DNA of 64,000 nucleotides from Candidatus Methylomirabilota bacterium (lineage in GTDB: Bacteria > Methylomirabilota > Methylomirabilia > Rokubacteriales > CSP1-6), in assembly GCA_046726415.1 (NCBI GenBank), contig JBKPAK010000103.1, forward strand, positions 15,597-79,596. Direction: 5' to 3'. A program made the position numbers and the translations under genes. The notes below the pieces were generated by a model, which did no database searches, had not been told where the DNA came from, and worked only from the letters and a program-made list of their open reading frames with translations. Below are positions 1-64,000 of the stretch, in pieces (the first letter of the stretch is position 1; the number at the start of each line of letters is the position of its first letter).

Positions 1-1
1 C

Positions 2-523
2 CGCAATGCCATCGAGGCGGGGGTGCGCTCCATCGAGCACGGCAATCTGATCCGGGAGGCGGCCGCCCAGGCCATTGCGAGCGCCGCTGCGTTCATCGTG
101 CCGACCATGGTCACTTACGAGGCGATCTATCGAGAGGGGAAGCGCTACGGCATCGGCGACCACCAGATCCAGAAGATCAACCAGGCCCGGGAACAGAGTA
201 TGCAGGGTCTCGAGTTTGCCTACCGTGCGGGCTGCAAGATCGGCTCGGGCTCCGATCTCCTCGGCGACATGATGGTGCAGCGTGCGGTGGAGTTCGAGCT
301 GAAGGCACAGGTCATGAAGCCGATGGAGGTGCTGCTCTCGGCGACCAAGATCAACGCCGAGCTATTCAGGATGAGCGATCGCATCGGCAGCGTGGAGCCC
401 AAGAAGTTCGCCGACCTCATCGCGGTGAGCGGCAACCCGCTCCGAAACCTCCGCGCCTTCCAGAATCAGGACAACCTGAAGGTCATCATGAAGGGCGGCC
501 GCTTCTACAAAAGGGCACTCTAA
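2..523 (+). CDS. Amidohydrolase family protein (Xaa-Pro dipeptidase-like), C-terminal part; 5' end outside window
   Basis: Frame open from position 2 (RNAIEAGVRSIEHGN); GSDLLG and ADLIAVSGNPL motifs typical of metal-dependent hydrolases. Confidence 0.85.
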   Translation, partial: RNAIEAGVRSIEHGNLIREAAAQAIASAAAFIVPTMVTYEAIYREGKRYGIGDHQIQKINQAREQSMQGLEFAYRAGCKIGSGSDLLGDMMVQRAVEFELKAQVMKPMEVLLSATKINAELFRMSDRIGSVEPKKFADLIAVSGNPLRNLRAFQNQDNLKVIMKGGRFYKRAL

Positions 524-539
524 GCGGGGATCGGCGGCC

Positions 540-1343
540 ATGCGGCAGAGCGCACGACGACATCAGCCTGACGAGGCCGAGGGGCGCGCGCCCCATGCCG
601 CCCTGACCCGCTACTACCGAGACGACAGGGAACGCCAGCAGTTCCTCAATGCCATGTTCGACCAGACCGCGGCGTCCTATGACCATCTCGCCGGCCTTAT
701 GTCGTTCGGAACCGGGTCGTGGTACCGGCGCTGGGCTCTTCGGCAGGTCGGGACCGGGCCGGGCATGCGCGTGCTCGACGTGGCCACCGGAACGGGGGCG
801 GTGGCCAGGCTCGCCGTCCGACTGGTGGGCCCGACGGGGGTCGTGGTCGGACTCGACCCGAGCGCGGGAATGCTGGCCGAACACGCCCGCCGGCCATTCG
901 CTGCCCGGTTGACCCAGGGCGTCGCCGAGAGCTTGCCGTTCGCGGACGGCGTATTCGATCTCCTCACCATGGGCTACGCGCTCCGGCACGTCCCTGACCT
1001 GATGGTGACCTTTCGCGAGTACCGCCGTGTAGTCCGTCCGGGCGGCCGGTTACTCATCCTCGATTTTTATCGGGCCAGTCACGCCGCGGTCCGCGGAGTT
1101 GGCGCACTCTATTTCGGCTGGCTGGTCCCGTGGCTGGCGCGGCTGACGTCTTCCAGCCGCTCGCTCCCGCGCCTCATGGAGTACTGCTGGGAGACGGTGG
1201 CGTCCTCGCTGCCGCCGGCAGCCATCGCTGAGAGCCTCGCGGCGGCGGGGCTCGAGAACGTCCGGGTCAGGCGCTGGGGGCTGGTCATCGAGTACCACGC
1301 GACGCGGCCCGGGCCGGGATCCCCAAACCGCGGCGGGGGATGA
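540..1343 (+). CDS. Class I SAM-dependent methyltransferase, UbiE/MenG-like
   Basis: VLDVATGTG motif I, LDPSAGML, AESLPFADGVFD, MFDQTAASYD N-terminal motif. Confidence 0.85.
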   Translation: MRQSARRHQPDEAEGRAPHAALTRYYRDDRERQQFLNAMFDQTAASYDHLAGLMSFGTGSWYRRWALRQVGTGPGMRVLDVATGTGAVARLAVRLVGPTGVVVGLDPSAGMLAEHARRPFAARLTQGVAESLPFADGVFDLLTMGYALRHVPDLMVTFREYRRVVRPGGRLLILDFYRASHAAVRGVGALYFGWLVPWLARLTSSSRSLPRLMEYCWETVASSLPPAAIAESLAAAGLENVRVRRWGLVIEYHATRPGPGSPNRGGG

Positions 1344-1441
1344 TGCGACGCACCGGCGCTCGCGCCCGTCAGTTCGCTTGCGTTGTGCCGCCACGAGGAG
1401 TTCAGCGACGTCTCCCGACTAGACGGAGCCCTCACACACGC

Positions 1442-2857
1442 TCATGACACGACGGGGGGACGTCGCGTTCCAAAGCCCGTCGTCTGCTCGAACGCGTGAG
1501 CGAGCTGGAGGACGCTCAGCTCGCGCTGATGTCGACCGACGATCTGGATACCCACGGGGAGTCCCTCCGGCGTGAAGCCAGCCGGCACAGAGATGGCCGG
1601 CAAGCCCGTGACCGTGATGTCCGAGCAGGTCCGCATCCAGTCGATGTAGGTCGGCAACGCCACGCCGTTGATCTTCGTGATGTAGGGGGTGTCGACATCG
1701 AAGGGCGGGACCTGCACGGTGGGTAGCACGAGGAACTCGTAGGTCTCCATGAACCGTCGCACCCGGTGGTAGAGCTGCGTGCGCTTCAGCTCGGCATCGG
1801 CGATCTGCGGGCCCGTGAGCTTGAGCCCTTCCTCGGCGTTCCAGATCACCGTGTCCTTGATCTGATGCCGGTGCTCGCGCAGGAGAGGGCCGTACCTGGC
1901 GGCAAACATCTGGGCCCGCAAGACCTGGAAGATTTCTCTGGCGTCGGTGAAGTCGGGTTGGCCGTCCTCCACCACGCAGCCCAGGGCGATGAACGTGGAG
2001 CGCTGAGCCTCAGCGACCGCCGCCACGCGCCGGTCGATGGGAAGTCCGCCGAGGTCGCGGCTCCAGGCGACGCGCGCGCCGTGGAAGTCGCGATCGAGTG
2101 GGACGTGGAAGCGGTCGCCGGGCTCCGCGATGGCGATGGGCGAGCGCGGGTCTGGGCCGGCCATCACCGAGAGCAGCAACGCCACGTCGCCAACCGTGCG
2201 GGCCATCGGCCCCTGGACACTCAAGGCCTCCCAGGCGAGCGGCGCCGGCCATTTGGGAACCCGGCCGAGCGCTGGCCGCAGACCCACCACGTTGCAGAAG
2301 CTGGCCGGATTGCGCAGCGAACCTCCGGTGTCACTGCCGTCGGCGATCGGCACCATGCCGCAGGCCAGGGCCACCGCGGCCCCGCCGCTGGAACCGCCGC
2401 ACGTCTTGGACAGATCGTAGGGATTGAGGGTGGCGCCGAAGACCTGGTTGAAGGTCTGCGAGCCCGCCCCGAACTCTGGCGTATTGGTCTTGCCGATCGT
2501 GATGGCACCGGCCTGGCGCAGCCGCTCGATGATCAGGCAGTCTTCGTCGGGCACGTGGTCGCGATAGATGGGGGAGCCGAACGTCGTGCGGATCCCCTTT
2601 GTTGGCACGAGGTCCTTGTGGGCAATGGGCAGCCCGAACAAGGGGCCGGTCGTGTCCCCTCGCGCGAGAGCCGCATCCGCCGCACGGGCTTCGGCCAGCG
2701 CGCGCTCCGCGGTGAGAGTGACGATGGCGTTGATCTTGACGTTGACGCGCTCGATCTGCGCGAGGTGTGCCTGCATCACTTCGGTCACCGACACCGCACG
2801 GACCCGGATGCGGGCGGCCAACTCCGTGGCCGTCAGGAAGCAAAGATCGGTCGTCAT
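1442..2857 (-). CDS. Amidase signature family protein
   Basis: GKTNTPEFG, GGSSGG, GSDTGGSLRNPAS; start reassigned to ATG 2857 (MTTDLCFL), which forms an ATGA overlap with the upstream amidase stop. Confidence 0.9.
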   Translation of the reverse strand: MTTDLCFLTATELAARIRVRAVSVTEVMQAHLAQIERVNVKINAIVTLTAERALAEARAADAALARGDTTGPLFGLPIAHKDLVPTKGIRTTFGSPIYRDHVPDEDCLIIERLRQAGAITIGKTNTPEFGAGSQTFNQVFGATLNPYDLSKTCGGSSGGAAVALACGMVPIADGSDTGGSLRNPASFCNVVGLRPALGRVPKWPAPLAWEALSVQGPMARTVGDVALLLSVMAGPDPRSPIAIAEPGDRFHVPLDRDFHGARVAWSRDLGGLPIDRRVAAVAEAQRSTFIALGCVVEDGQPDFTDAREIFQVLRAQMFAARYGPLLREHRHQIKDTVIWNAEEGLKLTGPQIADAELKRTQLYHRVRRFMETYEFLVLPTVQVPPFDVDTPYITKINGVALPTYIDWMRTCSDITVTGLPAISVPAGFTPEGLPVGIQIVGRHQRELSVLQLAHAFEQTTGFGTRRPPVVS

Positions 2858-4296
2858 GGCTCTCGTTCCCTCGTCTGGTTTCCGTCGAGTGCTGGCCGGC
2901 GCTGCGCCCACGGCCGCGCGGCCTCGAAGGCCGCCGACGCCTGCAGCACCGTGAGGTCCGCGAAGCGACGGCCCACGATCTGCAAGCCCACCGGCAGACC
3001 GGCCGGAGTGAAGCCCGCGGGCACTGTCGCCGCCGGCTGGCCGGTGAAGTTGAACGGATAGCTGAACGACGCCCAACCGATCCAGTCCCACGGCCGCTCC
3101 GGTACCGGCCAGTGCTCGGGGTTGAGCCGCTGGACAGGGAACGCGGCGACGGACAGCGACGGCGTGAGGAGCAGGTCGTAGCGCTCGAAGAAGGGGCGCA
3201 CGGCATCCCAGAGATCCATCTTGCGACCGCGCGCCCGAACGTAGTCGGCGGCGTTGATCTTGAACCCGTCCTCGATGCAGGCCACGAAGCCGGGATCCAT
3301 ACGCGAGCGCCACTCGGGCAGGAAGTGGCCGTAGCCCCCGGCATAGTGAGCGCTCCACATGCCGCGGATCAGCTCATAGGTCGGCGGCCATCGAGGTTCG
3401 AGCTCTTCCACCACACAGCCCAGCGACGCGAAGACGAGCGCGGCCTCGCGGACCACTGTGGCCACTTCGGGATCCACGCGCTGCCCGTCGAGTGTCGGAC
3501 TGAAGGCCACGCGTCGCCCCTTGACCCCCGCGCCGAGCTTTCCCGCGTAGTCATCAGGGGCCGCCTCCAGCGAGGTGCGATCCCAGTCATCGGGCCCGGC
3601 CATCACCGAGAGCATGAGCGCCGCGTCGGCGACGGTGCGAGTCATGGGTCCGTGGTGCGTGGTGTTGTCGTTGTTGGACACAGGCCACATCGGGACGCGC
3701 CCGAACGACGGCTTCAGCCCGAAGATGCCGCAAAACGCCGAGGGGATGCGGATGGAACCAGCGCCATCGGATCCGTGGTGCAACGGCCCGAGCCCCGCCG
3801 CGGCAGCCGCGCCAGCTCCGGCGCTGGAGCCGCCGGTGTTCATGGCCGTGTTCCACGGATTGCGCGTGCTGCCCGTGAGGGGGCTGTCACCCAGGCCGAC
3901 CCAGCCGAACTCCGGCGTGGTGGTCTTGCCCGTCACAATGGCGCCCGCAGCCGAGAGCCGGGTGACGAAGGGCGCGTCGACGTGCGGCACCCGGTGCTCG
4001 AAAATGAAGGACCCCGCCATGCAGCGAACGCCCTTCGTGAAGGCCAGATCCTTGATGGAGACGGGAACGCCGTGCAGAGGGCCGAGCGAGGCGCCTCGCA
4101 TCACGGCGTGTTCCGCGTCGCGCGCCGCGGCCATCGCGGTATCCGCGGTCACGGTGCAGAAGCAGTTCAGCATGGGATTCAGTCGCTCGATCCGCTCCAG
4201 GACGGCGCGCATCAGCTCGACGGGTGACAGCGCCTTGGTGCGAACGAGGCGAACCAGATCGGTAGCGGGCGTGTAGCACAGCTCGGTGTTCGTCAT
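2854..4296 (-). CDS. Amidase signature family protein
   Basis: GKTTTPEFG, GGSSAG, GSDGAGSIRIPS; GAGGAGG SD upstream. Confidence 0.92.
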   Translation of the reverse strand: MTNTELCYTPATDLVRLVRTKALSPVELMRAVLERIERLNPMLNCFCTVTADTAMAAARDAEHAVMRGASLGPLHGVPVSIKDLAFTKGVRCMAGSFIFEHRVPHVDAPFVTRLSAAGAIVTGKTTTPEFGWVGLGDSPLTGSTRNPWNTAMNTGGSSAGAGAAAAAGLGPLHHGSDGAGSIRIPSAFCGIFGLKPSFGRVPMWPVSNNDNTTHHGPMTRTVADAALMLSVMAGPDDWDRTSLEAAPDDYAGKLGAGVKGRRVAFSPTLDGQRVDPEVATVVREAALVFASLGCVVEELEPRWPPTYELIRGMWSAHYAGGYGHFLPEWRSRMDPGFVACIEDGFKINAADYVRARGRKMDLWDAVRPFFERYDLLLTPSLSVAAFPVQRLNPEHWPVPERPWDWIGWASFSYPFNFTGQPAATVPAGFTPAGLPVGLQIVGRRFADLTVLQASAAFEAARPWAQRRPALDGNQTREREP

Positions 4297-4381
4297 GGCC
4301 TCCTCACTCGGCTATCTTGGGTCGGCGCGGCGCTGGGCCTAGGCGTGCGTCAGCTACGCGGAATCATTCGCGCAACCTGGC

Positions 4382-4545
4382 ATCTCTCGGTCACGTGCTC
4401 AGGAGGACCTCGCCATCGCCGATGACGAGGTCCTCCTGCATTCACACCTAGGCCGACTGCCTCGAGCCGTGGAGGATGATCACATCCTCCGCAACATCTG
4501 GCTCGATGACGTGCACGACTCCACGGCCCTCGAAGGTAACACGAC
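4382..4545 (+). pseudogene. Remnant resembling the N-terminal region of a Fic-family protein
   Basis: Frame reads LGRLPRAVEDDHILRNIWLDDVHDSTALEGNT; STALEGNT resembles the S-x-A-I/L-EGNT Fic motif; no start codon and no Fic catalytic motif follows. Confidence 0.45.
4400..4438. repeat. Near-perfect inverted repeat (13 bp + 4 bp stem)
   Basis: CAGGAGGACCTCG (4400-4412) / CGAGGTCCTCCTG (4426-4438), inner CATC/GATG around a GCC loop. Confidence 0.85.
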
Positions 4546-4856
4546 CGTGTGGACGCGGAGCTGGCAGCGCTGGACGCCGCGACCCCGCACCTTGGGCCGG
4601 GGGCGGCTGCGGCCCACCCCTGGAGCAGCGGCTGGCCACCTGGCGGGATCGTCAGCTCCTTCGCACGCTGCTCGACGGACGGATGTTCTACACTCCCACG
4701 GTAGACGGTGTGGGGTTCTCGTCCGCATCCGGCCGGGCAGGGTTGTCAGCGGCGTGGCGCCCTCAAATCGTCTCATGCGGGTCGACGCATCATACCCGAG
4801 GCGGGCCGCCCCATTCCGTGGGCGGGCGGGACGCGCCCCACCGAGGAGAGATCGAC

Positions 4857-5087
4857 ATGACGCGCGAGACCGTATCGACGTTGCCGCTCGAGACGCTCGA
4901 CAAAGAGCGCGTACTGCACCCCGCAACCTCGATCGCCGACCACCTTCGCTCGGGGCCCCGCATCATGGCCGAGGGCTCAGGCCTCACCTTGGTCGACACG
5001 GAGGGAAGGCGCTACCTCGACGCGGTGGCCGGCCTCTGGTGCGTGGCCATCGGCTACGGGCGGACCGAGGCGCGATCGACCATGTGA
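4857..5087 (+). pseudogene. Truncated class III aminotransferase (N-terminal about 75 aa only)
   Basis: GAGGAG SD + ATG; LVDTEGRRYLDAVAGLWCVAIGYGR is the class III N-terminal motif; stops at 5087 with no continuation. Confidence 0.85.
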
Positions 5088-5137
5088 CTGACGAGCTGAC
5101 CCGCGCCGGCGCGTGGCGCGCCGGGAGGAGCTGACCC

Positions 5138-5905
5138 ATGACCACGGAGAATCACCGCGACCAGATCCTCGACCAGTTCACGCGGCAGGCCGTGCCCTTC
5201 TCGACGTCCCCCGCCGTCAGGGACGAGCAGGCCTTGCGGCTGGTCGTCGAGTTCAGTGGAGCCGGCCCGGACGACACCGTCCTCGACGTGGCCTGCGGGC
5301 CCGGCATTCTGGCCTGCGCCTTCGCGCGCGTGGTGCGCCATGTGACCGGCATCGACCTGACGCCAGCCATGCTCGACCGCGCCCGGGCCCTCGCCGACGA
5401 GCAGCGATTGACCAACGTCACGTGGCAGCAAGGCGACGTCTTGCCGCTGCCCTTCCCCGATGGCACCTTCACCATCGTGACCGCGCGGTTTGCCTTCCAC
5501 CACTTCCTCGATCCGGGCGCCGTGCTCGCCGAGATGCGACGGGTGTGCGCAACCGGTGGCCGCGTGGTCGTGATCGACAGCGCGCCGGCCGCCGACAAGG
5601 CCGACGCCTTCAACAGGATGGAAAAGTTCCGCGATCCCTCGCACGTGCGGGCCATGCCGATCGAGGAACACCTCGCCCTCTATCGAGAGGCCCGCCTGCC
5701 GGAGCCGCGCGTGACATGGTATCGCCTGGAGGGCGAGATGGAAGGGCTCATCAGGCGCTCGTTCCCCAATCCCGGCGACGACGACAGGATCAGGGAGATG
5801 TTCGAAGCGTCGCTCACCGATGACCGCCTCGGGATCCAGGCGCGGCGAGAGGACGGGCGCATCCACTACGGCTACCCGGTGGCCGTGCTGGTCGCCGACC
5901 GATGA
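5138..5905 (+). CDS. Class I SAM-dependent methyltransferase
   Basis: VLDVACGPG, LPFPDGTF, RFAFHHF, RDPSHVR; GGGAGGAG SD. Confidence 0.9.
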   Translation: MTTENHRDQILDQFTRQAVPFSTSPAVRDEQALRLVVEFSGAGPDDTVLDVACGPGILACAFARVVRHVTGIDLTPAMLDRARALADEQRLTNVTWQQGDVLPLPFPDGTFTIVTARFAFHHFLDPGAVLAEMRRVCATGGRVVVIDSAPAADKADAFNRMEKFRDPSHVRAMPIEEHLALYREARLPEPRVTWYRLEGEMEGLIRRSFPNPGDDDRIREMFEASLTDDRLGIQARREDGRIHYGYPVAVLVADR

Positions 5906-6567
5906 AGATCGTCGACCTCAGCTTCCCATCCGACCTCATTTCCGCTGGGCGGTGGCGCGCGAGATCCGCGCGTCGCACGCGCGCGGCGACAATTCGAGTC
6001 ATCGGTGATGACATTGGGCTGTCACGCCTACACGCACGTGGACGCCCCGCGCCACTTCCTGCCGGACGACCGCTCCATCACGGACATGCCCCTCGACCAA
6101 TGGATCGGCGAGGCGGCCGTGGTCGACCTCACGCATCTCGGCGCGAACGGCGAGGTCGCGGAGGCCGATCTGCAGATGCGCGCCCGTCACGTGTGCGCGG
6201 GCGACATCGCGTTGCTCCGGACGGACTGGCCGCTGCGGATGAGCGTGCATGACGAGCGCTTCTGGCGCAATGCGCCGTACACCGGCCCCAGCGCCTGCCG
6301 GTGGCTGGTGGCGCGGGGGTAAAGTCCGTGGGCTACGACTACCCGCCCGACTTCGCCGTCCGCACGTCCATCCTCGAAAAGGGCCGCCGCATCCCGCGCG
6401 AGGACAACACGACTCATTACATCTTCTTTCCCGCCGGCATCACGGTGATCGAGTACCTCACCAACCTCGACCAGATCGGCGTCCCCCGCTGCCGCTTCCT
6501 GGCGCTGCCGCTCAAGATCGAGGGCGCCGACGGCTCGCCGGTCCGCGCGGTGGCCATCGTAGACTAG
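5902..6567 (+). pseudogene. Cyclase family (kynurenine formamidase-like) gene broken by three -1 frameshifts
   Basis: Pieces MKIVDLSF / IRPHFRW / CHAYTHVDAPRHF / VIEYLTNL...LPLKIEGADGSPVRAVA join if one base is added at about 5926, 5993 and 6317. Confidence 0.85.
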
Positions 6568-6571
6568 CTCT

Positions 6572-7513
6572 GTGACGGACGAGCACCTCCTGGACCTGCG
6601 CCTGGCGCCGATGGCCGGCGTCACCAATGCGCCGTTCCGGGTCGTCGCCCGCGAGTGTGGGGCGGGGCTTCTCACCAGCGAGGAGATCGACGCCCGCGGG
6701 CTCGTCGCCGACAGCGGCCACACGCGCGAGCTGGCCCGCTACCTACCCGAAGAGCATCCTATCGCCTTCCAGCTCCTCGGCAGTGATCCCGAGATCTTGG
6801 CCGAGGCGGCACGCCGACTGGAGGATGCCGGAGCCGACGGCATCGATCTCAACATGGGTTGCCCGGTGGCGAAGATCGTGGCCAAGGGGCATGGCGCCGC
6901 CCTCATGCGCGATGGGGTAGCGGCCGCCGTGATCTTCCGCACCGTGCGCAAGGCCGTGCGGGGGCCCTTCACCATCAAGATCCGCGGCGGGTGGGATGAC
7001 CGGAGCCTCAACGCCGTGGAGATCGCTCGCTTCGCCGAAGATGAAGGTGTCGATGGCATCACCGTGCACCCGCGCACGCGCTCTCAGCAGTTCACCGGGC
7101 GCGCGCCCTGGGAGATCATCGCCGCCGTGGTGGAGGCCGTGCGCCTCCCGGTCATCGGCAACGGCGACGTGCGCAGTCGCGCGGACGCGAAGGCGATGGT
7201 GGCGGCCACGGGCTGTGCGGGGGTGATGATCGGACGCGGGGCCCTGGGCGCCCCCTGGGTGTTCGCGTCCGCAGCGGTGACGCGCGAGGAGCGGGCGCGG
7301 TTCGTTCGGCGGCATGCTGACCTGATCGACGCGCACTTCCCGCCGCGGGTGGCGCTCATCCAGCTCAAGAAACACCTCGCCTGGTACACGCACGGACTGC
7401 CGTTTGCCGCGCCGGCGCGCCCCGTCATCTTCGAAGCGCCGGACGCCGAGCGCGCCAAGGCCGCTTTCTGGCGCTTCTGGGATAAGGTGGACGCCGACGC
7501 GGCGCAGACATGA
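6572..7513 (+). CDS. dusB: tRNA-dihydrouridine synthase (DusB-like)
   Basis: LAPMAGVTN, IDLNMGCPV, VHPRT, IGNGDV, MIGRGALG. Confidence 0.88.
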   Translation: MTDEHLLDLRLAPMAGVTNAPFRVVARECGAGLLTSEEIDARGLVADSGHTRELARYLPEEHPIAFQLLGSDPEILAEAARRLEDAGADGIDLNMGCPVAKIVAKGHGAALMRDGVAAAVIFRTVRKAVRGPFTIKIRGGWDDRSLNAVEIARFAEDEGVDGITVHPRTRSQQFTGRAPWEIIAAVVEAVRLPVIGNGDVRSRADAKAMVAATGCAGVMIGRGALGAPWVFASAAVTREERARFVRRHADLIDAHFPPRVALIQLKKHLAWYTHGLPFAAPARPVIFEAPDAERAKAAFWRFWDKVDADAAQT

Positions 7514-7956
7514 CCCAGAAGTTCTTTGAGGACTTCGCCATCGGCGAGCGCTTCGGCAGTCCCAGCAAGACCCTCACCGATGCGCACTTCATGTTCTTCG
7601 CGGGCATGACGGGAGACGCCCACCCCATCCACTACGATGACGAGTACGCGAAGAAACACCGCTTCGGGCGCCGCCTCGCCCACGGCCTGCTGCTCACCTC
7701 CATGACGGCCGTCGGCGCCTCGACCTTGGCCCCGCTCATCGAGGATTCCATCATCGCCTTTGTCGAGCAGACCACGCGCTTTCTGGCACCGGCCTTCGTG
7801 GGCGACACCATCACCCCGACCCACGAGATCGTGGGTCTCGATCGGAAGCGCTCAGCCGGCCTGCTGACCTTGCGGGTGACCTTGACCAACCAGCGCGGCG
7901 AAACCATCCTCGACGGCCAGCACCGCTATCTCATCGCCTACCGCCCACTCGCCTGA
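7510..7956 (+). CDS. MaoC-like (hot-dog) dehydratase
   Basis: FAGMTGDAHPIHYD, AHGLL; ATGA overlap with dus. Confidence 0.88.
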   Translation: MTQKFFEDFAIGERFGSPSKTLTDAHFMFFAGMTGDAHPIHYDDEYAKKHRFGRRLAHGLLLTSMTAVGASTLAPLIEDSIIAFVEQTTRFLAPAFVGDTITPTHEIVGLDRKRSAGLLTLRVTLTNQRGETILDGQHRYLIAYRPLA

Positions 7957-7987
7957 TCGCCCGACACGGCGCGGGGCCGGGAGCGGA

Positions 7988-9088
7988 TCAGTCGGAACGG
8001 CCGCGGGCGGCGATCTCCCAGACGGCCTCGACCTCCTGGCCGCGCACGGCGTAGACGCGATCGTAGAGGTTGAAGGTCGGATCGCAGTGGGGCGGGAAGA
8101 ACTCGATGCGGTCAGCCAACCGTATCGGCCGATCGGGATCCTTGATCACCAGCCGGCCATGCTCGTCCCCCGCGAACTCGTAAGCCAGGCCGGGGCGCTC
8201 GACGGCCTCCGGTGGGAACGGCTTGTCCGTGGAAAAGGCCTTGAGTCCGCCATCGACGATAGCCCGCTCGGCCGTGGGGACGCTGACCACAGTGGTGGTC
8301 ACGGTCAAGGCCATCTCGAAGTCGGTGAGCGAATCGCCGGTGCGGCCACCGATCCGCCGGTAGTCGATGTCCATCACGCAGTACGAACCGGACTGCAGCT
8401 CACTGAGGCCCGACAGCTCGCTGTCGATGTCATACGTGCCCGTCGAGCCACCAGCCACGATGTCCACCGGCAACCCCGCCCGCTCCAGAAGCGTCCGAGT
8501 GGTCATGAGGGGCGCCAGGGCCGCGTGCGACGCTTCCCGCCGCGCCTTCCAGCCGACGACGTGAGCGCAGTGCCCGGCGTACCCCTGCAAGCCGCGGAGG
8601 CGTAAGGCCCGCGAGGCGACGACCGCTCGGGCCAGGGCGAGGGCCAGCTCACCGGGCTGAATTCCGGTGCGCCGGGTACCGACGTCGACGTCCACCAGGA
8701 CATCGATCGTCACCCCGGCCGCCCGGCCGGCGCGATCGAGGGCGGCGACGTTCTCGGCGTGGTCGACGACGAGCATAGTGTCCGGTGCCTCGCGAACCAG
8801 GCTCACCAGGCGCTCGATTTTCGGCTCGGGGACGACGGGCGTCGTGATGAGGAGACCGCGAATGCCGGCCCGGGCCATCACTTCCGCCTCACCGAGCTTG
8901 GCGCACGCTACCCCGACCGCCCCCGCCGCGATCTGGCGCCGGGCGATCTCGGGACATCGGTGCGTCTTCGCGTGTGGACGAATCGCCTTGCCGGCCTCGC
9001 GCACGTGCGCGGCCATACGCGCGAGGTTGCGCTCGAAGCGGTCGAGATCGAGGAGCAGTGCTGGAGTGGGAATCGCGTCGCGTCGCAT
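7988..9088 (-). CDS. DSD1/D-threonine aldolase-like PLP-dependent enzyme (alanine racemase fold)
   Basis: TPALLLD, RPHAKTH, GGSTGT, ELQSGSY, DEHG, PHCDPTFNL; start set at MRRDAIPTP. Confidence 0.88.
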   Translation of the reverse strand: MRRDAIPTPALLLDLDRFERNLARMAAHVREAGKAIRPHAKTHRCPEIARRQIAAGAVGVACAKLGEAEVMARAGIRGLLITTPVVPEPKIERLVSLVREAPDTMLVVDHAENVAALDRAGRAAGVTIDVLVDVDVGTRRTGIQPGELALALARAVVASRALRLRGLQGYAGHCAHVVGWKARREASHAALAPLMTTRTLLERAGLPVDIVAGGSTGTYDIDSELSGLSELQSGSYCVMDIDYRRIGGRTGDSLTDFEMALTVTTTVVSVPTAERAIVDGGLKAFSTDKPFPPEAVERPGLAYEFAGDEHGRLVIKDPDRPIRLADRIEFFPPHCDPTFNLYDRVYAVRGQEVEAVWEIAARGRSD

Positions 9089-9174
9089 GGGCGACCGAAC
9101 TCTAGCACACTCGACCGCTCTCCGACGACGGCGGGGCGGGCGGGGATCGACCACGGCCGGTGCCGACGAGGCCC

Positions 9175-9648
9175 TCACGGCTCGACGCTGACGCTGTCGC
9201 TCAGCTCATCGGTATCGCCCCGCTGTCGCGGGAAGTGACGACCGAGGGCGAGCCCCAACTCGCGCACCGCGTCGACCACGGCCGCCCGGGTCTCGCCCCG
9301 GCGGAGCCGCTCGACCATGAGGTCGCGGATCTGCGGCCAGTAGGCGTCGCCAACCCGCGCGTGGATGCCCTCGTCGCCGACGATCGCCACTTGACGATCC
9401 TCGAACGCGAGATAGACGAGCACGCCATGGCGCAGCGCCGTCCGGTGCATACCCAGATGGGCGAACACGTCGCGGGCGCGGCGCAGGGTATCGCGACGGC
9501 CCGCACCGCGCGCCGCCGGCACGCGCCGCTCCAGATGCACGCGGACCTCCGCCGACGTCGCCCTCTCGGCCTCCTCGACGGCCTGCGCGATGGCCTCGAA
9601 GTCGGCCTCGGAGAACAGGGATTGCGCCCAGCGAGGATGCCGCCCCAT
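9175..9648 (-). CDS. TPM domain protein
   Basis: AERATSAEVRVHLE, GVLVYL, IVGDEGI, DELSD; in the LemA-TPM-TPM operon. Confidence 0.88.
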   Translation of the reverse strand: MGRHPRWAQSLFSEADFEAIAQAVEEAERATSAEVRVHLERRVPAARGAGRRDTLRRARDVFAHLGMHRTALRHGVLVYLAFEDRQVAIVGDEGIHARVGDAYWPQIRDLMVERLRRGETRAAVVDAVRELGLALGRHFPRQRGDTDELSDSVSVEP

Positions 9649-10397
9649 TACCAGTCTCCGCTCGCGCCGCCCCCGCCGAAACTGCCTCCCCCCGGCGAGA
9701 AGCGGGTGTCCTCGCGGTCATCATCACCTGCGCTCCGGCCCCAGCCACCGCCCCAGACGATGGGAGGGACCGCGACGGGCACACCCCACCCGCCGCGCGA
9801 GCGCGAATAGGTGTAGGCCGCCGGCCCGCGTCGGCGGGCGCCACGGAGAGCGCCGAGGACCATCACCGCGATGACGACGACCACGAAGAGCAGCGCGATC
9901 TGGGTGGGACCGACAGGGGCCGAGCCTGGACGAGCGCGCGCTGGCACCGGGGTGGCATCGATCCTCGCAAAGATCGCGTTGACGGCCGCCTCGAGACCCG
10001 CGGCGTACCGTCCCTCCCGGAATGCTGGCGCGATGCTGTCGCGAATGATCAGGCCGGCGACGGCGTCCGGAATGGCGCCCTCGAGGCCATAGCCGACCTC
10101 CAGCCGGACTTTCCTGTCCTTTGCAAACACCAGGATGATGACCCCGTTGTCGAGCCCCTTCTGCCCGACCCGCCAGCGATCGGCCAACCGGATGGAGAAG
10201 TCCTCGAGGTTCTCCCCGTCGAGCGACGGAAAGATCGCCACCGCGACCTGCGCCCCCGTGGCCCGTTCCCGGTCGCCGATCCGCGCCTCCAGGCGCTCCC
10301 GCTCAGCCGGGGCGAGAATCCCGGCGTAGTCGTTCACGCGAGCAGTGGGCGCGGGCGGGATGACGAGAGCGAGGGCGAGCAGTGCGGTGACGACCAG
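9648..10397 (-). CDS. TPM domain (YgcG-like) membrane protein; start uncertain (CTG 10397 or GTG 10337)
   Basis: VNDYAGIL, DNGVIILV, EVGYGLEG, C-terminal GGGSFGGGGASGDW; hydrophobic leader upstream of 10337. Confidence 0.85.
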   Translation of the reverse strand: MVVTALLALALVIPPAPTARVNDYAGILAPAERERLEARIGDRERATGAQVAVAIFPSLDGENLEDFSIRLADRWRVGQKGLDNGVIILVFAKDRKVRLEVGYGLEGAIPDAVAGLIIRDSIAPAFREGRYAAGLEAAVNAIFARIDATPVPARARPGSAPVGPTQIALLFVVVVIAVMVLGALRGARRRGPAAYTYSRSRGGWGVPVAVPPIVWGGGWGRSAGDDDREDTRFSPGGGSFGGGGASGDW

Positions 10398-10398
10398 A

Positions 10399-10983
10399 CT
10401 AGAACTTCACCTTCGGAGCCGTGGCCGCTTCGGGCGCCGCCTCGAAGAAGGCGCGCGGCTCGAATCCGGCCAGGCGGGCGACGAGATTGCCCGGGAACCT
10501 CCGGAGCTTCGTGTTGTACTCCCGCACGGCCTCGTTGAAACGGCGGCGCTCGACGACGATGCGGTTCTCCGTCCCCTCGAGCTGGGTCTGGAGGGCCAGG
10601 AAGTTCTGGTTGCTCTTGAGTTCCGGATAGCGCTCCACCGTCACCAGCAGGCGGCTCAGCGCGCCCGAGAGCTGGGTCTGCGCCGCCTCGAACCGCTCCA
10701 GCGCCTTTGGATCCTTGAGCGCTTCGGGCGTGAGCTGGATGCTGCTGGCGCTGGCCCGCGCCCGCGTGACCTCCTCCAGAACCGTTCGCTCCTGCGCAGC
10801 CGCGCCCTTCACCGTCTCCACCAGATTGGGGATGAGATCCGCGCGGCGCTGGTAGACGTTCTGGACTTGCGCCCACCGCTCGTTGACGATTTGCTCGATG
10901 GGGACGAGCTGGTTGTAGACGCTGACGCCCCAGATGCCGAGGCCTACGATCAGCACGACCAGCACCCCGGCCAGCAGCTTCAT
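10399..10983 (-). CDS. lemA: LemA family protein
   Basis: YQRRADLIPNLV, ERYPELKSNQNF, LEGTENRI. Confidence 0.95.
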   Translation of the reverse strand: MKLLAGVLVVLIVGLGIWGVSVYNQLVPIEQIVNERWAQVQNVYQRRADLIPNLVETVKGAAAQERTVLEEVTRARASASSIQLTPEALKDPKALERFEAAQTQLSGALSRLLVTVERYPELKSNQNFLALQTQLEGTENRIVVERRRFNEAVREYNTKLRRFPGNLVARLAGFEPRAFFEAAPEAATAPKVKF

Positions 10984-11077
10984 CAGCGGTCAGTATACGC
11001 GACACCCGGCGGCGCTCTGGCCACCACCACCGAACACGACCGCGCGGAGCAAGCTCACGCGAGGGACGGTCGGTCGG

Positions 11078-11106
11078 TTGACGTCAACGGTTGGGCGGCT
11101 TAGACT
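11078..11106 (+). promoter_or_regulatory. Sigma70-type promoter overlapping a 12-bp palindrome
   Basis: TTGACG(11078)-17 nt-TAGACT(11101), 7 nt before GTG 11114; GTTGACGTCAAC at 11077-11088. Confidence 0.7.
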
Positions 11107-11113
11107 TCGCGGC

Positions 11114-11941
11114 GTGCCGCTTCAAAGCCTGCCCGAATACCGCATCACGGCACGCAACACCTCCAAGCAGTCCGAGAACCTCATCCACGACGACGCGACG
11201 GCCCGCCGATATGGGTTTGGAGGCGGACTGGTTCCCGGCGTGACCGTGTACGCGTATCTTACCCATCCGCTGGTCGCCACGTTCGGGGCGGCGTGGCTCG
11301 AACGGGGGACGGCCGCGGTGCGCTTCGTCAAACCGATCTTCGAGGGAGACGAGGTGGTCGTGTCCGGCTCGGTGACCGAGCGCGACGCCACCGGCATCGC
11401 CGTCTCTGTCGCCGCACGGGGCGGGCGGGGGGAAGAGTGCGCCCTGATGTCGGCCACGATTCCCGCCGGCCTTCCAACCCCGGTGAACGTCGCGCCCTAT
11501 CGCGAGGCGCCTCTCCCCGTCCAGCGCCCGACCGCCACGCGCGAGTACTTCCTGGGCACGGCCACTCTCGGGACTCCCATGACGTCCTACGACGACGCGC
11601 GGGCCGCCGAGTACCTGGCCAAGGTGGATGATCCGCTCGCGCTCTACCGCGGCACCGGTGCCCCGGTGCATCCGGCGTTCTACCTCGACCAGTCCAATCG
11701 CGCTCTGAGCGGGAACGTGCGGCTCGGGCCGTGGATCCATGCGGCGAGCGCCGTGCGCCATCTCGGCTCGGCCCGCGTCGGCGACACCCTGCGAACGCTC
11801 GGCCTGGTCCGCTCGCTCTACGAGAAGAAGGGGCGTGAGTTCGTGGAGTTGGACCTCGTTATCGTCGCGGGCGAGCGCCGCCGCCCGATCGCTCACGTCC
11901 TGCACACCGCGATCTATCGGCTCCCCGAGCCCGCGCCGTGA
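11114..11941 (+). CDS. Double hot-dog fold (MaoC-like) protein
   Basis: SENLIHDD...YGFGGGLVPGV, RFVKPIFEGD, second repeat WIH...YEKKGREFVELD; GTGA overlap with CoA-transferase. Confidence 0.7.
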   Translation: MPLQSLPEYRITARNTSKQSENLIHDDATARRYGFGGGLVPGVTVYAYLTHPLVATFGAAWLERGTAAVRFVKPIFEGDEVVVSGSVTERDATGIAVSVAARGGRGEECALMSATIPAGLPTPVNVAPYREAPLPVQRPTATREYFLGTATLGTPMTSYDDARAAEYLAKVDDPLALYRGTGAPVHPAFYLDQSNRALSGNVRLGPWIHAASAVRHLGSARVGDTLRTLGLVRSLYEKKGREFVELDLVIVAGERRRPIAHVLHTAIYRLPEPAP

Positions 11942-13074
11942 CGCCGCTCGCCGGCGTTCGCGTCCTCGATTTCACGAGCTATATTGCCGGCTCCTACGCG
12001 GCCATGATGTTGGCCGACCTGGGAGCGGACGTCCTCAAGGTCGAGTCGCTCGAGGGCGACTCGTTTCGCGAGCTGCCCGGATTCTTCGGATGGAACCGGG
12101 GCAAGCGCTCTCTGGCGGTGGACCTCAAGACCCCGGAGGGACGTTCGATCGCAGAACGCCTGGCCGCCGAGAGCGATGTCGCCATGGAGAACATGCGTCC
12201 GGGCGTCGCCGATCGTCTGGGGGTGGGCGCCGATCGGCTCCGCGCGCTCAATCCCCGCCTCGTTTACTGCTCGGTGACCGCCTTCGGCTCGAGTGGCCCC
12301 TACCGCGACCGCCCGGGATTCGACCCGCTCCTCCAGGCTCTGGGCGGCGCCATGGCACTGCAAGGCGGCGATGGTCCACCTCAATTCCTCAGGATGGCGG
12401 TGACGGATTACTACACGGCCGCGCTAGCCGCGCAGGCAGTGCTGGCGGCTCTGGTGGCTCGGGGCCGGACCGGCGAGGGCCAGCATGTCAAGACGTCGCT
12501 CCTCCACGGGGTCCTCGCCCTGCAATCGGGCGATATCGTCGCGTACCCAGGGAAGCCGCCGCGCTTCCGCGAGACGCCGACCTACCGGCTCTACCAGGCC
12601 AGCGACGGCGAGTGGTTCTTCCTGGCGTGCGGAAACCAGTCTTTCTGGGCGAAGCTCTGCAAGGCGCTCAACCGCGAAGATCTCACCGATGATCCGCGTT
12701 TCGCATCCTGGCGCCTCCGCGGCGAGAACCGAGCCGCGCTGGCACCGCTGCTCGAGGAGACGTTCCGCAGCCGGCCGCGGCCGGAGTGGCTGGCCCTGCT
12801 CGCCTTGCACGACATTCCGGCGGCCCCGGTGCAGACCCTGGAAGAGTTTCTCCGCGATCCCGTGGTTCACCATCACGGCATGGTGCGGGAGTACGCGCAT
12901 CCCGAAGTCGGTCGCCTGCGCCTCATGGGTCAGCCGCTGGCCTTTTCCGACACACCCACCGCGGATCCGGGGCCACCGCCCACCCTTGGCCAACACACCG
13001 ACGACACGTTGAAAACGCTCGGCTACAGTCCCGACTCGATTGCCAATCTGAGGTCTCGAGCCATCGTGAGGTGA
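11938..13074 (+). CDS. CaiB/BaiF family III CoA-transferase
   Basis: PLAGVRVLDF, LADLGADVLKVE, NRGKRSL, ENMRPG, PPTLGQHT. Confidence 0.93.
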   Translation: MTPLAGVRVLDFTSYIAGSYAAMMLADLGADVLKVESLEGDSFRELPGFFGWNRGKRSLAVDLKTPEGRSIAERLAAESDVAMENMRPGVADRLGVGADRLRALNPRLVYCSVTAFGSSGPYRDRPGFDPLLQALGGAMALQGGDGPPQFLRMAVTDYYTAALAAQAVLAALVARGRTGEGQHVKTSLLHGVLALQSGDIVAYPGKPPRFRETPTYRLYQASDGEWFFLACGNQSFWAKLCKALNREDLTDDPRFASWRLRGENRAALAPLLEETFRSRPRPEWLALLALHDIPAAPVQTLEEFLRDPVVHHHGMVREYAHPEVGRLRLMGQPLAFSDTPTADPGPPPTLGQHTDDTLKTLGYSPDSIANLRSRAIVR

Positions 13075-13077
13075 GTG

Positions 13078-13869
13078 ATGTCTGAGCCGGCCTACGAGAC
13101 CATCCGCCACGACGCGGCCGACGGCGTGGCCACGATCACCCTCGACCGGCCCGCCGTGCTCAACGCCATGAACGACCCCATGCGGCGCGAGCTGACTCGC
13201 TGCTTCACCGAACTCGCCGGCGACGATGACGTGCGCGTAGTGGTGGTCACCGGCGCGGGTGATCGGGCCTTCTCGGCGGGCGCCGACATCCGCGAATTCG
13301 TAGAACCGCCGGTGCCGGTGCGCCTCCGGGAGCAGCGCCGACGGCAGGACTTCCGCCAGGTCATGGACCAATGTCCACAACCTATCATCGCGGCGATCCG
13401 CGGCTATGCCCTGGGGGGTGGACTCGAGCTGGCCCTGGCCTGCGACATCCGCATCGCGGGCGAGGACGCTCAGCTCGGCCTCACTGAGATCAACCTGGCT
13501 ATCATCCCCGGCGGGGGCGGCACTCAGCGTCTGCCGCGGGTGGTGGGGCGGGGCAAGGCCCTCGAGATGATTCTCAGCGGCGCGCGGCTGCCCGCCTCCG
13601 AGGCGCTGCGCCTTGGACTCGTGGAGCGCGTGGTCCCGCCCACCGAGGTGCTCGCGACGGCGCTGGACCTCGCGCGGACCCTCGCCGCCAAGGCTCCTGT
13701 GGCATTGCGCTACGCCAAGGAAGCCGTTGTGAAGGGACTGGAGCTGCCCCTGGCGGAAGGTTTGCGCCTCGAGGGAGATCTGTCCACTCTGCTGCGCACG
13801 ACGGAGGATCGCCTGGAAGGTGCCCGGGCCTTCCTCGAGAAGCGGACGCCGCGCTGGCAGGGTCGATGA
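13078..13869 (+). CDS. Enoyl-CoA hydratase/isomerase
   Basis: AFSAGADI, GYALGGGLELALACD, PGGGGTQRLPR. Confidence 0.93.
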   Translation: MSEPAYETIRHDAADGVATITLDRPAVLNAMNDPMRRELTRCFTELAGDDDVRVVVVTGAGDRAFSAGADIREFVEPPVPVRLREQRRRQDFRQVMDQCPQPIIAAIRGYALGGGLELALACDIRIAGEDAQLGLTEINLAIIPGGGGTQRLPRVVGRGKALEMILSGARLPASEALRLGLVERVVPPTEVLATALDLARTLAAKAPVALRYAKEAVVKGLELPLAEGLRLEGDLSTLLRTTEDRLEGARAFLEKRTPRWQGR

Positions 13870-13876
13870 TGCATTC

Positions 13877-14869
13877 ATGCCGTTCGCGTACTACACACGG
13901 CTGAGCCCATCCCAGCAGGCTGTCTACCGGCGAAGCGACGGCATCGCCGAAGTTCGGCTCCATCATCCCGCATCGCTCCACCCCCTCGTCGCGGCACTCG
14001 AAACGGCGCTGACCGCGGAGGATCGCGCGGCCACTCAGGCGGCGGCCATCCGGCTCATCGGGGGCCTCACCGACGCCTTGGCGGCGCCGCCCGTGCGGGT
14101 GGATGTGCTGGCCGCGCGTCCACACGCGGGCTGGGGGGAGCTGCACGGTCTGTACACTGCCGAGCAGGGACGGAGGCCACACATCCAGCTCTGGATGCGC
14201 ACGGCGAAGCAGAAGCGCGTGGTGGCGTTCCGGACGTTTCTCCGCACGCTGCTGCACGAGGTTGGCCACCACATCGACTACACGCTGCTTCACCTCCCGG
14301 AGTCCTATCACACGGAGGGCTTCTACAAGCGGGAATCGAGCCTCTTTTACCAGCTCGTTCCCAGAAAGGACCCAGCCATGCCGACGATGGAAGAGTACGC
14401 CGCGCAGCCGCTCGCCGCCCGGCTGACCCGTCTCGGGCGCACGCCGGACGAGCTCGAGGCCGCTATCAAGGGGCAGAGCGAGACCGCGCTTTCTCGACGA
14501 CCCGATGCGAAGAACTGGGCAGCCAAGGAGATCGTCTGTCACCTGCGCGACACGGAGGAGCTGTTCAAGCAACGCTTCGATCAGATCGTCTTGATGGCCG
14601 AACCGAAGCTCATGGGGCCGGAGCCCGACCGCTGGGCCGAGGAGCGCCAATACCTGCGCAACGACGCGGCGCAAGCCGCCGCGGCGTTCCGGGCGCGCCG
14701 GCGCGACTCGCTGGAAACGCTTCGCAAGCTCAGTCCCGGGGAGCTTCAGCGGGCCGGTCTCTCGCCGACCCGCGGGCCCATCACCATCGACCAGTTCGTG
14801 ACGTTGATGGCCTGGCACGACGACAACCATCTGGATCAGCTTCGGCGCGCCTTGGAGGGTCGTGCGTGA
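13877..14869 (+). CDS. HExxH (zincin-like) domain fused to DinB family domain
   Basis: N-half LLHEVGHHID; C-half WAAKEIVCHLRD...WHDDNH (DinB His triad); internal SD+ATG at 14378. Confidence 0.75.
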   Translation: MPFAYYTRLSPSQQAVYRRSDGIAEVRLHHPASLHPLVAALETALTAEDRAATQAAAIRLIGGLTDALAAPPVRVDVLAARPHAGWGELHGLYTAEQGRRPHIQLWMRTAKQKRVVAFRTFLRTLLHEVGHHIDYTLLHLPESYHTEGFYKRESSLFYQLVPRKDPAMPTMEEYAAQPLAARLTRLGRTPDELEAAIKGQSETALSRRPDAKNWAAKEIVCHLRDTEELFKQRFDQIVLMAEPKLMGPEPDRWAEERQYLRNDAAQAAAAFRARRRDSLETLRKLSPGELQRAGLSPTRGPITIDQFVTLMAWHDDNHLDQLRRALEGRA

Positions 14870-14953
14870 CTAGCTCGGCTCTCCACCGGCTGGGCACCCC
14901 TGGCTGCCCTGCCGCGGTCCCGCGATGTTTCTAACGGAGGGCGGGGGCGCATC

Positions 14954-15220
14954 TCACCGGGTGGTGATACCGCTGGGGCCGCTAGGACGCGCAGGTTCCG
15001 GCGGCTTTTCGACCTTCCCGCCGGGACTGACGGCGACCCAGCCCCTGCTTCGCATGCACGCCTCATCGAGCGCCGCGCCCTTGCTGCAGGAGGCGTAATC
15101 CCGGCGGAACTCCGCCACGGTAAAGCTTTCGTCGACCTTCATCCACTCCCTCTCTTGGGAGGCGCACGCACCGAGGCCGAGCGCGACACAGAAGGCGGTC
15201 AGCATCATCAAGGTTCGCAT
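14954..15220 (-). CDS. Small hypothetical lipoprotein
   Basis: MRTLMMLTAFCVALGLGAC lipobox; C...ACMRSRGW motif; TACAAT 6 nt upstream of ATG. Confidence 0.7.
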   Translation of the reverse strand: MRTLMMLTAFCVALGLGACASQEREWMKVDESFTVAEFRRDYASCSKGAALDEACMRSRGWVAVSPGGKVEKPPEPARPSGPSGITTR

Positions 15221-15263
15221 GCGGAGATTGTACGGCGGTCGGTGGGAAGCCCCAAGCTCTTCG

Positions 15264-16247
15264 TCACACGGCGAAGAGCACGTAGCCCACGCCGCCGCGC
15301 TCCAGCCACACGCGGCAGAACTCATCGCGGCGGTACCGGCGTCGCACCTCGCCGGACGACTCGGCCGCGGGATCATTGACGAGGACCTCGCGGCCCTCTT
15401 CGCCGGTGAGCACCACGAGGTGACCATCGGTCCGGCGGATGGCCGAACCCTCCAGTTCGCCCGTCCCGTAGCGGATCGAGGCGATCACGGGCCGTCCTTC
15501 GGCAAGGCACCACGCCGCCGAGGCCCAGTCGGGGAAGCGGAGAAGATATCCGCCGAGCCCTCGGCGGGCCGCCGCCTGAATGGCCGCCGGCCAGACGCCA
15601 TAGCGGTCGAGTCCCCCGTGGAAGACCTCGGTGGCCAGGTCCGCGACGGCCGCCGGGCGCCGCCAATATTCCAACACCATGGCCACGCAGGTCGGCGAGC
15701 AGATTCGATCGCGAATGCCGGGCGCCTCGTCCATTTGGCTGCGCAGGGGCACGCACAGTCTCGATGCCTGCGCCGGCTCCCTCTCCCCGATCGCGGACGG
15801 AGCCAGATCGCTCGCGGACAGCGCGAACATCGACGAACGCGAGAGCGCATCAACCGGGTGTACCCGCACCCGGAGGCGCACGCTCTCCACGGGCTCGGGG
15901 GCGTTGTACATATCGATGTCCACCTGCAGGGCCGGATCCGACGCGAGCGCTTCCGGGAAGATGGGTGGGCCGATCGTCGTGGTCGCCACCCAAGGTGTCC
16001 ACCGCCTTCCCGTCAGGGCCGACAGCTCGAAGCGAAAGCTGCAAGGTGAAGCGCCGAGCAGGCTACAGGATGGGACCAGATGCCGAGAACCTCGCCGCGG
16101 TGTCCAGGTCGGAGCCTCCAGCACGGCGGTCTCTCCATCGACGGTGACCCGAGCCAAATCCACGGCCCGGCGACACTTCGGTGGAATCGCGCTGGCGACC
16201 ATCTGCACGTTCACGTTCGCGACAGCTGCGAAAAGGTCGGTGAGCAC
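15264..16247 (-). CDS. C39-like (papain-fold) peptidase; start uncertain
   Basis: VPLRSQM...ICSPTCVAMVL, YGVWP, GHLVVLTG, VNDPA. Confidence 0.8.
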   Translation of the reverse strand: MLTDLFAAVANVNVQMVASAIPPKCRRAVDLARVTVDGETAVLEAPTWTPRRGSRHLVPSCSLLGASPCSFRFELSALTGRRWTPWVATTTIGPPIFPEALASDPALQVDIDMYNAPEPVESVRLRVRVHPVDALSRSSMFALSASDLAPSAIGEREPAQASRLCVPLRSQMDEAPGIRDRICSPTCVAMVLEYWRRPAAVADLATEVFHGGLDRYGVWPAAIQAAARRGLGGYLLRFPDWASAAWCLAEGRPVIASIRYGTGELEGSAIRRTDGHLVVLTGEEGREVLVNDPAAESSGEVRRRYRRDEFCRVWLERGGVGYVLFAV

Positions 16248-16279
16248 TGCCGATCTCGGAGAGAAGGTTTTGCGGGGGG

Positions 16280-16500
16280 GTGGGCGAGCAACACTCGCCC
16301 ACTGCATCCCCCTGTTCTGGTTTCGCAGCGTGTCACTGCGCCGCCCGGCATGCGCCGGACGATTTGCGTTCCTCGCTGGGCGCCGCCTGGAGCCGCTAGC
16401 CTGCTCCCCGCGACGCGGCCTCCGAGCCCGGTGGCGTCTGTTCCATCTGACACCTCCTGGTTAGGCCTACCGACGACGGGCATTCCGCATCCGCCGTCAG
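16280..16500 (-). ncRNA. Candidate structured RNA / leader containing a 16-aa sORF (16396-16446)
   Basis: Promoter TTGACT-17-TAGAAG immediately upstream; long imperfect rod enclosing AGGAGGT; several hairpins including a 9-bp stem at 16280-16302. Not matched to any family I recognise. Confidence 0.35.
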
Positions 16501-16504
16501 TCCC

Positions 16505-16533
16505 CTTCTACGCCCGCCCATGTGCCGAGTCAA
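16505..16533 (-). promoter_or_regulatory. Sigma70-type promoter
   Basis: Minus strand TTGACT(16533-16528)-17 nt-TAGAAG(16510-16505). Confidence 0.55.
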
Positions 16534-16609
16534 GCGCGATATGCGATCCCCGCGGCGAGGCGCAGTCGCACGAACACGCCATCTCGCGGATCACTCCCGA
16601 CGGCGCGGG

Positions 16610-17623
16610 TCAGCGACCGGCCGACCCACTGGTGATCAGCACGGCCGACCCGGCGAACGCGCCGCGCTTGAGGCCATCGAGCGCGGTATGGGCATCGTCG
16701 AGGGAAAAGGTGGTCGTGGTGAGGCGGACGGGAATGCGGGCGGCCTCCTCCAGCAACGCGTCGCCGTCGGCGCGCGTGTTCGACGTCACCGTGCGGATCG
16801 TCCGCTCGAAGAACAGGTCGCGGTACTCGAGCGGGGGAACGGCGGACATGTAGATCCCGGCCAGGGACAGCGTGCCGCCCTTCTTCAGATTGCGAAGGGC
16901 CACCGGCACGAGTTCGCCAACCGGAGCGAAGATGATGATGCCGTCAGGCGAAACTGGCATGCGATCGACGAGCTCACCCGTCCAGACCGCCCCGAGACGC
17001 CGGGCCAGGTCGCGATGTGACGGCTCGCGCGTGCAGACGTAGACCTCGCAACCACGCGCTTGCGCCACCTGGACGGTGACGTGCGCCGACGATCCAAAGC
17101 CGTAGATTCCGAGGCGCCCTCCTGGCGGCACCGCGGCGAGGGTGAGCGCTCGGTAGCCGATGATGCCCGCGCAGAGGAGCGGCGCCGCCGCGACGTCGTC
17201 GAAGACGGGGGGGATGGCGTAGGCGAACTGCTCGGGCACGGTGGCATACTCCGCGTAGCCCCCATCGTCGGTGTAGCCGGTGTAGGCCGAGCGCTCGCAG
17301 AGATTCTCGCGGCCGATCTGACAGAATTCGCACGCGCCGCACGTCCGTCGGAGCCAGGCGATCCCCACGCGGTCGCCAGAGCGGAAGCGCGCGACGTGCG
17401 CCCCCACACGTTCCACATAGCCGACAACCTGGTGGCCGGGAATCACCGGCGCACGCGGGAGAGGGAGCTCGCCCTCGATGATGTGCAGATCGGTTCGGCA
17501 GATGCCGCACGCCACCACCCGGACGAGGAGCTCGTCGGCCGCCGGGGTGGGGACGTCGACCTGCTCCGCCATCAGAGGATACTCACCGATCGGCCGCGGC
17601 GCCCGCAGCACCATGGCGCGCAC
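16610..17623 (-). CDS. Zinc-dependent alcohol dehydrogenase
   Basis: CGICRTDLH, PGHQVVG, CGACEFCQIGRENLC, PLLCAG. Confidence 0.93.
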   Translation of the reverse strand: MRAMVLRAPRPIGEYPLMAEQVDVPTPAADELLVRVVACGICRTDLHIIEGELPLPRAPVIPGHQVVGYVERVGAHVARFRSGDRVGIAWLRRTCGACEFCQIGRENLCERSAYTGYTDDGGYAEYATVPEQFAYAIPPVFDDVAAAPLLCAGIIGYRALTLAAVPPGGRLGIYGFGSSAHVTVQVAQARGCEVYVCTREPSHRDLARRLGAVWTGELVDRMPVSPDGIIIFAPVGELVPVALRNLKKGGTLSLAGIYMSAVPPLEYRDLFFERTIRTVTSNTRADGDALLEEAARIPVRLTTTTFSLDDAHTALDGLKRGAFAGSAVLITSGSAGR

Positions 17624-17629
17624 GCCACG

Positions 17630-18562
17630 CTACTCGCCGGCCCGGGCGAGAATCTTCTGCGCCCGCGTGAGATGCGGAGCGTCGACCATCATTCCCCTGA
17701 ATCGGAAGGCGTAGATACCCTGACGGGCGTGCTCCGCGAAGGCCTGCACCAACGCCCGGGCCTCCGCGATCTCGTCGGCCGCCGGGGTGAAGACCTCATT
17801 GATCACGGGAAGCTGGCTCGGGTGAATGGAGATCTTCCCCACGAAGCCCATGGCCACGCCTTCCTCGCACTCACGGCGGAGGCCATCGAGATCGGCGATC
17901 TCCGTGTACACGGTGTCGATGGCCTGAACCCCGGCGGCCGCCGCCGTCACCGCGCACATCACGCGCGCGTAGCGCGGAACGTCGAGGAAGCGCCCCTGGG
18001 CGTCGCGGACGCGCCCCAGCGCCATGGCCGCGCCGAGATCCTCCACGCCCCAGCCGATGGCGACGATCCGCGAGCTGGCCGCCGTCGTGTCCCGGATGTT
18101 GAGGAGTCCCTCCGGTGTTTCGGTGGCGATCAGGAGGAGCTTAGTGCTGCCGTTGGGGATGCCGTGCTGATGCTCGAGGCGGTCCAGCAGGTGCGCGATC
18201 TCGCGAACGTCGGCTGCGCGGTTCGGCTTGGGGACGACGTAGCCGTCGGGACGGGCCTTGATCGTCTCCTCCAGGTCGCCCCGACCGAGGCCGGTCCCCA
18301 ACGGATTCATGCGCACCCATCGCTCCCGGCCACCGAAACTCAGCTCCCCGAGCCACCGGGCCACGATGGGGCGTGTCGCCACCTTGCGGTCGGGTGGAAC
18401 GGCATCCTCCAGGTCGAGGATCAGACCGTCCGCGGGAAGGGTGACGGCCTTGTCGATCATCTTCTCGTTGCCGCCCGGCACGAAGTGGACCGACCGGCGG
18501 CGCCGGTTGCTCGCGTCCGGCGCTTCGCTGCTGCGCGCGAGGCCGGGCCCCGGAGGGGTCAT
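17630..18562 (-). CDS. CitE/HpcH-HpaI family CoA ester lyase
   Basis: [43 protein letters not shown] overlap with MaoC gene. Confidence 0.9.
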
Positions 18563-19011
18563 GGCGGGCGCTTCCGCATCATGGCCTGCCGCCGCGTCCG
18601 CATGACGATGTCGCCGTGCTGGTTGCGGGCGATGTGCTCGAAGGTGACAATGCCCCACTGCGGACGCGACTTCGACTCGCGCTTGTCGACGATGCTCGTC
18701 TCCGCATAGATGGTGTCGCCGTGGAAGACGGGCTTGGGGAACTCCACCTTCTCGAAGCCGAGATTGCCGACCGTCGTGCCCAAGGTCGTCTCGCCGACCG
18801 ACAGGCCCACCGCAACGCCGAGGGTGAGCAGGCTATTGACGAGGGGCTTGCCGAACTCCGCCTTCGCGGCAGCGTGAAAGTCCAGGTGGAGCGGCTGGGG
18901 GTTCATGGTCATGGTGGTGAAGAAGACGTTGTCGGCCTCGGTGATCGTCCGGCCCGGCTGGTGCGCGAAGCGCTGCCCCACCTCCAGCTCCTCGTAGTAC
19001 TTGCCCGCCAT
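18559..19011 (-). CDS. MaoC family dehydratase
   Basis: [33 protein letters not shown] before MAGKYYEE. Confidence 0.92.
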
Positions 19012-19163
19012 CCAGATCCTCCCACCAGGCGAGCGCAGTTCCGCGTACCAATCGCTCGCCACCCGCGGTTCATGCCCGGTACGGGGTTCGTTCGTCGCCG
19101 CGCTTAGCCTACCGCCGCGGTGCCGAGGCGGACAAGGGCCGCTCCCGTGTAGAATGACGGGCC

Positions 19164-20372
19164 ATGGCGGACCGATACGACCTCGCGATCGTGGGCGGCG
19201 GCATCGTGGGCCTCGCCACCGCGCGCGCTCTGGTCGAGCGGGCGCCGCGCGCCCGCATGGTCATCCTCGAGAAGGAGGATCACGTCGGCGCCCATCAGAC
19301 TGGTCACAATAGCGGCGTCATCCACTCCGGCATCTACTACAAACCGGGCTCCTACAAGGCCAGACTCTGCGTGGAGGGCAAGAATCTGATGTATGCCTTC
19401 TGCGAGCAGCACGGCATCAAGGTGGAGCGCTGCGGGAAGGTGATCGTGGCCACCACCGAAGAGGAGTTGCCGCGGCTCACGATGATCTACGAGCGCGGTC
19501 AGGCCAACGGAGTGCCCTGCGAGCTGATCGAGCGCGATCGGCTACGGGAGCTGGAGCCCCACGCCAACGCGCTCCGAGGGATCCATTCGCCCACCACGGG
19601 CATCATCGACTACAAGGAAGTGGTATCCGCGCTCATGGGCGAGCTGGTGGCGAGCGGTGTGGCGCTCGAGACCCGAGCGGCCGTCCAGCAGATCGCCCAC
19701 ACCCGCGACGGGCTCGTGCTCGTGACCCCACGGCTCATGGTGCAGGCGCGGCATCTCGTGAACTGCGTCGGCCTGCATTCGGACCGGGTGGCGCGGCTGG
19801 CCGGCGCGGAGCCGGACGTGCAGATCATACCCTTCCGGGGCGAGTACTACATGATCCGACCGGAGCGCCGCCACTTGGTGCGCACGCTCATCTACCCGGT
19901 GCCGGATCCCGAGTTTCCCTTCCTCGGCGTGCACTTGACTAATACGATCCACGGTGAGCTGGAAGCCGGTCCCAACGCCGTGCTGGCCTTGGCCCGCGAG
20001 GGTTACGGCTGGACCACGGTGAGCCTCGGCGACCTCGGGGACACGCTCAGCTATCTCGGCTTCTGGGCCATGGCGCGCCGCTACTGGAAAATGGGGGGCT
20101 TCGAGATCTATCGCTCGCTCAGCAAGCCGGCCTTCGTGCGCGCCCTGCAGCGGCTCGTACCCGACCTCCAATCGGACGATCTCGAGGGCGGTGGGGCGGG
20201 TGTGCGCGCGCAAGCGGTGAGCCCCGACGGGTCGCTGGTGGACGACTTCCGCATCGTCACCGGGCGGAACGCCATCCACGTGCTCAACGCGCCGTCGCCC
20301 GCGGCCACCGCCTCGCTGGCCATCGGCCGCCAAATCGCGGGCCTCGCCGCGGAGACGTTCAGCCTGGGCTAA
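19164..20372 (+). CDS. lhgO: L-2-hydroxyglutarate oxidase
   Basis: [47 protein letters not shown]. Confidence 0.9.
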
Positions 20373-20417
20373 TTCCGTGGTCTGCCTCGCCGAGATCGCT
20401 GACGGCCTCCGCTGGCG

Positions 20418-21236
20418 GTGAGTGCCGTGCGCCTCGAGCGCGTCCTCGACGCTCTCGACCCGCGCCTGGCCGACTTCCGGGCATCGAAAGGCTCCGATCA
20501 CCGCGAGCGGGGCATCTTTGTCGTCGAGGGGCGGTTCGCCGTCCGCCAGCTCCTGCAAACGCCGCGCTTTGCCACGCGATCCGTGCTCACCACCGAAGCG
20601 ATGCTGGAGGGACTGCTCGATCTCCTGGAAGGTGGGTCGACGGCGCGCCCCGTCCTGGTCGCGTCGCACGCGATCATCCGCGCGGTCGTGGGCTTTGCGT
20701 TCCACCGCGGCTGCCTTGCCGTCGGCGAGCGATGCGCTCCAGTCAGTGCGGCGGAGCTGATCGAGCCACCGGGACCGCGGACGATTCTCGTGCTGGAGGC
20801 TCTGGTCGACCCCGAAAACGTCGGCGCGGTGTTCCGCAACGCCATGGCCTTCGCCGCCCACGCCGTGCTTCTCTCGCCAGGTTGCGGCGACCCGCTTGGC
20901 CGCAAGGCCATTCGCGTGAGCGCGGGCGGTACCCTGCGCGTCCCCTTCGCGACCCTCGACGACTGGCCCGATGGAATCTCCGGGCTCCGGGCATCCGGGT
21001 ACGACCTGATCGCGCTCACGCCGGACGGCGCAATGAATCTGGCTCAGCTCGGTCGCGCTCACCCGCTCGGCTCTCGCGTGAGCATCCTTCTCGGCAACGA
21101 GGGAAGCGGCCTGAGCCAAGCCGCTCGGAAGGAAGCGACACTGACCGTCCGCGTCGCCATGGCCACCGGCGTTGACTCACTCAACGTGGCCACCGCGTGC
21201 GGGATTGCTCTGTATCATCTAAGCTGGGGGGCCTAG
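20418..21236 (+). CDS. TrmH/SpoU family RNA methyltransferase
   Basis: DPENVGAVFRNA, LGNEGSGL, VDSLNVATA. Confidence 0.92.
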   Translation: MSAVRLERVLDALDPRLADFRASKGSDHRERGIFVVEGRFAVRQLLQTPRFATRSVLTTEAMLEGLLDLLEGGSTARPVLVASHAIIRAVVGFAFHRGCLAVGERCAPVSAAELIEPPGPRTILVLEALVDPENVGAVFRNAMAFAAHAVLLSPGCGDPLGRKAIRVSAGGTLRVPFATLDDWPDGISGLRASGYDLIALTPDGAMNLAQLGRAHPLGSRVSILLGNEGSGLSQAARKEATLTVRVAMATGVDSLNVATACGIALYHLSWGA

Positions 21237-21380
21237 CCCGGGCCCCCCAAGCCCCCCCCCGACGCTCGGGGCGGCCCGGCGGAGCCGTGCCGCCCCTCGA
21301 GCACGCGCCAGCTTGGCGGGCCTGACGATGCCCCCCAACCCCTCCGCGCCGCGCCCCGGGAAACCCGGAGCGCTCGTCGA
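21226..21380 (+). repeat. Two tandem copies of a two-stem GC-rich REP-like element
   Basis: GGGGGGCC..GGCCCCCC-C run-GACGCTC-stem-TCGA (21226-21300) and a degenerate second copy ending CGCTCGTCGA (21313-21380), between convergent genes. Confidence 0.7.
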
Positions 21381-21388
21381 TTCGCGAA

Positions 21389-23122
21389 TCAGGCCTTCTC
21401 GACCATGTAGATGTGGGTGAGCATGTCGAAGTAGATGTTGCCGTCGACCACCAGCTCGCCCTGCCGGTTCTTCTCGAGGCCGCGCACGGGGGGCTTGGCC
21501 GCCGCGTAGCGCACGACCCACGCCACCGGCACGTAGCCGGCGTCAGTCTGCAGGATCTCCTCGGCCTTGGCGTAGTGTTGCAGGCGTTTCTTGGGATCGC
21601 GGGTGTCCCGCCCCGCCTCCAGCTCCCTGTCGAAGGCGTCGTTGACCCACGCCTGGCGCTTCCCGGTGGTCTTTTTGCCGTAGAACGTGTCGAAATACTC
21701 GTTGTGCGGATCCGGGTAGTCCATGAACCAGCGGATCCACACGAACTGGTGTTCCTGCTTCCACAGGCGCTCGCGGAACACGCGCTGCTCGAGCACCTCG
21801 AGGTCGGTCTTCATGTTGAGATGCTCCAGGAGCACCGACTGCACAGCCTCGGCCAGGGGCTTGGAGCCAAGGCCCTCTTCTCGCATCGAGAGCGTGATCT
21901 TCGGCCAGTTGCGGCCACCCTCGAAGGGCGTGCCCTTGAGCTGGGCCAGGGCGGCCTTCGGATCAAAGCGCTGGATGTCCCGGATCTTCTTGTCGTCGAG
22001 CGCGCCCGGAAAGCCCGGCGGGATCATCGCGTGGGCCGGGATGGCAAAGCCCTGCGAGACGCGCACGATGTTCTCCCGGTCGATGGCGTGGCCCACCGCG
22101 CGCCGCACCTTCACGTTGTCGAAGGGCGGCTTGGTCACCTGGGGCAGGAGGTACCACGTGCCGGGGAACGGATAGCGGAAGACCTCCTTGCCGGTGCGAG
22201 CATCGCCCTGGAGCCGCTTGAGATCGGCCGTCTGCAGGGCGGTCAGATCGATCTCGTTGTTCTCGTACGGCAGGGCCCCGGAGGCTATCGGGATGATCGG
22301 GATGACCGCCTTCTCGAGCGTCATGTCCTTGGCGCCGAGGAAGTGCTTGTTCTTCTTGAGCACCATGACTTTGTTGTGCTCCCAGGACTCGAGCACGAAC
22401 GGTCCGTTGCAGACGATGTTGGCGGCCTCCGTCCACTTGTCGCCGAACTTCTCGATAGAGGCCTTGTGGCCGGGGAGGGCCGCCAGGTACGCGGCCAGCA
22501 CGGGGAAGTACCCCCGTGGCCCCTCGAGGGTGACCTCGAGCGTCCAGTCGTCTTTGGCGCGGATGCCAACCTGCCCGGGGTCGGTGACTTGCTTCTTGTT
22601 GAAGGCCTCTGCGTTCTTGATGTCGTACAGGAACGACGAGTACGGAGCGGCCGTCGCCGGGTCGAGCTGGCGCTTCCAGGAGTACTCGAAGTCGCGCGCG
22701 GTGCACGGACCGCCGTCTGACCACTTCGAATCCCTGCGAATGGCGAACGTCCAGACCGACCCCTCCGCGTTCGACGTCACCTTGCTCGCCACGTAGAGGA
22801 CCGGTTCGAAGTTCGCGGTGCACTTCATGAGGCCGGCCCACAGGGCGGGCACGCCAGCGCAGTACAGGTCCTTGTTGAAGTCGTGGCTCGACGGGTCGTT
22901 TTGCCACCAGCCACCGCCGCCCAGGCGGAGGGTCTGATCTCTGGCCAGCTTCTCGCCTGGAGCGAGCTTGGGCTGGGCGATGGCTGGCCTGGTGTTGAAG
23001 CCGGCCGGTCCCAGGGCGGCCAGGGCCGCCGCGATCTTGAGGAAGGTGCGCCGGTCCACCCCGGCCGCGGACGAGCGCCGCTCGAGCAGATCGAACTGCC
23101 GGTCGGAGATATGAGGCGTCAT
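21389..23122 (-). CDS. oppA: Peptide ABC transporter substrate-binding protein (family 5), Tat signal
   Basis: DRRTFLK twin-arginine motif; WSDG..TARDFEYSW, NGPFVL, PPFDNVKVRRA, W..DYPDP. Confidence 0.88.
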   Translation of the reverse strand: MTPHISDRQFDLLERRSSAAGVDRRTFLKIAAALAALGPAGFNTRPAIAQPKLAPGEKLARDQTLRLGGGGWWQNDPSSHDFNKDLYCAGVPALWAGLMKCTANFEPVLYVASKVTSNAEGSVWTFAIRRDSKWSDGGPCTARDFEYSWKRQLDPATAAPYSSFLYDIKNAEAFNKKQVTDPGQVGIRAKDDWTLEVTLEGPRGYFPVLAAYLAALPGHKASIEKFGDKWTEAANIVCNGPFVLESWEHNKVMVLKKNKHFLGAKDMTLEKAVIPIIPIASGALPYENNEIDLTALQTADLKRLQGDARTGKEVFRYPFPGTWYLLPQVTKPPFDNVKVRRAVGHAIDRENIVRVSQGFAIPAHAMIPPGFPGALDDKKIRDIQRFDPKAALAQLKGTPFEGGRNWPKITLSMREEGLGSKPLAEAVQSVLLEHLNMKTDLEVLEQRVFRERLWKQEHQFVWIRWFMDYPDPHNEYFDTFYGKKTTGKRQAWVNDAFDRELEAGRDTRDPKKRLQHYAKAEEILQTDAGYVPVAWVVRYAAAKPPVRGLEKNRQGELVVDGNIYFDMLTHIYMVEKA

Positions 23123-23144
23123 CGCGTGGACTCCTTTCCTGCGC

Positions 23145-24116
23145 TCATTTCAGTCTTGGGTCGAGGGCGTCGCGCACGCCGTCGCCGAGGAAGGTGAACG
23201 ACAGCATGGTGATGGCAATGGCAATCGACGGGAACACGCACAGATGCCAGGCCGACCTCAGATACTGCTGCCCCTCGCCGACCATCTGGCCCCACGAGGG
23301 GGTGGGGGGATTGATGCCCACGCCGATGAAGCTGAGCGCCGCCTCCGTAAAGATAGCCTCCGGGATGCCAAAGGTGACGGCGACGACGATGGGCGTCAAC
23401 GCATTCGGCAGGATGTGGCGGAGCAGCAAGCGGCCGGACCGCGCCCCCAGTGACCGGGCGCCCTCCACGAATTCCTTGGCCCGGATGGCGAGGACCTGCG
23501 CGCGCGTCTGGCGGGCGATCCCCACCCAACCGGTGAGGCCGATGGCGATGAAGATATTCGTCAAGCCCGCACCCAGCATGGACATCACGAGGATCACGAA
23601 GAGCAGACGCGGAAACGCGTACATCACGTCGATGAACCGGGTGAGCAGCAGATCGGTCCGCCCACCGACGTAGCCGGACAGCGCGCCGATGGGAACGCCG
23701 ATGGCCACCACGATCAGCTGCGCGCCGAGACCCACGAGCATCGACACGCGGGCCCCGTAGATCATGCGCGAGAGCATGTCCCGGCCGAGATTGTCGGTGC
23801 CCAGCGGATAGTCGTGGGTCGGCCCTTCGTTCAGCCGGCCGAAGTTGGTCTTGGTGTACGAGTACGGGGCGAGCACGTCCGCGAAGATGGCGACGAGGAC
23901 CAGCAGAATGACGACGACCCCGCCCCCCACGGCCAGCCGGTTCCGGAGGAGTCGGCGAAACGCATCGCGCCACAGGCTGCTGGAGCGGGTGGCCCCGCCG
24001 GTGGCCTCGTCGGCGATTGAGCGCGGGCTTTGCCCGCGCAACTCCTCGACGGGATGGGACGGGGGGCGCAGCCCCCCTCCGACGTTAGTACCGGATGCGG
24101 GGGTCGAGAGCGCCAT
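23145..24116 (-). CDS. oppC: Peptide ABC transporter permease (OppC-like)
   Basis: PLGTDNLGRD, EFVEGARSLGA, HILPN, GDGVRDALDPR. Confidence 0.9.
   Translation of the reverse strand: MALSTPASGTNVGGGLRPPSHPVEELRGQSPRSIADEATGGATRSSSLWRDAFRRLLRNRLAVGGGVVVILLVLVAIFADVLAPYSYTKTNFGRLNEGPTHDYPLGTDNLGRDMLSRMIYGARVSMLVGLGAQLIVVAIGVPIGALSGYVGGRTDLLLTRFIDVMYAFPRLLFVILVMSMLGAGLTNIFIAIGLTGWVGIARQTRAQVLAIRAKEFVEGARSLGARSGRLLLRHILPNALTPIVVAVTFGIPEAIFTEAALSFIGVGINPPTPSWGQMVGEGQQYLRSAWHLCVFPSIAIAITMLSFTFLGDGVRDALDPRLK
24019..24083 (-). repeat. Two-stem REP-like element inside the oppC reading frame
   Basis: Stems GGGGGGC-TGC-GCCCCCC (24061-24077) and GCGCGGGC-AAA-GCCCGCGC (24021-24039) followed by TCAATCG. 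Confidence 0.65.
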
Positions 24117-25011
24117 AGGCGAGGTCGACGACGAGATTCATGACGGCGAGGAACGCCCCGTAGGAGAGGACCACGGCCATGATCATCGGATAGTCGCGTC
24201 CGGTCATCGAGAGCACGAAGAAGCGGCCCATTCCGGGCACCCGGAAGATCGACTCCACGAAGAACGAGCCGGTCCCCACTGCGGCGAACATCGGCCCCAG
24301 CAAGGTCACGATGGGGATCAGCGCGTTCTTGAAGGCGTGCTTGAGGATCACCGGCGCCTCGCCGAGTCCCTTCGCGCGCGCGGTCAGGGTGAAATCGGAC
24401 CGGATGACCTCCAGCATGCTCGCCCGCGTGAAGCGCGCGATGAGTCCCATGGGGGCCAGGGCGAGCGTCACGGTCGGCAGGATCCAGTTTCGCCACGAAT
24501 CCCAGCCTCCCGTGGGAAACAAGGGCACGACGAACGAGAACAGGATGATCAGGAAGACAGCGAGGACGAAGTTGGGGACAGCAACCCCGAAGGTAGCGAG
24601 GGTCACCGACACGTAGTCCCACATGCGATTCTGGTAGGTGGCGGCGAGCACGCCGAGGCTCACGCCCCCGGCGATCGCCAGGGCCAGGGCCATCGATCCG
24701 AGGAAGAGAGAAATAGGAAAGGTCTCGCGGAGGATCTCGCTGACCGTCCGCGTCTTGTAGACGAACGAGTTGCCGAAATCCCCGCACACCGCCTTGGCGA
24801 CGAAGATGGCGAACTGTTGCCAGAGGGGTCTATCGAGCCCGTACGCCGCGGCCAGGTTTTTCTGGGCCTCCGGCGACAGTGGGTTGGCCCCCTCGGCCAC
24901 GGGGTCCAGGGGGCTCCCCGGCGTAGCGTGCATCACGAGAAACGTCACCAGGGCCATGGCCAGGAGCGTGGGGACCAGCCACAGCATGCGCGAGACGGCG
25001 TATTGGATCAC
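24085..25011 (-). CDS. oppB: Peptide ABC transporter permease (OppB-like)
   Basis: YGLDRPLWQQ, TARAKGL, ESIFRVPGMG, RDYP, LDPRIRY. Confidence 0.92.
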   Translation of the reverse strand: MIQYAVSRMLWLVPTLLAMALVTFLVMHATPGSPLDPVAEGANPLSPEAQKNLAAAYGLDRPLWQQFAIFVAKAVCGDFGNSFVYKTRTVSEILRETFPISLFLGSMALALAIAGGVSLGVLAATYQNRMWDYVSVTLATFGVAVPNFVLAVFLIILFSFVVPLFPTGGWDSWRNWILPTVTLALAPMGLIARFTRASMLEVIRSDFTLTARAKGLGEAPVILKHAFKNALIPIVTLLGPMFAAVGTGSFFVESIFRVPGMGRFFVLSMTGRDYPMIMAVVLSYGAFLAVMNLVVDLAYGALDPRIRY

Positions 25012-25103
25012 GCGAAGCCTCCGGGCGCCTCTGCGGCGAGGCCGATGCTCGCTACGGGTGCCTTACTATTCAGGCTCAGGCCCGGAGCAGTCAAGTATCG
25101 GAC

Positions 25104-25350
25104 TCATCGCGCCAACGCGACGCACGCCACCCCACCGAGGACGAGCCGCCCCCGCCAGGCGGGGACTGGCATGGCCTTCGCGCATGAGGAGGCTGCCGAT
25201 CAGCACCGAGAGGACGATCGACGTTTCGCGCGCAGCGACCACGTACCCGGCCTTCGACAGACGGAAGGCCAAGAGGACGAGGAGGTAGCTCGTGAGGTTC
25301 ATGCTGGACGCCACCGCGATGGCTCGCGCGTTCACGCGCCACTCACCGCA
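25104..25350 (-). pseudogene. C-terminal remnant of an EamA/DMT transporter
   Basis: SYLLVLLAFRLSKAGYVVAARETSIVLSVLIG...REG..RLAGAA, frameshift, then LVLGGVACVALAR*; no N-terminal part. Confidence 0.75.
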
Positions 25351-25391
25351 ACGAGAACCTTTCGGTGGGTCAATGGCGAAAAAACCATCTA

Positions 25392-25420
25392 TTGACAGAC
25401 ATTTGTCGATCGGCTAGAGT
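25392..25420 (+). promoter_or_regulatory. Strong sigma70-type promoter, likely leaderless transcript
   Basis: TTGACA(25392)-17 nt-TAGAGT(25415), 6 nt before ATG 25427; no SD. Confidence 0.8.
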
Positions 25421-25426
25421 TCCCGC

Positions 25427-26560
25427 ATGATCACGGTTCCCGCGCACCGCGTCAAGCAATTCGGGGTGGAGTTCTATCAGGCGGGACTGTCCGTCAAGGA
25501 CATCGACCGTCTGGTCAAGTTCGAGGTGCTCGGCTACGCAGGCGGTCCGAAGCCGGCCCAGCACGGCCCGAGCAAGGCGGCCGCGCGCTCCCGCGTCAAC
25601 TGGGACAGCCTCGAACGGCGAATCAGCGAGAGCGAGGCCGCCTATCAGCGTCCAGTCATCCGGCGCAAGATCGACGAGATCATCGCCTACTACCGGGAGT
25701 GCAAGGACTCCGCGACCCTGCCGGCCATCCCCGGCGCCGTCATCATCACCTCTGAGAAGCGCTTCACCTTCACGCCCGTGGCCGGCCACCACGATCTCGG
25801 CCTCCTGCAGATCCCCGAGGAGCACGGGGTGCTGCGCGTCCTCGACGGCCAGCACCGCCTGCTCGCGTTGCACGGGCTGAGCCAAGGCGGGAACAACCTC
25901 GGCATCGAGGTGCCCGCCGTCCTGTTCGATTCGCTCGACGCGCGCCAGATCGTGGAGCTGTTCGTCACCATCAACGCCAAGCACACGCGCCTCAATCCAT
26001 CGCACATCATCAGTCTGGCCGGGCGCAAGCTCTATCCCGATCCCAACCAGGCGCTGGCCCACGACGTCATCCGCTCGCTGAACGAGGACGAGACGTCGCC
26101 CCTGCACGGCGAGATCAAGATGCTGGGCACCGGGCGCGGCCGCGTGAGCCAGGCGCCGCTGGCCGAAGAGATCGTCGATTTCTTCGAGACGGTGGAGAAG
26201 GTGGGAGGCGCGGGCAAGATCCAGGAGCTGCGCGGCGGCGCCAAGCGCTTCTTCCTCAACTATGTCAAGGCGCTCGCCGGCATCTTTCCCACCGCGTGGG
26301 CAGGGCGAAAATACTCCATCAAGACGGGCGCGGCCCTGCGCGCCTTCATCCGCGTGGCGCCCGACGTCATGGCGCGCGCCCGGGAGCTGCGGCGCGATCC
26401 GTTCGACCTGAACGCGATCCGCGAGGCCATTCGCCCCTGGGGCGACCGGCTGCGCGATCGCCGCTTCGAGACCGAGGGAGAGTGGAAACTGAAGCTCGCC
26501 GGGGGCACCCGGGGCACGGTCGAAGTTCTGACCCGCGAACTCCGCGACGCCCTGCGCTAG
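25427..26560 (+). CDS. DGQHR domain protein (DndB-like)
   Basis: YQR motif, VLDGQHRL, LFVTIN. Confidence 0.85.
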   Translation: MITVPAHRVKQFGVEFYQAGLSVKDIDRLVKFEVLGYAGGPKPAQHGPSKAAARSRVNWDSLERRISESEAAYQRPVIRRKIDEIIAYYRECKDSATLPAIPGAVIITSEKRFTFTPVAGHHDLGLLQIPEEHGVLRVLDGQHRLLALHGLSQGGNNLGIEVPAVLFDSLDARQIVELFVTINAKHTRLNPSHIISLAGRKLYPDPNQALAHDVIRSLNEDETSPLHGEIKMLGTGRGRVSQAPLAEEIVDFFETVEKVGGAGKIQELRGGAKRFFLNYVKALAGIFPTAWAGRKYSIKTGAALRAFIRVAPDVMARARELRRDPFDLNAIREAIRPWGDRLRDRRFETEGEWKLKLAGGTRGTVEVLTRELRDALR

Positions 26561-26591
26561 GTCATCGAAGGGGCCCTCGAGGTCCCCCTCC

Positions 26592-27092
26592 TCAGGGACC
26601 GGCTTCCTCGTCTTCCAGCCAGGCGAAGTTCACGTCGAGAATCTCGAAGGTCTTCGCCCCTCCCGGAAGTTGCGCCTTCACGGTATCGCCGACCCTCTTG
26701 CCGATGAGGGTGCGCGCCAGCGGCGCGAGAACCGAGATGCGCCCGCGCGCGGGGGCGGCCTCGTCGGAGCCCACGATCCAGTACCTGACGTCCTTCCCCG
26801 ATTCATCCTCGAGACGGACGGTGGACCCGAAGGTGACGCGATCGCCGGTCGTGGGGGGATCGATGACTTCGGCGTGACCGATCTTTCCCTCCAGATCGTT
26901 GATCCGTCCCTCGATGAAGCTCTGCTTCTCACGGGCCGCGTGATACTCGGCGTTCTCGCTGAGGTCGCCGTGCGCCCGCGCCTCGGCGATGGCCCGGGTG
27001 ATCGCCGGGCGCTCCACGCGCTTGAGGCGGTCCAGCTCATCGCGCAGGCGCTCGAATCCCGTGCGCGTCATGGGTGTTCGCGGCGTCGACAT
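26592..27092 (-). CDS. greA: Transcription elongation factor GreA
   Basis: [39 protein letters not shown]. Confidence 0.95.
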
Positions 27093-27139
27093 GCGCCTTA
27101 CGTTAGCACGGTGTGCGGGGATGGTACGCTGGGGGCGCC

Positions 27140-28453
27140 ATGGTGCGTTCCCGGTGGTTCGCCCTCCTCGCGACGGCGCTCGCGCTGGCCGGGAGCGCGT
27201 GCAGTCGATCGCAGGCCGAGGCGCCCGCCAAGCCCGGGGGGGCGCCGGCCGCCGGACCGCGCGCCATTCCCATCACGGTCGGCCGCGCCGAGACGCGCGC
27301 GGTGCAGCGCTCCGTGGAGACGAGCGGGAGCCTCCTGGCCGGGGAGGAAATGCTCGCCAAAACCGAACAGTCTGGCACCATCGCCAAGCTCTTCGCCGAT
27401 CTTGGCGATCGCGTCGCCGCCGGCGCCACCTTGGCCGAGTATGACCGCCGCGAATTCCAGCTGGCCGTGGATCAGGCGCAGGCGGACCTCAATGCGGCCC
27501 GCGAGGCTCTCGCCCGTTCCCAGGCCACGGCGGCGGCGACCGAGGCCTCGCTCCAGCGCGTGAAGGATAATGTGGCTTCCCTCGATGCCGACGTGGCGCG
27601 CGCCCAATCGCAGGTGGACTGGGCACGGTCTGAGCTCGAGCGGAATCAGCAACTGTTCGCCAAGGAGATCATCGCGGCCCGCGACGTGGACAATGCCCGC
27701 AATCAGTACAACACCGCGGCCGCCCAACTCACCATGATGAAGACGGCCGCCGCGCAGCATCCGGACCAGGTGCGGGTGGCCGAGGCCCAGCTGCGCTCCG
27801 ACCGGGCCGCCGTGCGGGCTGCCGAGGCCACTGTGAAGCAGCGGGAGGCCGCGCTCGGCCTCGTCGAAAAGCGGCTGGGGGACACTCGAGTGAAGGCGTC
27901 CATCAGCGGCTCCATCGCCAAGCGTCACGTGTCCGCTGGTGAGTTCGTGAAGGACAACACGCCGCTCTTCACCATCGTCATCACCAATCCGCTCAAGTAC
28001 GCCGGCACCGTGCCCGAGCGACAGGCCCCCGAGCTGAAGGTCGGCCAGACTCTTCGGCTGAGCGTCGAGGCCTATCCCGGCAAAGCGTTCACGGGGACGA
28101 TCACCCGCTTGGCCCCTGCGGTCGACGTGGCCACGCGCACCCTGGCCGTCGAGGCCCGCGTTCCCAACGACGCCAACGCGCTGCGGCCCGGCTTCTTCGC
28201 CAAGGGCAACGTCCTCACCCGCGAGGATCCCAGCGTGGTGGTGGTGCCCTCTGACGCCCTGATGAATGTGGTGGGCCTCAACAAGGTTTTCGTGATCGCC
28301 GACGGCAAGGCTCAGGAGCGCCAGGTGCGGCCCGGGGCCCGGCAGGAGGGCATCCTCGAGATCCTGCAGGGCGTGAAGGCCGGGGAGACGGTGGCTACCT
28401 CGAACCTGCCAGCTCTCTACCACGGCGCCGCCGTCACCGTGGTCGCGCGTTAG
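27140..28453 (+). CDS. RND efflux periplasmic adaptor (MFP), lipoprotein
   Basis: Lipobox GSAC; long alpha-helical hairpin; [15 protein letters not shown]; start ATG 27140. Confidence 0.9.
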
Positions 28454-28564
28454 ACGGCAGCCATGCGTGCCCATCGCTCGCCATGACCGTCGACCGCGGA
28501 GCGCAGCCCCGCGCGCCCATCACTTGCCACCTTCGGCTCGAGCCGTGCTAGCGCCCTCGTTACA

Positions 28565-31500
28565 ATGAGCCTGCTGGAAGTCTTCGTCCGGCGACCGGTC
28601 TTCACGACCATGCTGATCACCTCGCTCGTGGTCCTCGGCCTGGCCTCGTTCGCCCAACTCGGTGTCGACATCTTCCCCAAGGTCGATCTTCCGACCATTA
28701 CCATCACCACGCGCCTGCCCGGGGCCTCTCCGGAGGAGATCGAGAGCCAGATCACCAAACAGATCGAGGAGGCCGTCAACACCATCGCTGGCCTCGACGA
28801 GCTGCGCTCCAGCTCCATCGAGGGGCAGTCGCAGGTCTTCGCAACCTTCGTGCTCGAGCGCAACGTGCAGGAAGCGGCCAATGACGTGCGGGAGAAGGTC
28901 AACGCCATCGTCTCCCGCTTCCCGCCCGGCACCGAGTCGCCCATCATCGAAAAGGCCGACCCCGATTCGTCCCCGGTCATGGCGGTGGTGGTCTCCGGCC
29001 AGCGCTCGGCGCGCGAGATCACCGAGATTGCCGACAAGCGGATCAAGCGTCAGCTCGAGACCGTCAAGGACGTGGGGGCCATCACCATCGTGGGCGGCCA
29101 ACGGCGCGAGATCCAGGTCTTCGTGGATCCCGACCGCCTCTCCGGTTACGGTCTGAGCATCCCGCAGGTCAAGGATGCCCTGGCCCGCCAGAACGTAGAG
29201 ATCCCTGGCGGACGAATCACGGGCGGGGACCAGGAGGAAGGTCTCCGGACGCTGGGGCGCATCGAGACGCCGGAGGGCTTCGAGAGTCTCATCGTGGCCG
29301 ACCTCAAGGGCGGCCCCGTGCGCATCCGCGACATCGCCACCGTCGTGGACGGTGAGGAAGAGCCCCGCACGCTCTCTCGCCTGAACGGGCGCAACGCCGT
29401 GTCGCTGGTCATCCGCAAGCAGTCGGGTACCAACACGGTGGCCGTGGTGGACCGCATCAAAGAGCGGCTGGCCGAAGTCAACAAAGGCCTGCCCCAGGAC
29501 ATCAAGTTCGAGGTGGTACGCGACCTCTCGCGCTTCATCAAGCGCTCGATCCACGAGGTTCAGGACCACCTACTCCTCGGTGGCCTCCTGGCCAGTCTCA
29601 TCGTGGCCATCTTCATCGGCAATCTGGTGTGGTGGGAGATTGCCGCGGTGGCCCTCATCGTCGCCACGGTGGGCGCCGCCTTCCTCACCGGCGACCCCGA
29701 ACTGCTGCTGCGGGTGACGGGAATCTGCATCGTCATCACCATGGTCTTCTTCGGCGCGGTGCGGAAGCTGCGCCCGGCCTTCGTGGCCGCGCTGGCCATC
29801 CCCTGCTCCATCATCGCGACGTTCTTGGCCATGCGCATGGCCGGCTTCACCCTCAACAACCTGACCATGCTCGGGCTGTCGCTCTCCACGGGAATCGTCA
29901 TCGACGACGCCATCATCGTGCTGGAGAACATCTTCCGGCACATCGACGAGGAGCGGCGACCGCCGTTCGAGGCGGCCATCACCGGCACGCGAGAAATCGC
30001 CCTCGCCGTCACCGCCACCACCCTGTCGCTGGTCGTCATCTTCCTGCCCGTGGCCTTCATGGGTGGGCTGGTCGGCAAGTTCTGGAATTCCTTCGGGCTC
30101 ACGGCGACGTTCGCCATCATGGTCTCTCTGCTCGTCGCCTTCACCCTCACCCCCATGCTGAGCGCCCGCATCTTCGCCGCCCAAGCGCCCCGCGTGGAAA
30201 AGCAGGGCGCACACGACCGCGAGGCCGGCGGCGTTTACCGCGCCCTCGAACGCGGGTACGAGGGACTCCTGGGCTGGTGCCTCCGGCATCGTTGGGTCGT
30301 CGTGCTGGTCAGCATCCTGATCCTCGTCTCAGGATGGTTTTTGCTGACCCGCTCCAAGCTCGAATTCGTGGTGGACGACGACATGAGCGAGTTCGAGGTG
30401 GTGGCGGAGGCTCCGCCGGGCTCGTCCCTCGCCCGCACGGCCGATCTGGTGGCCCGGATGGAGGCCGAGATCCGCAAGATCCCCGAAGTGACGGCGCTCT
30501 TTTCGACGATCGGCGTGCGGGGTCAGGCCCAGTCCACGGTGGGCGACATCTCGATCTACGTCGGCCTCAAGCCACTCCGGGAGCGCAGGCGCAGCCAGGA
30601 GGACATCAAACAGGAGGTCCGCCAGCGTTTAGGGGCATTCCCCGGCACGCGGGCGAGCGCTCAGCAGATCAACCTGATCAGCAGCGGCGGCTTCCGCCAG
30701 ACTCCGTTCAGCATGGTCCTGCGCGGCCCCGACCTCGGCCGCCTGGAGACCTACGGCCGCGAGGTCATCCGCGAGCTGTCCAGCAAGCCGGGCTTCGTGG
30801 ATCTGGACACCGCCCAGGCCTACCGCCAGCCCGAGGTCCAGGTGCACATCGACCGGCAGAAGGCCTCCGATCTCGGGGTGCGTGCCGATGCCATTGCCAC
30901 CGCGCTGCGCACCATGGTCGGCGGGGAGAAGGTCGGCTTTTACCGGGAGGGCGGTGAGCAGTACGACGTACGGCTGCGCCTCAAGGAGAGCCACCGGAGC
31001 GCGCCGGGGCCCTTGCCCAACTTGATGGTCCCCGCCAGCGATGGAAGGCTCGTGCGTCTCGCGAACATCGCCGACTTCGAGCGCGGCATGAGCCCGGGGC
31101 AGATCGAGCGATTTGCGCAGGAGCGGTCGGTCACCATCATCTCGAATCTCTATCGGAAGCCATTGGCCGAGGCCTTCAAGGACGCCTACGGATCGGTGGC
31201 CAAGCAGAAGATGCCACTCGAGTACGGCATCGTGACCACGGGGCGGGGCAAGCTCATGCAGGAGTCCGTCCAGAGCTTCCTCCTCGCCCTGGTCCTTTCC
31301 CTGGCCTTCATCTACATCGTCCTGGCCGCGCAGTTCGAGTCGTTCGTCCACCCGGTCACCATCATGGTCTCCATGTTCCTGGCCATCCCCTTCGGCCTCG
31401 TCACCCTCATGGTCCTGGGCATGAGCCTCAACATCTACTCGATCATGGGGTTGTTCCTGCTCATGGGAGTGGTGAAAAAGAATGCCATCCTGCAGGTGGA

Positions 31501-31849
31501 CTACACCAACGTCCTGCGCGGGCGAGGCATGCCAAGGCTCGAGGCGCAGATGGAAGCCGACCGCGCTCGGCTGCGACCCATTCTCATGACCACGCTGGCC
31601 ATCGTGGCGGGGATGCTGCCCGTGGCCATGGGGCGCGGTGACGGTTCGGCCTCTCGTGCGTCGCTGGCCACGGTCGTGGTGGGCGGGCAGATTCTCTGCC
31701 TGCTGGTGACCCTCATCGTGACCCCGGTCATCTACTCGATGTTCGACGATATGAGCGGACTCCGCTTGTTCTCGTGGATCCGCTTTCCCCGCCTGCTCCG
31801 CCGACGCAGCTGGGTGCCGGGCGGCGAGAGGGTCCCGGCCGGATCGTAG
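28565..31849 (+). CDS. RND efflux permease (AcrB family)
   Basis: FVRRPVF, GIVIDDAIIVLENI, GVVKKNAIL, RLRPILMTT. Confidence 0.95.
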   Translation: MSLLEVFVRRPVFTTMLITSLVVLGLASFAQLGVDIFPKVDLPTITITTRLPGASPEEIESQITKQIEEAVNTIAGLDELRSSSIEGQSQVFATFVLERNVQEAANDVREKVNAIVSRFPPGTESPIIEKADPDSSPVMAVVVSGQRSAREITEIADKRIKRQLETVKDVGAITIVGGQRREIQVFVDPDRLSGYGLSIPQVKDALARQNVEIPGGRITGGDQEEGLRTLGRIETPEGFESLIVADLKGGPVRIRDIATVVDGEEEPRTLSRLNGRNAVSLVIRKQSGTNTVAVVDRIKERLAEVNKGLPQDIKFEVVRDLSRFIKRSIHEVQDHLLLGGLLASLIVAIFIGNLVWWEIAAVALIVATVGAAFLTGDPELLLRVTGICIVITMVFFGAVRKLRPAFVAALAIPCSIIATFLAMRMAGFTLNNLTMLGLSLSTGIVIDDAIIVLENIFRHIDEERRPPFEAAITGTREIALAVTATTLSLVVIFLPVAFMGGLVGKFWNSFGLTATFAIMVSLLVAFTLTPMLSARIFAAQAPRVEKQGAHDREAGGVYRALERGYEGLLGWCLRHRWVVVLVSILILVSGWFLLTRSKLEFVVDDDMSEFEVVAEAPPGSSLARTADLVARMEAEIRKIPEVTALFSTIGVRGQAQSTVGDISIYVGLKPLRERRRSQEDIKQEVRQRLGAFPGTRASAQQINLISSGGFRQTPFSMVLRGPDLGRLETYGREVIRELSSKPGFVDLDTAQAYRQPEVQVHIDRQKASDLGVRADAIATALRTMVGGEKVGFYREGGEQYDVRLRLKESHRSAPGPLPNLMVPASDGRLVRLANIADFERGMSPGQIERFAQERSVTIISNLYRKPLAEAFKDAYGSVAKQKMPLEYGIVTTGRGKLMQESVQSFLLALVLSLAFIYIVLAAQFESFVHPVTIMVSMFLAIPFGLVTLMVLGMSLNIYSIMGLFLLMGVVKKNAILQVDYTNVLRGRGMPRLEAQMEADRARLRPILMTTLAIVAGMLPVAMGRGDGSASRASLATVVVGGQILCLLVTLIVTPVIYSMFDDMSGLRLFSWIRFPRLLRRRSWVPGGERVPAGS

Positions 31850-31912
31850 AACCTGCCGCCCGAGGTGGACCCCCCAACGCTCGGGCCCCTCGTGGCGGCT
31901 GGCGCCTCGCGA

Positions 31913-33808
31913 TCAGCCTCGGCGGGGCGGCTGGACCCCGGGCGTGAGATCGACCTTGGCGCGGCTCATGGCCTCGCTCAGCCAGCTCTCCCAGGCCCGG
32001 CTCTGCTTCTGAGTGAGCACCTCGCGCGAGAGCTTCTCGCGCTCGCTCGCGAATGCACTCATATCGGCGGCGACGCGCTCGAGCACTTTGAGCACGTAGT
32101 AGCCCTGCGGCGTGCGGACGGGTTCGGTGACGCCGTTCAGCGGCGTCTGGAGGGCGGCGATCATGGCATCACCGGGGACCCGGTCGGCCGGCGTCTGGCG
32201 CGTGAACACCGGGGTCTCTCCGGTGACGGCGCCCGTCTTCTTGGCCGCTGCCGTGAAATCGCCGGCACGAGCGTCGGTGACGAGCTGCTTGGCCCGCTCG
32301 AGGGCCTGTGCCTCTGCTTTCTGGCGGCGTACGACCGTCGCGACCTTGTCGCGGATGTCGGCCAGGGGTGGTGTCGTTGCGGGAAGGCTCTCCACATTCT
32401 TCATGACCACCCAACCGGCCGGGGTCTTCAGCGGCGCCGAGACGCCTCCTGGGGCCAGATTGAAGGCCGTCTCCTGCATGGAGTCGGCGGGCATGCCGGG
32501 AGTCGGCCGCTCCGGACGCTCGATCGTCGTCTCCAGCGGCGTGAGACCGCGGCCCTTGGCCTCGGCCATGAAGTCCTTGGCCGCCAAGAGCCCAGCACGC
32601 GCCTCGTCGGCCTTGGCCTTGGCCGCGCGGTCGGACGCCTCGGTCGCCAGCTTCGCGCCGATTTCACCCGCGACCGCCTCCTTGGGCTTTCGGCCACCCT
32701 CCTTGATGTCCGTCACCTTCACCGCGTGGTATCCGAAGGGCGTGCGGACCGGCTCGGGCGACACTTCACCCTTCTTCAGTTTGAAAAGTTCCTCCTCGAA
32801 CTGCGGCACCATCTCACCTTTGGTCACGTACCCGAGGTCGCCACCGTTTGCGGCCGAGGCCGGGTCCTGGGAGAGCTCCCGGGCGAGCTTGGCGAAATCC
32901 TCCCCTGCTTTGACGCGGCGGATGATGTCGGCGACCGCCGCCTTCGCCTTGTCTTCCGCGTCACTGCCCCCGGCCTGGGAAACCGGGATGAGGATGTGCG
33001 CAGCGCGCGCCTGGTGCGGATTCTCGAACTCCTTGGGGTGCTCCTGATAGTACTTGTCGATCTCGGCCGGTGTGATCGAGGGCGTGAAATCCTTGGGGTT
33101 GAAGGCCACGTACTGAACGCGTCGCCGTTCGGGCAGCCGAAACTCGGCGGCGTGGCTCTCCAGGTATTTGGCTAGCTCATCGTCGGCGGGCGCGATCGCG
33201 GCGATGATGGGCGTGAGATCGACGTGGGCCCACGCCGCCCGGACTCCCGCGCGCTGATGGGCAAAGACTCGCTCCACCTCCGCCTCGGAGACCTTGACCC
33301 CGCCCTTCACCATCGCTTCCACCTTTTGGCGGGTGAGCTGCCGCCGGGCCTCTTCCTCGAAGTGCGCCTTCGGCATGTTGCGCGCTTTGAGGAAGGCCTC
33401 ATAGCGCTTCATGGAGAAGCGCCCGTTCTCGTGGAAGGCCGGCACGGCATGGACCCGCGCGTTCAGCTCCTCGTCGGTGACGGCGAGGCCCTCCCGCTTG
33501 GCGCGCTGAAAGACGACGGTCTCCTGGACCAGGTCGTTCACCGCTTGCTGCGGCAGTTGGAGCTGCTGCGCCATCTCAGGGCTGAAGCGCTCCCGGAGCA
33601 TCTGGGCGTAGTGATCGTAGTAGGCGCGATACCGCCGTTCATAGCGGTCGACGGGAATGGCCTCCCCGTCGACCCTGGCGATGGCATCCGGCTGAACGCC
33701 ACCGGGGCCAGCGCCGAAGACCACCACGGAGGTGATGACGAAGGCCGCGATGACGACGAGCAGGCCGATCTGAAGCGTCTTCCGATAGTTCCGCATTACC
33801 GTGATCAT
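31913..33808 (-). CDS. ppiD: SurA/PpiD-type periplasmic chaperone with parvulin PPIase domain
   Basis: N-terminal TM, SurA_N region, AHILI, FAKLARELSQD, GGDLG, PVRTPFGYH; GAAGGAG SD before ATG 33808. Confidence 0.85.
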   Translation of the reverse strand: MITVMRNYRKTLQIGLLVVIAAFVITSVVVFGAGPGGVQPDAIARVDGEAIPVDRYERRYRAYYDHYAQMLRERFSPEMAQQLQLPQQAVNDLVQETVVFQRAKREGLAVTDEELNARVHAVPAFHENGRFSMKRYEAFLKARNMPKAHFEEEARRQLTRQKVEAMVKGGVKVSEAEVERVFAHQRAGVRAAWAHVDLTPIIAAIAPADDELAKYLESHAAEFRLPERRRVQYVAFNPKDFTPSITPAEIDKYYQEHPKEFENPHQARAAHILIPVSQAGGSDAEDKAKAAVADIIRRVKAGEDFAKLARELSQDPASAANGGDLGYVTKGEMVPQFEEELFKLKKGEVSPEPVRTPFGYHAVKVTDIKEGGRKPKEAVAGEIGAKLATEASDRAAKAKADEARAGLLAAKDFMAEAKGRGLTPLETTIERPERPTPGMPADSMQETAFNLAPGGVSAPLKTPAGWVVMKNVESLPATTPPLADIRDKVATVVRRQKAEAQALERAKQLVTDARAGDFTAAAKKTGAVTGETPVFTRQTPADRVPGDAMIAALQTPLNGVTEPVRTPQGYYVLKVLERVAADMSAFASEREKLSREVLTQKQSRAWESWLSEAMSRAKVDLTPGVQPPRRG

Positions 33809-33929
33809 CTGCACTCCTTCAGTCGTGCGACGCCCGGGGGCGAGCCCGGGCCGATCCAGCGCAAGGCGGCCGCGCCCCTTCGCGCTCCCTGGTCAGACCG
33901 CCCCACCGCGGCCGGAACCGCCGGGCGAC

Positions 33930-34754
33930 TCAGTCGCGATCACCGACGGCGGGTGCCGCCTTGGCGGGCGCGCCGTCTTCCGGAACCACGCGGCGCGCCA
34001 GGGTGATGAATCCCGTGTGGGCGACCATGCGATGGAAGGGGCGCACCGATTGGCCTTCGATGTTCCAGGGGCGGTAGAGCGTTTCGAAGGTCTCGATCTG
34101 GGCCCAGCGCGGGTCGTGCCGCAAGGCGTCGGAGAACTGATGGGACTGGATAATCGTCGGGACGTACGCGAGAAAAATGCCCCCCGTCCGCAGCCGCGAG
34201 GCCACTGCCGGAGCGACGGCCCAGGGTTCGGGTAAGTCGAGCAACACGCGGTCGACCGGCTCCTCGTCGGGAAGCCCCTCCTCGACCGGCATCAACCGCA
34301 CGACCAGGTTCCCCACCTCACCCAGGCGGAGGCGGATGTTGGTCAGCGCTCGCCGCGCGAACTCATCGCGCTGTTCGTAGCTGATGATCCGTCCGTCAGG
34401 ACCCACGGCGCGCAGCAGGGCCAGGGTGAGCGCCCCCGAACCCATGCCCGCCTCGAGGACGCGACATCCGGGAGCGATGTCCGCCCAGAAGAGGATCATG
34501 GCCAGATCCTTGGGATAGATGACCTGAGCGCCGCGCGGCATCTCCAGCACGTATTCGGCCAGAGTAGGGCGCACGGCCAGGTAGCGGAGACCGAGCGAGC
34601 TGCGCACCCAGCTCCCCTCGGGCTGCCCGACGATGGCGTCGTGGGGGATCCATCCCCGGTCAGAATGAAACGTCTCCGACTTGCGAAGAAAGATCAGGTG
34701 TCGCTTGCCCCGCTGATCGATGAGCAGCACCTGCTCACCGTCCTGGAACGCCAT
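33930..34754 (-). CDS. trmI: tRNA (adenine-N1)-methyltransferase
   Basis: MPRGAQVIYPKD, VLEAGMGSGALT, LDLPEPW, RPFHRMVAHTGF. Confidence 0.93.
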   Translation of the reverse strand: MAFQDGEQVLLIDQRGKRHLIFLRKSETFHSDRGWIPHDAIVGQPEGSWVRSSLGLRYLAVRPTLAEYVLEMPRGAQVIYPKDLAMILFWADIAPGCRVLEAGMGSGALTLALLRAVGPDGRIISYEQRDEFARRALTNIRLRLGEVGNLVVRLMPVEEGLPDEEPVDRVLLDLPEPWAVAPAVASRLRTGGIFLAYVPTIIQSHQFSDALRHDPRWAQIETFETLYRPWNIEGQSVRPFHRMVAHTGFITLARRVVPEDGAPAKAAPAVGDRD

Positions 34755-34988
34755 GCCGTGGGTCACGAGCGAGGGCGGGCAGCCGGGCGAAGCATCGCGG
34801 CCGCGGGATCAGCGCGGGGCGTTGCGGAGACGGTGACCACGACGAACAGCACGGCAGTGTCGAGCATGACCTACCAATGGTACCGCAGCCATCCGAGGGA
34901 CACGAGCGCCTGAGGTCCGCTCATCGACTGGGGATCTGGCGGTGCGGCGAAAGCGTCCCGATCAGGTTGACGGGGTGACCGGCCGTGT

Positions 34989-36164
34989 TCATGCCATGCC
35001 GAAGGCGTCCAGGCCGGTGATGTCCCGGCCGATGATGAGGGTGTGGATGTCGTGAGTGCCCTCGTAGGTGTTGACCGTCTCCAGGTTGAGCAGATGCCGG
35101 ATGACGGGGTGCTCGTCCACGATCCCGGCCGCCCCCATGATGTCCCGGGCCAGCCGGGCGGCGTCGAGCGCCATCTGCACGTTGTTCATCTTGGCCATCG
35201 AGACCTGCTGGGCCCGCGCCTGGCCCTGGTCTTTGAGCCGCCCGAGCTGCAAGCACAAGAGCTGGGCCTTGGTGATCTCGGTCACCATCCACACCAGCTT
35301 CTGCTGCACGAGCTGGAAGCTGGCGATGGGTTTGGCGAACTGGATGCGCTGCTGGGCGTACTGGAGCGCCCAGTCGTATACCGCCATGGCCGCGCCCACC
35401 GCGCCCCAGGCGATCCCGTAGCGCGCCTGGTTGAGACAGCCCAGGGGCCCGCGCAGGCCCCGCACGCCGGGAAGTTTGCTGTCGAGCGGGATGTGGCAGT
35501 CCTGGAAGCTCAACTCAGAGGTGATCGACGCGCGCATCGAGAACTTGCCGTGGATGTCCAGGGTGGAGTATCCGGGGGTGCCCTTCTCGACCAGAAACCC
35601 AGAAATCTCCCCGTCGTCCTCGCGGGCCCACACCACCGCCACATCCGCGATGGAGCCGTTGGTGATCCAGAGCTTGGTCCCGTTCAGGACGTACCCATCG
35701 TCTTTGCGCACCGCTCGGGTCTTCATGGATCCGGGATCCGAGCCGTGGTCGGGTTCCGTGAGCCCGAAGCAGCCGACCTTCTCGCCCGTGGCGAGGGTGG
35801 GCAGCCAGCGGTCCTTCTGCGCCTCCGAGCCATAGCTGTAGATCGGGTACATCACCAGGCCGCTCTGCACCGACGCCGCCGAACGCAGTCCCGAGTCACC
35901 CCGCTCCAGCTCCTGCATGATGAGCCCATAGGCGACATTGTTGAGCCCCGCGCAGCCGTACCCTTTGAGGGTGGCGCCGAAGACGCCCATGTCGCCGAGC
36001 TTCGGGAGGAGATCGAGCGGGAAGGTCCCCGCCCGGTGGTGCTCGCTCACGATCGGCAGGAATTCGGCCTCGACCCAATCGCGAATGGTATCCCGCACCA
36101 TCCGCTCATCTTCGGACAGCAGCGCCTCTACCTGGTAATAATCGACGCCCTGGAACTTCTCCAT
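34989..36164 (-). CDS. gcdH: Glutaryl-CoA dehydrogenase
   Basis: ELERGDSGLRS, CFGLTEPDHGSDP, ARYGIAWG, NTYEGTHDIH. Confidence 0.88.
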   Translation of the reverse strand: MEKFQGVDYYQVEALLSEDERMVRDTIRDWVEAEFLPIVSEHHRAGTFPLDLLPKLGDMGVFGATLKGYGCAGLNNVAYGLIMQELERGDSGLRSAASVQSGLVMYPIYSYGSEAQKDRWLPTLATGEKVGCFGLTEPDHGSDPGSMKTRAVRKDDGYVLNGTKLWITNGSIADVAVVWAREDDGEISGFLVEKGTPGYSTLDIHGKFSMRASITSELSFQDCHIPLDSKLPGVRGLRGPLGCLNQARYGIAWGAVGAAMAVYDWALQYAQQRIQFAKPIASFQLVQQKLVWMVTEITKAQLLCLQLGRLKDQGQARAQQVSMAKMNNVQMALDAARLARDIMGAAGIVDEHPVIRHLLNLETVNTYEGTHDIHTLIIGRDITGLDAFGMA

Positions 36165-36203
36165 CGTCGGGCTCCTCCAGGCTGGGGCTCGCCGCCCCGT
36201 GCT

Positions 36204-36884
36204 TCACAAGTGCAGTGGGTTGAAGTCGGTGTCCCGGTCGTAGGCATCCATCCGCTCGCGGTCTTTCAGCCAGCCGACGACAAGGTACGTCAGTGGGGTG
36301 GCCGCGGCCTCGTAGGCGACCTTGGTCACCCACTGCGCCACGATGATGGTGACCAGCATGGCGAGCGGCACCAGGCCGGCGAAGGCGAACGCAACGAAGA
36401 CGACACTATCCAGTCCTTGCCCGACGATGGTCGAGCCCACCGTTCGCGTCCAGAGCCATCGCCCCTGGGTGGCGATCTTCATGCGGGCCAGCGTGAAGCT
36501 GTTGGCGAACTCTCCGATGAGGTAGGCGAGGAAGGACGCCGCCAGGATCCTCGGGGTCTGCGCGAAAATCTCGGCATAGGCCGCCTGCCCCTTCCACACC
36601 GGGGCCGGAGGCAGCTCTCCGGCCAGCCAGATGGCGGCCACCATCAGGACATTGCAGGCGAAGCCGAGCCAGATGACCCGGCGGGCCGCGGCGTAGCCGT
36701 ACACTTCGGTGAGAACGTCCCCCACGATGTACGAGAGGGGGAAGATCACGACGCCGGCCGGCAACACCAGGCCGCCGACGATCACGAGCTTGGTGGCGAT
36801 GACATTGGCCGTGAGGAGACAGGTGACGAACAGCCCGGCGAAGACCAGGAATCGCCACGTCATCACCAGCCCCTGCTCGGCCAC
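36204..36884 (-). CDS. Queuosine precursor transporter (YhhQ/VUT family); start 36884 or 36863
   Basis: [31 protein letters not shown]; divergent from queC. Confidence 0.88.
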
Positions 36885-36979
36885 ATCGCCTCGATACTAC
36901 ACGACGCATCGGCCCGCCACGACGAGTCGGCCCGGAGTTCTGGGGGCATGAGGCGCCGCGACACAGTGACGGTGGGGCG

Positions 36980-37681
36980 ATGAGCGTGGCCCGTCGCGCC
37001 GTCGTGCTGCTCAGCGGTGGCATCGACTCCACCACGGCCCTGGCCGTCGCCCTGCGAGGGGGATTCGCCGTCCATGCCCTGACCTTCAACTATGGTCAGC
37101 GGCACGCCGCGGAGATCGGGGCGGCCCGGCGCGTGGTGCGGTCGCTGGCCGCGGACCAGCACATCGTCGTCAGCTTCGATCTCCGCCTCTTCGGCGGCTC
37201 CGCGCTCACCGCCGCCGTCGACGTCCCGAAGGATCGGGCTCCGGCCGAGATGGCCGGCGACATCCCCATCACCTACGTTCCCGCACGCAACACGATCTTC
37301 CTCTCCTTCGCGCTGGCCTGGGCGGAGACTCTCGCGGCGAGCGACATCTTCATCGGCGTCAACGCCCTCGACTATTCGGGATATCCCGACTGTCGCCCGG
37401 AGTACATCGAGGCCTTCCAGCGAATGGCCGATCTCGCGACCAGGGCCGGCGTCGAGGGGCGCCAGCGACTCCGCATTCACACGCCGCTCCTCCGCATGAC
37501 CAAGGCCGAGATCATCCGGACAGGCCTGGCCCTCGGGGTGGATTACGGCTTGACGCTCTCCTGCTACGACCCCGCCCCCGACGGCGCCTGCGGGCGCTGC
37601 GATGCGTGCCACCTGCGACTCAAGGGCTTCGCCGAAGCGGGCCGGCGCGACCCGGCCACCTACCGCGCGTCAGGACGATGA
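36980..37681 (+). CDS. queC: 7-cyano-7-deazaguanine synthase
   Basis: [24 protein letters not shown]...CGRCDAC. Confidence 0.96.
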
Positions 37682-39100
37682 CTACACGTTGGTGACGATG
37701 GACGAGGGCTCCTCGTTGAGCGCGCGCTTGAGGGCAACGGCCAGTTCGGCGTCGTGTTCGTGGGAGGTCGCGAAGATGCGGCACTGGGCGACCTTGCCCG
37801 GGAGGTACTTGAGGATCTCGGTCAGCGGCTCCTCGGACACGCGTTTAGTGGCCGAGTCGTAGACGTAAATCTGGCGGTCGCCCATCTTGAGGGGGTTGAG
37901 CGGTCGCGGGTCCTGCAGGGCCATGTCGATCTTGAAGGGGAACTCCTTGAGCCTCGAGGGCAGAAAAGTCCGGACGCGCCGCTCCACGGTCTCCGCATCC
38001 AAAAAGGCCTGACCCTTGCGCGCTTCGAACTGATCGAGAATCTCCTCGCTCGACATCCGCCACTTCAGCCGCCGGTCGAGCACATGCCGCCATTCGGCGC
38101 CCAACGCTCGCTTCCCGGTCTGCGGATCATCAGGCCGGTCGTCGTGCCACCGGCCGACTTCCTCCAGCAGCGTCCATTCCGTCAGGTGCAGGTACGGATG
38201 CAGCTCCTTGCGAAGGTCGTAGGGAAAGGCCAGTCGCATGGTCTCGCGGAAGATCTCCTTCAAGTGAAGGTCGATCCCCCGCGTGGTGCGATGGTAGTAG
38301 ACGTTGGTGTACATGTAGAAGCGGGCGTTCAGGAACATGGTGAACGCTTGCAGCCCACTTCGGTCGAGGGTCAGGCCCTTCTCGCTGAAGAACGAATAGT
38401 AGATGATGCGCTCGATGTCGATGGGACCGACCGCCACCCCGCACATGTAGGCGTCGCGCAGCACATAGTCCATGTTGTCCGCTGTGAACACCCCCGACAG
38501 GAGCGGCTTCAGGAAGGACAGCCATTTCGGGTGCGACTCCAGGGGCTGAGTGTACGTCTTCCCCATCAGGTAACACAGCCATTCGGGATCGATCTGCTCA
38601 TCGGCCTGGAAGGCGCCAGACGGGCTCCGCCGAATGCCGCGCAGGATATCCGCCAGCTCCTCACGGATGATCTTCTGGCCCACCAGTTCGTGGGTCAGCT
38701 CGAAATCGTTCAAGAAGTTGTCGTCGAAGAAGTGGCCGAATGGACCGTGGCCGACGTCGTGCAGCAGCCCGGTCATCCGCAACAGTTCCTCCAGGAGCGC
38801 CGTCGACGGACCGTCGGGGAAGATGGCGTGGAGCGACGCAGAGAGTTGCTGGGCCAGACGCCCGGCCAGGTGCATGGCGCCCAGTGAATGTTGGAAGCGG
38901 CTGTGCTCAGCAGCGGGAAAGACCCAGCGCGCCGACTGGAGCTGGGGAATCCGCCGCAGGCGCTGCACCCATGGCGTATCGATGACGTCCTGTTCCGTGG
39001 CCTCGCCCGGAATCCCGCCGGGCCGGGTGTAGAAGATATAGTGATGGATCGGATCGCAGATGAGTCCGCGCCCCTCGTAGGTGTCGACGGCCCCCTTCAT
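37682..39100 (-). CDS. HD domain phosphohydrolase (dNTPase-like)
   Basis: QRLRRIPQL, HSRFQHSLG, LHDVGHGPF.H, ADNMDYVLRD, VYYH. Confidence 0.9.
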   Translation of the reverse strand: MKGAVDTYEGRGLICDPIHHYIFYTRPGGIPGEATEQDVIDTPWVQRLRRIPQLQSARWVFPAAEHSRFQHSLGAMHLAGRLAQQLSASLHAIFPDGPSTALLEELLRMTGLLHDVGHGPFGHFFDDNFLNDFELTHELVGQKIIREELADILRGIRRSPSGAFQADEQIDPEWLCYLMGKTYTQPLESHPKWLSFLKPLLSGVFTADNMDYVLRDAYMCGVAVGPIDIERIIYYSFFSEKGLTLDRSGLQAFTMFLNARFYMYTNVYYHRTTRGIDLHLKEIFRETMRLAFPYDLRKELHPYLHLTEWTLLEEVGRWHDDRPDDPQTGKRALGAEWRHVLDRRLKWRMSSEEILDQFEARKGQAFLDAETVERRVRTFLPSRLKEFPFKIDMALQDPRPLNPLKMGDRQIYVYDSATKRVSEEPLTEILKYLPGKVAQCRIFATSHEHDAELAVALKRALNEEPSSIVTNV

Positions 39101-39115
39101 GACCTCGAGCGTACC

Positions 39116-40132
39116 CTAGCGGTTGGTAGTACGGAACAGCTGGCGCCGATCCACCGATCGCACGGCGACGATGCGGATGGCCTCGTCGCGCACGATCGAG
39201 AGCGCGATCACGTCGCCGGCCCGCGCGCGCCAGAGCTGCTCGTAGAACTCTGCTTGAGCGCTCACCCTGACGCCGTTGACGGCGACGATGCGATCTCCCT
39301 TGCGGAGGCCGGCCCCCCGAGCGGGGCCGACGGCGGAGAAGCCGTCGATGATGATCCCGTCATCTCTCTCCAACGTGTAGAGGCCCAACCAGGGTCGGGG
39401 CGGGCGGCTCACCACGTGGCCGGCCGCGATCAATTCTTCCTTCACCGGCACGAACTTCTCGAGGGGAATGGCCAAGTTCACGTGCGGATGCGGCCCGAGG
39501 CGAAGTGACGCGATGGCGATCACGTCGCCGCGGGCGTCGACCACCGCGCTGCCGCCCCAGGAGGGGCTTCCGGGCGCGACGATGAACGCGCGATCGAGCA
39601 TGTACTCCCAGTACGCCGAGAAGCGGCGGATGGCTTGCAGCCCGCTCGCGACCCACACCAGGTTGCCGTCCTCGTCGACGCCCACGGTGCCCGTGAGGGC
39701 GCCCGGTGCGGCGTCACGCGACTGCCCGAGGGCGGCGACCGGCCACGGGCCGGCCTCCTCAAGCTTGACCACGCCCAGGCCGGAGTCGAAGTCGATGCCG
39801 ATCAGGCGCGCCGGCACGGTGCGGTCGTCGCGGGTTCGCGCTTCGATGGAGACGGCGTCGAGGAGTACATAGCTCACCGTCAGGGCAAAGCCACGGCTGT
39901 CGAAAATTACGCCGCTCGCGAAGCGCTCTGTGCCGAGCGTCGCCGCCGAGGGGCCATCCTCGCTCGCTCGGACCCGCAAACCAATGATGGCCGGCTGAAC
40001 GCGCTGCACGAACGAGGGCAGCGCGGAGAGTTGACGTGGGTCGAGTCGGTACTCGCGCGCGGCCGGCGTCGCGCCGACGAGTACGGGGAGAAGGACGGCC
40101 AGGGCGATCAGCAGCGCCGCGCGCCGTCGCAT
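39116..40132 (-). CDS. Trypsin-like (S1C) + PDZ protein with altered catalytic residues
   Basis: Signal peptide, SGVIF, RPWLGL + PDZ; LTVSYV and PSWGG replace LTNAHV and GNSGG. Confidence 0.8.
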   Translation of the reverse strand: MRRRAALLIALAVLLPVLVGATPAAREYRLDPRQLSALPSFVQRVQPAIIGLRVRASEDGPSAATLGTERFASGVIFDSRGFALTVSYVLLDAVSIEARTRDDRTVPARLIGIDFDSGLGVVKLEEAGPWPVAALGQSRDAAPGALTGTVGVDEDGNLVWVASGLQAIRRFSAYWEYMLDRAFIVAPGSPSWGGSAVVDARGDVIAIASLRLGPHPHVNLAIPLEKFVPVKEELIAAGHVVSRPPRPWLGLYTLERDDGIIIDGFSAVGPARGAGLRKGDRIVAVNGVRVSAQAEFYEQLWRARAGDVIALSIVRDEAIRIVAVRSVDRRQLFRTTNR

Positions 40133-40138
40133 GCTCCA

Positions 40139-40675
40139 CTACCCCCGCGCGATGTCCCACACATCAGCGCCCGCGAAGTCCCAAGGCAGCCGCCCTTCGT
40201 CGCAGAGGGCTGGATCGGCGGAGAACGGCTGGTCCACGAAATAGATCACATGGCCGGTGGCCAGTCCCAGATTCCGTATGCCATGGGCCACGCCCGGCGG
40301 GACGCGCAGGAGCCGGGAGCTTCCGCTCCCGAGGACGAGACGAACGCGAGTCCCTTCCGTCGGTGAGTGCTCGCGGACATCGAGGAGTACCACGAGCATG
40401 CGGTCGGAGGGGGGCACGTACCAGATATCCGTCTGGCGCTTGTGCAGGTGGAAGGCCTTGATCACCCCAGCTTCGATCTCGCTGTAGTTGATCTGACGCA
40501 TCGCGAAGCCGTCGAACGCCTCTGGGCGGCCATCCACCAGCCGAGCCAGTTCGGTGATGGATCCCCCGTCATCGGCATGGCGCTTCAGTTCGACAACCTG
40601 GACGCCGTCGATCTGGGGCGCCGGCGAATACGATTGCGTATAGAAGGCCCGCTTGGCATCCGAGGTGACGTTCAT
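40139..40675 (-). CDS. RmlC-like cupin (dTDP-4-dehydrorhamnose 3,5-epimerase family)
   Basis: DDGGSITE, GVIKAFHLH, DVREHSPT, VPPGVAHG. Confidence 0.85.
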   Translation of the reverse strand: MNVTSDAKRAFYTQSYSPAPQIDGVQVVELKRHADDGGSITELARLVDGRPEAFDGFAMRQINYSEIEAGVIKAFHLHKRQTDIWYVPPSDRMLVVLLDVREHSPTEGTRVRLVLGSGSSRLLRVPPGVAHGIRNLGLATGHVIYFVDQPFSADPALCDEGRLPWDFAGADVWDIARG

Positions 40676-40836
40676 CCGTGGGTCTACCTTTTGGGTTTTC
40701 GCGAGTATAGCAGTCACGCCGCCGCCTCGGTAGCCATGGTCGAGTCATATGCTGTTGACTCGATCGGAAATGCGGATGATCATGTGAGGGAGCGTCTCAT
40801 CGTTTCGATCGCGAGGAGAGGAGTGGAATCGCGCCG

Positions 40837-42063
40837 ATGAAGACCTTGAAAGAAATGATCGCCGAGGCCCGTGCAGTCGTTCCCGAGGAGGGGCCCGCGG
40901 ATCTGCGGCGCCGTATCGAAGCTGGAGAGCCGGTCAGCATCGTCGACGTGCGTGACCCTGACGAATACCGGGATGGCCATATCGAGCCGGCCACCAACAT
41001 CAGCCGGGGATTCCTGGAGTTTCGCATCGGAAGCGCTGTTCCCGATCCGTCGTCGACCGTCGTTCTCTATTGCCAGTCCGGCCTTCGCTCCGTCCTGGCG
41101 GCCAAAGCGCTTAAGGATCTTGGCTACGCGAACGTCATCAATCTCCAGGGCGGATACCAGAAGTGGGCGCAATCCGGATTCCCGGTGGTCAAGGACGTCG
41201 CGCTGACCACCGAGCAAATCCAGCGCTACAGCCGACATTTCCTCCTCTCCCAGGTGGGCGAGAAGGGGCAGCGCAAGCTGCTGCGCTCCAAGGTCCTGCT
41301 CATCGGCGCCGGCGGCCTGGGGTCGCCGACGGCCCTCTACCTGGCCGCGGCTGGCGTCGGCACTCTCGGGCTCATGGACGGCGACATCGTCGACATCACC
41401 AACCTGCAGCGGCAGATCCTGCACACGACGGCCGACGTCGGCAAGCCCAAGGTGGAATCGGGTACGCGAACGCTGAAGGCCCTGAACCCTGACGTCAACG
41501 TCATCGCCCTCCCCACGCGCATCACCGTCGACAACGTCAACGACATCATTGCCGACTACGACCTCGTCGTGGACGGCTCCGACAACTTCGAGACTCGCTA
41601 CCTCGTCAACGATGCATGTTACCTGGCCGGCAAGACCAACGTACACGGCTCGATCTTCCAGTTCGAGGGCATGGCGTCGGTGTTCGCCCCTAATCAGGGG
41701 CCGTGCTATCGCTGCCTCTATCCCTCTCCGCCGCCACCCGGCCTCGTACCCTCCTGAAGCGAGGCCGGTGTCCTGGGCGTGCTCCCAGGAGTGATCGGGC
41801 TGGTGCAGGCCACCGAAGCGGTGAAGCTTCTCCTCGGTATCGGCGACCCCCTCATCGGACGGCTCCTCACCTACGACGCCCTCGGCATGCGCTTCCGCGA
41901 GGTGCGTCTGAGGCGGGATCCGAAGTGCCCCCTGTGCGGGAATGCCCCCACCATCAAGGATCTGTCCATTCATCGGGAAGGGGCCGACGAAGCGTGCGCC
42001 GCGACTGAGAACGGCGACGGCCAGGTCGCGCTCGCTGGTACCCCGGTCCGCGCCGGCGCCTGA
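40837..42063 (+). CDS. moeB: Rhodanese-MoeB/ThiF adenylyltransferase, predicted selenoprotein (TGA 41755-41757 = Sec307)
   Basis: Rhodanese YCQSG; RYSRH, GAGGLG, NLQRQ, CYRC; in-frame TGA in VPS-U-SEAGVLG continues to CPLC; SECIS-like hairpin follows. Confidence 0.88.
41758..41798 (+). promoter_or_regulatory. Putative bacterial SECIS element
   Basis: TCCTGGG/CCCAGGA stem (41771-41790), loop CGTGCT 20 nt after TGA; lower CCGGT/ATCGG stem. Confidence 0.65.
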
Positions 42064-42133
42064 TCGTCCGTCCAGGCGCCTCCGCGGACCGGCCGGTGCG
42101 TCGGCCCCCACCGACAGGTATGCGACATCCGAG

Positions 42134-42634
42134 ATGAGTCGGCGCAGCGGGACCGAGTTGACCCCCGCGCTCGTCCAGCGCTTCTCGCAACGCGAACTTC
42201 GCAACCGGCTTGGCGCCGTGCTGCCCTTCGTCACCATCGATGGGCAGGGGCGGGCGCATCCGATGCTGCTCTCCTACCTCGAGATCCGGGCGTACGATTC
42301 GCGGACGCTGGGGCTGGTGATTCAGGCCCGCAGCGGGAGTGCACAGAACCTCGTCGAGCGGGGCGTGGGAACACTACTCGTCGTGGAGCCCGACGCCATT
42401 GTGTACGTGAAGACTCGGGCCATCGATGGGCCGCTGCCCGTTCCAGGCGGGGAGGAGGCGGGGCTGGGCTACTTCCTCCTCGAGGTCGAGGAGATCCTGG
42501 AGGACGTCGCGGCGGACTGGGAGACAGCAATGCGCATTACGGCCCCTGCTCAGTATCGGCCCGTACCCACGCTCGACGAGCCGTGGGCGCGCGCGACGCT
42601 CGACTCCCTCGCCTCACCCCGCGCGCGGGCCTGA
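42134..42634 (+). CDS. Pyridoxamine 5'-phosphate oxidase-like (FMN split-barrel) protein
   Basis: VTIDGQGRAHPMLLS..E, SGSAQNL..G..TL pattern. Confidence 0.65.
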   Translation: MSRRSGTELTPALVQRFSQRELRNRLGAVLPFVTIDGQGRAHPMLLSYLEIRAYDSRTLGLVIQARSGSAQNLVERGVGTLLVVEPDAIVYVKTRAIDGPLPVPGGEEAGLGYFLLEVEEILEDVAADWETAMRITAPAQYRPVPTLDEPWARATLDSLASPRARA

Positions 42635-42653
42635 GAGGGGGCCGGTGATGTCC

Positions 42654-43730
42654 CTAGCGCTCGCGGTAGAGACCGATCTCGACCTCGAGTTCCCTGCGCG
42701 TCCCCTCGCGCACGAGCCCGACCTTCACCTTCTTGCCCACCGGAGAAGAGGACACCAATCGCATGAGGTCGCGCGGCCCGTCCAGCGGCGCACCGTCCAG
42801 GGTGGTGAGGACGTCATTGGCCTTCAACCCACCCCGGTCGGCGGGCTCGCCGGGAATCACGCCGCGCACGAGCACGCCCTTCACCTCGGCCAGCTTCAGC
42901 CGCTCGGCATCTTCGTCGCTGACCTCGGTGATGCTCACTCCGAGCCAGCCCCATTCCACCTTGCCCTTGCTGGCGAGTTGGGGCACGAGCAGCGACACGA
43001 GGTTCGATGGAATGGCGAACCCGATCGTCCCGGTGCGGGCCGCCATGGTGTTGATACCGACGACCTCGCCGGCCATGTTGACGAGCGGGCCCCCGGAGTT
43101 GCCGGGATGGATCGCGGCGTCGGTTTGGATGAAGTCGAAGCCCGGGGCGGCCACCGCGATCGGCGCACCCTTTCGACTCACGATGCCGAAAGACACGGAG
43201 TGCTCGAGCCCGAAGGGGTGGCCGAGTGCCATCACGAATTCGCCCACCCGCAAGCGGTTGGCGTCGCCGAAGGTGAGCACGGGGAGCGGGCCCGCGCCTT
43301 CGATCCTGATCACGGCCAGATCCACGCGCGCGTCCTTGCCGAGCACGGCCGCCGTGAAGCGCCGCCCGTCAAAGGTTCGCACCTGGATCCAGTCGGCGCC
43401 GTCCACGACGTGCGCGTTGGTGACGATGATGCCACTGCGGTCGACGATGACGCCCGACCCCGTGGAACGCCGCGGGTCCCCGGGCTCCGCTTCCTCTTCT
43501 TTGGGTACGTTGGCCCGCCGGGCCCGAATGTGAACCAGCGCGGGCTTCAGCCGCTCGGCGAGGTCCGCCAGGATCTGGTTGAAGCGGGCCAACTCGGGCG
43601 GCACCGCCGCGGGGGCGGTGTCGACGGCCTTTGGATTCGCTGTCTGGGCGGCACCAGGAACGGCTGAGCCCACCAGGGCCGCGGCGAGAAGGGCGACAAC
43701 GAGGCGGGCGGAGAGCCCGGATGCACGCAT
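42654..43730 (-). CDS. HtrA/DegP-like serine protease with PDZ
   Basis: GSGVI, VTNAHVV, DLAVI, IQTDAAIHPGNSGGPL; GGGAGG SD before ATG 43730. Confidence 0.93.
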   Translation of the reverse strand: MRASGLSARLVVALLAAALVGSAVPGAAQTANPKAVDTAPAAVPPELARFNQILADLAERLKPALVHIRARRANVPKEEEAEPGDPRRSTGSGVIVDRSGIIVTNAHVVDGADWIQVRTFDGRRFTAAVLGKDARVDLAVIRIEGAGPLPVLTFGDANRLRVGEFVMALGHPFGLEHSVSFGIVSRKGAPIAVAAPGFDFIQTDAAIHPGNSGGPLVNMAGEVVGINTMAARTGTIGFAIPSNLVSLLVPQLASKGKVEWGWLGVSITEVSDEDAERLKLAEVKGVLVRGVIPGEPADRGGLKANDVLTTLDGAPLDGPRDLMRLVSSSPVGKKVKVGLVREGTRRELEVEIGLYRER

Positions 43731-43776
43731 GGAGAACCTCCCGTCGAGCAGTGTCGTCACAGTATAGCGCCAGCCC

Positions 43777-44301
43777 TCACCGGCTCACTTCGCGCACGAG
43801 GTGTGGCAGCTCCGGAATGAGCAGCTTCTCGAGCGCCAGCCGGCACGCATTTGGCGATCCGGGCAGAGACACGAGGATGCGCCCGGCGTGGATGCCCATC
43901 TGGGCGCGCGAGAGCATGGCGGCGGCGCCCACCTCCTGGTAGGAGAGGATCCGGAACAGCTCGCCGAAGCCGGGGAGTCGCTTCTCGAGCAGAGCCTCCA
44001 CCGCCTCGAACGTCGAGTCACGCGAGGTGATTCCGGTTCCCCCGGTGAGCACCACCGCGCGCACGGCCGGGTCGGCGCAGGCTTCCCGGACGATGCGCTG
44101 GACCTCGACGGGCTCGTCGCGCACGATGGCCGAGCCGAACACCGGGTGGCCGGCCGAGACCAGCAGCTCGCGGATCAAGGCGCCGCTGGTATCGGTTTCC
44201 GGCGTCTTCGTGTCGGAAATCGTCAGGACGAAGCAGCCCACGGTCTCGGGGGCGCTGGCCTTGTGCGCGCGAGGAGTCGCGGCGGGATCGGAGGCGCTCA
44301 T
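43777..44301 (-). CDS. moaB: Molybdenum cofactor biosynthesis protein MoaB/MogA
   Basis: LTISD, TGGTG...RD.T, PGFGE, SRA, LPGSP. Confidence 0.88.
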   Translation of the reverse strand: MSASDPAATPRAHKASAPETVGCFVLTISDTKTPETDTSGALIRELLVSAGHPVFGSAIVRDEPVEVQRIVREACADPAVRAVVLTGGTGITSRDSTFEAVEALLEKRLPGFGELFRILSYQEVGAAAMLSRAQMGIHAGRILVSLPGSPNACRLALEKLLIPELPHLVREVSR

Positions 44302-45617
44302 CCAGCGCCGTAGGCCCGATCGAGGAGCTCGACCAGGTGGAGCACGCGCACCCCTGATCCGCGCTCGCGCAACCCCTTCTCGATCTGCAGGATGCACCCC
44401 GGATTGGCCGTCACCACCGCCTCAGCGGCGGTAGCCAGGATGTGGTCGATCTTGCGCCGCAGGAGGCGAGCGGCCATCTCGAGTTCGGTGAGGTTGTAGA
44501 TGCCGGCCGAGCCACAGCACCAGTCGGACTCCGCGAGGGATACGACCTTCAGTGAGGGCACCTGGGCGAGCAACTGGCGCGGCTGATTCCGGATCTTCTG
44601 GCCGTGCACCACATGGCAAGGGTCGTGATACGCGACGGTCATCGGGACCGCCTGGAGCGGTCCCCGCAGCGGCTCACGGGCCAGGAATTCGGAGATGTCC
44701 TGGACGCCGGCCGCGAAGCGACGGGCGCGCGGTGCCCAGGTCGGGTCGCCCTCCAGCAAGGTGCCGTAGGCCTTCATGTGGGCGCCGCAGCCCGATGTGT
44801 TGACGACCACGGCGTCGACGCGTTCCCTCTCGAACGCCTCGATGGTTCGCCGGGCCATGATCAGTGCGCCTGCGTGCTCCCCGCCATGGGCGTTGAGGGC
44901 CCCACAACATCCCTGTCTCGACGGAACGACGACATCCACTCCGTTCCGCGCGAGGACCCGGGCCGTGGCCCGGTTGTGGGCACCGAACACCACGGACTGA
45001 ACACAGCCGGTGAGGAGCGCCACGCGTGCCCGGCGCGGTCCCTTCGCGGCGATCAGCCGCGGAAGCGCCCTTCGCTCGCGCGCGCCAGGAATGCGGGGCA
45101 TGAGCGCTTCCCAGGCGGGAAGCGCTCCCGGCAGCATGCGCACCAGACCGGTGGCGTTCGCCAGAGCTTGCGCGCCCGACACTTGATAGAAACGAAGCGC
45201 GGCGGCGGCCGTCCTCAGCATCGCCGGCCGACCCAGCAGAACGCCGAAGTTGAGCGACCGGAACAGCCGGCGAATGATTCCGCCGGGACGCCGATGCTCG
45301 ATCTCCGCCTTGGCGGCTTCGATGAGGCGCCCGTAGGGCACGCCAGCTGGGCAGACTGTCTCACAGGCGCGGCAGTCGAGGCACAGCGATAAGTGTCGCG
45401 CCGTCCCCGCGGACAGAGCAATGCGTCCCTCGGCCAGGGCCTTGATGAGGAAGATGCGCCCGCGGGGGGAGTCCATCTCCGTCCCGAGCTCAGCGAAGGT
45501 TGGACAGTAGGCCAGGCAAAGCCCGCAATGAACACACTGGTTGACGCCTTCCACCGACATGCCCTGTAGGGCAAGCGGACCGGGTTGGCGTGGCGCTTCG
45601 GAAACCATGTGCGCCAT
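44298..45617 (-). CDS. glcF: Glycolate oxidase Fe-S subunit
   Basis: CVHCGLC..CP, CLDCRACETVCP, two CCG motifs. Confidence 0.9.
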   Translation of the reverse strand: MAHMVSEAPRQPGPLALQGMSVEGVNQCVHCGLCLAYCPTFAELGTEMDSPRGRIFLIKALAEGRIALSAGTARHLSLCLDCRACETVCPAGVPYGRLIEAAKAEIEHRRPGGIIRRLFRSLNFGVLLGRPAMLRTAAAALRFYQVSGAQALANATGLVRMLPGALPAWEALMPRIPGARERRALPRLIAAKGPRRARVALLTGCVQSVVFGAHNRATARVLARNGVDVVVPSRQGCCGALNAHGGEHAGALIMARRTIEAFERERVDAVVVNTSGCGAHMKAYGTLLEGDPTWAPRARRFAAGVQDISEFLAREPLRGPLQAVPMTVAYHDPCHVVHGQKIRNQPRQLLAQVPSLKVVSLAESDWCCGSAGIYNLTELEMAARLLRRKIDHILATAAEAVVTANPGCILQIEKGLRERGSGVRVLHLVELLDRAYGAG

Positions 45618-45625
45618 GGCCGGCC

Positions 45626-46939
45626 CTAGATGCCGGCCACGAAGCGACCGGGGTTGAGGAGATTGGCCGGATCGAGCTGTGCCTTGATGCGCCGCATGAG
45701 ACGCCCGGCGGCGCCCAGGTCTTCCCACACCGACACTTCCGACTTCACGGCGAGTGGTGCCCACTCCAAGGTGGCGTGGCCACCGCCGGAATGGGCGAGA
45801 TCGCGCCACTCACCGAGCACCGAGGCCACTGATTTCAGATCCGGACGATCGCTTGTCGACCCGAGGGCGGCGGTCACCACGCCCACGCCCGCGTGCGAGG
45901 TCCAGGCCGTGCGGAATCCGCGCTGCTTGGCCACGCTCGCACCCTGCTCCATCAGCTCGGCCACGAGGGTCGGCAGGACATTGAAGCGCATGACGGCCGC
46001 GGCGGCACCCACCGAGGCGCGCGCCGGGAAGCCTCCCGGCGGAGGGCCACCGGCGAGGGGGACGATGCCATGCCCACCCAGCGGCCCGGTGACGGAGGCC
46101 AGCTCCCCGCATTGCCAGTCGACCTGCTCCGGTAAGCCGTCGAAGGCCACCACGAGCGTCGGGATCGCAACCGACGAGACGGCACGGCTCGCGTCGGCGT
46201 CCAGCAACTCCACAGCGCAGGGAATAAGGTCGGCACTCATCATGGCCCGGACGGCCGCGCTCGCATCCTTCAAGCGATCGAAGCGGACGCATACCCAGCG
46301 CTCCGCGTCGGGGACCGGCCGCAGCCTGACGGTCAGATCGACAATGACGCCGAGGGTCCCGTATGAACCGATGAAGAGCTTTGGCAGGTCGTAGCCCGCC
46401 ACGTTCTTGACCACCTTGCCGCCGCCGCGCACGATCGCGGCATCGCCGGTGACCACGGTGAGACCGATGAGCTGATCACGGGCAGTGCCGTAGAGATGGC
46501 GGCGCGGACCCGAGGCATTCGCCGCGACGACACCGCCTATGGTGGCGCGATCGGCGTCGGCCGGATCGAGCGACAGCCATTGTCCCCGCACGCGCAGTGC
46601 CGCTTGAAAGCGCGCGAGGGTCATGCCGGCTTGGACGGTGGCCGTCAGATCGCCGGGCTCATGCTCGATGATCTGGTCCAGGCGACCCAAACCGAGCACG
46701 ATGCCCATCCGGGCCGGAGGCGCGCCCACTGTGGCGGCTGTCCCTCCTCCCCACGGGATGAGGGTGCTGCCGCACTCTGCCGCGAGCGCCACCACGCTCC
46801 GCACCTCGTCCACCGACCGCGGGAATACTGCCGCATCGGGCGTCCGCCCCTCGATCACATAGGGGCACAGCTCGATCCCGGTGAGGACGTTGGTGGAGCC
46901 GACCAGGGCGCGGAGCTTTTCGATGACCGCGGGCTGCAT
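45626..46939 (-). CDS. glcE: Glycolate oxidase FAD subunit GlcE
   Basis: EPGDLTATVQAG, GGKVVKNVAGYDL, DP..LLNPGRF. Confidence 0.88.
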   Translation of the reverse strand: MQPAVIEKLRALVGSTNVLTGIELCPYVIEGRTPDAAVFPRSVDEVRSVVALAAECGSTLIPWGGGTAATVGAPPARMGIVLGLGRLDQIIEHEPGDLTATVQAGMTLARFQAALRVRGQWLSLDPADADRATIGGVVAANASGPRRHLYGTARDQLIGLTVVTGDAAIVRGGGKVVKNVAGYDLPKLFIGSYGTLGVIVDLTVRLRPVPDAERWVCVRFDRLKDASAAVRAMMSADLIPCAVELLDADASRAVSSVAIPTLVVAFDGLPEQVDWQCGELASVTGPLGGHGIVPLAGGPPPGGFPARASVGAAAAVMRFNVLPTLVAELMEQGASVAKQRGFRTAWTSHAGVGVVTAALGSTSDRPDLKSVASVLGEWRDLAHSGGGHATLEWAPLAVKSEVSVWEDLGAAGRLMRRIKAQLDPANLLNPGRFVAGI

Positions 46940-46959
46940 GAGAGCCACCGCGCCCGCGC

Positions 46960-48435
46960 CTAGAAGCGCTGGGCGAGGCCCTTCTCCTCGATGGCGTGAG
47001 GCCGGTAGGCCACGGGGCCGACCTCGATACAGGATTTTCGGGTGGGAAAGACCTTCCCCGGATTGCAGAGCCCCCGGGGATTGAACGCGTTCTTCAGTCG
47101 CTGCATCAGCTCGAGATCGGACGCCGAGAAGATGAACGGCATGAAATCGGCTTTCTCCAGACCGATGCCATGCTCCCCGGAGATCGACCCCCCCACCTCG
47201 GCGCACACCCTCATGATCTCCGCGCCGGCCGCCACGACCCGCTGCTCCTCGCCGGGCCGGCGCGGGTCGTAGAGGATATTGGGGTGCAGGTTGCCGTCGC
47301 CCGCGTGGAAGACGTTCCCCACCCGCAGCGCGTGCTCGGCGATAATCTCGTTGACTCGCCGGAGCACGTACGGCAGTCTTGTGCGCGGGATGACGCCGTC
47401 CATCACCATGTAGGCGGGGGAGAGGCGGCCATACGCCCCAAAAGCCGACTTGCGACCTTTCCAGAGAAGCTGGCGCTCGGCCTCATCCCGGGCCGTGCGG
47501 ATCTCCCGGGCGCCGACGTCCCGGCACGCCTGTACGATCCGCTCCACTTGCGCAGCCATGCCCACGGAGAGGCCGTCCAGCTCGATCAGGAGCGCAGCCG
47601 CCGCGTCGCGCGGATAACCGCACTGGAACGCGTCCTCTACGGCCTGGATCGTGAGGTGATCGATCATTTCCATCGCCGCCGGTACCAGTCCACGCGCAAT
47701 GACCGCGGAGACCGCCTCTGAGGCCCCGTTGACATCGTCGAAGATGGCCAGGACCGTCTTGACGGCCTGCGGCTTCTTGAGAATGCGAACCACGATGGCC
47801 GTGGCGATGCCGAAGGTGCCCTCGGAGCCGACGAAGACGCCGGCCAGATCGTACCCGGGCGCCTCGCGTGTCTTCCCCCCGAGCCAGACCACCTCGCCAT
47901 CAGGCATGACGACTTCGAGGCCCAAGACGTGGTTGGTGGTCACGCCGTACTTGAGCGTATGAGGCCCGCCCGAGTTGTTGGCGATGTTGCCCCCAATCGT
48001 GCAGGCCTGCTGGCTCGAGGGATCGGGCGCGTAGTAGTACCCTCGCGAACCCACGGCCCACGACAAGTGCAGGTTGACGAGTCCAGGTTGGACGACCGCG
48101 ATCTGGTTGTCGTAGTCGACCTCCAGCACGCGATTCATCCGCATCATCGAGATGACGATGCCCCCTTCCGCGGGCAAGCACCCACCGGATAGGCCGGTGC
48201 CCGCTCCTCGCGCCACGAAGGGAATCCCCTGCCGGTGAGCGAGCCGAACGACATCGGCCACCTGGGCCGTCTCGCGCGGAAATACGACGAAATCGGCCAG
48301 GGCGCGGAAGAGGGTGAGCCCATCCGATTCGTACGTCAGCAGCTCGTCTGGGTCGGCGAGAACGCCATCGCGGCCGAGGATCCCCTCCAACTCCGTCCGG
48401 AGACTGGCCTTGAGGCTGTCGGTCAGCGTGCTCAT
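46960..48435 (-). CDS. glcD: Glycolate oxidase FAD subunit GlcD
   Basis: RGAGTGLSGG, PDPSSQ, HAGDGNLHP, GEHGIG; start ATG 48435. Confidence 0.92.
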   Translation of the reverse strand: MSTLTDSLKASLRTELEGILGRDGVLADPDELLTYESDGLTLFRALADFVVFPRETAQVADVVRLAHRQGIPFVARGAGTGLSGGCLPAEGGIVISMMRMNRVLEVDYDNQIAVVQPGLVNLHLSWAVGSRGYYYAPDPSSQQACTIGGNIANNSGGPHTLKYGVTTNHVLGLEVVMPDGEVVWLGGKTREAPGYDLAGVFVGSEGTFGIATAIVVRILKKPQAVKTVLAIFDDVNGASEAVSAVIARGLVPAAMEMIDHLTIQAVEDAFQCGYPRDAAAALLIELDGLSVGMAAQVERIVQACRDVGAREIRTARDEAERQLLWKGRKSAFGAYGRLSPAYMVMDGVIPRTRLPYVLRRVNEIIAEHALRVGNVFHAGDGNLHPNILYDPRRPGEEQRVVAAGAEIMRVCAEVGGSISGEHGIGLEKADFMPFIFSASDLELMQRLKNAFNPRGLCNPGKVFPTRKSCIEVGPVAYRPHAIEEKGLAQRF

Positions 48436-48499
48436 CTGCGGGAAGTATACTCTACGGCGCGTCCTCCGGCTGAGCGAGGCCCTCGCTCCCCTCGGCCCC

Positions 48500-48886
48500 C
48501 ACTCACACGCCCGCCGAACGGTGTGGAGCATGATGCGGCGAATCAGCCCCCTAAAGGGTCGCACCAGGAGCCAGTACGCGCGGAACGTCCGCCGGGCGGC
48601 CGCCAGAATTGACCAGTGACTCCGAGAACGATCTGCCGCCCCGAATCCTCGGCCAGTCGACCGAAACCGGCGCCGATCAGGGCCTCCAGGGTCAGGTTCC
48701 GACGCGCGCTCCGATCATGGCCCGTCCGGATCCACGCCGGCAGAGACTGCAAGGCCCAGCAGTGCCTTGACCACCGGAGACCTGCCCAGATCCGAGTGCT
48801 CGCTAGATGGCGTCGGGCGGGGCAGCGATCTCGATCCAGTGGGTCTCCACGGCGTCCGGATTCGGGGCGGGTGCGTCGATCAGCAT
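48500..48886 (-). pseudogene. Decayed conserved hypothetical gene
   Basis: MLIDAPAPNPDAVETHWIEIAAPPDAI* (TAG 48803-48805), then frame-shifted DLGRSPVVKALLGL, IVLGVTGQFWRP and RRTFRAYWLLVRPFRGLIRR fragments with an internal deletion. Confidence 0.65.
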
Positions 48887-48975
48887 CGCGCGCGACGAGT
48901 GCCTCACCTCCGCTCCCTAGGACAGGACATAGGCTACCCTAATCTCAGCGACATCTCCCACGCCGGAGGCACCCG

Positions 48976-50268
48976 ATGCGCGAGTATCTGAAGGAGGCGG
49001 CGCCAAAGCCGCCGGAGTCGAACGAGGCGGTGCGCCGCACCGTGGCCGAGATCATCGCCGCCGTGCGCCAGGAGGGAGACACCGCCGTGCGGCGCTTTTC
49101 CGAGAGGCTCGACGCGTGGTCGCCCCCGAGCTTCAAGCTGTCGCCGGCCGAGATCGAGCGAGGGATCGCCCGAGTGTCGGACGAGGACCGCAAGACCATC
49201 GACTACTGCCGCGACCAGATCGCTACCTTCGCCCGTCGCCAGCGCGAGAGCATCGGGGAGTTCGAGGTCGAGCAGCAGGATGGCGTGATCCTGGGCCAGC
49301 GCCTTATCCCGGTGGATTCAGTGGGCGCCTACGTGCCCGGTGGGCGGTACCCGCTGGTGGCCTCCGCGCTGATGAGTGTCACCACGGCGAGGGTGGCCGG
49401 GGTGCGGCGCGTCATCGCCTGCTCGCCGCCAAGCCCGGTGGGCGTCCACGATGGCGAGCGCGGGATCTATCCCGCCACGCTCTACGCCATGGTGGCGGCC
49501 GGCGCCGACGAAGTTTTCTGCCTCGGCGGTGTGCAGGCGATGGCCGTCCTGAGCTACGGGACGGAAAGCATTCCGGCCGCCCACATGGTCGTGGGACCTG
49601 GAAACCAGTACGTGGCCGAGGCCAAGCGACAGATCTTCGGATCGGTCGGCATCGATCTCCTGGCGGGCCCGACCGAGATCCTGATCGTCGCAGACGAGCG
49701 CGCCGACCCGACCGTGGTGGCATGCGACCTCCTGGGCCAGGCCGAGCACGGACCGACGTCGCCAGCCATCCTGGTCACGACGTCCCGGGGGCTGGGCGAG
49801 GCGGTGATGCGCGAGGTCGAGCGCCAGCTTCCCACGCTCGGGACGCAGGAGGTTGCGCGCCAGGCGTGGGAGGCGAACGGCGAGGTGATCCTCGTGGAGA
49901 GTGACGAGGAGGCGGCGCGCGTGGCCGACGAGTATGCGCCCGAGCATCTAGAGGTACAGACCAGGCGGGACGACTGGTACTTTCAGCGATTGCGCAACTA
50001 CGGGTCGCTCTTCCTCGGCGAGGAGTCCACCGTGGCGTACTCCGACAAGACCGTAGGGCCGAACCACATTCTGCCCACTGGGCGGGCCGCGCGCTACACC
50101 GGCGGGCTGTGGGTCGGCAAATTCATCAAGACCGTGACCTATCAGCGTCTGACCCGGGCCGCCAGCGCACGGGTGGCCCCGATCGTCTCGCGGGTCTGCC
50201 AGATCGAGGGAATGCTGGCGCACAAGGCGACGGCCGATTTGCGCGAGCGCCGCTACGGCGGGGACTGA
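48976..50268 (+). CDS. Histidinol dehydrogenase family protein (possibly HpsN-like paralog)
   Basis: YVPGGRYPL, GPGN.YV, AGPTE, QAEH, EHL, GPNHILPT; outside any his operon. Confidence 0.85.
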   Translation: MREYLKEAAPKPPESNEAVRRTVAEIIAAVRQEGDTAVRRFSERLDAWSPPSFKLSPAEIERGIARVSDEDRKTIDYCRDQIATFARRQRESIGEFEVEQQDGVILGQRLIPVDSVGAYVPGGRYPLVASALMSVTTARVAGVRRVIACSPPSPVGVHDGERGIYPATLYAMVAAGADEVFCLGGVQAMAVLSYGTESIPAAHMVVGPGNQYVAEAKRQIFGSVGIDLLAGPTEILIVADERADPTVVACDLLGQAEHGPTSPAILVTTSRGLGEAVMREVERQLPTLGTQEVARQAWEANGEVILVESDEEAARVADEYAPEHLEVQTRRDDWYFQRLRNYGSLFLGEESTVAYSDKTVGPNHILPTGRAARYTGGLWVGKFIKTVTYQRLTRAASARVAPIVSRVCQIEGMLAHKATADLRERRYGGD

Positions 50269-50346
50269 CCCGGAGAATTCGCCTCGCCGCGGTCGGGTCA
50301 GCCGGATGGGCCGGCCCGCCGTCGCGCCACTGACGTGATCGCTGGC

Positions 50347-50919
50347 TCAGCGGCTCGGAATCCGCCAGAGAAAGACGAGGTGCTCGCGATTCTCGAGGTT
50401 CACGGTCACCGTACGCTCGGGGGGCCAGTCACCCAGATCGTAGTCGTGGGAGACGACCCGCGCGCCCGGCCGTAGTTCGCGCCGCAGCTTGGGTCGGAGT
50501 CTCAGGTTGACGTCGGGGCTCAGGTACATGGCCACCACCGTGGCGGCACTGATGTCGGACGCGAACAAATCCCCCTCGAGGAACGTCACCCGATCGGCTA
50601 CGCCGGCCTTGACGGCGTTGTCGCGGGCCCGGCGAACCATCTCGGGATCGATATCCACGCCGACCCCGCGGGCCCCGTACTGCTGGGCGGCCATGATGAC
50701 GATCCGCCCGTCTCCAGAGCCCAGATCGTAGACGACGTCCTGGCGACCCACCCCCGCCAGCTGCAGCATGTGGCGCACGACGACCAGATCGCTCGGCACC
50801 CAGATGACATCGAGCCTAGGACCCGGGCTCGCGGTGCTCTCCGGGCCGGGGAGCGCAGATCCGCACCCTGCGGTAAAGACCAAGGTCACGGCGACCACCA
50901 GGCGATTCACCAGTCTCAT
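50347..50919 (-). CDS. SAM-dependent methyltransferase with lipoprotein signal
   Basis: TAGC lipobox; YDLGSGDGRIV, LRPGARVVSHD. Confidence 0.85.
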   Translation of the reverse strand: MRLVNRLVVAVTLVFTAGCGSALPGPESTASPGPRLDVIWVPSDLVVVRHMLQLAGVGRQDVVYDLGSGDGRIVIMAAQQYGARGVGVDIDPEMVRRARDNAVKAGVADRVTFLEGDLFASDISAATVVAMYLSPDVNLRLRPKLRRELRPGARVVSHDYDLGDWPPERTVTVNLENREHLVFLWRIPSR

Positions 50920-51017
50920 CGCGTTTCCCCCTTCACCAGGGTAGCCCAATCACGTCACGCTGTCCGACGGTCCTCACCAGAACGTCAGCGTGGTCGGTTG
51001 GTCGACTTCCGGCGGGA

Positions 51018-52115
51018 CTACAGCTCGGGGGGCCACGCCTCCAAGGTCGCGCTCGAGCTGCGGAGATCGAGCATCTCCGGCAGACTCGGCGACTGCTGGG
51101 AGAGCTTCAGGTTGGTGATGCGGGTCATGCGCTGCACGATGAGGCGAATGCGCTCGACGGCGTCGAGGGTGGGACGAATGCGATCGGTCGCCGATTCGTC
51201 GATATGGTGGGCGATGATTTCGACGTTGCCCATGATGATGGCCAGCGGATTGTTGATCTCGTGGGCCGCGGCGCTGGCCAGACGCGCCACCGACCGCAGA
51301 GACTCCTCGCGGCGCTCGGCCTCTTCGGCGCGTTTGCGCTCGGTGATGTCCTCGTGCGCCACCACCGCGCGCATGCCTCCATCGCCCTCGAAGCGCGTGA
51401 TCCGCACGGCAAACCAGCGGCGGTCGGCGCCTTGCCACTGGGAGATTTCCCCGGAGAATTCCCGCCGCACTTTGCCGAGCACGTCGCCCATGCCCATCTC
51501 GATGGCGGCCACCTCACCGCCGCGCTCCGTCTTCCACACGTCGAGATACCTGCGTCCCACCGCGCCACCGGCCGACGCGTCATCGGGGGCGAAGAACCGC
51601 TGCCAGGCGGCGTTGGCGGCAACGATGTTGCCGTCGCGATCGATGATGGCGAGCTGCACGCTCAACGAATCGAGCGCTGACTGGAGCATGCTGTCCGACG
51701 GGGCGACCACGTCTCCGACCACGCCCCGCGCCGCGTTGAGGGCGGTGATGAGCACGCCCACCAGGATGAAAATGCCGATCCTGGCCACGTGCGGGAATCC
51801 CTGCTCCAGGGGGTAGAGCGGGTGGATGAACAGAAGCTCCACGCTCACGGTCGACAGCGCGGTGGCGGCCAGACCGGGACCCGCTCCGCCCGCCCACGCA
51901 CTCACCATGATGGCCGCCAGGAACAGCGGCGCGGCAACCGGCTTTAGGAGCGGCCACAGCGCGGCCGTCAGGAGGGCAGCCGTGGCGACGCTCGCCAGAG
52001 CGAGCAGGTAGGGCAGCAGCGAACTGTATGCGCCGCCACGCTGAGTATGCCAGGAGCGCCGACGGATGAGGGCGGCCGTCGCCAAGGCCAAGTCGGGCTT
52101 GAGCCAGCTGACCAT
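51018..52115 (-). CDS. Membrane sensor: DUF4118-like TM + PAS + HisKA, no HATPase domain; start uncertain
   Basis: TM segment W.GGAGPGL.AT; PAS (IIDRDGNIVAANAAW...HEDITERKRAEE); AHEINNPL; ends about 70 aa later. Confidence 0.75.
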   Translation of the reverse strand: MVSWLKPDLALATAALIRRRSWHTQRGGAYSSLLPYLLALASVATAALLTAALWPLLKPVAAPLFLAAIMVSAWAGGAGPGLAATALSTVSVELLFIHPLYPLEQGFPHVARIGIFILVGVLITALNAARGVVGDVVAPSDSMLQSALDSLSVQLAIIDRDGNIVAANAAWQRFFAPDDASAGGAVGRRYLDVWKTERGGEVAAIEMGMGDVLGKVRREFSGEISQWQGADRRWFAVRITRFEGDGGMRAVVAHEDITERKRAEEAERREESLRSVARLASAAAHEINNPLAIIMGNVEIIAHHIDESATDRIRPTLDAVERIRLIVQRMTRITNLKLSQQSPSLPEMLDLRSSSATLEAWPPEL

Positions 52116-52197
52116 GAGGGACGTCGGCGAGAATACCGGGACTACGGGAAGGACGCAATGGCCGCAGCCGGCTGTCCGCCGCACCACCACCACCAGG

Positions 52198-52235
52198 GTC
52201 GCACCCCACCCGACCATCAGTGTCGCACCCCACCC
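52198..52235 (+). repeat. 14-bp direct repeat with 24-nt period
   Basis: GTCGCACCCCACCC at 52198-52211 and 52222-52235. Confidence 0.85.
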
Positions 52236-52269
52236 CACGAGCAAGTGTGTGAGTTCATGAGAGTCTGCC

Positions 52270-52286
52270 TTGGCATTCGATTTGCG
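52270..52286 (+). promoter_or_regulatory. Putative sigma54 -24/-12 promoter
   Basis: TTGGCATTCGATTTGCG: GG-N10-GC with TGGCA and TTGC. Confidence 0.6.
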
Positions 52287-52298
52287 GTGAGGGAGGGC

Positions 52299-52616
52299 AT
52301 GATGGGGAAGGCTCCCGTGCACACGCCCTCGAGATCGGAGACCTGGCGCGACGCATTCCCCGGAATCTCTGGCGACGTGATCGCAAGGCTGAAGGCCCGA
52401 GGCATCCGCTCCGTGGCCGGCGCGGTACGCGCCGTCCGTCTGGCGGGTGATCGCAGTGACCCGGTCGCGCGCGCTCTTCCCCAGATGCCGTTCGACAACG
52501 TCCTCGACCGTGAGGCCGCTCACCTGTTCTTGATGCTGCAGGTCGCCGCCGACACGCCGCCGAATCCCTCGTCGGGCGCGGCAAGACGGCCTCGCCGCCG
52601 CGCGCCCGAGTGCTGA
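52299..52616 (+). CDS. Hypothetical protein
   Basis: GGGAGG + ATG downstream of the sigma54-like site; no recognised family. Confidence 0.4.
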   Translation: MMGKAPVHTPSRSETWRDAFPGISGDVIARLKARGIRSVAGAVRAVRLAGDRSDPVARALPQMPFDNVLDREAAHLFLMLQVAADTPPNPSSGAARRPRRRAPEC

Positions 52617-52646
52617 TCGCCAGCCACCAACCTCGCCATCGGGAAA

Positions 52647-52717
52647 TCGAAGAGCGCCCCGGCTTTACCGGGGCGCTCTGAGCGTCTGGGGTGAGGGGGG
52701 ACATATCGGGGGCCCCC
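52647..52717 (-). repeat. Two-stem REP-like element (reverse orientation)
   Basis: Perfect 12-bp stem AGAGCGCCCCGG/CCGGGGCGCTCT (52651-52679); on the minus strand it has the GACGCTC linker and TCGA end seen at 21226-21300. Confidence 0.75.
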
Positions 52718-52792
52718 GTCACTTGACGCGCAGGTACATGGTCGAGGGACTCACCGCAGGCGGCGTGAAGGGCTAACCGTCCACGGGCGGTT

Positions 52793-53071
52793 TCACCCTG
52801 GGGGGCGGCGGCGTTGCCGTAGTTCCTGGTGGATTTTCAGGTCGTGAAGGCGCATCACGAACGCGACGGCGGCAGCGGCGAGCCCGAGAGCTACCACGAC
52901 CACGAGGGTAAAGTAGTCGGACGCATCCTGTAGGCCACGGGTTCCTAGATACGTCACGATGATGGCCGATATGAGAACCACGCCTAGCAGCAGTCCCCGG
53001 TAGAGCCAGCGCTCGACCAGAAGGCGCCCCAGCGCCTCGTCGTCCAGTTCGCGCCAGTCTCGATCGCGCAT
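52793..53071 (-). CDS. Small two-TM hypothetical membrane protein
   Basis: 92 aa with two hydrophobic segments and a basic C-terminus. Confidence 0.6.
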   Translation of the reverse strand: MRDRDWRELDDEALGRLLVERWLYRGLLLGVVLISAIIVTYLGTRGLQDASDYFTLVVVVALGLAAAAVAFVMRLHDLKIHQELRQRRRPPG

Positions 53072-53086
53072 TGCGTTAGCCGGGAT

Positions 53087-53115
53087 TTGCAGTGGGCACG
53101 CTTGGTGTATACCAT
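53087..53115 (+). promoter_or_regulatory. Sigma70-type promoter for the UxxC-cstA-arsA operon
   Basis: TTGCAG(53087)-17 nt-TACCAT(53110). Confidence 0.55.
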
Positions 53116-53148
53116 CACGCCGACCGATCTTCGCTCGGGGGGTGAGTC

Positions 53149-53541
53149 ATGGCGCCACTGTCCCTCGACCGACCGATCCGTGTGGACGTCATCACCTATG
53201 TCCCCACGCGCTTCAACCACTGAAAGCACTGCGAAGTGACCTGGCAGGTCATGGGCCTTCGCCAGAAAGTGCAGCGGGAACTCCTGGAGACCGGCCTACC
53301 CGAGGATCTCAAGCAGGAGTTCCACGCGCTCTCCGAATGGGCGGGGGCGCTACCCGCTAAGTTCGGCGACCGCGTGCGCGTGCGGCTGATCGACGCGGTG
53401 TCGCTCGAGGGTTTCGTCAAGTCGCTGCTCGGGCGCTTCTGGCGATACCCCGCTTTCTCGGTCCGCGGACACCGCTACGTCGGCTCCGACTTCTCGCGCG
53501 TCGACGACCTCATTTCCACCCAGCTCGCCAAGGGGGGGTGA
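53149..53541 (+). CDS. Predicted thioredoxin-like selenoprotein, UxxC motif (TGA 53221-53223 = Sec25), 130 aa
   Basis: GGGGGTGA SD + ATG 53149; MAPLSLDRPIRVDVITYVPTRFNH-U-KHCEV in frame with ORF 53236-53541; RYPAF cis-Pro-like loop; SECIS-like hairpin after TGA. Confidence 0.8.
53224..53272 (+). promoter_or_regulatory. Putative bacterial SECIS element
   Basis: TGACCT/AGGTCA apical stem with GGC loop 19 nt after TGA; lower stems GCGAAG/CTTCGC and GCACT/AGTGC. Confidence 0.7.
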
Positions 53542-53601
53542 TGCCGACTCTTAACGGGCCAATAGTCCCCGTTCGGTCGAATTGCACGCGAAGGAGGAGG
53601 A

Positions 53602-55398
53602 ATGAACACACTCCTGGCCGTCATCATCGGGGCGCTCACCGTGTACCTCGTGTACACGCGGTACGCCCGGCGAATCGATCGCAACGTGATCCAGTCCGAT
53701 CCCAAGCGGGCCACGCCGGCCACCCTCTACATGGACGGCGTCGACTTCATGCCCACCAACAAGGCCATTCTCTTCGGCTACCACTTCAAGTCGATCGCCG
53801 CCGCCGGCCCCATCGTGGGGGCCATCGTGGCGGCGTCGCTGTGGGGCTGGCTGCCGGCCCTGATCTGGCTCGTGCTCGGCGTGTCCTTCATCGGCTGGGC
53901 CAGCGACTACAGCGGCATCGTGATCTCGGTGCGCAACGACGGCAACAGCCTCTCGGGGGTCGCTCATCGTCTCGTCTCCCCCCGGTCGCGCACCATCCTG
54001 TTCATGTTCATCTTCTTCTACCTGCTGGTGGGGGCCAGCGGCTTCATCAGCATCCTGGCCAGCGTGATGGAGGCGCAGCCCCGCACGCACGTCGGCATCA
54101 TCGTCCTCACGGCCATGGGGCTTCTGCTCGGGCAGATGCTCTATCGCTGGCGCACGGGACTGGTGGGCGCCACCGTGCTCACCGTGGGCCTGACCTTCAT
54201 CGCCATCCTGTCCGGTCCGCTCACGGAGGGTATCTCTCAGGGGTTCAACACCGCCCTCAACAACCTCACGGGGGGAGCACCGCTCGTCACCTACTTCGAC
54301 CCCACCGCGGCGGGCTTCAAGGGTGCCGACGCCCAGATCATGCCCAGCCTGCTCTTCTGGGCTCTGGCCATCAGCGCCTTTTGCTACGCCGGTTCTGTGC
54401 TTCCGATCTGGCGTATGGCCCAGCCCGTTGTCTACGTGGCGTTCTGGGTGAGCGCCACCGCCATCGTGCTCGGACTCGTGGGGGCGGGCCTGGCCACGTT
54501 CGTGAAGCCCGAGGTCGCCCAGTTCGTCATCCCGGCCTTCCGAGGCTGGAATCCACAGCTCGGGCCATCGGGAATGATGCCGCTTTGGCCGATGCTGTTC
54601 GTCACCATCGCCTGCGGCGCTATCTCCGGCTGGCACGCGCTCTTCGGTTCAGTCGGCACTGCCCGCCAAATCGAAAACGAGGCCGACATGCTGCCGGTCG
54701 GCGGAGGCTCGATGCTCTGCGAGTTCCTGCTCGGACTCCTGGCCCTCCTGTCGGTCGCCGTCGGCTCCAAGGGGGCACCAGTAGCCGCCTTCGCCACGGG
54801 GCTGGGTGGCTTCATCAGCGTCTTCGGGGTACCGATCCAGTACGCGACGTCACTGGCCTTCGCGGCCTTCATCGTCATCGTGCTGGTGGTGGCGCAGCTC
54901 CTGTTCCGGGTCATGCGGGTGACCTTGAGCGAGTGGCTGGGTGACGTCATCCCCCCCCTCCGCAGCCAGCATCTGTCGTCGTTCGTCTGCGTCGCTCTGG
55001 CCGTGGTGGTAGTCCTGACCGGCACCTGGATCTACATCTGGCAGCTGCTGGGCGGCGCCAACCAGCTCATGGCGGCGCTGGCCCTTTTGCTGGTCACGGT
55101 CTGGCTCGCCTCAGTGGGGAAGAACTGGCTGTACGCGGGGCTTCCCGCGCTCTTCATGTACGTGACCACGGTCGTCTCCCTCTTCGTCACCGCCTACAAC
55201 CTCTATGCGAACGTCTACCGGATCAACGTGGCGGAGGGACGGCTGGCGCCGGTGGTCGGCTCTGGGCTTCTCATCACCATTGCCATGCTGCTGGTGGTGG
55301 CCGCCCTCTTCATCGGCTACGACGGGCTCCGGGCTTTCATGCGCTACCGCAAGCGGCCGATGGCGGCGGCGCCTACGCCAGCCCCGGCGCGAGCCTAG
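53602..55398 (+). CDS. cstA: Carbon starvation protein A (CstA) family transporter
   Basis: TPA...DGVDFMPT, FGYHFKSIAAAGPIVG, LWPMLFVTIACGAISGWH, IWQLLGGANQL; strong SD. Confidence 0.92.
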   Translation: MNTLLAVIIGALTVYLVYTRYARRIDRNVIQSDPKRATPATLYMDGVDFMPTNKAILFGYHFKSIAAAGPIVGAIVAASLWGWLPALIWLVLGVSFIGWASDYSGIVISVRNDGNSLSGVAHRLVSPRSRTILFMFIFFYLLVGASGFISILASVMEAQPRTHVGIIVLTAMGLLLGQMLYRWRTGLVGATVLTVGLTFIAILSGPLTEGISQGFNTALNNLTGGAPLVTYFDPTAAGFKGADAQIMPSLLFWALAISAFCYAGSVLPIWRMAQPVVYVAFWVSATAIVLGLVGAGLATFVKPEVAQFVIPAFRGWNPQLGPSGMMPLWPMLFVTIACGAISGWHALFGSVGTARQIENEADMLPVGGGSMLCEFLLGLLALLSVAVGSKGAPVAAFATGLGGFISVFGVPIQYATSLAFAAFIVIVLVVAQLLFRVMRVTLSEWLGDVIPPLRSQHLSSFVCVALAVVVVLTGTWIYIWQLLGGANQLMAALALLLVTVWLASVGKNWLYAGLPALFMYVTTVVSLFVTAYNLYANVYRINVAEGRLAPVVGSGLLITIAMLLVVAALFIGYDGLRAFMRYRKRPMAAAPTPAPARA

Positions 55399-55421
55399 CG
55401 GGGAGGGGATCGAATCGTGCC

Positions 55422-55452
55422 GACGCGCGGGGGCTACGGCCCCCCGCGCGTC
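55422..55452 (+). other. Intercistronic 12-bp hairpin with C-TACG-G loop
   Basis: GACGCGCGGGGG / CCCCCGCGCGTC. Confidence 0.8.
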
Positions 55453-55512
55453 CGAGAGGTGTCGGCGCGAGCGCGTGCAGAGTTGCCGCGAGCGCGGACG
55501 GAAAAGGTGACG

Positions 55513-55806
55513 ATGACGGGCCGAATCGCCGCACAGTGGACGGACCTTCGCGAGGCATTCGCCCGCTTCGTCTACGGCCTGACGGGGTACGAGTTCGCCC
55601 GCCACGCCGTGGAGATGCGGCATCAGCTGGAGGCGGTGTTCATGATCGTGACCTTCGGCGATCTGGTGGGCGTGCCCATCCTGCCGCCCGTCTATTCGCT
55701 CCGGCTGCTGCCACACGTGGTGCCCGAGGTGGCGACGTGGAAGCGGCACCTCGCTCGCCGCAAGGAGTTCTGGGAGAAGGAAGAGTACGACCTCCACGGT
55801 CTCTGA
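55513..55806 (+). CDS. Small CstA/ArsA-associated protein 1
   Basis: 97 aa; FMIVTFGDLVGVPILPPVYSLRLLP motif shared with the next gene. Confidence 0.8.
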   Translation: MTGRIAAQWTDLREAFARFVYGLTGYEFARHAVEMRHQLEAVFMIVTFGDLVGVPILPPVYSLRLLPHVVPEVATWKRHLARRKEFWEKEEYDLHGL

Positions 55807-55829
55807 GCCGATGGAGCGAAGGGGACGCG

Positions 55830-56108
55830 ATGGCTGACGACCCGAAAGCGAAGAAGCGCGGAGGTCTGCTGGGCGCCTTCAGGGACATCGTTTACGGCAT
55901 GGCATCGCACGAGATGACCCGCCACGCCGTCCGCTCCCGCGCTAGCATGGAGCACCTGTTCATCCTCATCACCATGGGCGACCTGCTGGGCATTCCCATC
56001 CTGCCGCCCTACTACTCGCTCCGGCTCCTGCCGTACGTGACCCCGCAGATCGCCGGCTGGAAGCGCCGCATGCTGCGCGAGCGCGACGTCACCGACATCC
56101 TCGGATGA
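55830..56108 (+). CDS. Small CstA/ArsA-associated protein 2 (paralog)
   Basis: 92 aa; FILITMGDLLGIPILPPYYSLRLLP. Confidence 0.8.
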   Translation: MADDPKAKKRGGLLGAFRDIVYGMASHEMTRHAVRSRASMEHLFILITMGDLLGIPILPPYYSLRLLPYVTPQIAGWKRRMLRERDVTDILG

Positions 56109-56140
56109 CGCGGATCAGTCGTCCGCGCTAAGGAGATTCC

Positions 56141-57115
56141 ATGTCGCTGCGCGAGGCGTTCGAGAGCCAGCCCGACCGGCGCTACGTGATGTTCGGCGGC
56201 AAAGGCGGGCTCGGCAAGACCACCCTCTCCGCCACCAGCGCTTTCTGGCTGGCCAGCCAGGGCAAGCGCGTGCTGCTCTTCTCCGTCGATCCGCAGGCGA
56301 GCCTATCCGACATCTTTCAGCGCGACATCTTCGGCCAGGGCCCGGTTCCCATCATGGAGAACCTCTGGGCCCAGGAAGTCGACGCCGACCGGCGCATCCG
56401 CGAATACCAGGAGGAAATTCGCAAGAAGATCCTCGACATGTACGGCTTCGAGCGCGTCCCCGAGGAGATCGACAACTATATCAGCGCCGCCTCGGCCGAG
56501 CCCGCCATGGAGGAGAGCGCCATCTTCGACGCCGTGGTCGACATCATCGTGCAGGGGGACTACGACTACTACATCTACGACCTCGTCCCCCTCGGCCACG
56601 CCCTTTACTATCTCTCCATGGCCAAGGTCTACGACGAGTGGATCAACAAGATCACCAAGCTCCGCGAGGAGATGCGCCAGTACGACCAGGTGGCGGCCAC
56701 CATGCGCCGCGAGCAGCAGCTCGAACAGGACCAGATCCTGGGCGAGTTGACCTATATCAAGGAACGGATCAACGCCTCGTCCAGGATCCTGACCGACAAG
56801 GCGCGCACGGCTTTCTTCTTCGTGGTGGTCCCCGAGGAGATGATCATCCTCGACACCCGCAAAGCCGCCGAGCTGTTCGCGCGCTTCGATGTCCCCATCT
56901 CGGGCTACATCGTGAACCGAATACTCCCGCCGGAGCTAGGTCAGGCCGGCATCCCCGTCTACCTCAAGAATCGCCTGGCCATGCAGCACAAGTACCTCGA
57001 TGAGATCCGGGGGGCCTTCGGCACGGAGATCCGGGCCTACGTTCCGGAGATGGAACGCGATGTCACGGGACTCGCCATGATCGAACGCCTCGCCCGGCGA
57101 CTCTTCGAGAGCTAG
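56141..57115 (+). CDS. ArsA/Get3 family ATPase 1
   Basis: GKGGLGKTT, SVDPQASL, DLVPLGH; no Cys; AAGGAG SD. Confidence 0.9.
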   Translation: MSLREAFESQPDRRYVMFGGKGGLGKTTLSATSAFWLASQGKRVLLFSVDPQASLSDIFQRDIFGQGPVPIMENLWAQEVDADRRIREYQEEIRKKILDMYGFERVPEEIDNYISAASAEPAMEESAIFDAVVDIIVQGDYDYYIYDLVPLGHALYYLSMAKVYDEWINKITKLREEMRQYDQVAATMRREQQLEQDQILGELTYIKERINASSRILTDKARTAFFFVVVPEEMIILDTRKAAELFARFDVPISGYIVNRILPPELGQAGIPVYLKNRLAMQHKYLDEIRGAFGTEIRAYVPEMERDVTGLAMIERLARRLFES

Positions 57116-57125
57116 GGACCCCACC

Positions 57126-58115
57126 ATGGGGACGGAGCTGGAGATCGCCCGGTCAATGCAGCGATATCTCGCCGAGCACGCCGGTCTCAAGTATCACTTC
57201 TTCGGCGGCAAGGGCGGGGTAGGCAAGACGGCCATGGCCGGGACCACCGCGCTCTGGCTCGCCCGGCAAGGACGCCGCACGTTGCTGGCCTCGACCAATC
57301 CTGTGCACAGCTTGTCCGGGCTCCTCGGCCAGGACGTCTCGGAGGCTCCCACCGAGGTGCGCGGCGTGTCCGGGCTCCACGCCTACGAGATCGACACCCG
57401 GGAGACCATCGAGCGCTCCAAGCGGGAGATCCGGGAGAAGATCCAGTGGTTCCTGAAGTTCGCCGACATCTCCACCAAGGCCGACGAGTTCGTGGAGTCG
57501 GCCACCATGAACCCGGCCTTCGAGGAGTCGGCCATGTTCGAGAACATGGTCGACCTGATGCTGAAGCGCGAGTACGAAGCGTACGTCTTCGACACCGCGC
57601 CCACCGCCAACGCCCGGCGCCTACTCGGCATGTCCAAGGTCTACGCGCTGTGGGTGGAGAAGATGCTCAAGTCTCGCCAGGAGGCCCGCACCCTGCGCGA
57701 GGTGCTCTCCTTCACCAAGAAGAAGGAAGACGACCCCTTGCTCGAGTATCTGCTGCAGTTCCGCACCCGCATGGGCCAGGCGCGCCAGCTCCTCACGGAC
57801 GAGGGCCAGACCGCCTTCTTCTTCGTGACCTTGCCCGAGGCCCTTCCCATCGCCGTGATCACGCGCTTCATCGGATGGTTCCACGAGTTCGGCATCCCGG
57901 TGGGCGGCGTCATCGTCAACATGGTGCTCGACCGCGAGGCGCTGGGGACGGATCTCCCCGAGTTCGTCCTCAATCGCCTCGCCATGCAGGCGGAGCACAT
58001 GCGGACGATCCGCGAGAAGTTCGACGAATCGGTGCGCGCGGTCATCCCGCTGTTCGATCAGGAGGTACGCGGCGTGGCCATGCTCGACCACGCCGCCGCC
58101 GCGCTCTTCGCCTGA
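57126..58115 (+). CDS. ArsA/Get3 family ATPase 2
   Basis: GKGGVGKT, STNPVHSL, DTAPTAN; no Cys. Confidence 0.9.
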   Translation: MGTELEIARSMQRYLAEHAGLKYHFFGGKGGVGKTAMAGTTALWLARQGRRTLLASTNPVHSLSGLLGQDVSEAPTEVRGVSGLHAYEIDTRETIERSKREIREKIQWFLKFADISTKADEFVESATMNPAFEESAMFENMVDLMLKREYEAYVFDTAPTANARRLLGMSKVYALWVEKMLKSRQEARTLREVLSFTKKKEDDPLLEYLLQFRTRMGQARQLLTDEGQTAFFFVTLPEALPIAVITRFIGWFHEFGIPVGGVIVNMVLDREALGTDLPEFVLNRLAMQAEHMRTIREKFDESVRAVIPLFDQEVRGVAMLDHAAAALFA

Positions 58116-58453
58116 CGGCGCGCCGGCGCGAGCGGGCTCTGACGGTGGCCGGGCACGCTGGTCCCTTTGGTCCCTGATGCCACGAAGACCGTGCGGGCGG
58201 CTGCCGAGCAGGCATCTCGACGTGCCGACCGCGACTCCTGCCATCGCAAGCGGCCACCGCACGCGGTCGTGCCGCGTCGCGAGGCAGTCGCCCTCCGCGC
58301 GCACGGCCTCGATACCGCTCGATTCCCCTGTCGTCGTCACGCTTGCCCCTGCGGCACGCCTCCATTGGCACGCTTGGTGTTGTTGCTTACTGAATGTGTC
58401 GGCCGGTGCCGCCATTTGTGCCTCACCAGCAAGCACCCGGGAGCCGGCCGCTG

Positions 58454-58815
58454 ATGCTCAAGCTCGAGTCCATGGCATCGACCGCGACCCACTGCCCATA
58501 CTGGGACTCGCGCCGCCGACGGCCCTCGGTGCCAATCTCGTCTACACCGTTCCGTCGGATCGGCGGGCGCAGCTGATCTACCTCCGGGCGGGTAACACTG
58601 CGCCGGAGCTCGTGTACGTCGAGCTGCTGCGCAACGGCAAGGTCATGCGGCTCTTCCGGGTCGGCGCCCCGTGGCACGTCCATGTGCCACTGGCCGTGGT
58701 GGAGGATCTCTTCGCCGCCACGCGGCTCGAGGTCAGGCTCGGGGCGCCGCGCGATCTGCGCGCTGGGGCCGAGTTGTTCGCCATCACCATGTTCGGTGAC
58801 GAGCCGTACGGCAAC
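58454..58815 (+). pseudogene. Mosaic remnant of nitrate/nitrite assimilation genes
   Basis: YTVPSDRRAQLIYLRAGN...MRLF.VGA...HVPLAVVEDL resembles the small protein of assimilatory nitrate reductase clusters; ELFAITMFGDEPYGN resembles the NirB N-terminal region. Confidence 0.5.
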
Positions 58816-58958
58816 GATGCGGGTCATGAAGGACGGCCGGCTGAAGTCGATCGTCGCCTGCTATTTCCGACACACTACCGACGCGGGGTCTCGGCGCGCA
58901 CACCCGCGCCGGGCCTGCTCACCACGCAAGCCTTCGACATATAATCGCGCACCACGAG

Positions 58959-59744
58959 ATGGCATTGACCACGCGGACGCTCGAGGGGAAGGCCGCGATC
59001 ATTACCGGCGCGGCGACCGGGATCGGCCGCGCGACCGCACGGCTCTTCGCCGGCGCCGGCGCGCGCCTCACCTTGGCCGACGTCCGGGAAACGGAGCTGG
59101 AGGCGACGGTCGCCGAGGTGCGGGCGGCCGGCGGCGCAGCCTCCGCGGTCGTCGCCGATCTCGCCCGTCCGGAGGACTGCGCGGCCGTGGTGGATGCGGC
59201 GGTGCGCGCCTTCGGGCGCCTCGACGTCGTCTTCAACAATGCCGGCGTGGGCACTCTGGTCGTGGGCGGGACGGTGGAGACGATCCCGCTCGAGCGATGG
59301 GACCTCGCCCAGGACGTGAACGTGCGGGCGATCTACCTCGTGAGCCAGGCCGCGGTGCCCCATCTCCGCGCCGCCGGCGGCGGGGCCATCGTCAACACGG
59401 CATCGGTCGCCGCCTTCCGGGGATCGCGCGCGCGGCCGAGCCACGCGTATGCGGCCTCGAAGGGCGCCGTCCTCGCGCTCACCCGCGCGATGGCCGCCAG
59501 CTATGGGGCCGACGGCATCCGGGTGAACGCGATCTGCCCGGGGACGATCCGCACTCGCCTGACCGCCGACATCATCGAGGGCGCCGAGCGCGACGCCGCC
59601 GCGGGTCGAGGCATCCCGCTCGGGCGCGTGGGGGAGCCCGAGGACATCGCCAGCTGCGCGCTCTTCCTCGCCTCGGACGACTCCGCCTGGATCACCGGAA
59701 TCGAGATCGTCGTCGACGGAGGAGCGCGCGCGGCATCGGTCTAG
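58959..59744 (+). CDS. Short-chain dehydrogenase/reductase
   Basis: TGAATGIG, NNAG, YAASK, VNAICPG. Confidence 0.95.
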   Translation: MALTTRTLEGKAAIITGAATGIGRATARLFAGAGARLTLADVRETELEATVAEVRAAGGAASAVVADLARPEDCAAVVDAAVRAFGRLDVVFNNAGVGTLVVGGTVETIPLERWDLAQDVNVRAIYLVSQAAVPHLRAAGGGAIVNTASVAAFRGSRARPSHAYAASKGAVLALTRAMAASYGADGIRVNAICPGTIRTRLTADIIEGAERDAAAGRGIPLGRVGEPEDIASCALFLASDDSAWITGIEIVVDGGARAASV

Positions 59745-60790
59745 CGCAACTTCGGGGCGACCTTCTCCATGAACAAGCGCATGGAGGAGAGCGTGTGCTC
59801 GTTCGGGATCGCCTGGCCGCAGTTCATCTCGGCCAGGATCGTGGAGATGCCCAGCAACTCCCCGAGCTGCTGCAGCCGGTCGATCACCATCTCCGGGGTT
59901 CCGTAGGCGAGCTTGTCGCGCTGCGCTTCCTCGTACGTGATGCTGCCTAGGCGCGCGCCCCGCGCAGCCCGGTCTTCGATCGCCCGCGTCCCCGCCCGCG
60001 AGGCCGAGTCGACCAGACGCTCACCCAGGTAACGGTAGAAGCCCATCGTGCTTTCGCGGGGAATCGACAGGGCTTCATCCCGCGTTCGCCCCACGAAGAC
60101 CGGCAGCCGCAGCCCGACGTTGCCCTCCCCCGGGTGTCCCGCCTCCTTCCACGCCGTCCGATACTCCCGAAGCGGCTCGACCAGATCCATCAGGGACCCC
60201 AGACGGACGGCCACGAAAATTGGCCACCCCATGCGCCCGACGAGGGCATAGGTGTCCGCGCTGTTGACGGCCACGCGAACGGGCGGATGGGGTTTCTGGT
60301 AGGGCTTGGGGATGACCGTCACGTTCTCGTACGCGAAATAGGTGCCCCGATACGAGAAGCGTTCCTCGCTCCACGCCTTGAGGATGATCTCCAGCTGCTC
60401 GAACATGCGGTCGCGACTCTCGCCGTACGGGACGCCGAAGGTCTCGTAGGTGGTGGGAAACCCGCTGCGCCCGATGCCGAACTCGAAGCGACCGTGGCCG
60501 ATATGGTCCACGGTGGCCGCTTCCTCGGCCGTGCGGAGCGGATTGGCCAGCGGAAGCACGTGCACGGCCGAGCCGATCTTCAGGCGCTCGGTCCGCGCGG
60601 CGAGCGCGGCGGCGATGACCAGCGGGGCCGCCAGCACCGAGCGCGAGGGGCTGAAATGGATCTCGGCGAGCCAGATCGCGTCGAAGCCGTACCGCTCGGC
60701 CGCCAACGCCTGCGCGAAGGCCTCGTCGAAGGCCTCGGTTTCGCTGTAGCCCTGAGGGCGGTGACACTCATGAAAGACGCCGAACTCCAT
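59741..60790 (-). CDS. LLM-class flavin-dependent oxidoreductase
   Basis: AERYGFDAIWLAEIHF, AEEAATVD, PKPYQKPHPP; GAGGAGG SD before MEFGVF. Confidence 0.92.
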   Translation of the reverse strand: MEFGVFHECHRPQGYSETEAFDEAFAQALAAERYGFDAIWLAEIHFSPSRSVLAAPLVIAAALAARTERLKIGSAVHVLPLANPLRTAEEAATVDHIGHGRFEFGIGRSGFPTTYETFGVPYGESRDRMFEQLEIILKAWSEERFSYRGTYFAYENVTVIPKPYQKPHPPVRVAVNSADTYALVGRMGWPIFVAVRLGSLMDLVEPLREYRTAWKEAGHPGEGNVGLRLPVFVGRTRDEALSIPRESTMGFYRYLGERLVDSASRAGTRAIEDRAARGARLGSITYEEAQRDKLAYGTPEMVIDRLQQLGELLGISTILAEMNCGQAIPNEHTLSSMRLFMEKVAPKLR

Positions 60791-61019
60791 CGCCGACCTC
60801 CTCGTCGCCAAGCATCCCGCGGCTGCCCCGGACTCTGCGCCCACGTGCCGAGACGTGTCAAGGGCGACCCCGATTCGGGCGCATCGACACCGCCTGGGGA
60901 GCATCCTCTGGCGGAGGTCATCATGGCCCGACTCCCCGCGCTTGACGCGTTTGGCGCATCGGGCAACACTCCGGGAATCCGAGCCACTGCCCCGGCTCAC
61001 CCGGGGCCCGGAGGGTCGC

Positions 61020-61520
61020 ATGCCATCGAGCCTGCAGGAGCTTCTCACCCAGCGAGTGGCGCGTTTCGTGGATCGCATCCCGGATTGGGACGCCTTCGCC
61101 GACGCGCGCGTGGACGGCTATCGTCGGGCCCAGCACCGCTTCATCGGAGCGGGGGCCTCTGGCAAGGTCAACGACCCGAGCATCATCCCGGCCGAGCATT
61201 TCACCTTGAGCATCATGTTCGTGCCACCCGGGCAGGGCAACGCCGCGCACTTGCACGAAGTCGAGGAGGTCTTCTTCATCCTCCAGGGAAAGGTGCTGGT
61301 CTTTCTGGAGGACGAGGGGGGCCATCGCGCGGAGACGGTGCTGGGGCCCTGGGACTGCATCTCGTGCCCCGCCAACATGCTCCACGGCTTTCAAAACGTG
61401 GGGCTCGAGCCGGCGTACCTGCAAGTCATGCTGGGCAAGGGGCGGCCCGATCTGATGACGTACGCCGATCGCGACCTCCAGCACCGCCGCGCCGAGCACC
61501 TCACCGCGCCGCGCGCCTGA
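61020..61520 (+). CDS. Cupin domain protein
   Basis: AHLHEVEEVFFILQG, CPANMLHGFQN; GGAGG SD. Confidence 0.85.
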   Translation: MPSSLQELLTQRVARFVDRIPDWDAFADARVDGYRRAQHRFIGAGASGKVNDPSIIPAEHFTLSIMFVPPGQGNAAHLHEVEEVFFILQGKVLVFLEDEGGHRAETVLGPWDCISCPANMLHGFQNVGLEPAYLQVMLGKGRPDLMTYADRDLQHRRAEHLTAPRA

Positions 61521-61556
61521 GACCAAGCCACGCGGCGCGATGAGGGAGGGCGAGAG

Positions 61557-61579
61557 CCCGGAGGCTTGCGGCCTCCGGG
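61557..61579. terminator. GC-rich hairpin between convergent genes
   Basis: CCCGGAGGC-TTGCG-GCCTCCGGG; no clear U-tract. Confidence 0.45.
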
Positions 61580-61586
61580 GCTTCGC

Positions 61587-63059
61587 TTACGCGCCCGCCC
61601 GGCTCGGCGTCTCCGCCAGCACCGCGGCGGCCGCATTCGCGACGGCGGTGCCCGCGAAAAAGTTCGGATTCTGGGTGCCCCACAGCCGCACGGCGTTGGC
61701 GAAGGTGAAATCGCGGAAGTCCGCGGCGGTGATCAACTCGTCCTCGACCAGCTCATAGGCCTCGGGCAGCACCTCCAGCATGTCGGGCACGTCGAAGTGT
61801 CCGATGTCGGAGCCGAAGATCGCATTGAGCCGGGCGCCGAAGGGGTTGGCGCGGCGGCTGAACGCCCACGCGTTCACGCGGTCATCCGCTTCGCAGCCGA
61901 AGTAGAACGGCGTCACGAAGAGGTCGCGCCAGTCTTCCTTGCGCTCGATGCGGCACGCCGAGTAGTCATCGAGGTCGGGGAGGCCGCCGGTGAGGGTGAC
62001 CGCGTTGGGGTCGGGCCACCCGTCGCGCGCGCGCAGCGCCGCCGCGATGTCTTCGTATCCGTACTTCTGGGTCAACTCCATGAGCAGGGCGCGATCGAGC
62101 GTGCGCGGATCGGTGTGCTCCAGCGCCTTCCGGTTGCGCTTGTCCCAATGGCCGATGAGGTCGCCGAAGAGCATGCAGGCCCACCCCACACCCCCCTCGA
62201 GGAATCCGAAGTTGACCCCGGGGAAGCGGCGCGTCACCCCGCCCAGGAAGATCGCCTTGCAGACCGCATGGCCGGCGGCGGCGAAGTGCCCGATGTGGTT
62301 GTAGGTGAAGTTTGTGGGTGAGAGCCGAAGTCCCTGCCGACTGGAGGCGGTGTGGAACGTCGGCGCGATGCGAAGCTCCGCGCACTTCGCCCACACAGGG
62401 TCGTAGTCGTAGTGACTGTCGAGGGCCAGCGCGTCGTACCAGAGCGCAAAGCGCGCCACCTCACCACCACCGTTCCCGATCGATTCCACCGGTCGCGGGA
62501 AGAGGCTGCCGAACATCGCGACCTTGGAGCCGAGCTGACCGGTGCAGAACTCGAGCTCGGCGATCGCCTCGTCGGGCGTGCCGACGGGAATGACGGCGGC
62601 CGGCGTCATGCGGTCGCCGAAGTCGCGAAAATAGTCGGCGGTGACGATGTTGAACGCGCGGCAGACAGCGCGGCGCTGCCCGTCGTCGGCGATACGGGGT
62701 ACGCGGAGCCCTGCCGTGGGATAGATGGCCGCAAAGTCGATGCCCAGCTCCTCGAGCCGCTCGTACAGAAGGCGCGGCAACATTCCCGTAGCGCGGTCGC
62801 GCGTGTTCCTCTCCGCCCGCGACCAGAACCCTTCCTGGCCGATCCGGCGCCGCCGCCGCTCGGCCACCGACATGGTCTGCACCTCACGCGTGGCCCGTCC
62901 GATGGCGCTGAAGGCATCCGCGGCCTGGTCCCCACCCACCTTGCGGATCTGCTCGCTGAAGACCGGGCCGTACTCCAGCCAATGGCCGTCGGCGTCGATC
63001 ACGGGATGGGTCAGCCGGGAACGGATCTGCGTTGGGGTCGGATGATGGCGTTCGCTCAC
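61587..63059 (-). CDS. Amidohydrolase family protein
   Basis: IDADGH, YDPVW, FH, FLEGGVGW, FGSDIGH.D; AGGAGGT SD before GTG 63059. Confidence 0.88.
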   Translation of the reverse strand: MSERHHPTPTQIRSRLTHPVIDADGHWLEYGPVFSEQIRKVGGDQAADAFSAIGRATREVQTMSVAERRRRRIGQEGFWSRAERNTRDRATGMLPRLLYERLEELGIDFAAIYPTAGLRVPRIADDGQRRAVCRAFNIVTADYFRDFGDRMTPAAVIPVGTPDEAIAELEFCTGQLGSKVAMFGSLFPRPVESIGNGGGEVARFALWYDALALDSHYDYDPVWAKCAELRIAPTFHTASSRQGLRLSPTNFTYNHIGHFAAAGHAVCKAIFLGGVTRRFPGVNFGFLEGGVGWACMLFGDLIGHWDKRNRKALEHTDPRTLDRALLMELTQKYGYEDIAAALRARDGWPDPNAVTLTGGLPDLDDYSACRIERKEDWRDLFVTPFYFGCEADDRVNAWAFSRRANPFGARLNAIFGSDIGHFDVPDMLEVLPEAYELVEDELITAADFRDFTFANAVRLWGTQNPNFFAGTAVANAAAAVLAETPSRAGA

Positions 63060-63213
63060 GGGACACCTCCTGAGGACGTGGACAAGGGATGGGCGTGCGT
63101 TCGCAACTCGACCGTAGTGCGGCCCAGCCACGGAGTCAAGGGGACCGGGCCAGTGGTGGAAGGGTGCTCCAACGGCGCGGCCACACCCTACCCGCGATGC
63201 TATCGCGAGAGGC

Positions 63214-63999
63214 TCATCCGTGGCTCTCCCTCCCGGCGAGGGCCGCGCGCATCCGCTCGAGTCCCTGCTCGAGGAGGACGCGCGGGCAGCCGAAGTTGAG
63301 CCGCACGAACCCCTGGCCATACTTGCCGAAGGTCGCCCCATCGCTGAGCGCCACGCGGGCCTGCTCGAGGAAGAAGGCGAACGGCTCTTGAACGGGGGGG
63401 TCGGCCGCTCGACAGTCGAGCCACGCGAGGGAGGTCCCCTCCGGCGCCACCATGGACACGCCGGGCAATCGTTCCCGGACGTATGTGGCGAGGAAATCGC
63501 GGTTCCTCTCGAGGTAGCGCAGGAGGTCATCGAGCCATGGCCAGCCGTCCCGATACGCGGCCAGGGCTGCGGTATAGCCCATGATGTTGGCCGCCTGCAC
63601 GAGATCCAGGCGAGTGGCGACGAATCGCTCGCGCAGCGCCCGGTTCGGGATAATGGCCAGCGCGCACTTGAGTCCGGCCAGGTTGAATGTCTTGCTGGGG
63701 GCCATCAGGGTGATCGTGCGATCTTCGATCTCGCGGGACAGCGAAGCGATCGGCAGATGGCGATGACCCGAATAGATCAGGTCAGCGTGGATCTCGTCCG
63801 CCACGATGGCCAGGTCGTATCGCAGGCATCCCTCGGCGAGCGCGGTCAGCTCCTCGCGACTGAAGACGCGCCCCACCGGGTTGTGCGGATTGCAGAGCAG
63901 CAAGATCCGCGTGTCCGGGCGAATCGCCGCGGCAAAGGCCGCATGGTCCACGGTGTAACGTCCGGCCGCGTCCCGCGCCAAGGGAACTTCGTCGAAGCG
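63214..63999 (-). CDS. PatB/MalY C-S lyase (PLP, aminotransferase class I/II); 5' end outside window
   Basis: LCNPHNPVGRV, DEIHAD, PSKTFNLAG, VRLNFGC. Confidence 0.9.
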   Translation of the reverse strand, partial: RFDEVPLARDAAGRYTVDHAAFAAAIRPDTRILLLCNPHNPVGRVFSREELTALAEGCLRYDLAIVADEIHADLIYSGHRHLPIASLSREIEDRTITLMAPSKTFNLAGLKCALAIIPNRALRERFVATRLDLVQAANIMGYTAALAAYRDGWPWLDDLLRYLERNRDFLATYVRERLPGVSMVAPEGTSLAWLDCRAADPPVQEPFAFFLEQARVALSDGATFGKYGQGFVRLNFGCPRVLLEQGLERMRAALAGRESHG

Positions 64000-64000
64000 A

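Follow-up and report, generated by a model that had tools for sequence, protein, structure and literature searches.

The locus described here encodes a transport module of the widespread cstA-cstX-arsA-homologue type, and its first gene specifies TrxL, a small thioredoxin-fold protein with a (U/C)xxC motif in which the first residue is, on good evidence, selenocysteine. The role proposed for TrxL is that of a dedicated cytosolic selenol/thiol partner of the CstA permease, a reading to which a probability of roughly 0.6 can be given. The transporter core itself is known. Castillo and Saier (Int J Microbiol 2010:187373, PMC2963123) described, from genomes, cstA-cstX-(cstY)-arsA-homologue operons that are not arsenic-related, with a CstX of ~90 aa, sometimes present as two paralogs, and single-domain ArsA homologues of ~330 aa, sometimes forming adjacent pairs at 25–31% identity. 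Those cst operons contain no ars genes, and an ATP-coupled CstA was proposed by the authors. The same CstA, CstX and single-domain ArsA homologues are found here, so the combination, which the original prediction did not recognize as a characterized system, has been published in its core since 2010. The new element is the (U/C)xxC TrxL family beside cstA: in the parts of the 2010 paper drawn on here, thioredoxin and related redox proteins are mentioned as new determinants for ars operons only, whereas the present (U/C)xxC gene belongs to a cst operon. A divergent small membrane-type gene in Rokubacteria is a further addition to the operons of that comparison, as is an Asp-to-Asn asymmetry within the ATPase pair. 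The observations of the original prediction were confirmed, and its interpretation was partly supported.

The locus lies in a window of 64,000 nucleotides, which is the whole stretch of DNA analysed. Six genes are located on the + strand at 53149–58115 (Table 1), as given by the open reading frame calls with one in-frame TGA read as U, and the intergenic gaps of 60, 114, 23, 32 and 10 nt bear out the co-directional, tightly spaced unit that had been predicted. Its beginning had been set at 53087, which is the TTG of an open reading frame in another frame, and the selenoprotein starts at ATG 53149. The genes had also been placed behind one promoter; the sigma-70 scan of 52600–59000 returned 0 sites, and the promoter of the operon is a presumed one. 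The co-transcription of the six genes is suggested by their spacing and conserved order. The RNA-library contigs over the operon are short pieces only. All Rokubacterial loci for which enough sequence is available show this gene order, which excludes a chance arrangement. The host is described as a soil bacterium, and a homopolymer at 53137 shows a one-base length difference in two DNA runs.

Table 1. Features of the locus, with positions counted from the first nucleotide of the window.
Feature	Position	Strand	Description
up_TM, divergent	52793..53071	-	Open reading frame; 92 aa, two hydrophobic stretches, 0 Cys
Divergent intergenic region, presumed promoter region	53072..53148		77 bp; G-rich Shine-Dalgarno-like run ahead of ATG 53149
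TrxL-Sec	53149..53541	+	130 aa, probable thioredoxin fold, translated with TGA=U; active site H24-U25-K26-H27-C28
In-frame TGA read as probable selenocysteine, codon 25	53221..53223	+	Conserved TGA, Cys in homologues, Sec machinery
SECIS-like hairpin	53236..53252	+	GUGACCU-GGC-AGGUCAU; predicted consensus fold
CstA-family permease	53602..55398	+	598 aa; PF02554 at 1e-98
CstX1	55513..55806	+	97 aa, Cys-free; subtype with C-terminal ...EEYDLHGL
CstX2	55830..56108	+	92 aa, Cys-free; subtype with C-terminal ...RERDVTDILG
ArsA1	56141..57115	+	324 aa; single-domain Get3/ArsA-like ATPase
ArsA2	57126..58115	+	329 aa; single-domain Get3/ArsA-like ATPase

The divergent gene up_TM is located upstream in 7/7 loci searched by tblastn and in 17/19 Rokubacterial loci of a larger survey, in which two loci (L040 and L058) begin too late to show it and the TrxL copy L057 lies elsewhere. 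Its conservation as a neighbour is confined to the Rokubacterial arrangement, where operons without TrxL retain it; no match was found in the NC10-like and other loci or in the Chloroflexi-like loci. The one Pfam match of up_TM, to NrsF at 1.8e-3, is weak and does not reach the cut-off. The neighbour scan outside the operon took open reading frames of at least 200 aa, and between 44 and 64 kb these encode GlcD/F-like oxidases, a histidinol dehydrogenase, a methyltransferase, a PAS/HisKA protein, an SDR and a luciferase-like monooxygenase.

The TrxL frame contains one in-frame TGA, at codon 25 (...TRFNH-U-KHCE...), and the gene is complete only if this codon is read through, as the original prediction had it. 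Reading of the TGA as selenocysteine is well supported by sequence comparison. The genome encodes the Sec machinery, with selA, selB and selD at 592, 374 and 336 bits, all above the cut-offs, and tRNA-Sec at 71 bits (cut-off 47); selB, selA and tRNA-Sec form a cluster. The selD gene itself has one TGA. The TGA of TrxL is kept in 9/9 matches from 8 genomes and in all 20 Rokubacterial copies with the site on the contig (19 copies and L057). DNA contigs of two sequencing runs (X1 record 1 and X2 record 17) span it without differences; this agreement, together with the 20 Rokubacterial copies, shows that the TGA is not an assembly error. Two homologues (P0008 and P0023) have Cys at the Sec column, and CxxC is found in 117 of the 118 full-length homologues. 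Orthologues at 55–67% identity cover the residues ahead of the TGA, and the 24 codons before it are conserved as protein. TrxL can therefore be predicted as a bacterial selenoprotein from the UGA in a conserved coding sequence, the Cys homologues, the hairpin and the Sec genes. Public gene calls begin after the TGA, most of the matches are 96–109 aa long, and TGA is also the ordinary stop codon in four genes of the operon, in line with a true stop, in which case the real product would be the 96–101-aa C-terminal frame of the gene callers or the gene would be decaying. Such a product, however, would be devoid of strand 1 and of the entire active site, and the protein-level conservation upstream of the TGA, the Cys of the homologues at its position, the Sec machinery and the positioned hairpin make a true stop extremely improbable.

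The predicted hairpin, consisting of a 7-bp stem and a 3-nt loop, begins 12 nt past the UGA codon. Its pairs are kept in the consensus fold of 7 orthologues, with no compensatory change inside the Rokubacterial clade. In the Sec forms of a distant clade a 7-bp stem (CGUUCCU/GGGAGCG) with a GGA loop lies one base further on, so that the two Sec clades share the same architecture with 4/7 pairs changed on both sides, a comparison which counts effectively as one event. Folding of 6 Cys forms gave no such hairpin at that place, and the Rfam search returned no match. These comparisons offer limited support for a SECIS element, which stays a predicted one.

TrxL is assigned to the thioredoxin fold, with (U/C)xxC following strand 1 and a conserved Pro preceding strand 3, on modest structural evidence. 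The models (pLDDT 65 and 71) have the order beta-alpha-beta-alpha-beta-beta-alpha (E-H-E-H-E-E-H); a long helical insertion separates the active site from strand 2, and the active-site stretch 21–40 is modelled at pLDDT <50. In three fold searches the top 50 rows were almost all thioredoxin-fold proteins, at weak scores (Foldseek best E 3.8e-3; VIA Z up to 7.4, a range that the tool calls common). The family alignment shows C25 (U in this protein) without exception, and C28 and P101 with few exceptions or none; the Pro is presumably in the cis conformation. The motif reads H-(U/C)-x-H-C, with His on both sides in most members and the second His replaced by S, R, N, Y or Q in some. Searches against Pfam-A and NCBIfam release 20 gave 0 families at E<=0.01, none of the curated Trx, Grx, NrdH, DsbA, Thioredoxin_3, SaoT and HUIPC models matched at that threshold, and the profile search of PDB sequences gave nothing relevant.

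Thioredoxin-fold UxxC selenoproteins catalogued in a review table comprise Trx PF00085, Grx PF00462, SaoT NF040730 and the HUIPC-motif family NF047660 (PMC13188914, Table 1). TrxL resembles them as a small predicted thioredoxin fold with Sec first in UxxC, and it shares with the HUIPC family a His ahead of Sec. It differs from them in the lack of any model match at E<=0.01, in the long helical insertion and in its fixed genomic partner, cstA. The terms 'CstA' and 'carbon starvation' are absent from the main text of that review.

The original prediction expected the (U/C)xxC gene to be conserved beside cstA. TrxL adjoins cstA in 32/33 assessable loci, which show three gene orders at 28–40% identity: it lies upstream of cstA in 17/18 assessable Rokubacterial loci, downstream in 7/7 loci of NC10-like and other clades, and is linked to cstA in 8/8 loci with room upstream in the Chloroflexi-like clade. 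In two loci (L062 and L046) the stop and start codons overlap or stand 3 nt apart. TrxL thus travels with CstA across several lineages. Within the phylum it occurs in 38/251 genomes, 37 of which have CstA; TrxL and CstX are found together in 32 genomes, TrxL only in 6 and CstX only in 13 (n=251, the genomes being kin and not independent). The ESM Atlas clusters nearest TrxL are auto-named glutaredoxin family and carry no Pfam family. These names, the thioredoxin fold with CxxC and the absence of TrxL from the operon in some genomes would suit a general glutaredoxin-like housekeeping reductase whose adjacency to cstA is functionally meaningless. A housekeeping gene, however, would not track one transporter in so small a share of genomes or stay beside it in three gene orders at such divergence, and this reading is very improbable.

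The proposed partner of TrxL is CstA, not the ATPases, since in one complete genome (G077) a CstA-TrxL pair lies 1.3 Mb away from CstX-ArsA1-ArsA2. Three operons are without TrxL: two have the arrangement up_TM|CstA-X1-X2-A1-A2, with only ~170–190 bp at the place of TrxL (G193 and G218), and one has CstA-X-A1-A2 (G074). TrxL is thus an accessory and dispensable component. All three genomes retain selA. The single TrxL copy away from cstA (L057, in G193) stands beside a helicase-like gene and has Arg for the resolving Cys. Of the proposal that the selenoprotein is part of an ATPase-CstA complex, the linkage to cstA stood, whereas membership alongside the ATPases did not, as TrxL tracks CstA rather than the ATPases and can be missing.

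The permease matches PF02554 with 331.9 bits (gathering score 27) in two stretches. It is the only CstA in the genome (G000). Its score against the E. coli CstA equivalog NF011590 is 146.5, far under the cut-off of 1188, which places it in a different subfamily from E. coli CstA. The sequence search found no solved relative. The Cys residues are 261, 338 (in TIACGAISG), 373 and 463; among 17 TrxL-linked CstA proteins Cys338 is invariant and Cys261 nearly invariant. The original prediction named the Cys of ACGAISG as a possible target of the selenoprotein. No CstA cysteine tracks the presence of TrxL, the ACGAISG Cys and Cys261 being kept with or without it.

The two small proteins, paralogs at ~50% identity by tblastn cross-matches, correspond by size (~90 aa) and by position between cstA and the ATPases to the CstX of Castillo and Saier and to PF25952. 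At E<=0.001 a search with CstX2 gave 5455 relatives, of which the 120 listed all bear the precomputed label PF25952; clustering at 50% identity left 392 representatives, among which the CstX1 subtype was also seen. The cory-CC-star model NF041419 scored 25.2 bits for CstX1 and 34.2 bits for CstX2 (cut-off 80), so these Cys-free proteins are distant relatives only. The absence of Cys from both small proteins and both ATPases, already noted from the sequence, was confirmed by count (0 Cys in each). It had also been suggested that the presence of TrxL anticorrelates with C-terminal CC or CU motifs of the small proteins. In the best 150 of the 392 CstX representatives C-terminal CC occurs in 0 and C-terminal C in 3, yet most CstX lineages are without TrxL (5455 CstX against 431 TrxL clusters, from searches that differ in reach), and the anticorrelation does not hold as a strict rule.

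Both ATPases fall into the TRC40/GET3/ArsA family. PF02374 matches ArsA1 at 7.8e-68 and ArsA2 at 2e-63, TIGR00345 (TRC40/GET3/ArsA) scores 225.4 and 211.6 bits (cut-off 135), and the deviant Walker A motifs, GGKGGLGKT and GGKGGVGKT, do not vary. By sequence, both ATPases are closest to archaeal Get3 proteins (3ug6/3ug7 and 3zq6; E 1e-51 to 1e-58), matched over the full length including the helical subdomain. In Get3 and ArsA the Switch I Asp is catalytic. ArsA1 keeps this Asp (VDPQASLSD) and has DLVPLGH at Switch II, conserved in 20/20 sequences. ArsA2 has Asn for Asp (TNPVHSLSG) and DTAPTAN for DTAPTGH, invariant in 20/20 sequences; in the alignment, where 3ug6 and 3zq6 have 'stdpahsl' and 'dtaptgh', it reads 'stnpvhsl' and 'dtaptan', and at the archaeal CxxC it has no Cys. 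ArsA2 is therefore predicted to be nucleotide-binding but probably poor in hydrolysis. Unlike archaeal Get3, the two diverged paralogs would form a heterodimer, and their genes are encoded with a transporter. The BagA and BagB models (NF053622, NF053621) reached 51–52 bits against 400 and 34–37 bits against 521, with PDB 6bs3 at only 1e-7, and this assignment was rejected.

An arsenic pump was likewise rejected. In E. coli ArsA three Cys serve as As(III)/Sb(III) ligands. Among the 20 sequences ArsA2 has 0 Cys and ArsA1 0 or 1. The pump ATPase model TIGR04291 has a cut-off of 650 bits, and the two proteins, single-domain ones and not ~580-aa fused halves, reach 104.3 and 104.9; no ars family (arsB/acr3, arsD, arsR, arsC) was found among the open reading frames scanned in 44–64 kb. 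The original prediction that the locus does not confer arsenic resistance thus holds, in agreement with the account of cst operons in PMC2963123.

The ArsD-ArsA-ArsB arsenite efflux system combines a thioredoxin-fold accessory, a two-halved ArsA P-loop ATPase (structures 1f48 and 9nbl) and a secondary permease in one operon. ArsD has a vicinal Cys pair and a third Cys near the N terminus. The present locus resembles this system in pairing a small thioredoxin-fold protein with an ArsA-type ATPase and a secondary permease, and it differs in that the halves are separate Cys-free genes and the carrier is CstA, not ArsB or Acr3. By this likeness TrxL could be a metallochaperone, its Sec, Cys and flanking His binding a thiophilic metal(loid) that would be passed to the ATPases for ATP-driven movement through CstA. 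The parts list fits such a relay, as do the His residues flanking (U/C) in most members and the disorder of the modelled active-site loop, which a metal site might show. The Cys-free ATPases, however, have no thiol acceptor site, TrxL remains beside CstA where the ATPases lie 1.3 Mb off, the second His varies, and no metal-resistance genes were seen among the scanned neighbours in 44–64 kb. TrxL also has no match to ArsD PF06953 at E<=0.01, its redox residues being the (U/C)xxC pair only; ArsD chains are not among the listed fold-search matches, with which a shared fold is still compatible. The relay is therefore quite improbable.

The closeness to Get3 raises another reading, a biogenesis module: the hydrophobic CstX (or CstA) would be the client of the Get3-like pair, which, instead of energising transport, would act as its chaperone or as an insertase-targeting factor, and also the client of TrxL, an oxidoreductase in folding or quality control. 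Get3 targets tail-anchored proteins, whose C-terminal membrane helix it captures in an ATP-dependent step, and the nearest solved chains of ArsA1 are the archaeal Get3 structures 3ug6 (8.3e-58) and 3zq6 (1.4e-55), with E. coli ArsA 1f48 at only 1.6e-28. The CstX-ArsA1-ArsA2 cluster can also exist without an adjoining cstA, and CstX is described as ~90 aa with one membrane segment (PMC2963123). This segment, judged by eye from the translation, is central and not C-terminal, however, and CstX offers no Cys as an oxidoreductase target. The Zn-bridging CxxC of the Get3 dimer interface is absent from the ATPases, which speaks against a Get3 targeting factor, and Castillo and Saier (PMC2963123) describe co-evolution of CstX with the ArsA homologues and CstA. 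The biogenesis module appears unlikely.

With TrxL as the CstA partner, the module may work as follows. The secondary permease CstA would operate with the two small adaptor-like CstX paralogs, and ArsA1 and ArsA2 would form an obligately asymmetric Get3/ArsA-like heterodimer with the catalytic Asp in ArsA1 only; the ATPase pair and CstX might gate or energise transport. TrxL would have been gained by the module in Methylomirabilota (Rokubacteria and NC10-like) and in the Chloroflexi-like clade, the UGA at 53221 being recoded by SelB and tRNA-Sec with the aid of the hairpin. At the cytoplasmic face of CstA, the U25 selenolate would be the attacking nucleophile and C28 the resolving residue. TrxL might bind CstA there, and its task might be to capture or reduce what is imported or else to maintain a competent transporter.

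Such a service may be analogous to that of the unrelated Cys-Cys or Cys-Sec tailed proteins for enterobacterial CstA and BtsT. The background of the original prediction on YbdD/YjiX-type proteins has been published: Cys-Cys forms the C terminus of E. coli YbdD and YjiX, and Cys-Sec that of the Campylobacter DUF466 proteins (KCU-star), all of them beside CstA-type transporters (PMC5847655, bioRxiv 10.1101/2022.07.06.499078, and the review table of PMC13188914), and CstA-dependent pyruvate uptake requires YbdD (PMC5847655, bioRxiv 10.1101/2022.07.06.499078). The likeness lies in a CstA-family transporter with a small cytosolic protein bearing two redox-type residues, which are adjacent in YbdD/YjiX. 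The proteins are unrelated in sequence and fold, YbdD/YjiX having ~65 aa with C-terminal CC or CU and TrxL 130 aa in a predicted thioredoxin fold, its U-x-x-C standing close to the N terminus. Unlike E. coli CstA-YbdD and BtsT-YjiX, the present transporter subfamily comes with CstX and ATPases. The DUF466 (YbdD/YjiX) model PF04328 has no match in this genome, and among the 251 phylum genomes it occurs in one, beside a canonical CstA, in a genome without TrxL and CstX.

The gene of TrxL, the 130-aa protein with the H-(U/C)-x-x-C site, stays beside cstA in all three clades in which it was found. In the Rokubacteria, the group of the window itself, every locus of sufficient length shows a divergent up_TM gene followed by TrxL(Sec)-CstA-CstX1-CstX2-ArsA1-ArsA2, and CstA comes directly after TrxL in 17 loci; one further contig ends too early. 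Another lineage of that class, together with two others, has the order reversed, and there TrxL lies beside cstA in 7/7 loci of several arrangements. In loci L059, L060, L061 and L065, CstA precedes either the tandem TrxL(Cys)-TrxL(Sec) or just one TrxL, Cys or Sec, and no ATPase or CstX gene was found within the stretches fetched there. L063 reads CstA-TrxL(Cys)-CstX-ArsA1-ArsA2, L064 has a divergent arrangement, and L062 reads TrxL(Cys)-CstA-CstX1-CstX2-ArsA1-ArsA2. The last belongs to G226, where the Rokubacterial gene order goes with a Cys-form TrxL (LHCQHCE), as in no other genome of the window's family. The third clade, Chloroflexi-like and sampled from metagenomes by a scan with the narrow alignment A5 that reached this clade only, carries CstA-TrxL(Cys)-[Cys-less TrxL paralog]-CstX-ArsA1-ArsA2, with CstA upstream in 8/8 loci with room and CstX downstream in 14/15.

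Coordinates of the operon, its neighbours and the additional TrxL and selenium genes
Feature	Sequence	Coordinates	Strand	Description
Upstream genes of the operon	window	44298-48564	-	
Upstream genes of the operon	window	51018-52523	-	
up_TM	window	52793-53071	-	92 aa, Cys-free, two hydrophobic stretches; 77 bp from TrxL, divergent
TrxL frame	window	53149-53541	+	130 codons, one internal TGA (codon 25)
CstA	window	53602-55398	+	598 aa; PF02554 at 1e-98 (Pfam)
CstX1	window	55513-55806	+	97 aa, small paralog
CstX2	window	55830-56108	+	92 aa, small paralog
ArsA1	window	56141-57115	+	324 aa, ATPase
ArsA2	window	57126-58115	+	329 aa, ATPase
ORF	window	58177-58944		255 aa, without family; between ArsA2 and SDR
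SDR	window	58959-59744		840 bp past ArsA2
Tandem TrxL, Rokubacteria	L050	8465-8842		two Sec copies, second H-U-R-R-C
Tandem TrxL, Rokubacteria	L053	8465-8842		two Sec copies, second H-U-R-R-C
Tandem TrxL, NC10-like	L059	4537-5350		Cys copy HCxHCQ, then Sec copy YH-U-PHCE
Tandem TrxL, NC10-like	L061	11710-12512		Cys copy HCxHCQ, then Sec copy YH-U-PHCE
Orphan TrxL paralog	L057	7980-8375		FH-U-RH-R-E; Sec kept, Arg for the resolving Cys
Third TrxL paralog, Chloroflexi-like	L073	6660-7025		degenerate, CxxC-less; between Cys-form TrxL and CstX
Fragment of CxxC-less TrxL paralog	L069	745-867		
selD of the window's genome (L011)	C223	11994-12938		one in-frame TGA

The anatomy of these operons and the linkage of their genes are observed directly. 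Across 251 genomes of the phylum, which are relatives, so that the counts are descriptive and not a test, TrxL was found in 38, CstX in 45 and CstA in 61; TrxL and CstX occur together in 32, TrxL only in six and CstX only in 13, and CstA is present in 37 of the 38 TrxL genomes. In the genome G077, a single contig, the CstA-TrxL pair lies 1.3 Mb away from the CstX-ArsA1-ArsA2 cluster; the modules are therefore separable, and TrxL belongs with CstA. It was also considered that TrxL is a housekeeping glutaredoxin whose position beside cstA is coincidental; the recurrent linkage argues against this. Tandem duplication of TrxL is frequent. The neighbours of the orphan paralog of L057 (genome G193) are a VanZ-like membrane gene and a large helicase-like one; the TrxL-less cstA operon of that genome lies far away.

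TrxL is an accessory component. The genomes G193 and G218 have up_TM divergent from CstA-CstX1-CstX2-ArsA1-ArsA2, with only ~170-190 bp at the place of TrxL, and G074 has CstA-CstX-ArsA1-ArsA2 without it. Loss of TrxL as the result of the loss of the Sec trait is ruled out for these genomes, all with selA; among five genomes checked, G226 (89% complete) is the sole case in which selA was not found. CstX is far commoner than TrxL (5455 vs 431 clusters, from searches of different reach). The up_TM gene, to which no family could be assigned, is retained in all Rokubacterial loci with room, TrxL-less operons included, and is absent in the other two clades. The suggestion that TrxL acts on one specific cysteine of CstA gained no support, because CstA retains Cys261 and the Cys338 of TIACGAISG whether TrxL is present or not. 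A target cysteine exclusive to TrxL-linked CstA was thus rejected, and L062 has TrxL beside a CstA without Cys261.

The first gene was originally placed from 53087, a TTG that belongs to an ORF in another frame; its true start is the ATG at 53149. With the TGA translated as U, the frame reads ...IRVDVITYVPTRFNH-U-KHCEVTWQ.... That this TGA is a true stop codon was considered, and the Sec machinery, the conservation of the TGA, the Cys forms and a hairpin identify the window's TrxL, as far as sequence can tell, as a selenoprotein. The genome is 98% complete and carries selB, selA and tRNA-Sec together on one contig, as well as selD. A TrxL homologue occurs in 8/61 related genomes, where 9/9 matches have one in-frame TGA with the protein sequence conserved on both sides. 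In the species-representative collection (19 loci), His-TGA-x-x-Cys-Glu was found in 19 copies; the L057 copy also has the TGA, and the L058 copy begins past the site. Cys forms are exemplified by the database proteins P0008 (HCRHC) and P0023 (HCQHC), and a profile search gave CxxC at the Sec site in 117/118 full-length relatives, preceded by His in 113.

The hairpin, GUGACCU-GGC-AGGUCAU, begins 12 nt past the UGA codon; seven orthologues share it, with 0/14 compensatory pairs among the Rokubacteria. The Sec forms of a distant clade (33-42% identity) have a hairpin of equal size that lies one base later and has the loop GGA; its stem CGUUCCU/GGGAGCG is changed on both sides in 4/7 pairs relative to that of the window. 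No such hairpin was present at that place in six folded Cys-form genes. Folded singly, the sequences give unremarkable z-scores (-0.9 to -2.3), and the search of Rfam gave no SECIS or other family, only a chance miRNA match (E 1.3). DNA contigs of two independent sequencing runs cover the TGA with 0 differences. TrxL is evidently missed by gene callers; most of its 157 database relatives are 96-109 aa long and start past the TGA.

Two side observations concern the same genes. The selD of the window's genome has one in-frame TGA, and therefore the selenophosphate synthetase is itself a selenoprotein there. The G homopolymers at window positions 53137, just before the TrxL start, and 53532, seven bases before its stop, are one base shorter in two DNA runs; the shorter form at 53532 would alter the last TrxL residues, and the database twin P0003 does end in ...KGGDAGS.

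By fold and motif, TrxL is a predicted thioredoxin-fold UxxC selenoprotein. Two AlphaFold models (pLDDT 65 and 71) have the order strand-helix-strand-helix-strand-strand-helix, with a long helical insertion past the active site and a poorly modelled active-site stretch (residues 21-40). The matches of the fold searches, by Foldseek and independently of it, are almost all thioredoxin-fold, with modest scores (best E 3.8e-3, Z up to 7.4), and include thioredoxins, PDI domains, NrdH, glutaredoxins, SelW and KaiB. The invariant or near-invariant positions are H24, U/C25, C28, P51, D82, G88, P101 and G112. TrxL lies outside every curated sequence family tested, with 0 models of Pfam-A and NCBIfam at E<=0.01, and a profile search of PDB sequences gave chance Rab matches only. 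The 120 relatives listed have no Pfam label and are all named 'hypothetical protein'; the nearest ESM Atlas clusters, mostly from Chloroflexota, are auto-named 'glutaredoxin family protein' and share no Pfam family. The families consulted in the table of the 2026 review of prokaryotic selenoproteins (PMC13188914) are each tied to a Pfam or NCBIfam model, and none of these models matches TrxL; 'CstA' and 'carbon starvation' are absent from the main text of the review.

The remainder of the operon belongs to a published class. According to the accessible sections of Castillo & Saier 2010 (PMC2963123), cstA occurs with arsA homologues in 26 cases, and 24 of these also have a ~90-aa 'CstX', to which that paper alone gives one membrane segment. 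The ATPases are single-domain proteins of ~330 aa, sometimes as two adjacent paralogs, and those sections place ars genes in none of the cases; it is proposed there that CstA is energised by the ATPase and that CstX is a linker. A full-text literature search for 'CstX' found this paper only. The combination, at first thought unrecognised, has thus had its cstA-cstX-arsA core in print since 2010, and what is new is the TrxL family and its partnership with cstA, of which the literature searched gave no account.

The original prediction that the locus is not for arsenic resistance holds, since the operon came out negative on every membership test for a true ArsA pump, and its count of Cys was right, with 0 in both ATPases and both small proteins. 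An ArsD-like metal relay by TrxL is weakened on two sides: the ATPases are Cys-free, and TrxL stays with CstA. Both ATPases fall into the TRC40/GET3/ArsA subfamily TIGR00345 (225 and 212 bits, cut-off 135; NCBIfam). Their closest solved relatives are archaeal Get3 (E 1e-51 to 1e-58), with weaker matches to ArsA (~1e-28) and BagAB (1e-7). A Get3-style role in biogenesis was considered on this account; archaeal Get3-type proteins have a CxxC, whereas ArsA1 and ArsA2 are without it.

The Switch I Asp has a catalytic role in Get3 and ArsA. ArsA1 keeps it (VDPQASLSD), whereas ArsA2 has Asn in its place (TNPVHSLSG) and AN instead of GH in Switch II, substitutions that are invariant in 20/20 sequences from three clades and that the residue-level alignment to 3ug6 and 3zq6 confirmed. 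ArsA1 and ArsA2 hence appear to form an obligate, asymmetric heterodimer in which one site is degenerate. CstX1 and CstX2 show a distant relationship to the 'cory-CC-star' family (25 and 34 bits, cut-off 80) and represent two subtypes, ending in ...HLHGL and ...RERDLTDxxx, of which the operon has one each. A fusion of a CstX2-type and a CstX1-type unit in one chain (database protein P0244, 163 aa) suggests that the two may act as a pair.

A comparison with other CstA systems places TrxL in context. In the accessible parts of PMC5847655 / bioRxiv 10.1101/2022.07.06.499078, E. coli YbdD and YjiX have Cys-Cys C-termini and Campylobacter DUF466 proteins Cys-Sec C-termini, and CstA-dependent pyruvate uptake requires YbdD for a reason left unexplained there. 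Common to these systems are a CstA-type permease and a small cytosolic protein with two adjacent redox-type residues. The window's genome has one CstA and no DUF466; among the 251 phylum genomes, DUF466 occurs in one, beside a canonical CstA, and that genome is without TrxL and CstX. Because of the recurrent theme of two redox residues and this mutual absence, TrxL is most likely a non-homologous replacement of the DUF466-type partner.

The reading of TrxL as a cytosolic selenol/thiol partner of CstA is given a probability of about 0.6 as a whole. Its chemistry, substrate and transport direction are what we infer: TrxL, as a cytosolic (U/C)xxC protein, would dock on CstA, its selenolate would attack and Cys28 would resolve; TrxL would then either process the cargo or keep the CstA carrier active, and CstX and the ATPase pair would gate or energise the transport. 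A bolder extension, which we regard as improbable, is that the CstA family in general needs a cytosolic partner with two close thiol or selenol groups, supplied at least three times from unrelated scaffolds, with the Get3-like pair as a second, separable control layer. YbdD/YjiX (DUF466) would contribute its CC/CU tail, the corynebacterial relative of CstX its CC tail and TrxL its UxxC thioredoxin fold. If this were true, transport by the CstA family would intrinsically include a so far unrecognised step that depends on a thiol or selenol: cargo would be captured covalently or reduced, or a gate would be redox-controlled.

Permeases of the CstA type are widespread among bacteria and archaea, their working is poorly understood, and a sequence search found no solved CstA-type structure. 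A second, unrelated redox-type partner that tracks cstA through three gene orders, with Sec in many lineages, offers a handle on the partner requirement. TrxL is bigger and foldable, U25 and C28 can be mutated, and mixed selenenyl-sulfide intermediates can be trapped. With TrxL comes a further selenoprotein family, cut short by gene callers, that was found neither in curated models nor in the accessible part of the 2026 catalogue (PMC13188914). The putative natural Get3/ArsA-like heterodimer would be useful for studying the coupling between ATPases of this class and their membrane partners.

The six genes on the + strand are separated by 60, 114, 23, 32 and 10 nt (ORF listing and coordinate check). 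The single promoter originally proposed for them was not recovered, as a sigma-70 scan gave 0 promoter-like sites, and 3 terminator-like sites are not above the shuffled-sequence level. Short contigs from the metatranscriptome X20 match cstA, one at 53606-53752 without any difference and one at 54086-54321 with 3 differences, and those from X19, whose RNA nature is a guess, match TrxL (53312-53462) and CstX2 with ArsA1 (55952-56257); because DNA carry-over is possible and none adequately bridges two genes, these contigs are not evidence of co-transcription.

In two clades an additional small CstX-like gene recurs within a few kb of ArsA1-ArsA2, in most cases with a short-chain dehydrogenase gene after it (L068, L071, L073, L074, L076, L078, L081 and L083; in L078 the small gene only). 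The window has the SDR and no third CstX; the SDRs share only 28-38% mutual identity, and their orthology is thus uncertain. An upstream DUF4118-PAS-HisKA protein has no histidine-kinase ATPase domain in Pfam at E<=1e-5. Three upstream genes, encoding two FAD-linked oxidases and a CCG/4Fe-4S protein, resemble glycolate/D-lactate oxidase subunits.

Follow-up and report, generated by a model that had tools for sequence, protein, structure and literature searches.

Is the TGA that interrupts a small open reading frame just upstream of a cstA-family transporter gene a stop, or is it read as selenocysteine (Sec)? The question arises in the window, the whole 64,000-nucleotide stretch of DNA that was analysed. 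On its plus strand, an ATG (53149–53151) opens 24 sense codons that are followed by TGA (53221–53223) and then by AAG CAC TGC (K-H-C). The same frame continues through a listed 101-residue open reading frame that runs from GTG 53236 to a terminal TGA (53539–53541). The sequence-only reading had taken this arrangement, with a Shine-Dalgarno sequence ahead of the ATG, for an unannotated gene, and direct reading of the letters confirms it. A G-rich Shine-Dalgarno-like stretch, read from the sequence (GGGGGGTGAG, 53137–53146, plus strand), lies 2 nt ahead of the start codon; the length of its G run differs among soil assemblies, with one G missing at 53137 in X2 and X3. With TGA translated as U, the full coding sequence (53149–53541) specifies 130 amino acids, with Sec at codon 25 (...RFNH-U-KHCEVTWQ...) and a C-terminus of ...LAKGG. 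By eye, neither a signal peptide nor a membrane segment is apparent at the N-terminus, and 53149–53541 is probably one gene for a cytoplasmic 130-residue protein.

We consider, with a good deal of confidence, that a single gene is present, that its codon 25 is decoded as Sec, and that the product is a U-x-x-C redox protein likely to serve the CstA transporter encoded next to it. The parts of this explanation are not equally firm, and are taken up in turn below.

Conservation across the in-frame TGA

Searches of 251 genomes of the window's phylum returned 46 matches, 34 of which carry an in-frame TGA with the alignment running across it. Where copies were read out (n = 35), U occupies the H-U-x-H-C position in 30 and Cys in 4, and a contig end truncates the remaining copy. 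Codon 25 is TGA in 24 of 24 close orthologues. The presumed resolving residue of the UxxC motif, Cys28 (codon TGC, 53230–53232), is kept in 23 of these 24, the exception being an Arg in L035. Full-length database homologues P0007 and P0022 read HCRHCE and HCQHCE, with Cys at the Sec25 column; Cys also stands at this column in all 89 database members of alignment A5. The sequence-only reading had predicted that codon 25 would be Cys or TGA in homologues, that both flanks would be conserved and that the first 24 residues would be retained, and this is what was found: the flanks of the U/C column are conserved (R-V-[ED]-V-I-T-Y-V-P-T before, H-C-E-V-T-W-Q after), and orthologues align across residues 1–126 or beyond. 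The N-terminal 24 codons appear to be translated, because they vary synonymously at conserved residues. Among close orthologues, P19 is encoded by CCC 10 times, CCG 10 times, and CCT and CCA once each, and T20 by ACC 16 times, ACG 6 times, and ACA and ACT once each.

The exchange of Sec and Cys extends beyond the phylum. In a second phylum, the gene family occurs in 29 of 401 genomes, with one TGA in 12 of 30 matches, and in each of the 10 TGA copies that were retrieved, U takes the place of the first Cys of CxxC. At least five Sec/Cys changes are required by a tree of 40 Sec and 22 Cys copies (62 in all), and its starred branches force at least two. In the relative L041, a further in-frame TGA occurs where its neighbour carries Trp.

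An assembly slip or sequencing error was considered as the source of the TGA and rejected. The other assemblies read TGA rather than TGC or TGT, as seen in the phylum matches above and in contigs from two soil-metagenome DNA runs, X2 and X3 (one of which may be the source sample of the window), which cover 53221–53223 and report no alternative letter. The one metatranscriptome run that matched part of this stretch (X19) has contigs at 53606–53752 and 54086–54200 only, within cstA, and is uninformative on the selenoprotein gene either way.

That the TGA is a true stop, with the 24 codons a leader or non-coding and the protein starting at GTG 53236 or ATG 53251, or that the locus is a pseudogene, can hardly be credited: gene callers do begin past the TGA in 118 of the 120 database matches listed, which cover 67–78%, and the region's fold energy is ordinary, but the shortened product would lose strand 1 and both redox residues, which are invariant in the fold, the upstream codons are conserved as protein, the Cys forms are uninterrupted reading frames, and a pseudogene is rejected because the TGA is kept in every close orthologue and recurs at the same column in other clades, which would not be expected of one. 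The consequence for annotation is that Sec forms are misannotated wherever they are present, with databases keeping the C-terminal 96–109 residues as a 'hypothetical protein'.

Selenocysteine machinery and the hairpin downstream of the UGA

A search of the genome recovered selA (591.9 bits), selB (374.2 bits) and selD (335.6 bits), all above curated cut-offs, and tRNA-Sec (selC, 71 bits, anticodon tca), which ARAGORN also calls tRNA-SeC. The selD gene itself holds one internal TGA. With selA, selB and tRNA-Sec on contig C313, selD on C223 and the window on C103, all four components are present in the genome, consistent with the earlier remark that the window holds no sel genes. All 5 of the other Sec-form genomes that were tested also contain selA.

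The sequence-only reading had described a three-tier hairpin with a G-first loop 19 nt after the TGA. Its fold and position stand, since the three-tier structure (53226–53272, plus strand) is the minimum-free-energy fold of the window sequence, but its conservation is confined to the apical tier: the lower two tiers are specific to the window sequence and break in many orthologues, and the apical tier alone is kept (alignment A2). This SECIS-like apical hairpin (53236–53252, plus strand) has a 7-bp stem, GUGACCU/AGGUCAU, and a GGC loop (53243–53245) that starts 19 nt past the UGA. The GTG 53236 chosen as a start by ORF callers falls inside it. The criteria of bSECISearch call for an apical loop ~16–37 nt past the UGA with a G early in the loop. 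They accommodate the window's loop and all 30 of 30 Sec forms, in which a stem of 6 bp or more carries a loop of 3–5 nt, with G first or second, that starts 19–22 nt past the UGA.

Hairpin energies in the 30 Sec forms range from -6.9 to -12.9 kcal/mol, with a mean of -8.3 kcal/mol versus -3.7 kcal/mol in 12 Cys forms, and stem cells are paired in 85.9% of cases versus 24–52% in slid controls. The stem sequences differ between the phylum's two clades, and the distance from the UGA is nearly equal. Synonymous codon entropy averages 0.36 bit across codons 26–35 (seven conserved degenerate codons) versus 1.02 elsewhere (Mann-Whitney p = 0.0009), and a 6-codon sliding window reaches the gene minimum of 0.37 at codons 27–34; these column comparisons, like those of Sec with Cys forms, draw on sequences that share ancestry, and their p-values therefore exaggerate the significance. 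For its composition, the 86-nt stretch has an ordinary fold energy (z = 0.21, with 111 of 200 shuffles folding equally well). Compensatory changes were sought in both candidate stems, and neither has a two-sided pair; shuffles equal the observed covariation score, and changes in the apical stem are one-sided only (G-U/G-C and U-A/U-G). The stem also encodes the conserved peptide E-V-T-W-Q-V, so hairpin conservation is partly protein constraint. An Rfam scan of 52900–53700 returned no SECIS family, and only chance-level matches to naRNA4 (14.6 bits) and DUF3800-XI (13.5 bits). In some orthologues, a shifted hairpin, with its loop 22 nt past the UGA, fits better than that of the sequence-only reading, so 53236–53252 is a candidate for the exact element. 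Position, recurrence and low synonymous change, with covariation absent, support the apical hairpin alone as the putative SECIS.

Could near-cognate decoding or an altered code insert Trp, Cys or Gly at the UGA in place of Sec? The inserted residue would be indistinguishable from the sequence alone, and the second TGA of L041 aligns with a Trp. However, the genetic code is not reassigned, because the window gene and neighbouring reading frames use TGA as their stop. Furthermore, homologues always align a Cys with this codon, as is standard for Sec, the genome has the full Sec machinery, including a selD that itself bears a TGA, and the SECIS-like hairpin follows the UGA in every Sec form. We regard insertion of another residue as very improbable. 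Homologues, machinery and hairpin together strongly support the reading of codon 25 as Sec, and the gene almost certainly encodes a genuine selenocysteine protein.

A thioredoxin-like fold beside a cstA-family gene

The thioredoxin fold guessed at by the sequence-only reading is borne out by two AlphaFold models and, at modest scores, by fold searches. The model built from 90 sequences (pLDDT 85, pTM 0.72) places a strand at residues 10–16, a helix at 26–35, a strand at 76–82, a helix at 86–94, strands at 102–105 and 108–111, and a helix at 115–129, and this strand-helix-strand-helix-strand-strand-helix core is present in both models. Between helix 1 and strand 2 lies a helical insert of ~40 residues (helices 38–49 and 52–75) that holds the invariant Pro51. 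Sec25 is placed at the N-terminus of helix 1, which begins right after it, and P101 precedes strand 102–105 in both models. The Pro101 codon (53449–53451, in R-Y-P-A-F) falls at the place of the cis-proline before strand 3, and a cis conformation would be predicted for it; the residue is invariant in alignment A1. Across the 90 sequences of A5, C25, C28 and P51 never vary, and P101 is nearly invariant (≥90%). The structure matches listed are almost all thioredoxin-fold proteins (thioredoxins, PDI, ERp, DsbA-type domains, KaiB/SasA and designed thioredoxins). VIA-align Z scores run from 9.0 to 7.2 across the 50 entries shown, and models with no clear match commonly reach ~8–9 at best; Foldseek gives probabilities up to 1.0 with E values of 0.016–0.1, none at or below 0.001. 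These models support a thioredoxin fold for the predicted selenoprotein.

Thiol-disulfide oxidoreductases of this fold typically combine a CxxC at a helix N-terminus with a conserved Pro before strand 3. In the mechanism that we propose, UGA codon 25 would be decoded as Sec by the genome's SelA, SelB, tRNA-Sec and SelD, with insertion directed by the hairpin inside the coding sequence (7-bp stem, GGC loop 19 nt past the UGA). Sec25 and Cys28 would then form a U-x-x-C redox centre at the N-terminus of helix 1. Attack by the selenolate would reduce, or exchange with, a partner disulfide or another electrophilic sulfur or selenium centre, after which a selenenylsulfide with Cys28 would form.

A genuine selenoprotein might instead use H-U-x-H-C-E to bind a metal or metalloid, as a chaperone or sensor, and carry out no oxidoreductase cycling. 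His24, His27 and Glu29, which flank the Sec/Cys pair, are invariant or nearly so in a 36-sequence set, and the third gene downstream encodes an ArsA/GET3-type ATPase. Against this, invariance across 90 diverse members is limited to P51 and the two Cys positions, and the His positions are often replaced in these members (by Q, L, N, G, F, S, T, A, P or R), and the CxxC at a helix N-terminus with Pro before strand 3 fits the oxidoreductase pattern. We think metal binding improbable and favour a redox role.

The neighbourhood suggests what such a redox protein might act on. The cstA-family gene (53602–55398, plus strand; Pfam CstA, 331.9 bits), the only cstA in the genome, lies 60 nt downstream as a likely operon partner, and the two genes are probably co-transcribed. 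On the minus strand upstream, a divergent hydrophobic reading frame of 92 residues (52793–53071) is conserved in close relatives; tblastn matches it in 20 of 29 loci (L016–L044), all within L017–L036, at 48–65% identity, and it reaches no family at the cut-off.

In the window's phylum, cstA adjoins the gene in 26 of 29 loci. The same is true of 7 of 20 second-phylum loci and 5 of 8 Cys-form loci of other phyla (found with the pattern HCxHCE, which requires Cys and therefore excludes Sec forms). By record titles, the adjacency occurs in at least four phyla: Actinomycetota, Chloroflexota, the window's phylum and the phylum of a Syntrophaceae genome. The selenoprotein-family gene may be upstream or downstream of cstA. 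Within the window's phylum, of the 38 genomes that carry the gene, 37 contain cstA as well; the gene is present in 37 of 62 cstA genomes versus 1 of 189 genomes without cstA, and that one copy is a fragment. One genome (G139) has a copy unlinked to cstA. In a subgroup of the second phylum, the neighbours are instead aldo/keto reductase-like genes; a Na/sulfate-type symporter adjoins one Sec form.

The alternative with the best standing accepts a selenoprotein oxidoreductase and attributes the adjacency to operon hitch-hiking, with a role in general redox homeostasis and no tie to the transporter. This would account for the 13 of 20 second-phylum loci with no nearby cstA, and for the absence of the gene from 25 of the 62 cstA genomes. 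Hitch-hiking fits less well with adjacency that holds across at least four phyla and both gene orders, with co-occurrence in 37 of 38 genomes of the phylum, or with the attachment of the unrelated DUF466/KCU-star family to cstA genes. We consider hitch-hiking somewhat unlikely. Most likely, the selenoprotein serves the CstA-family transporter, by regulating its redox state or acting on its cargo. CstA has a Cys (Cys338, in T-I-A-C-G-A-I-S-G-W-H) that is invariant in 28 CstA sequences.

A broader speculation, to which we give only limited credence, is that CstA transporters as a rule pair with a dedicated small thiol or selenol protein, and that two unrelated families were recruited to the role, each switching from Cys to Sec. 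Should this hold, CstA may be redox-gated at the conserved Cys338, or its cargo may be a sulfur or selenium compound that is captured or reduced on arrival. We know of no established function for the small proteins beside CstA-type transporters.

Family identity and relationships to known selenoproteins

The window protein belongs to a family without a curated model that usually adjoins a CstA-type transporter gene. The family comprises 381 cluster representatives at E up to 0.001. The window protein reached no Pfam or NCBIfam model, and the best E value in a profile search of PDB sequences was no lower than 0.8. Many annotations would be put right by a model built from A5. The finding also adds a selenoprotein family to a phylum of soil and groundwater. 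One metagenome-assembled genome of this phylum was predicted to have 63 selenoprotein genes, according to a 2026 review (PMC13188914); among the entries of its Table 1 that were examined, every family carries a curated model identifier, none of which the window protein matched. Literature searches on selenoproteins of Rokubacteria found nothing relevant, and those joining carbon starvation protein A, glutaredoxin and selenocysteine found none. On CstA and selenoproteins, the Haft preprint alone was relevant. The groundwater-MAG survey of Deng et al., or Haft and Tolstoy 2025, could already list the family.

Some members do touch curated models. Among 26 scanned, the only ones were TIGR00411 (MJ0307-family thioredoxin), PF13192 (Thioredoxin_3) and PF07511 (DUF1525), always as partial matches in the C-terminal half, from strand 2 to the last helix. 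Three of the 26 passed a Pfam cut-off (DUF1525 in P0122 and P0235; Thioredoxin_3 in P0241, by 0.1 bit), none passed an NCBIfam cut-off, and the window protein matches none of the three models. These matches suggest a distant common origin inside the thioredoxin superfamily.

Sec thioredoxins and glutaredoxins are among the nearest known counterparts. Thioredoxins and glutaredoxins carry WCGPC or CPYC motifs. The window protein had no HMM match to either PF00085 or PF00462 at E up to 10, and the best scores of other family members were 13.7 and 12.7 bits, against cut-offs of 23.5 and 22.9. Like the window protein, these are small thioredoxin-fold proteins with UxxC forms (listed in PMC13188914, Table 1), a UxxC/CxxC at the N-terminus of helix 1, a Pro before strand 3, interchange of Sec and Cys within the family and a SECIS-like hairpin 3' of the UGA. 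Unlike them, the window protein has a helical insert with Pro51, linkage to a transporter gene and the motif H-U-x-H-C-E. Two recently named thioredoxin-like UxxC selenoprotein families, NF047660 and NF040730, are also similar, in that H-U-x-x-C resembles HUIPC. The window protein matched neither at E up to 10, and the best scores among the 26 members were 13 bits for NF047660 (in one distant member; cut-off 105) and 15.5–16.3 bits for NF040730 (cut-off 65).

There is a parallel with DUF466/KCU-star (YbdD, YjiX; PF04328 'Sel_put', NF033934), also a small Cys/Sec protein beside a cstA-family gene. Neither PF04328 nor NF033934 had a match in the window protein or anywhere in the genome. Unlike the window protein, with its N-terminal UxxC and thioredoxin-like fold, DUF466 proteins have their redox pair, CC or CU, at the C-terminal end, and the two share no homology. 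DUF466/KCU-star genes are cstA-adjacent and exist in both selenoprotein and Cys forms, according to the Haft preprint (10.1101/2022.07.06.499078) and the PMC13188914 table. The repeated attachment of the window's family to cstA, like that of the unrelated DUF466/KCU-star proteins, is a testable lead on the role of small CstA-adjacent proteins.

A reading frame that continues through a TGA

The gene starts at an ATG at 53149 (forward strand) behind a G-rich Shine-Dalgarno-like stretch, and 24 sense codons lead to a TGA at 53221-53223 that is followed directly by AAG CAC TGC. Past this TGA the frame stays open until the TGA at 53539-53541, and read-through gives a 130-residue product with the motif H-U-K-H-C-E. 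ORF calling instead places the start at GTG 53236 and returns 101 aa, as a gene caller would report. Direct reading of the sequence thus bears out the start, the 24 codons and the in-frame KHC described in the sequence-only reading. Two G-runs at the gene's edges vary among soil metagenome runs. The one before the start codon (53137) is one G shorter in runs X2 and X3, and the one just before the stop codon (53532) is one G shorter in run X4, which shifts the frame at the last residues and would fit a database entry ending ...KGGDAGS (P0002).

A database protein search with the read-through product recovered 157 relatives at E up to 0.001; names given on database relatives read Candidatus Rokubacteria. 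Among the matches listed, 118 of 120 cover only 67-78% of the query and two are full length. The truncated relatives that were fetched start M-T-W-Q-V or M-G-L-R-Q, directly past the TGA, and the full-length proteins P0007 (...YVPTNFQH-C-RHCEITFQ...) and P0022 (...YVPTQFQH-C-QHCEVTWQ...) have Cys at codon 25 between the same flanks as the window protein. A six-frame search across 251 genomes of Methylomirabilota, the phylum of the window, gave matches in 38 genomes; an in-frame TGA occurs in 34 of 46 matches (32 with one, two with two), and these align from about residue 1-10 to about 126. Thirty of the 35 copies read out from 30 fetched loci have U in H-U-x-H-C, four have Cys and one is cut by a contig end. 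Homologues therefore show what had been anticipated of them, Cys or TGA at codon 25 with conservation on both sides.

The TGA is invariant across the 24 closest orthologues. Upstream of it, amino acids are kept as synonymous sites vary, for example at V12 (GTC 16, GTT 3, GTG 1), P19 (CCC 10, CCG 10, CCT 1, CCA 1) and T20 (ACC 16, ACG 6, ACA 1, ACT 1), a pattern that marks in-frame translation across the TGA. A sister clade of the same class carries a Cys paralogue (HC[QS][HP]C) in tandem with a Sec paralogue (HU[PS]HC). Beyond the phylum, we sampled 401 genomes of a second one, chosen because a Syntrophaceae genome within it holds a Cys form. The family occurs in 29 of these genomes, with one TGA in 12 of 30 matches, and in all 10 TGA copies fetched the TGA replaces the first Cys of CxxC (motifs DHUPHCE, DGUAHCEF, D[TL]UPSCEF and NTUFTCNI). 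Placed on a quick maximum-likelihood tree, 62 copies (40 Sec and 22 Cys, the cut copy L037 excluded) require at least five Sec/Cys changes, and at least two are forced by well-supported branches. A TGC or TGT at this site in the underlying reads, which the sequence-only reading had allowed for, is not what other data indicate: contigs of two other soil metagenome DNA runs, one of which may be the source sample, cover 53221-53223 with no difference reported. We conclude that this is a real, mis-annotated selenoprotein gene, and that the UGA at codon 25 is very probably decoded as Sec.

Several copies depart from the common pattern. In G139 (locus L035, 1495-1863, reverse strand) the motif is H-U-R-H-R-E, with Sec kept and the resolving Cys changed to Arg; this copy is not beside cstA, which that genome has on a different contig. 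The copy in G019 (L041, 153-524, reverse strand) has a second in-frame TGA, reading DGAE-U-ILGW vs DGAE-W-ILGW in the neighboring species (L040). A TGG-to-TGA change, an error or decay of the copy could each account for this, and the adjoining cstA also has a stop (1 TAA). G199 (L028) and G171 (L032) have two Sec paralogues in tandem upstream of cstA, first UKHC and next URRC, the latter with a changed V-L-T-D-Y strand end. In the sister clade the Cys paralogue comes before the Sec paralogue in G006 (L039), G023 (L043) and G012 (L044); cstA precedes the pair in the first two, and the contig of the third starts at the pair.

A putative SECIS element and the Sec machinery

Minimum-free-energy folding of the RNA downstream of the TGA does give the three-tier hairpin noted earlier, with a GGC loop starting 19 nt past the TGA, but conservation is limited to the apical tier (53236-53252, forward strand; stem GUGACCU/AGGUCAU, loop GGC, in 24 close orthologues). 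The fold energy is ordinary for the G+C-rich composition (z = 0.21; 111 of 200 shuffles fold as well). Among these orthologues the apical stem is paired in 85.9% of cells, compared with 24-52% for slid 3' partners. Where codon 35 is GCC and not ATG, a shifted hairpin (CCUGGC-AGGUC-GCCGGG, loop 22 nt past the UGA) is equal or better, and in two close orthologues it is the sole option. The sister clade has a hairpin of different sequence, CGUUCCU-GGA-GGGAGCG, with its loop 20 nt past the UGA.

A single simple scan finds, in each of the 30 Sec forms of the window's phylum, a stem of 6 bp or more and a 3-5 nt loop with G first or second, starting 19-22 nt past the UGA (-6.9 to -12.9 kcal/mol). Hairpins of 12 Cys forms are weaker and scattered (mean -3.7 vs -8.3 kcal/mol; Mann-Whitney p = 3e-6, overstated because the sequences are related). 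The second phylum's best simple hairpins are less stable and more variable (-0.5 to -7.9 kcal/mol). Of its 10 fetched Sec forms, eight have a GACC/GGU[CU]-type stem with a loop starting 24-25 nt past the UGA (six copies with AGGU[GA], one with AGGUGG, one with CAG), and L056 and L057 have weak hairpins only, at 29 and 36 nt.

Synonymous sites are constrained over the same stretch. In the 24 orthologues, mean codon entropy is 0.36 bit over the seven conserved degenerate codons of 26-35 vs 1.02 for the 56 others (p = 0.0009), the gene-wide minimum of a 6-codon sliding window is 0.37 bit at codons 27-34, and the four-fold codons V30, T31 and V34 have 0.44, 0 and 0.27 bit vs a mean of 1.24. Covariation counts over candidate stems in the aligned copies found no base pair changed on both sides, and the apical stem sequence also encodes a conserved peptide, so covariation is not part of the argument; an Rfam search of the hairpin region gave no match. 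The case for a probable SECIS element rests on its position, its recurrence with different sequences, the contrast to Cys forms and the synonymous constraint.

The source genome (7.6 Mb, 352 contigs, 98% complete) holds all of selA, selB, selC and selD, which the window had left to be sought elsewhere. One contig (C313) carries selA (591.9 bits), selB (374.2 bits) and a tRNA-Sec (71 bits; anticodon tca by ARAGORN) together, and selD lies on another (C223:11994-12938, locus L011; 335.6 bits). One in-frame TGA lies within selD, whose product, selenophosphate synthetase, thus appears to be a further selenoprotein of this organism. Elsewhere, selA exceeds the cut-off in all five other Sec-form genomes tested, from four clades, and in four of five Cys-form-only genomes; it is missing in one, which is 89% complete.

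A thioredoxin-like family without a curated model

An AlphaFold2 model built from 36 sequences had a pLDDT of 73 and a poorly resolved active-site stretch; one built from 90 reached a pLDDT of 85 and a pTM of 0.72. The latter model has strands at residues 10-16, 76-82 and, past Pro101, 102-105 and 108-111, a short helix at 20-23, a helix at 26-35 that begins directly after Sec25, and helices at 38-49, 52-75, 86-94 and 115-129. A helical insert of about 40 residues interrupts what is otherwise a predicted thioredoxin core. Nearly every chain matched in fold searches has a thioredoxin fold (thioredoxins, PDI, ERp and DsbA-type domains, KaiB/SasA, designed thioredoxins), though scores are modest: Foldseek E of 0.016-0.1, probability up to 1.0 and TM of 0.45-0.6, and VIA-align Z of 9.0 to 7.2 over the best 50 entries, most with 82-92 residues aligned. 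The thioredoxin fold first suggested from the sequence is thus upheld at that level. We read the protein as a divergent thioredoxin-superfamily oxidoreductase in which, judging from fold and motif, Sec25 would attack and Cys28 would resolve.

For the window protein, Pfam gave nothing above chance (FdhE_central, E 0.23) and NCBIfam no match at E up to 10. Searching 1.84 billion proteins with a 36-sequence profile returned 381 cluster representatives at E up to 0.001, of which 218 lie at or below 1e-10. Of 149 new representatives among the matches listed, 87 have 110-175 residues and a CxxC, mostly H-C-x-H-C-E, placed 12 or more residues after the N-terminus, and many others begin just past the CxxC point, as expected of truncated Sec forms. 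Scans of 26 diverse members reached a Pfam cut-off in three, DUF1525 twice (24.7 and 31.4 bits vs 24.1) and Thioredoxin_3 once (24.9 vs 24.8), and an NCBIfam cut-off in none. Each of their weak matches covers the C-terminal half and involves a thioredoxin-like model (MJ0307 family, MTH895/ArsE, SaoT or HUIPC). Source databases name these proteins 'hypothetical protein'; the nearest ESM Atlas clusters, auto-named 'glutaredoxin family protein', have no Pfam family in common. Across the 90 aligned sequences C25, C28 and P51 never vary, and D82, S85, G88 and P101 are at least 90% conserved. The window gene belongs to a thioredoxin-fold Sec/Cys family that lacks a curated model, new as a family but of a well-known rather than a new kind.

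Linkage to cstA and comparison with known selenoproteins

Downstream of the selenoprotein gene, 60 nt past its end and likewise on the forward strand, lies a cstA-family gene (53602-55398, 598 aa), the sole cstA of the source genome. Its product reaches 331.9 bits against Pfam CstA but only 146.5 bits with the equivalog model of E. coli CstA (cut-off 1188). The two genes adjoin in 26 of 29 loci of the window's phylum (the others being two contig ends and one unlinked copy), in five of eight Cys-form loci from other phyla (titles include Actinomycetota, Anaerolineaceae and Limnocylindrales, among others) and in seven of 20 loci of the second phylum. The order varies by clade: the family gene precedes cstA in the clade of the window and in Cys forms from other phyla, but follows it in the sister clade and in the Sec clade of the second phylum. 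One second-phylum subgroup instead adjoins aldo/keto-reductase-like genes and a conserved 163-aa ORF, and one Sec form comes after a Na/sulfate-type symporter gene. Across the 251 genomes, cstA is present in 37 of 38 that hold the family gene, which occurs in 37 of 62 cstA genomes vs one of 189 without cstA, that one a fragment; as these genomes are kin, no significance test is given.

In the 28 CstA sequences that accompany the family, Cys338 is invariant (motif T-I-A-C-G-A-I-S-G-W-H) and would be a candidate target should the small protein act on CstA. Directly past cstA are two small paralogous ORFs (55417-55806 and 55821-56108, forward strand) with weak likeness to 'cory-CC-star protein' NF041419 (24.4 and 34 bits, cut-off 80) and no C-terminal Cys-Cys, then an ArsA/GET3/TRC40-type ATPase (56141-57115, forward strand, 225 bits). 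This order from cstA to ATPase recurs in another locus (L045). Upstream of the selenoprotein gene, a divergent 92-aa hydrophobic ORF (52793-53071, reverse strand) is conserved in 20 of 29 loci of the window's phylum (48-65% identity) and reaches no family cut-off.

A 2026 review (PMC13188914) gives an InterPro-type model id for every family of its Table 1, in the text available. With no Pfam or NCBIfam match, the window protein is apparently none of these and does not appear to be a known family as tabulated there. The same text cites a groundwater-MAG survey for 'potentially novel candidate selenoproteins' and for a Methylomirabilota MAG with 63 predicted selenoprotein genes; that survey, or Haft and Tolstoy 2025, may list the present family. 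Small Cys/Sec proteins are known beside CstA from another family: as described in the accessible text of 10.1101/2022.07.06.499078, the E. coli DUF466 proteins YbdD and YjiX end Cys-Cys, each encoded beside CstA or a paralogue, and a related Campylobacter DUF466 selenoprotein ends Cys-Sec. The review text lists DUF466 as the KCU-star family (NF033934), and a profile search of the source genome found no DUF466/KCU-star gene. By gene order and co-occurrence, the family described here is tied to cstA-family transporter genes. Its main interest is that CstA transporters would then have recruited a small Cys/Sec protein a second time, independently of DUF466.
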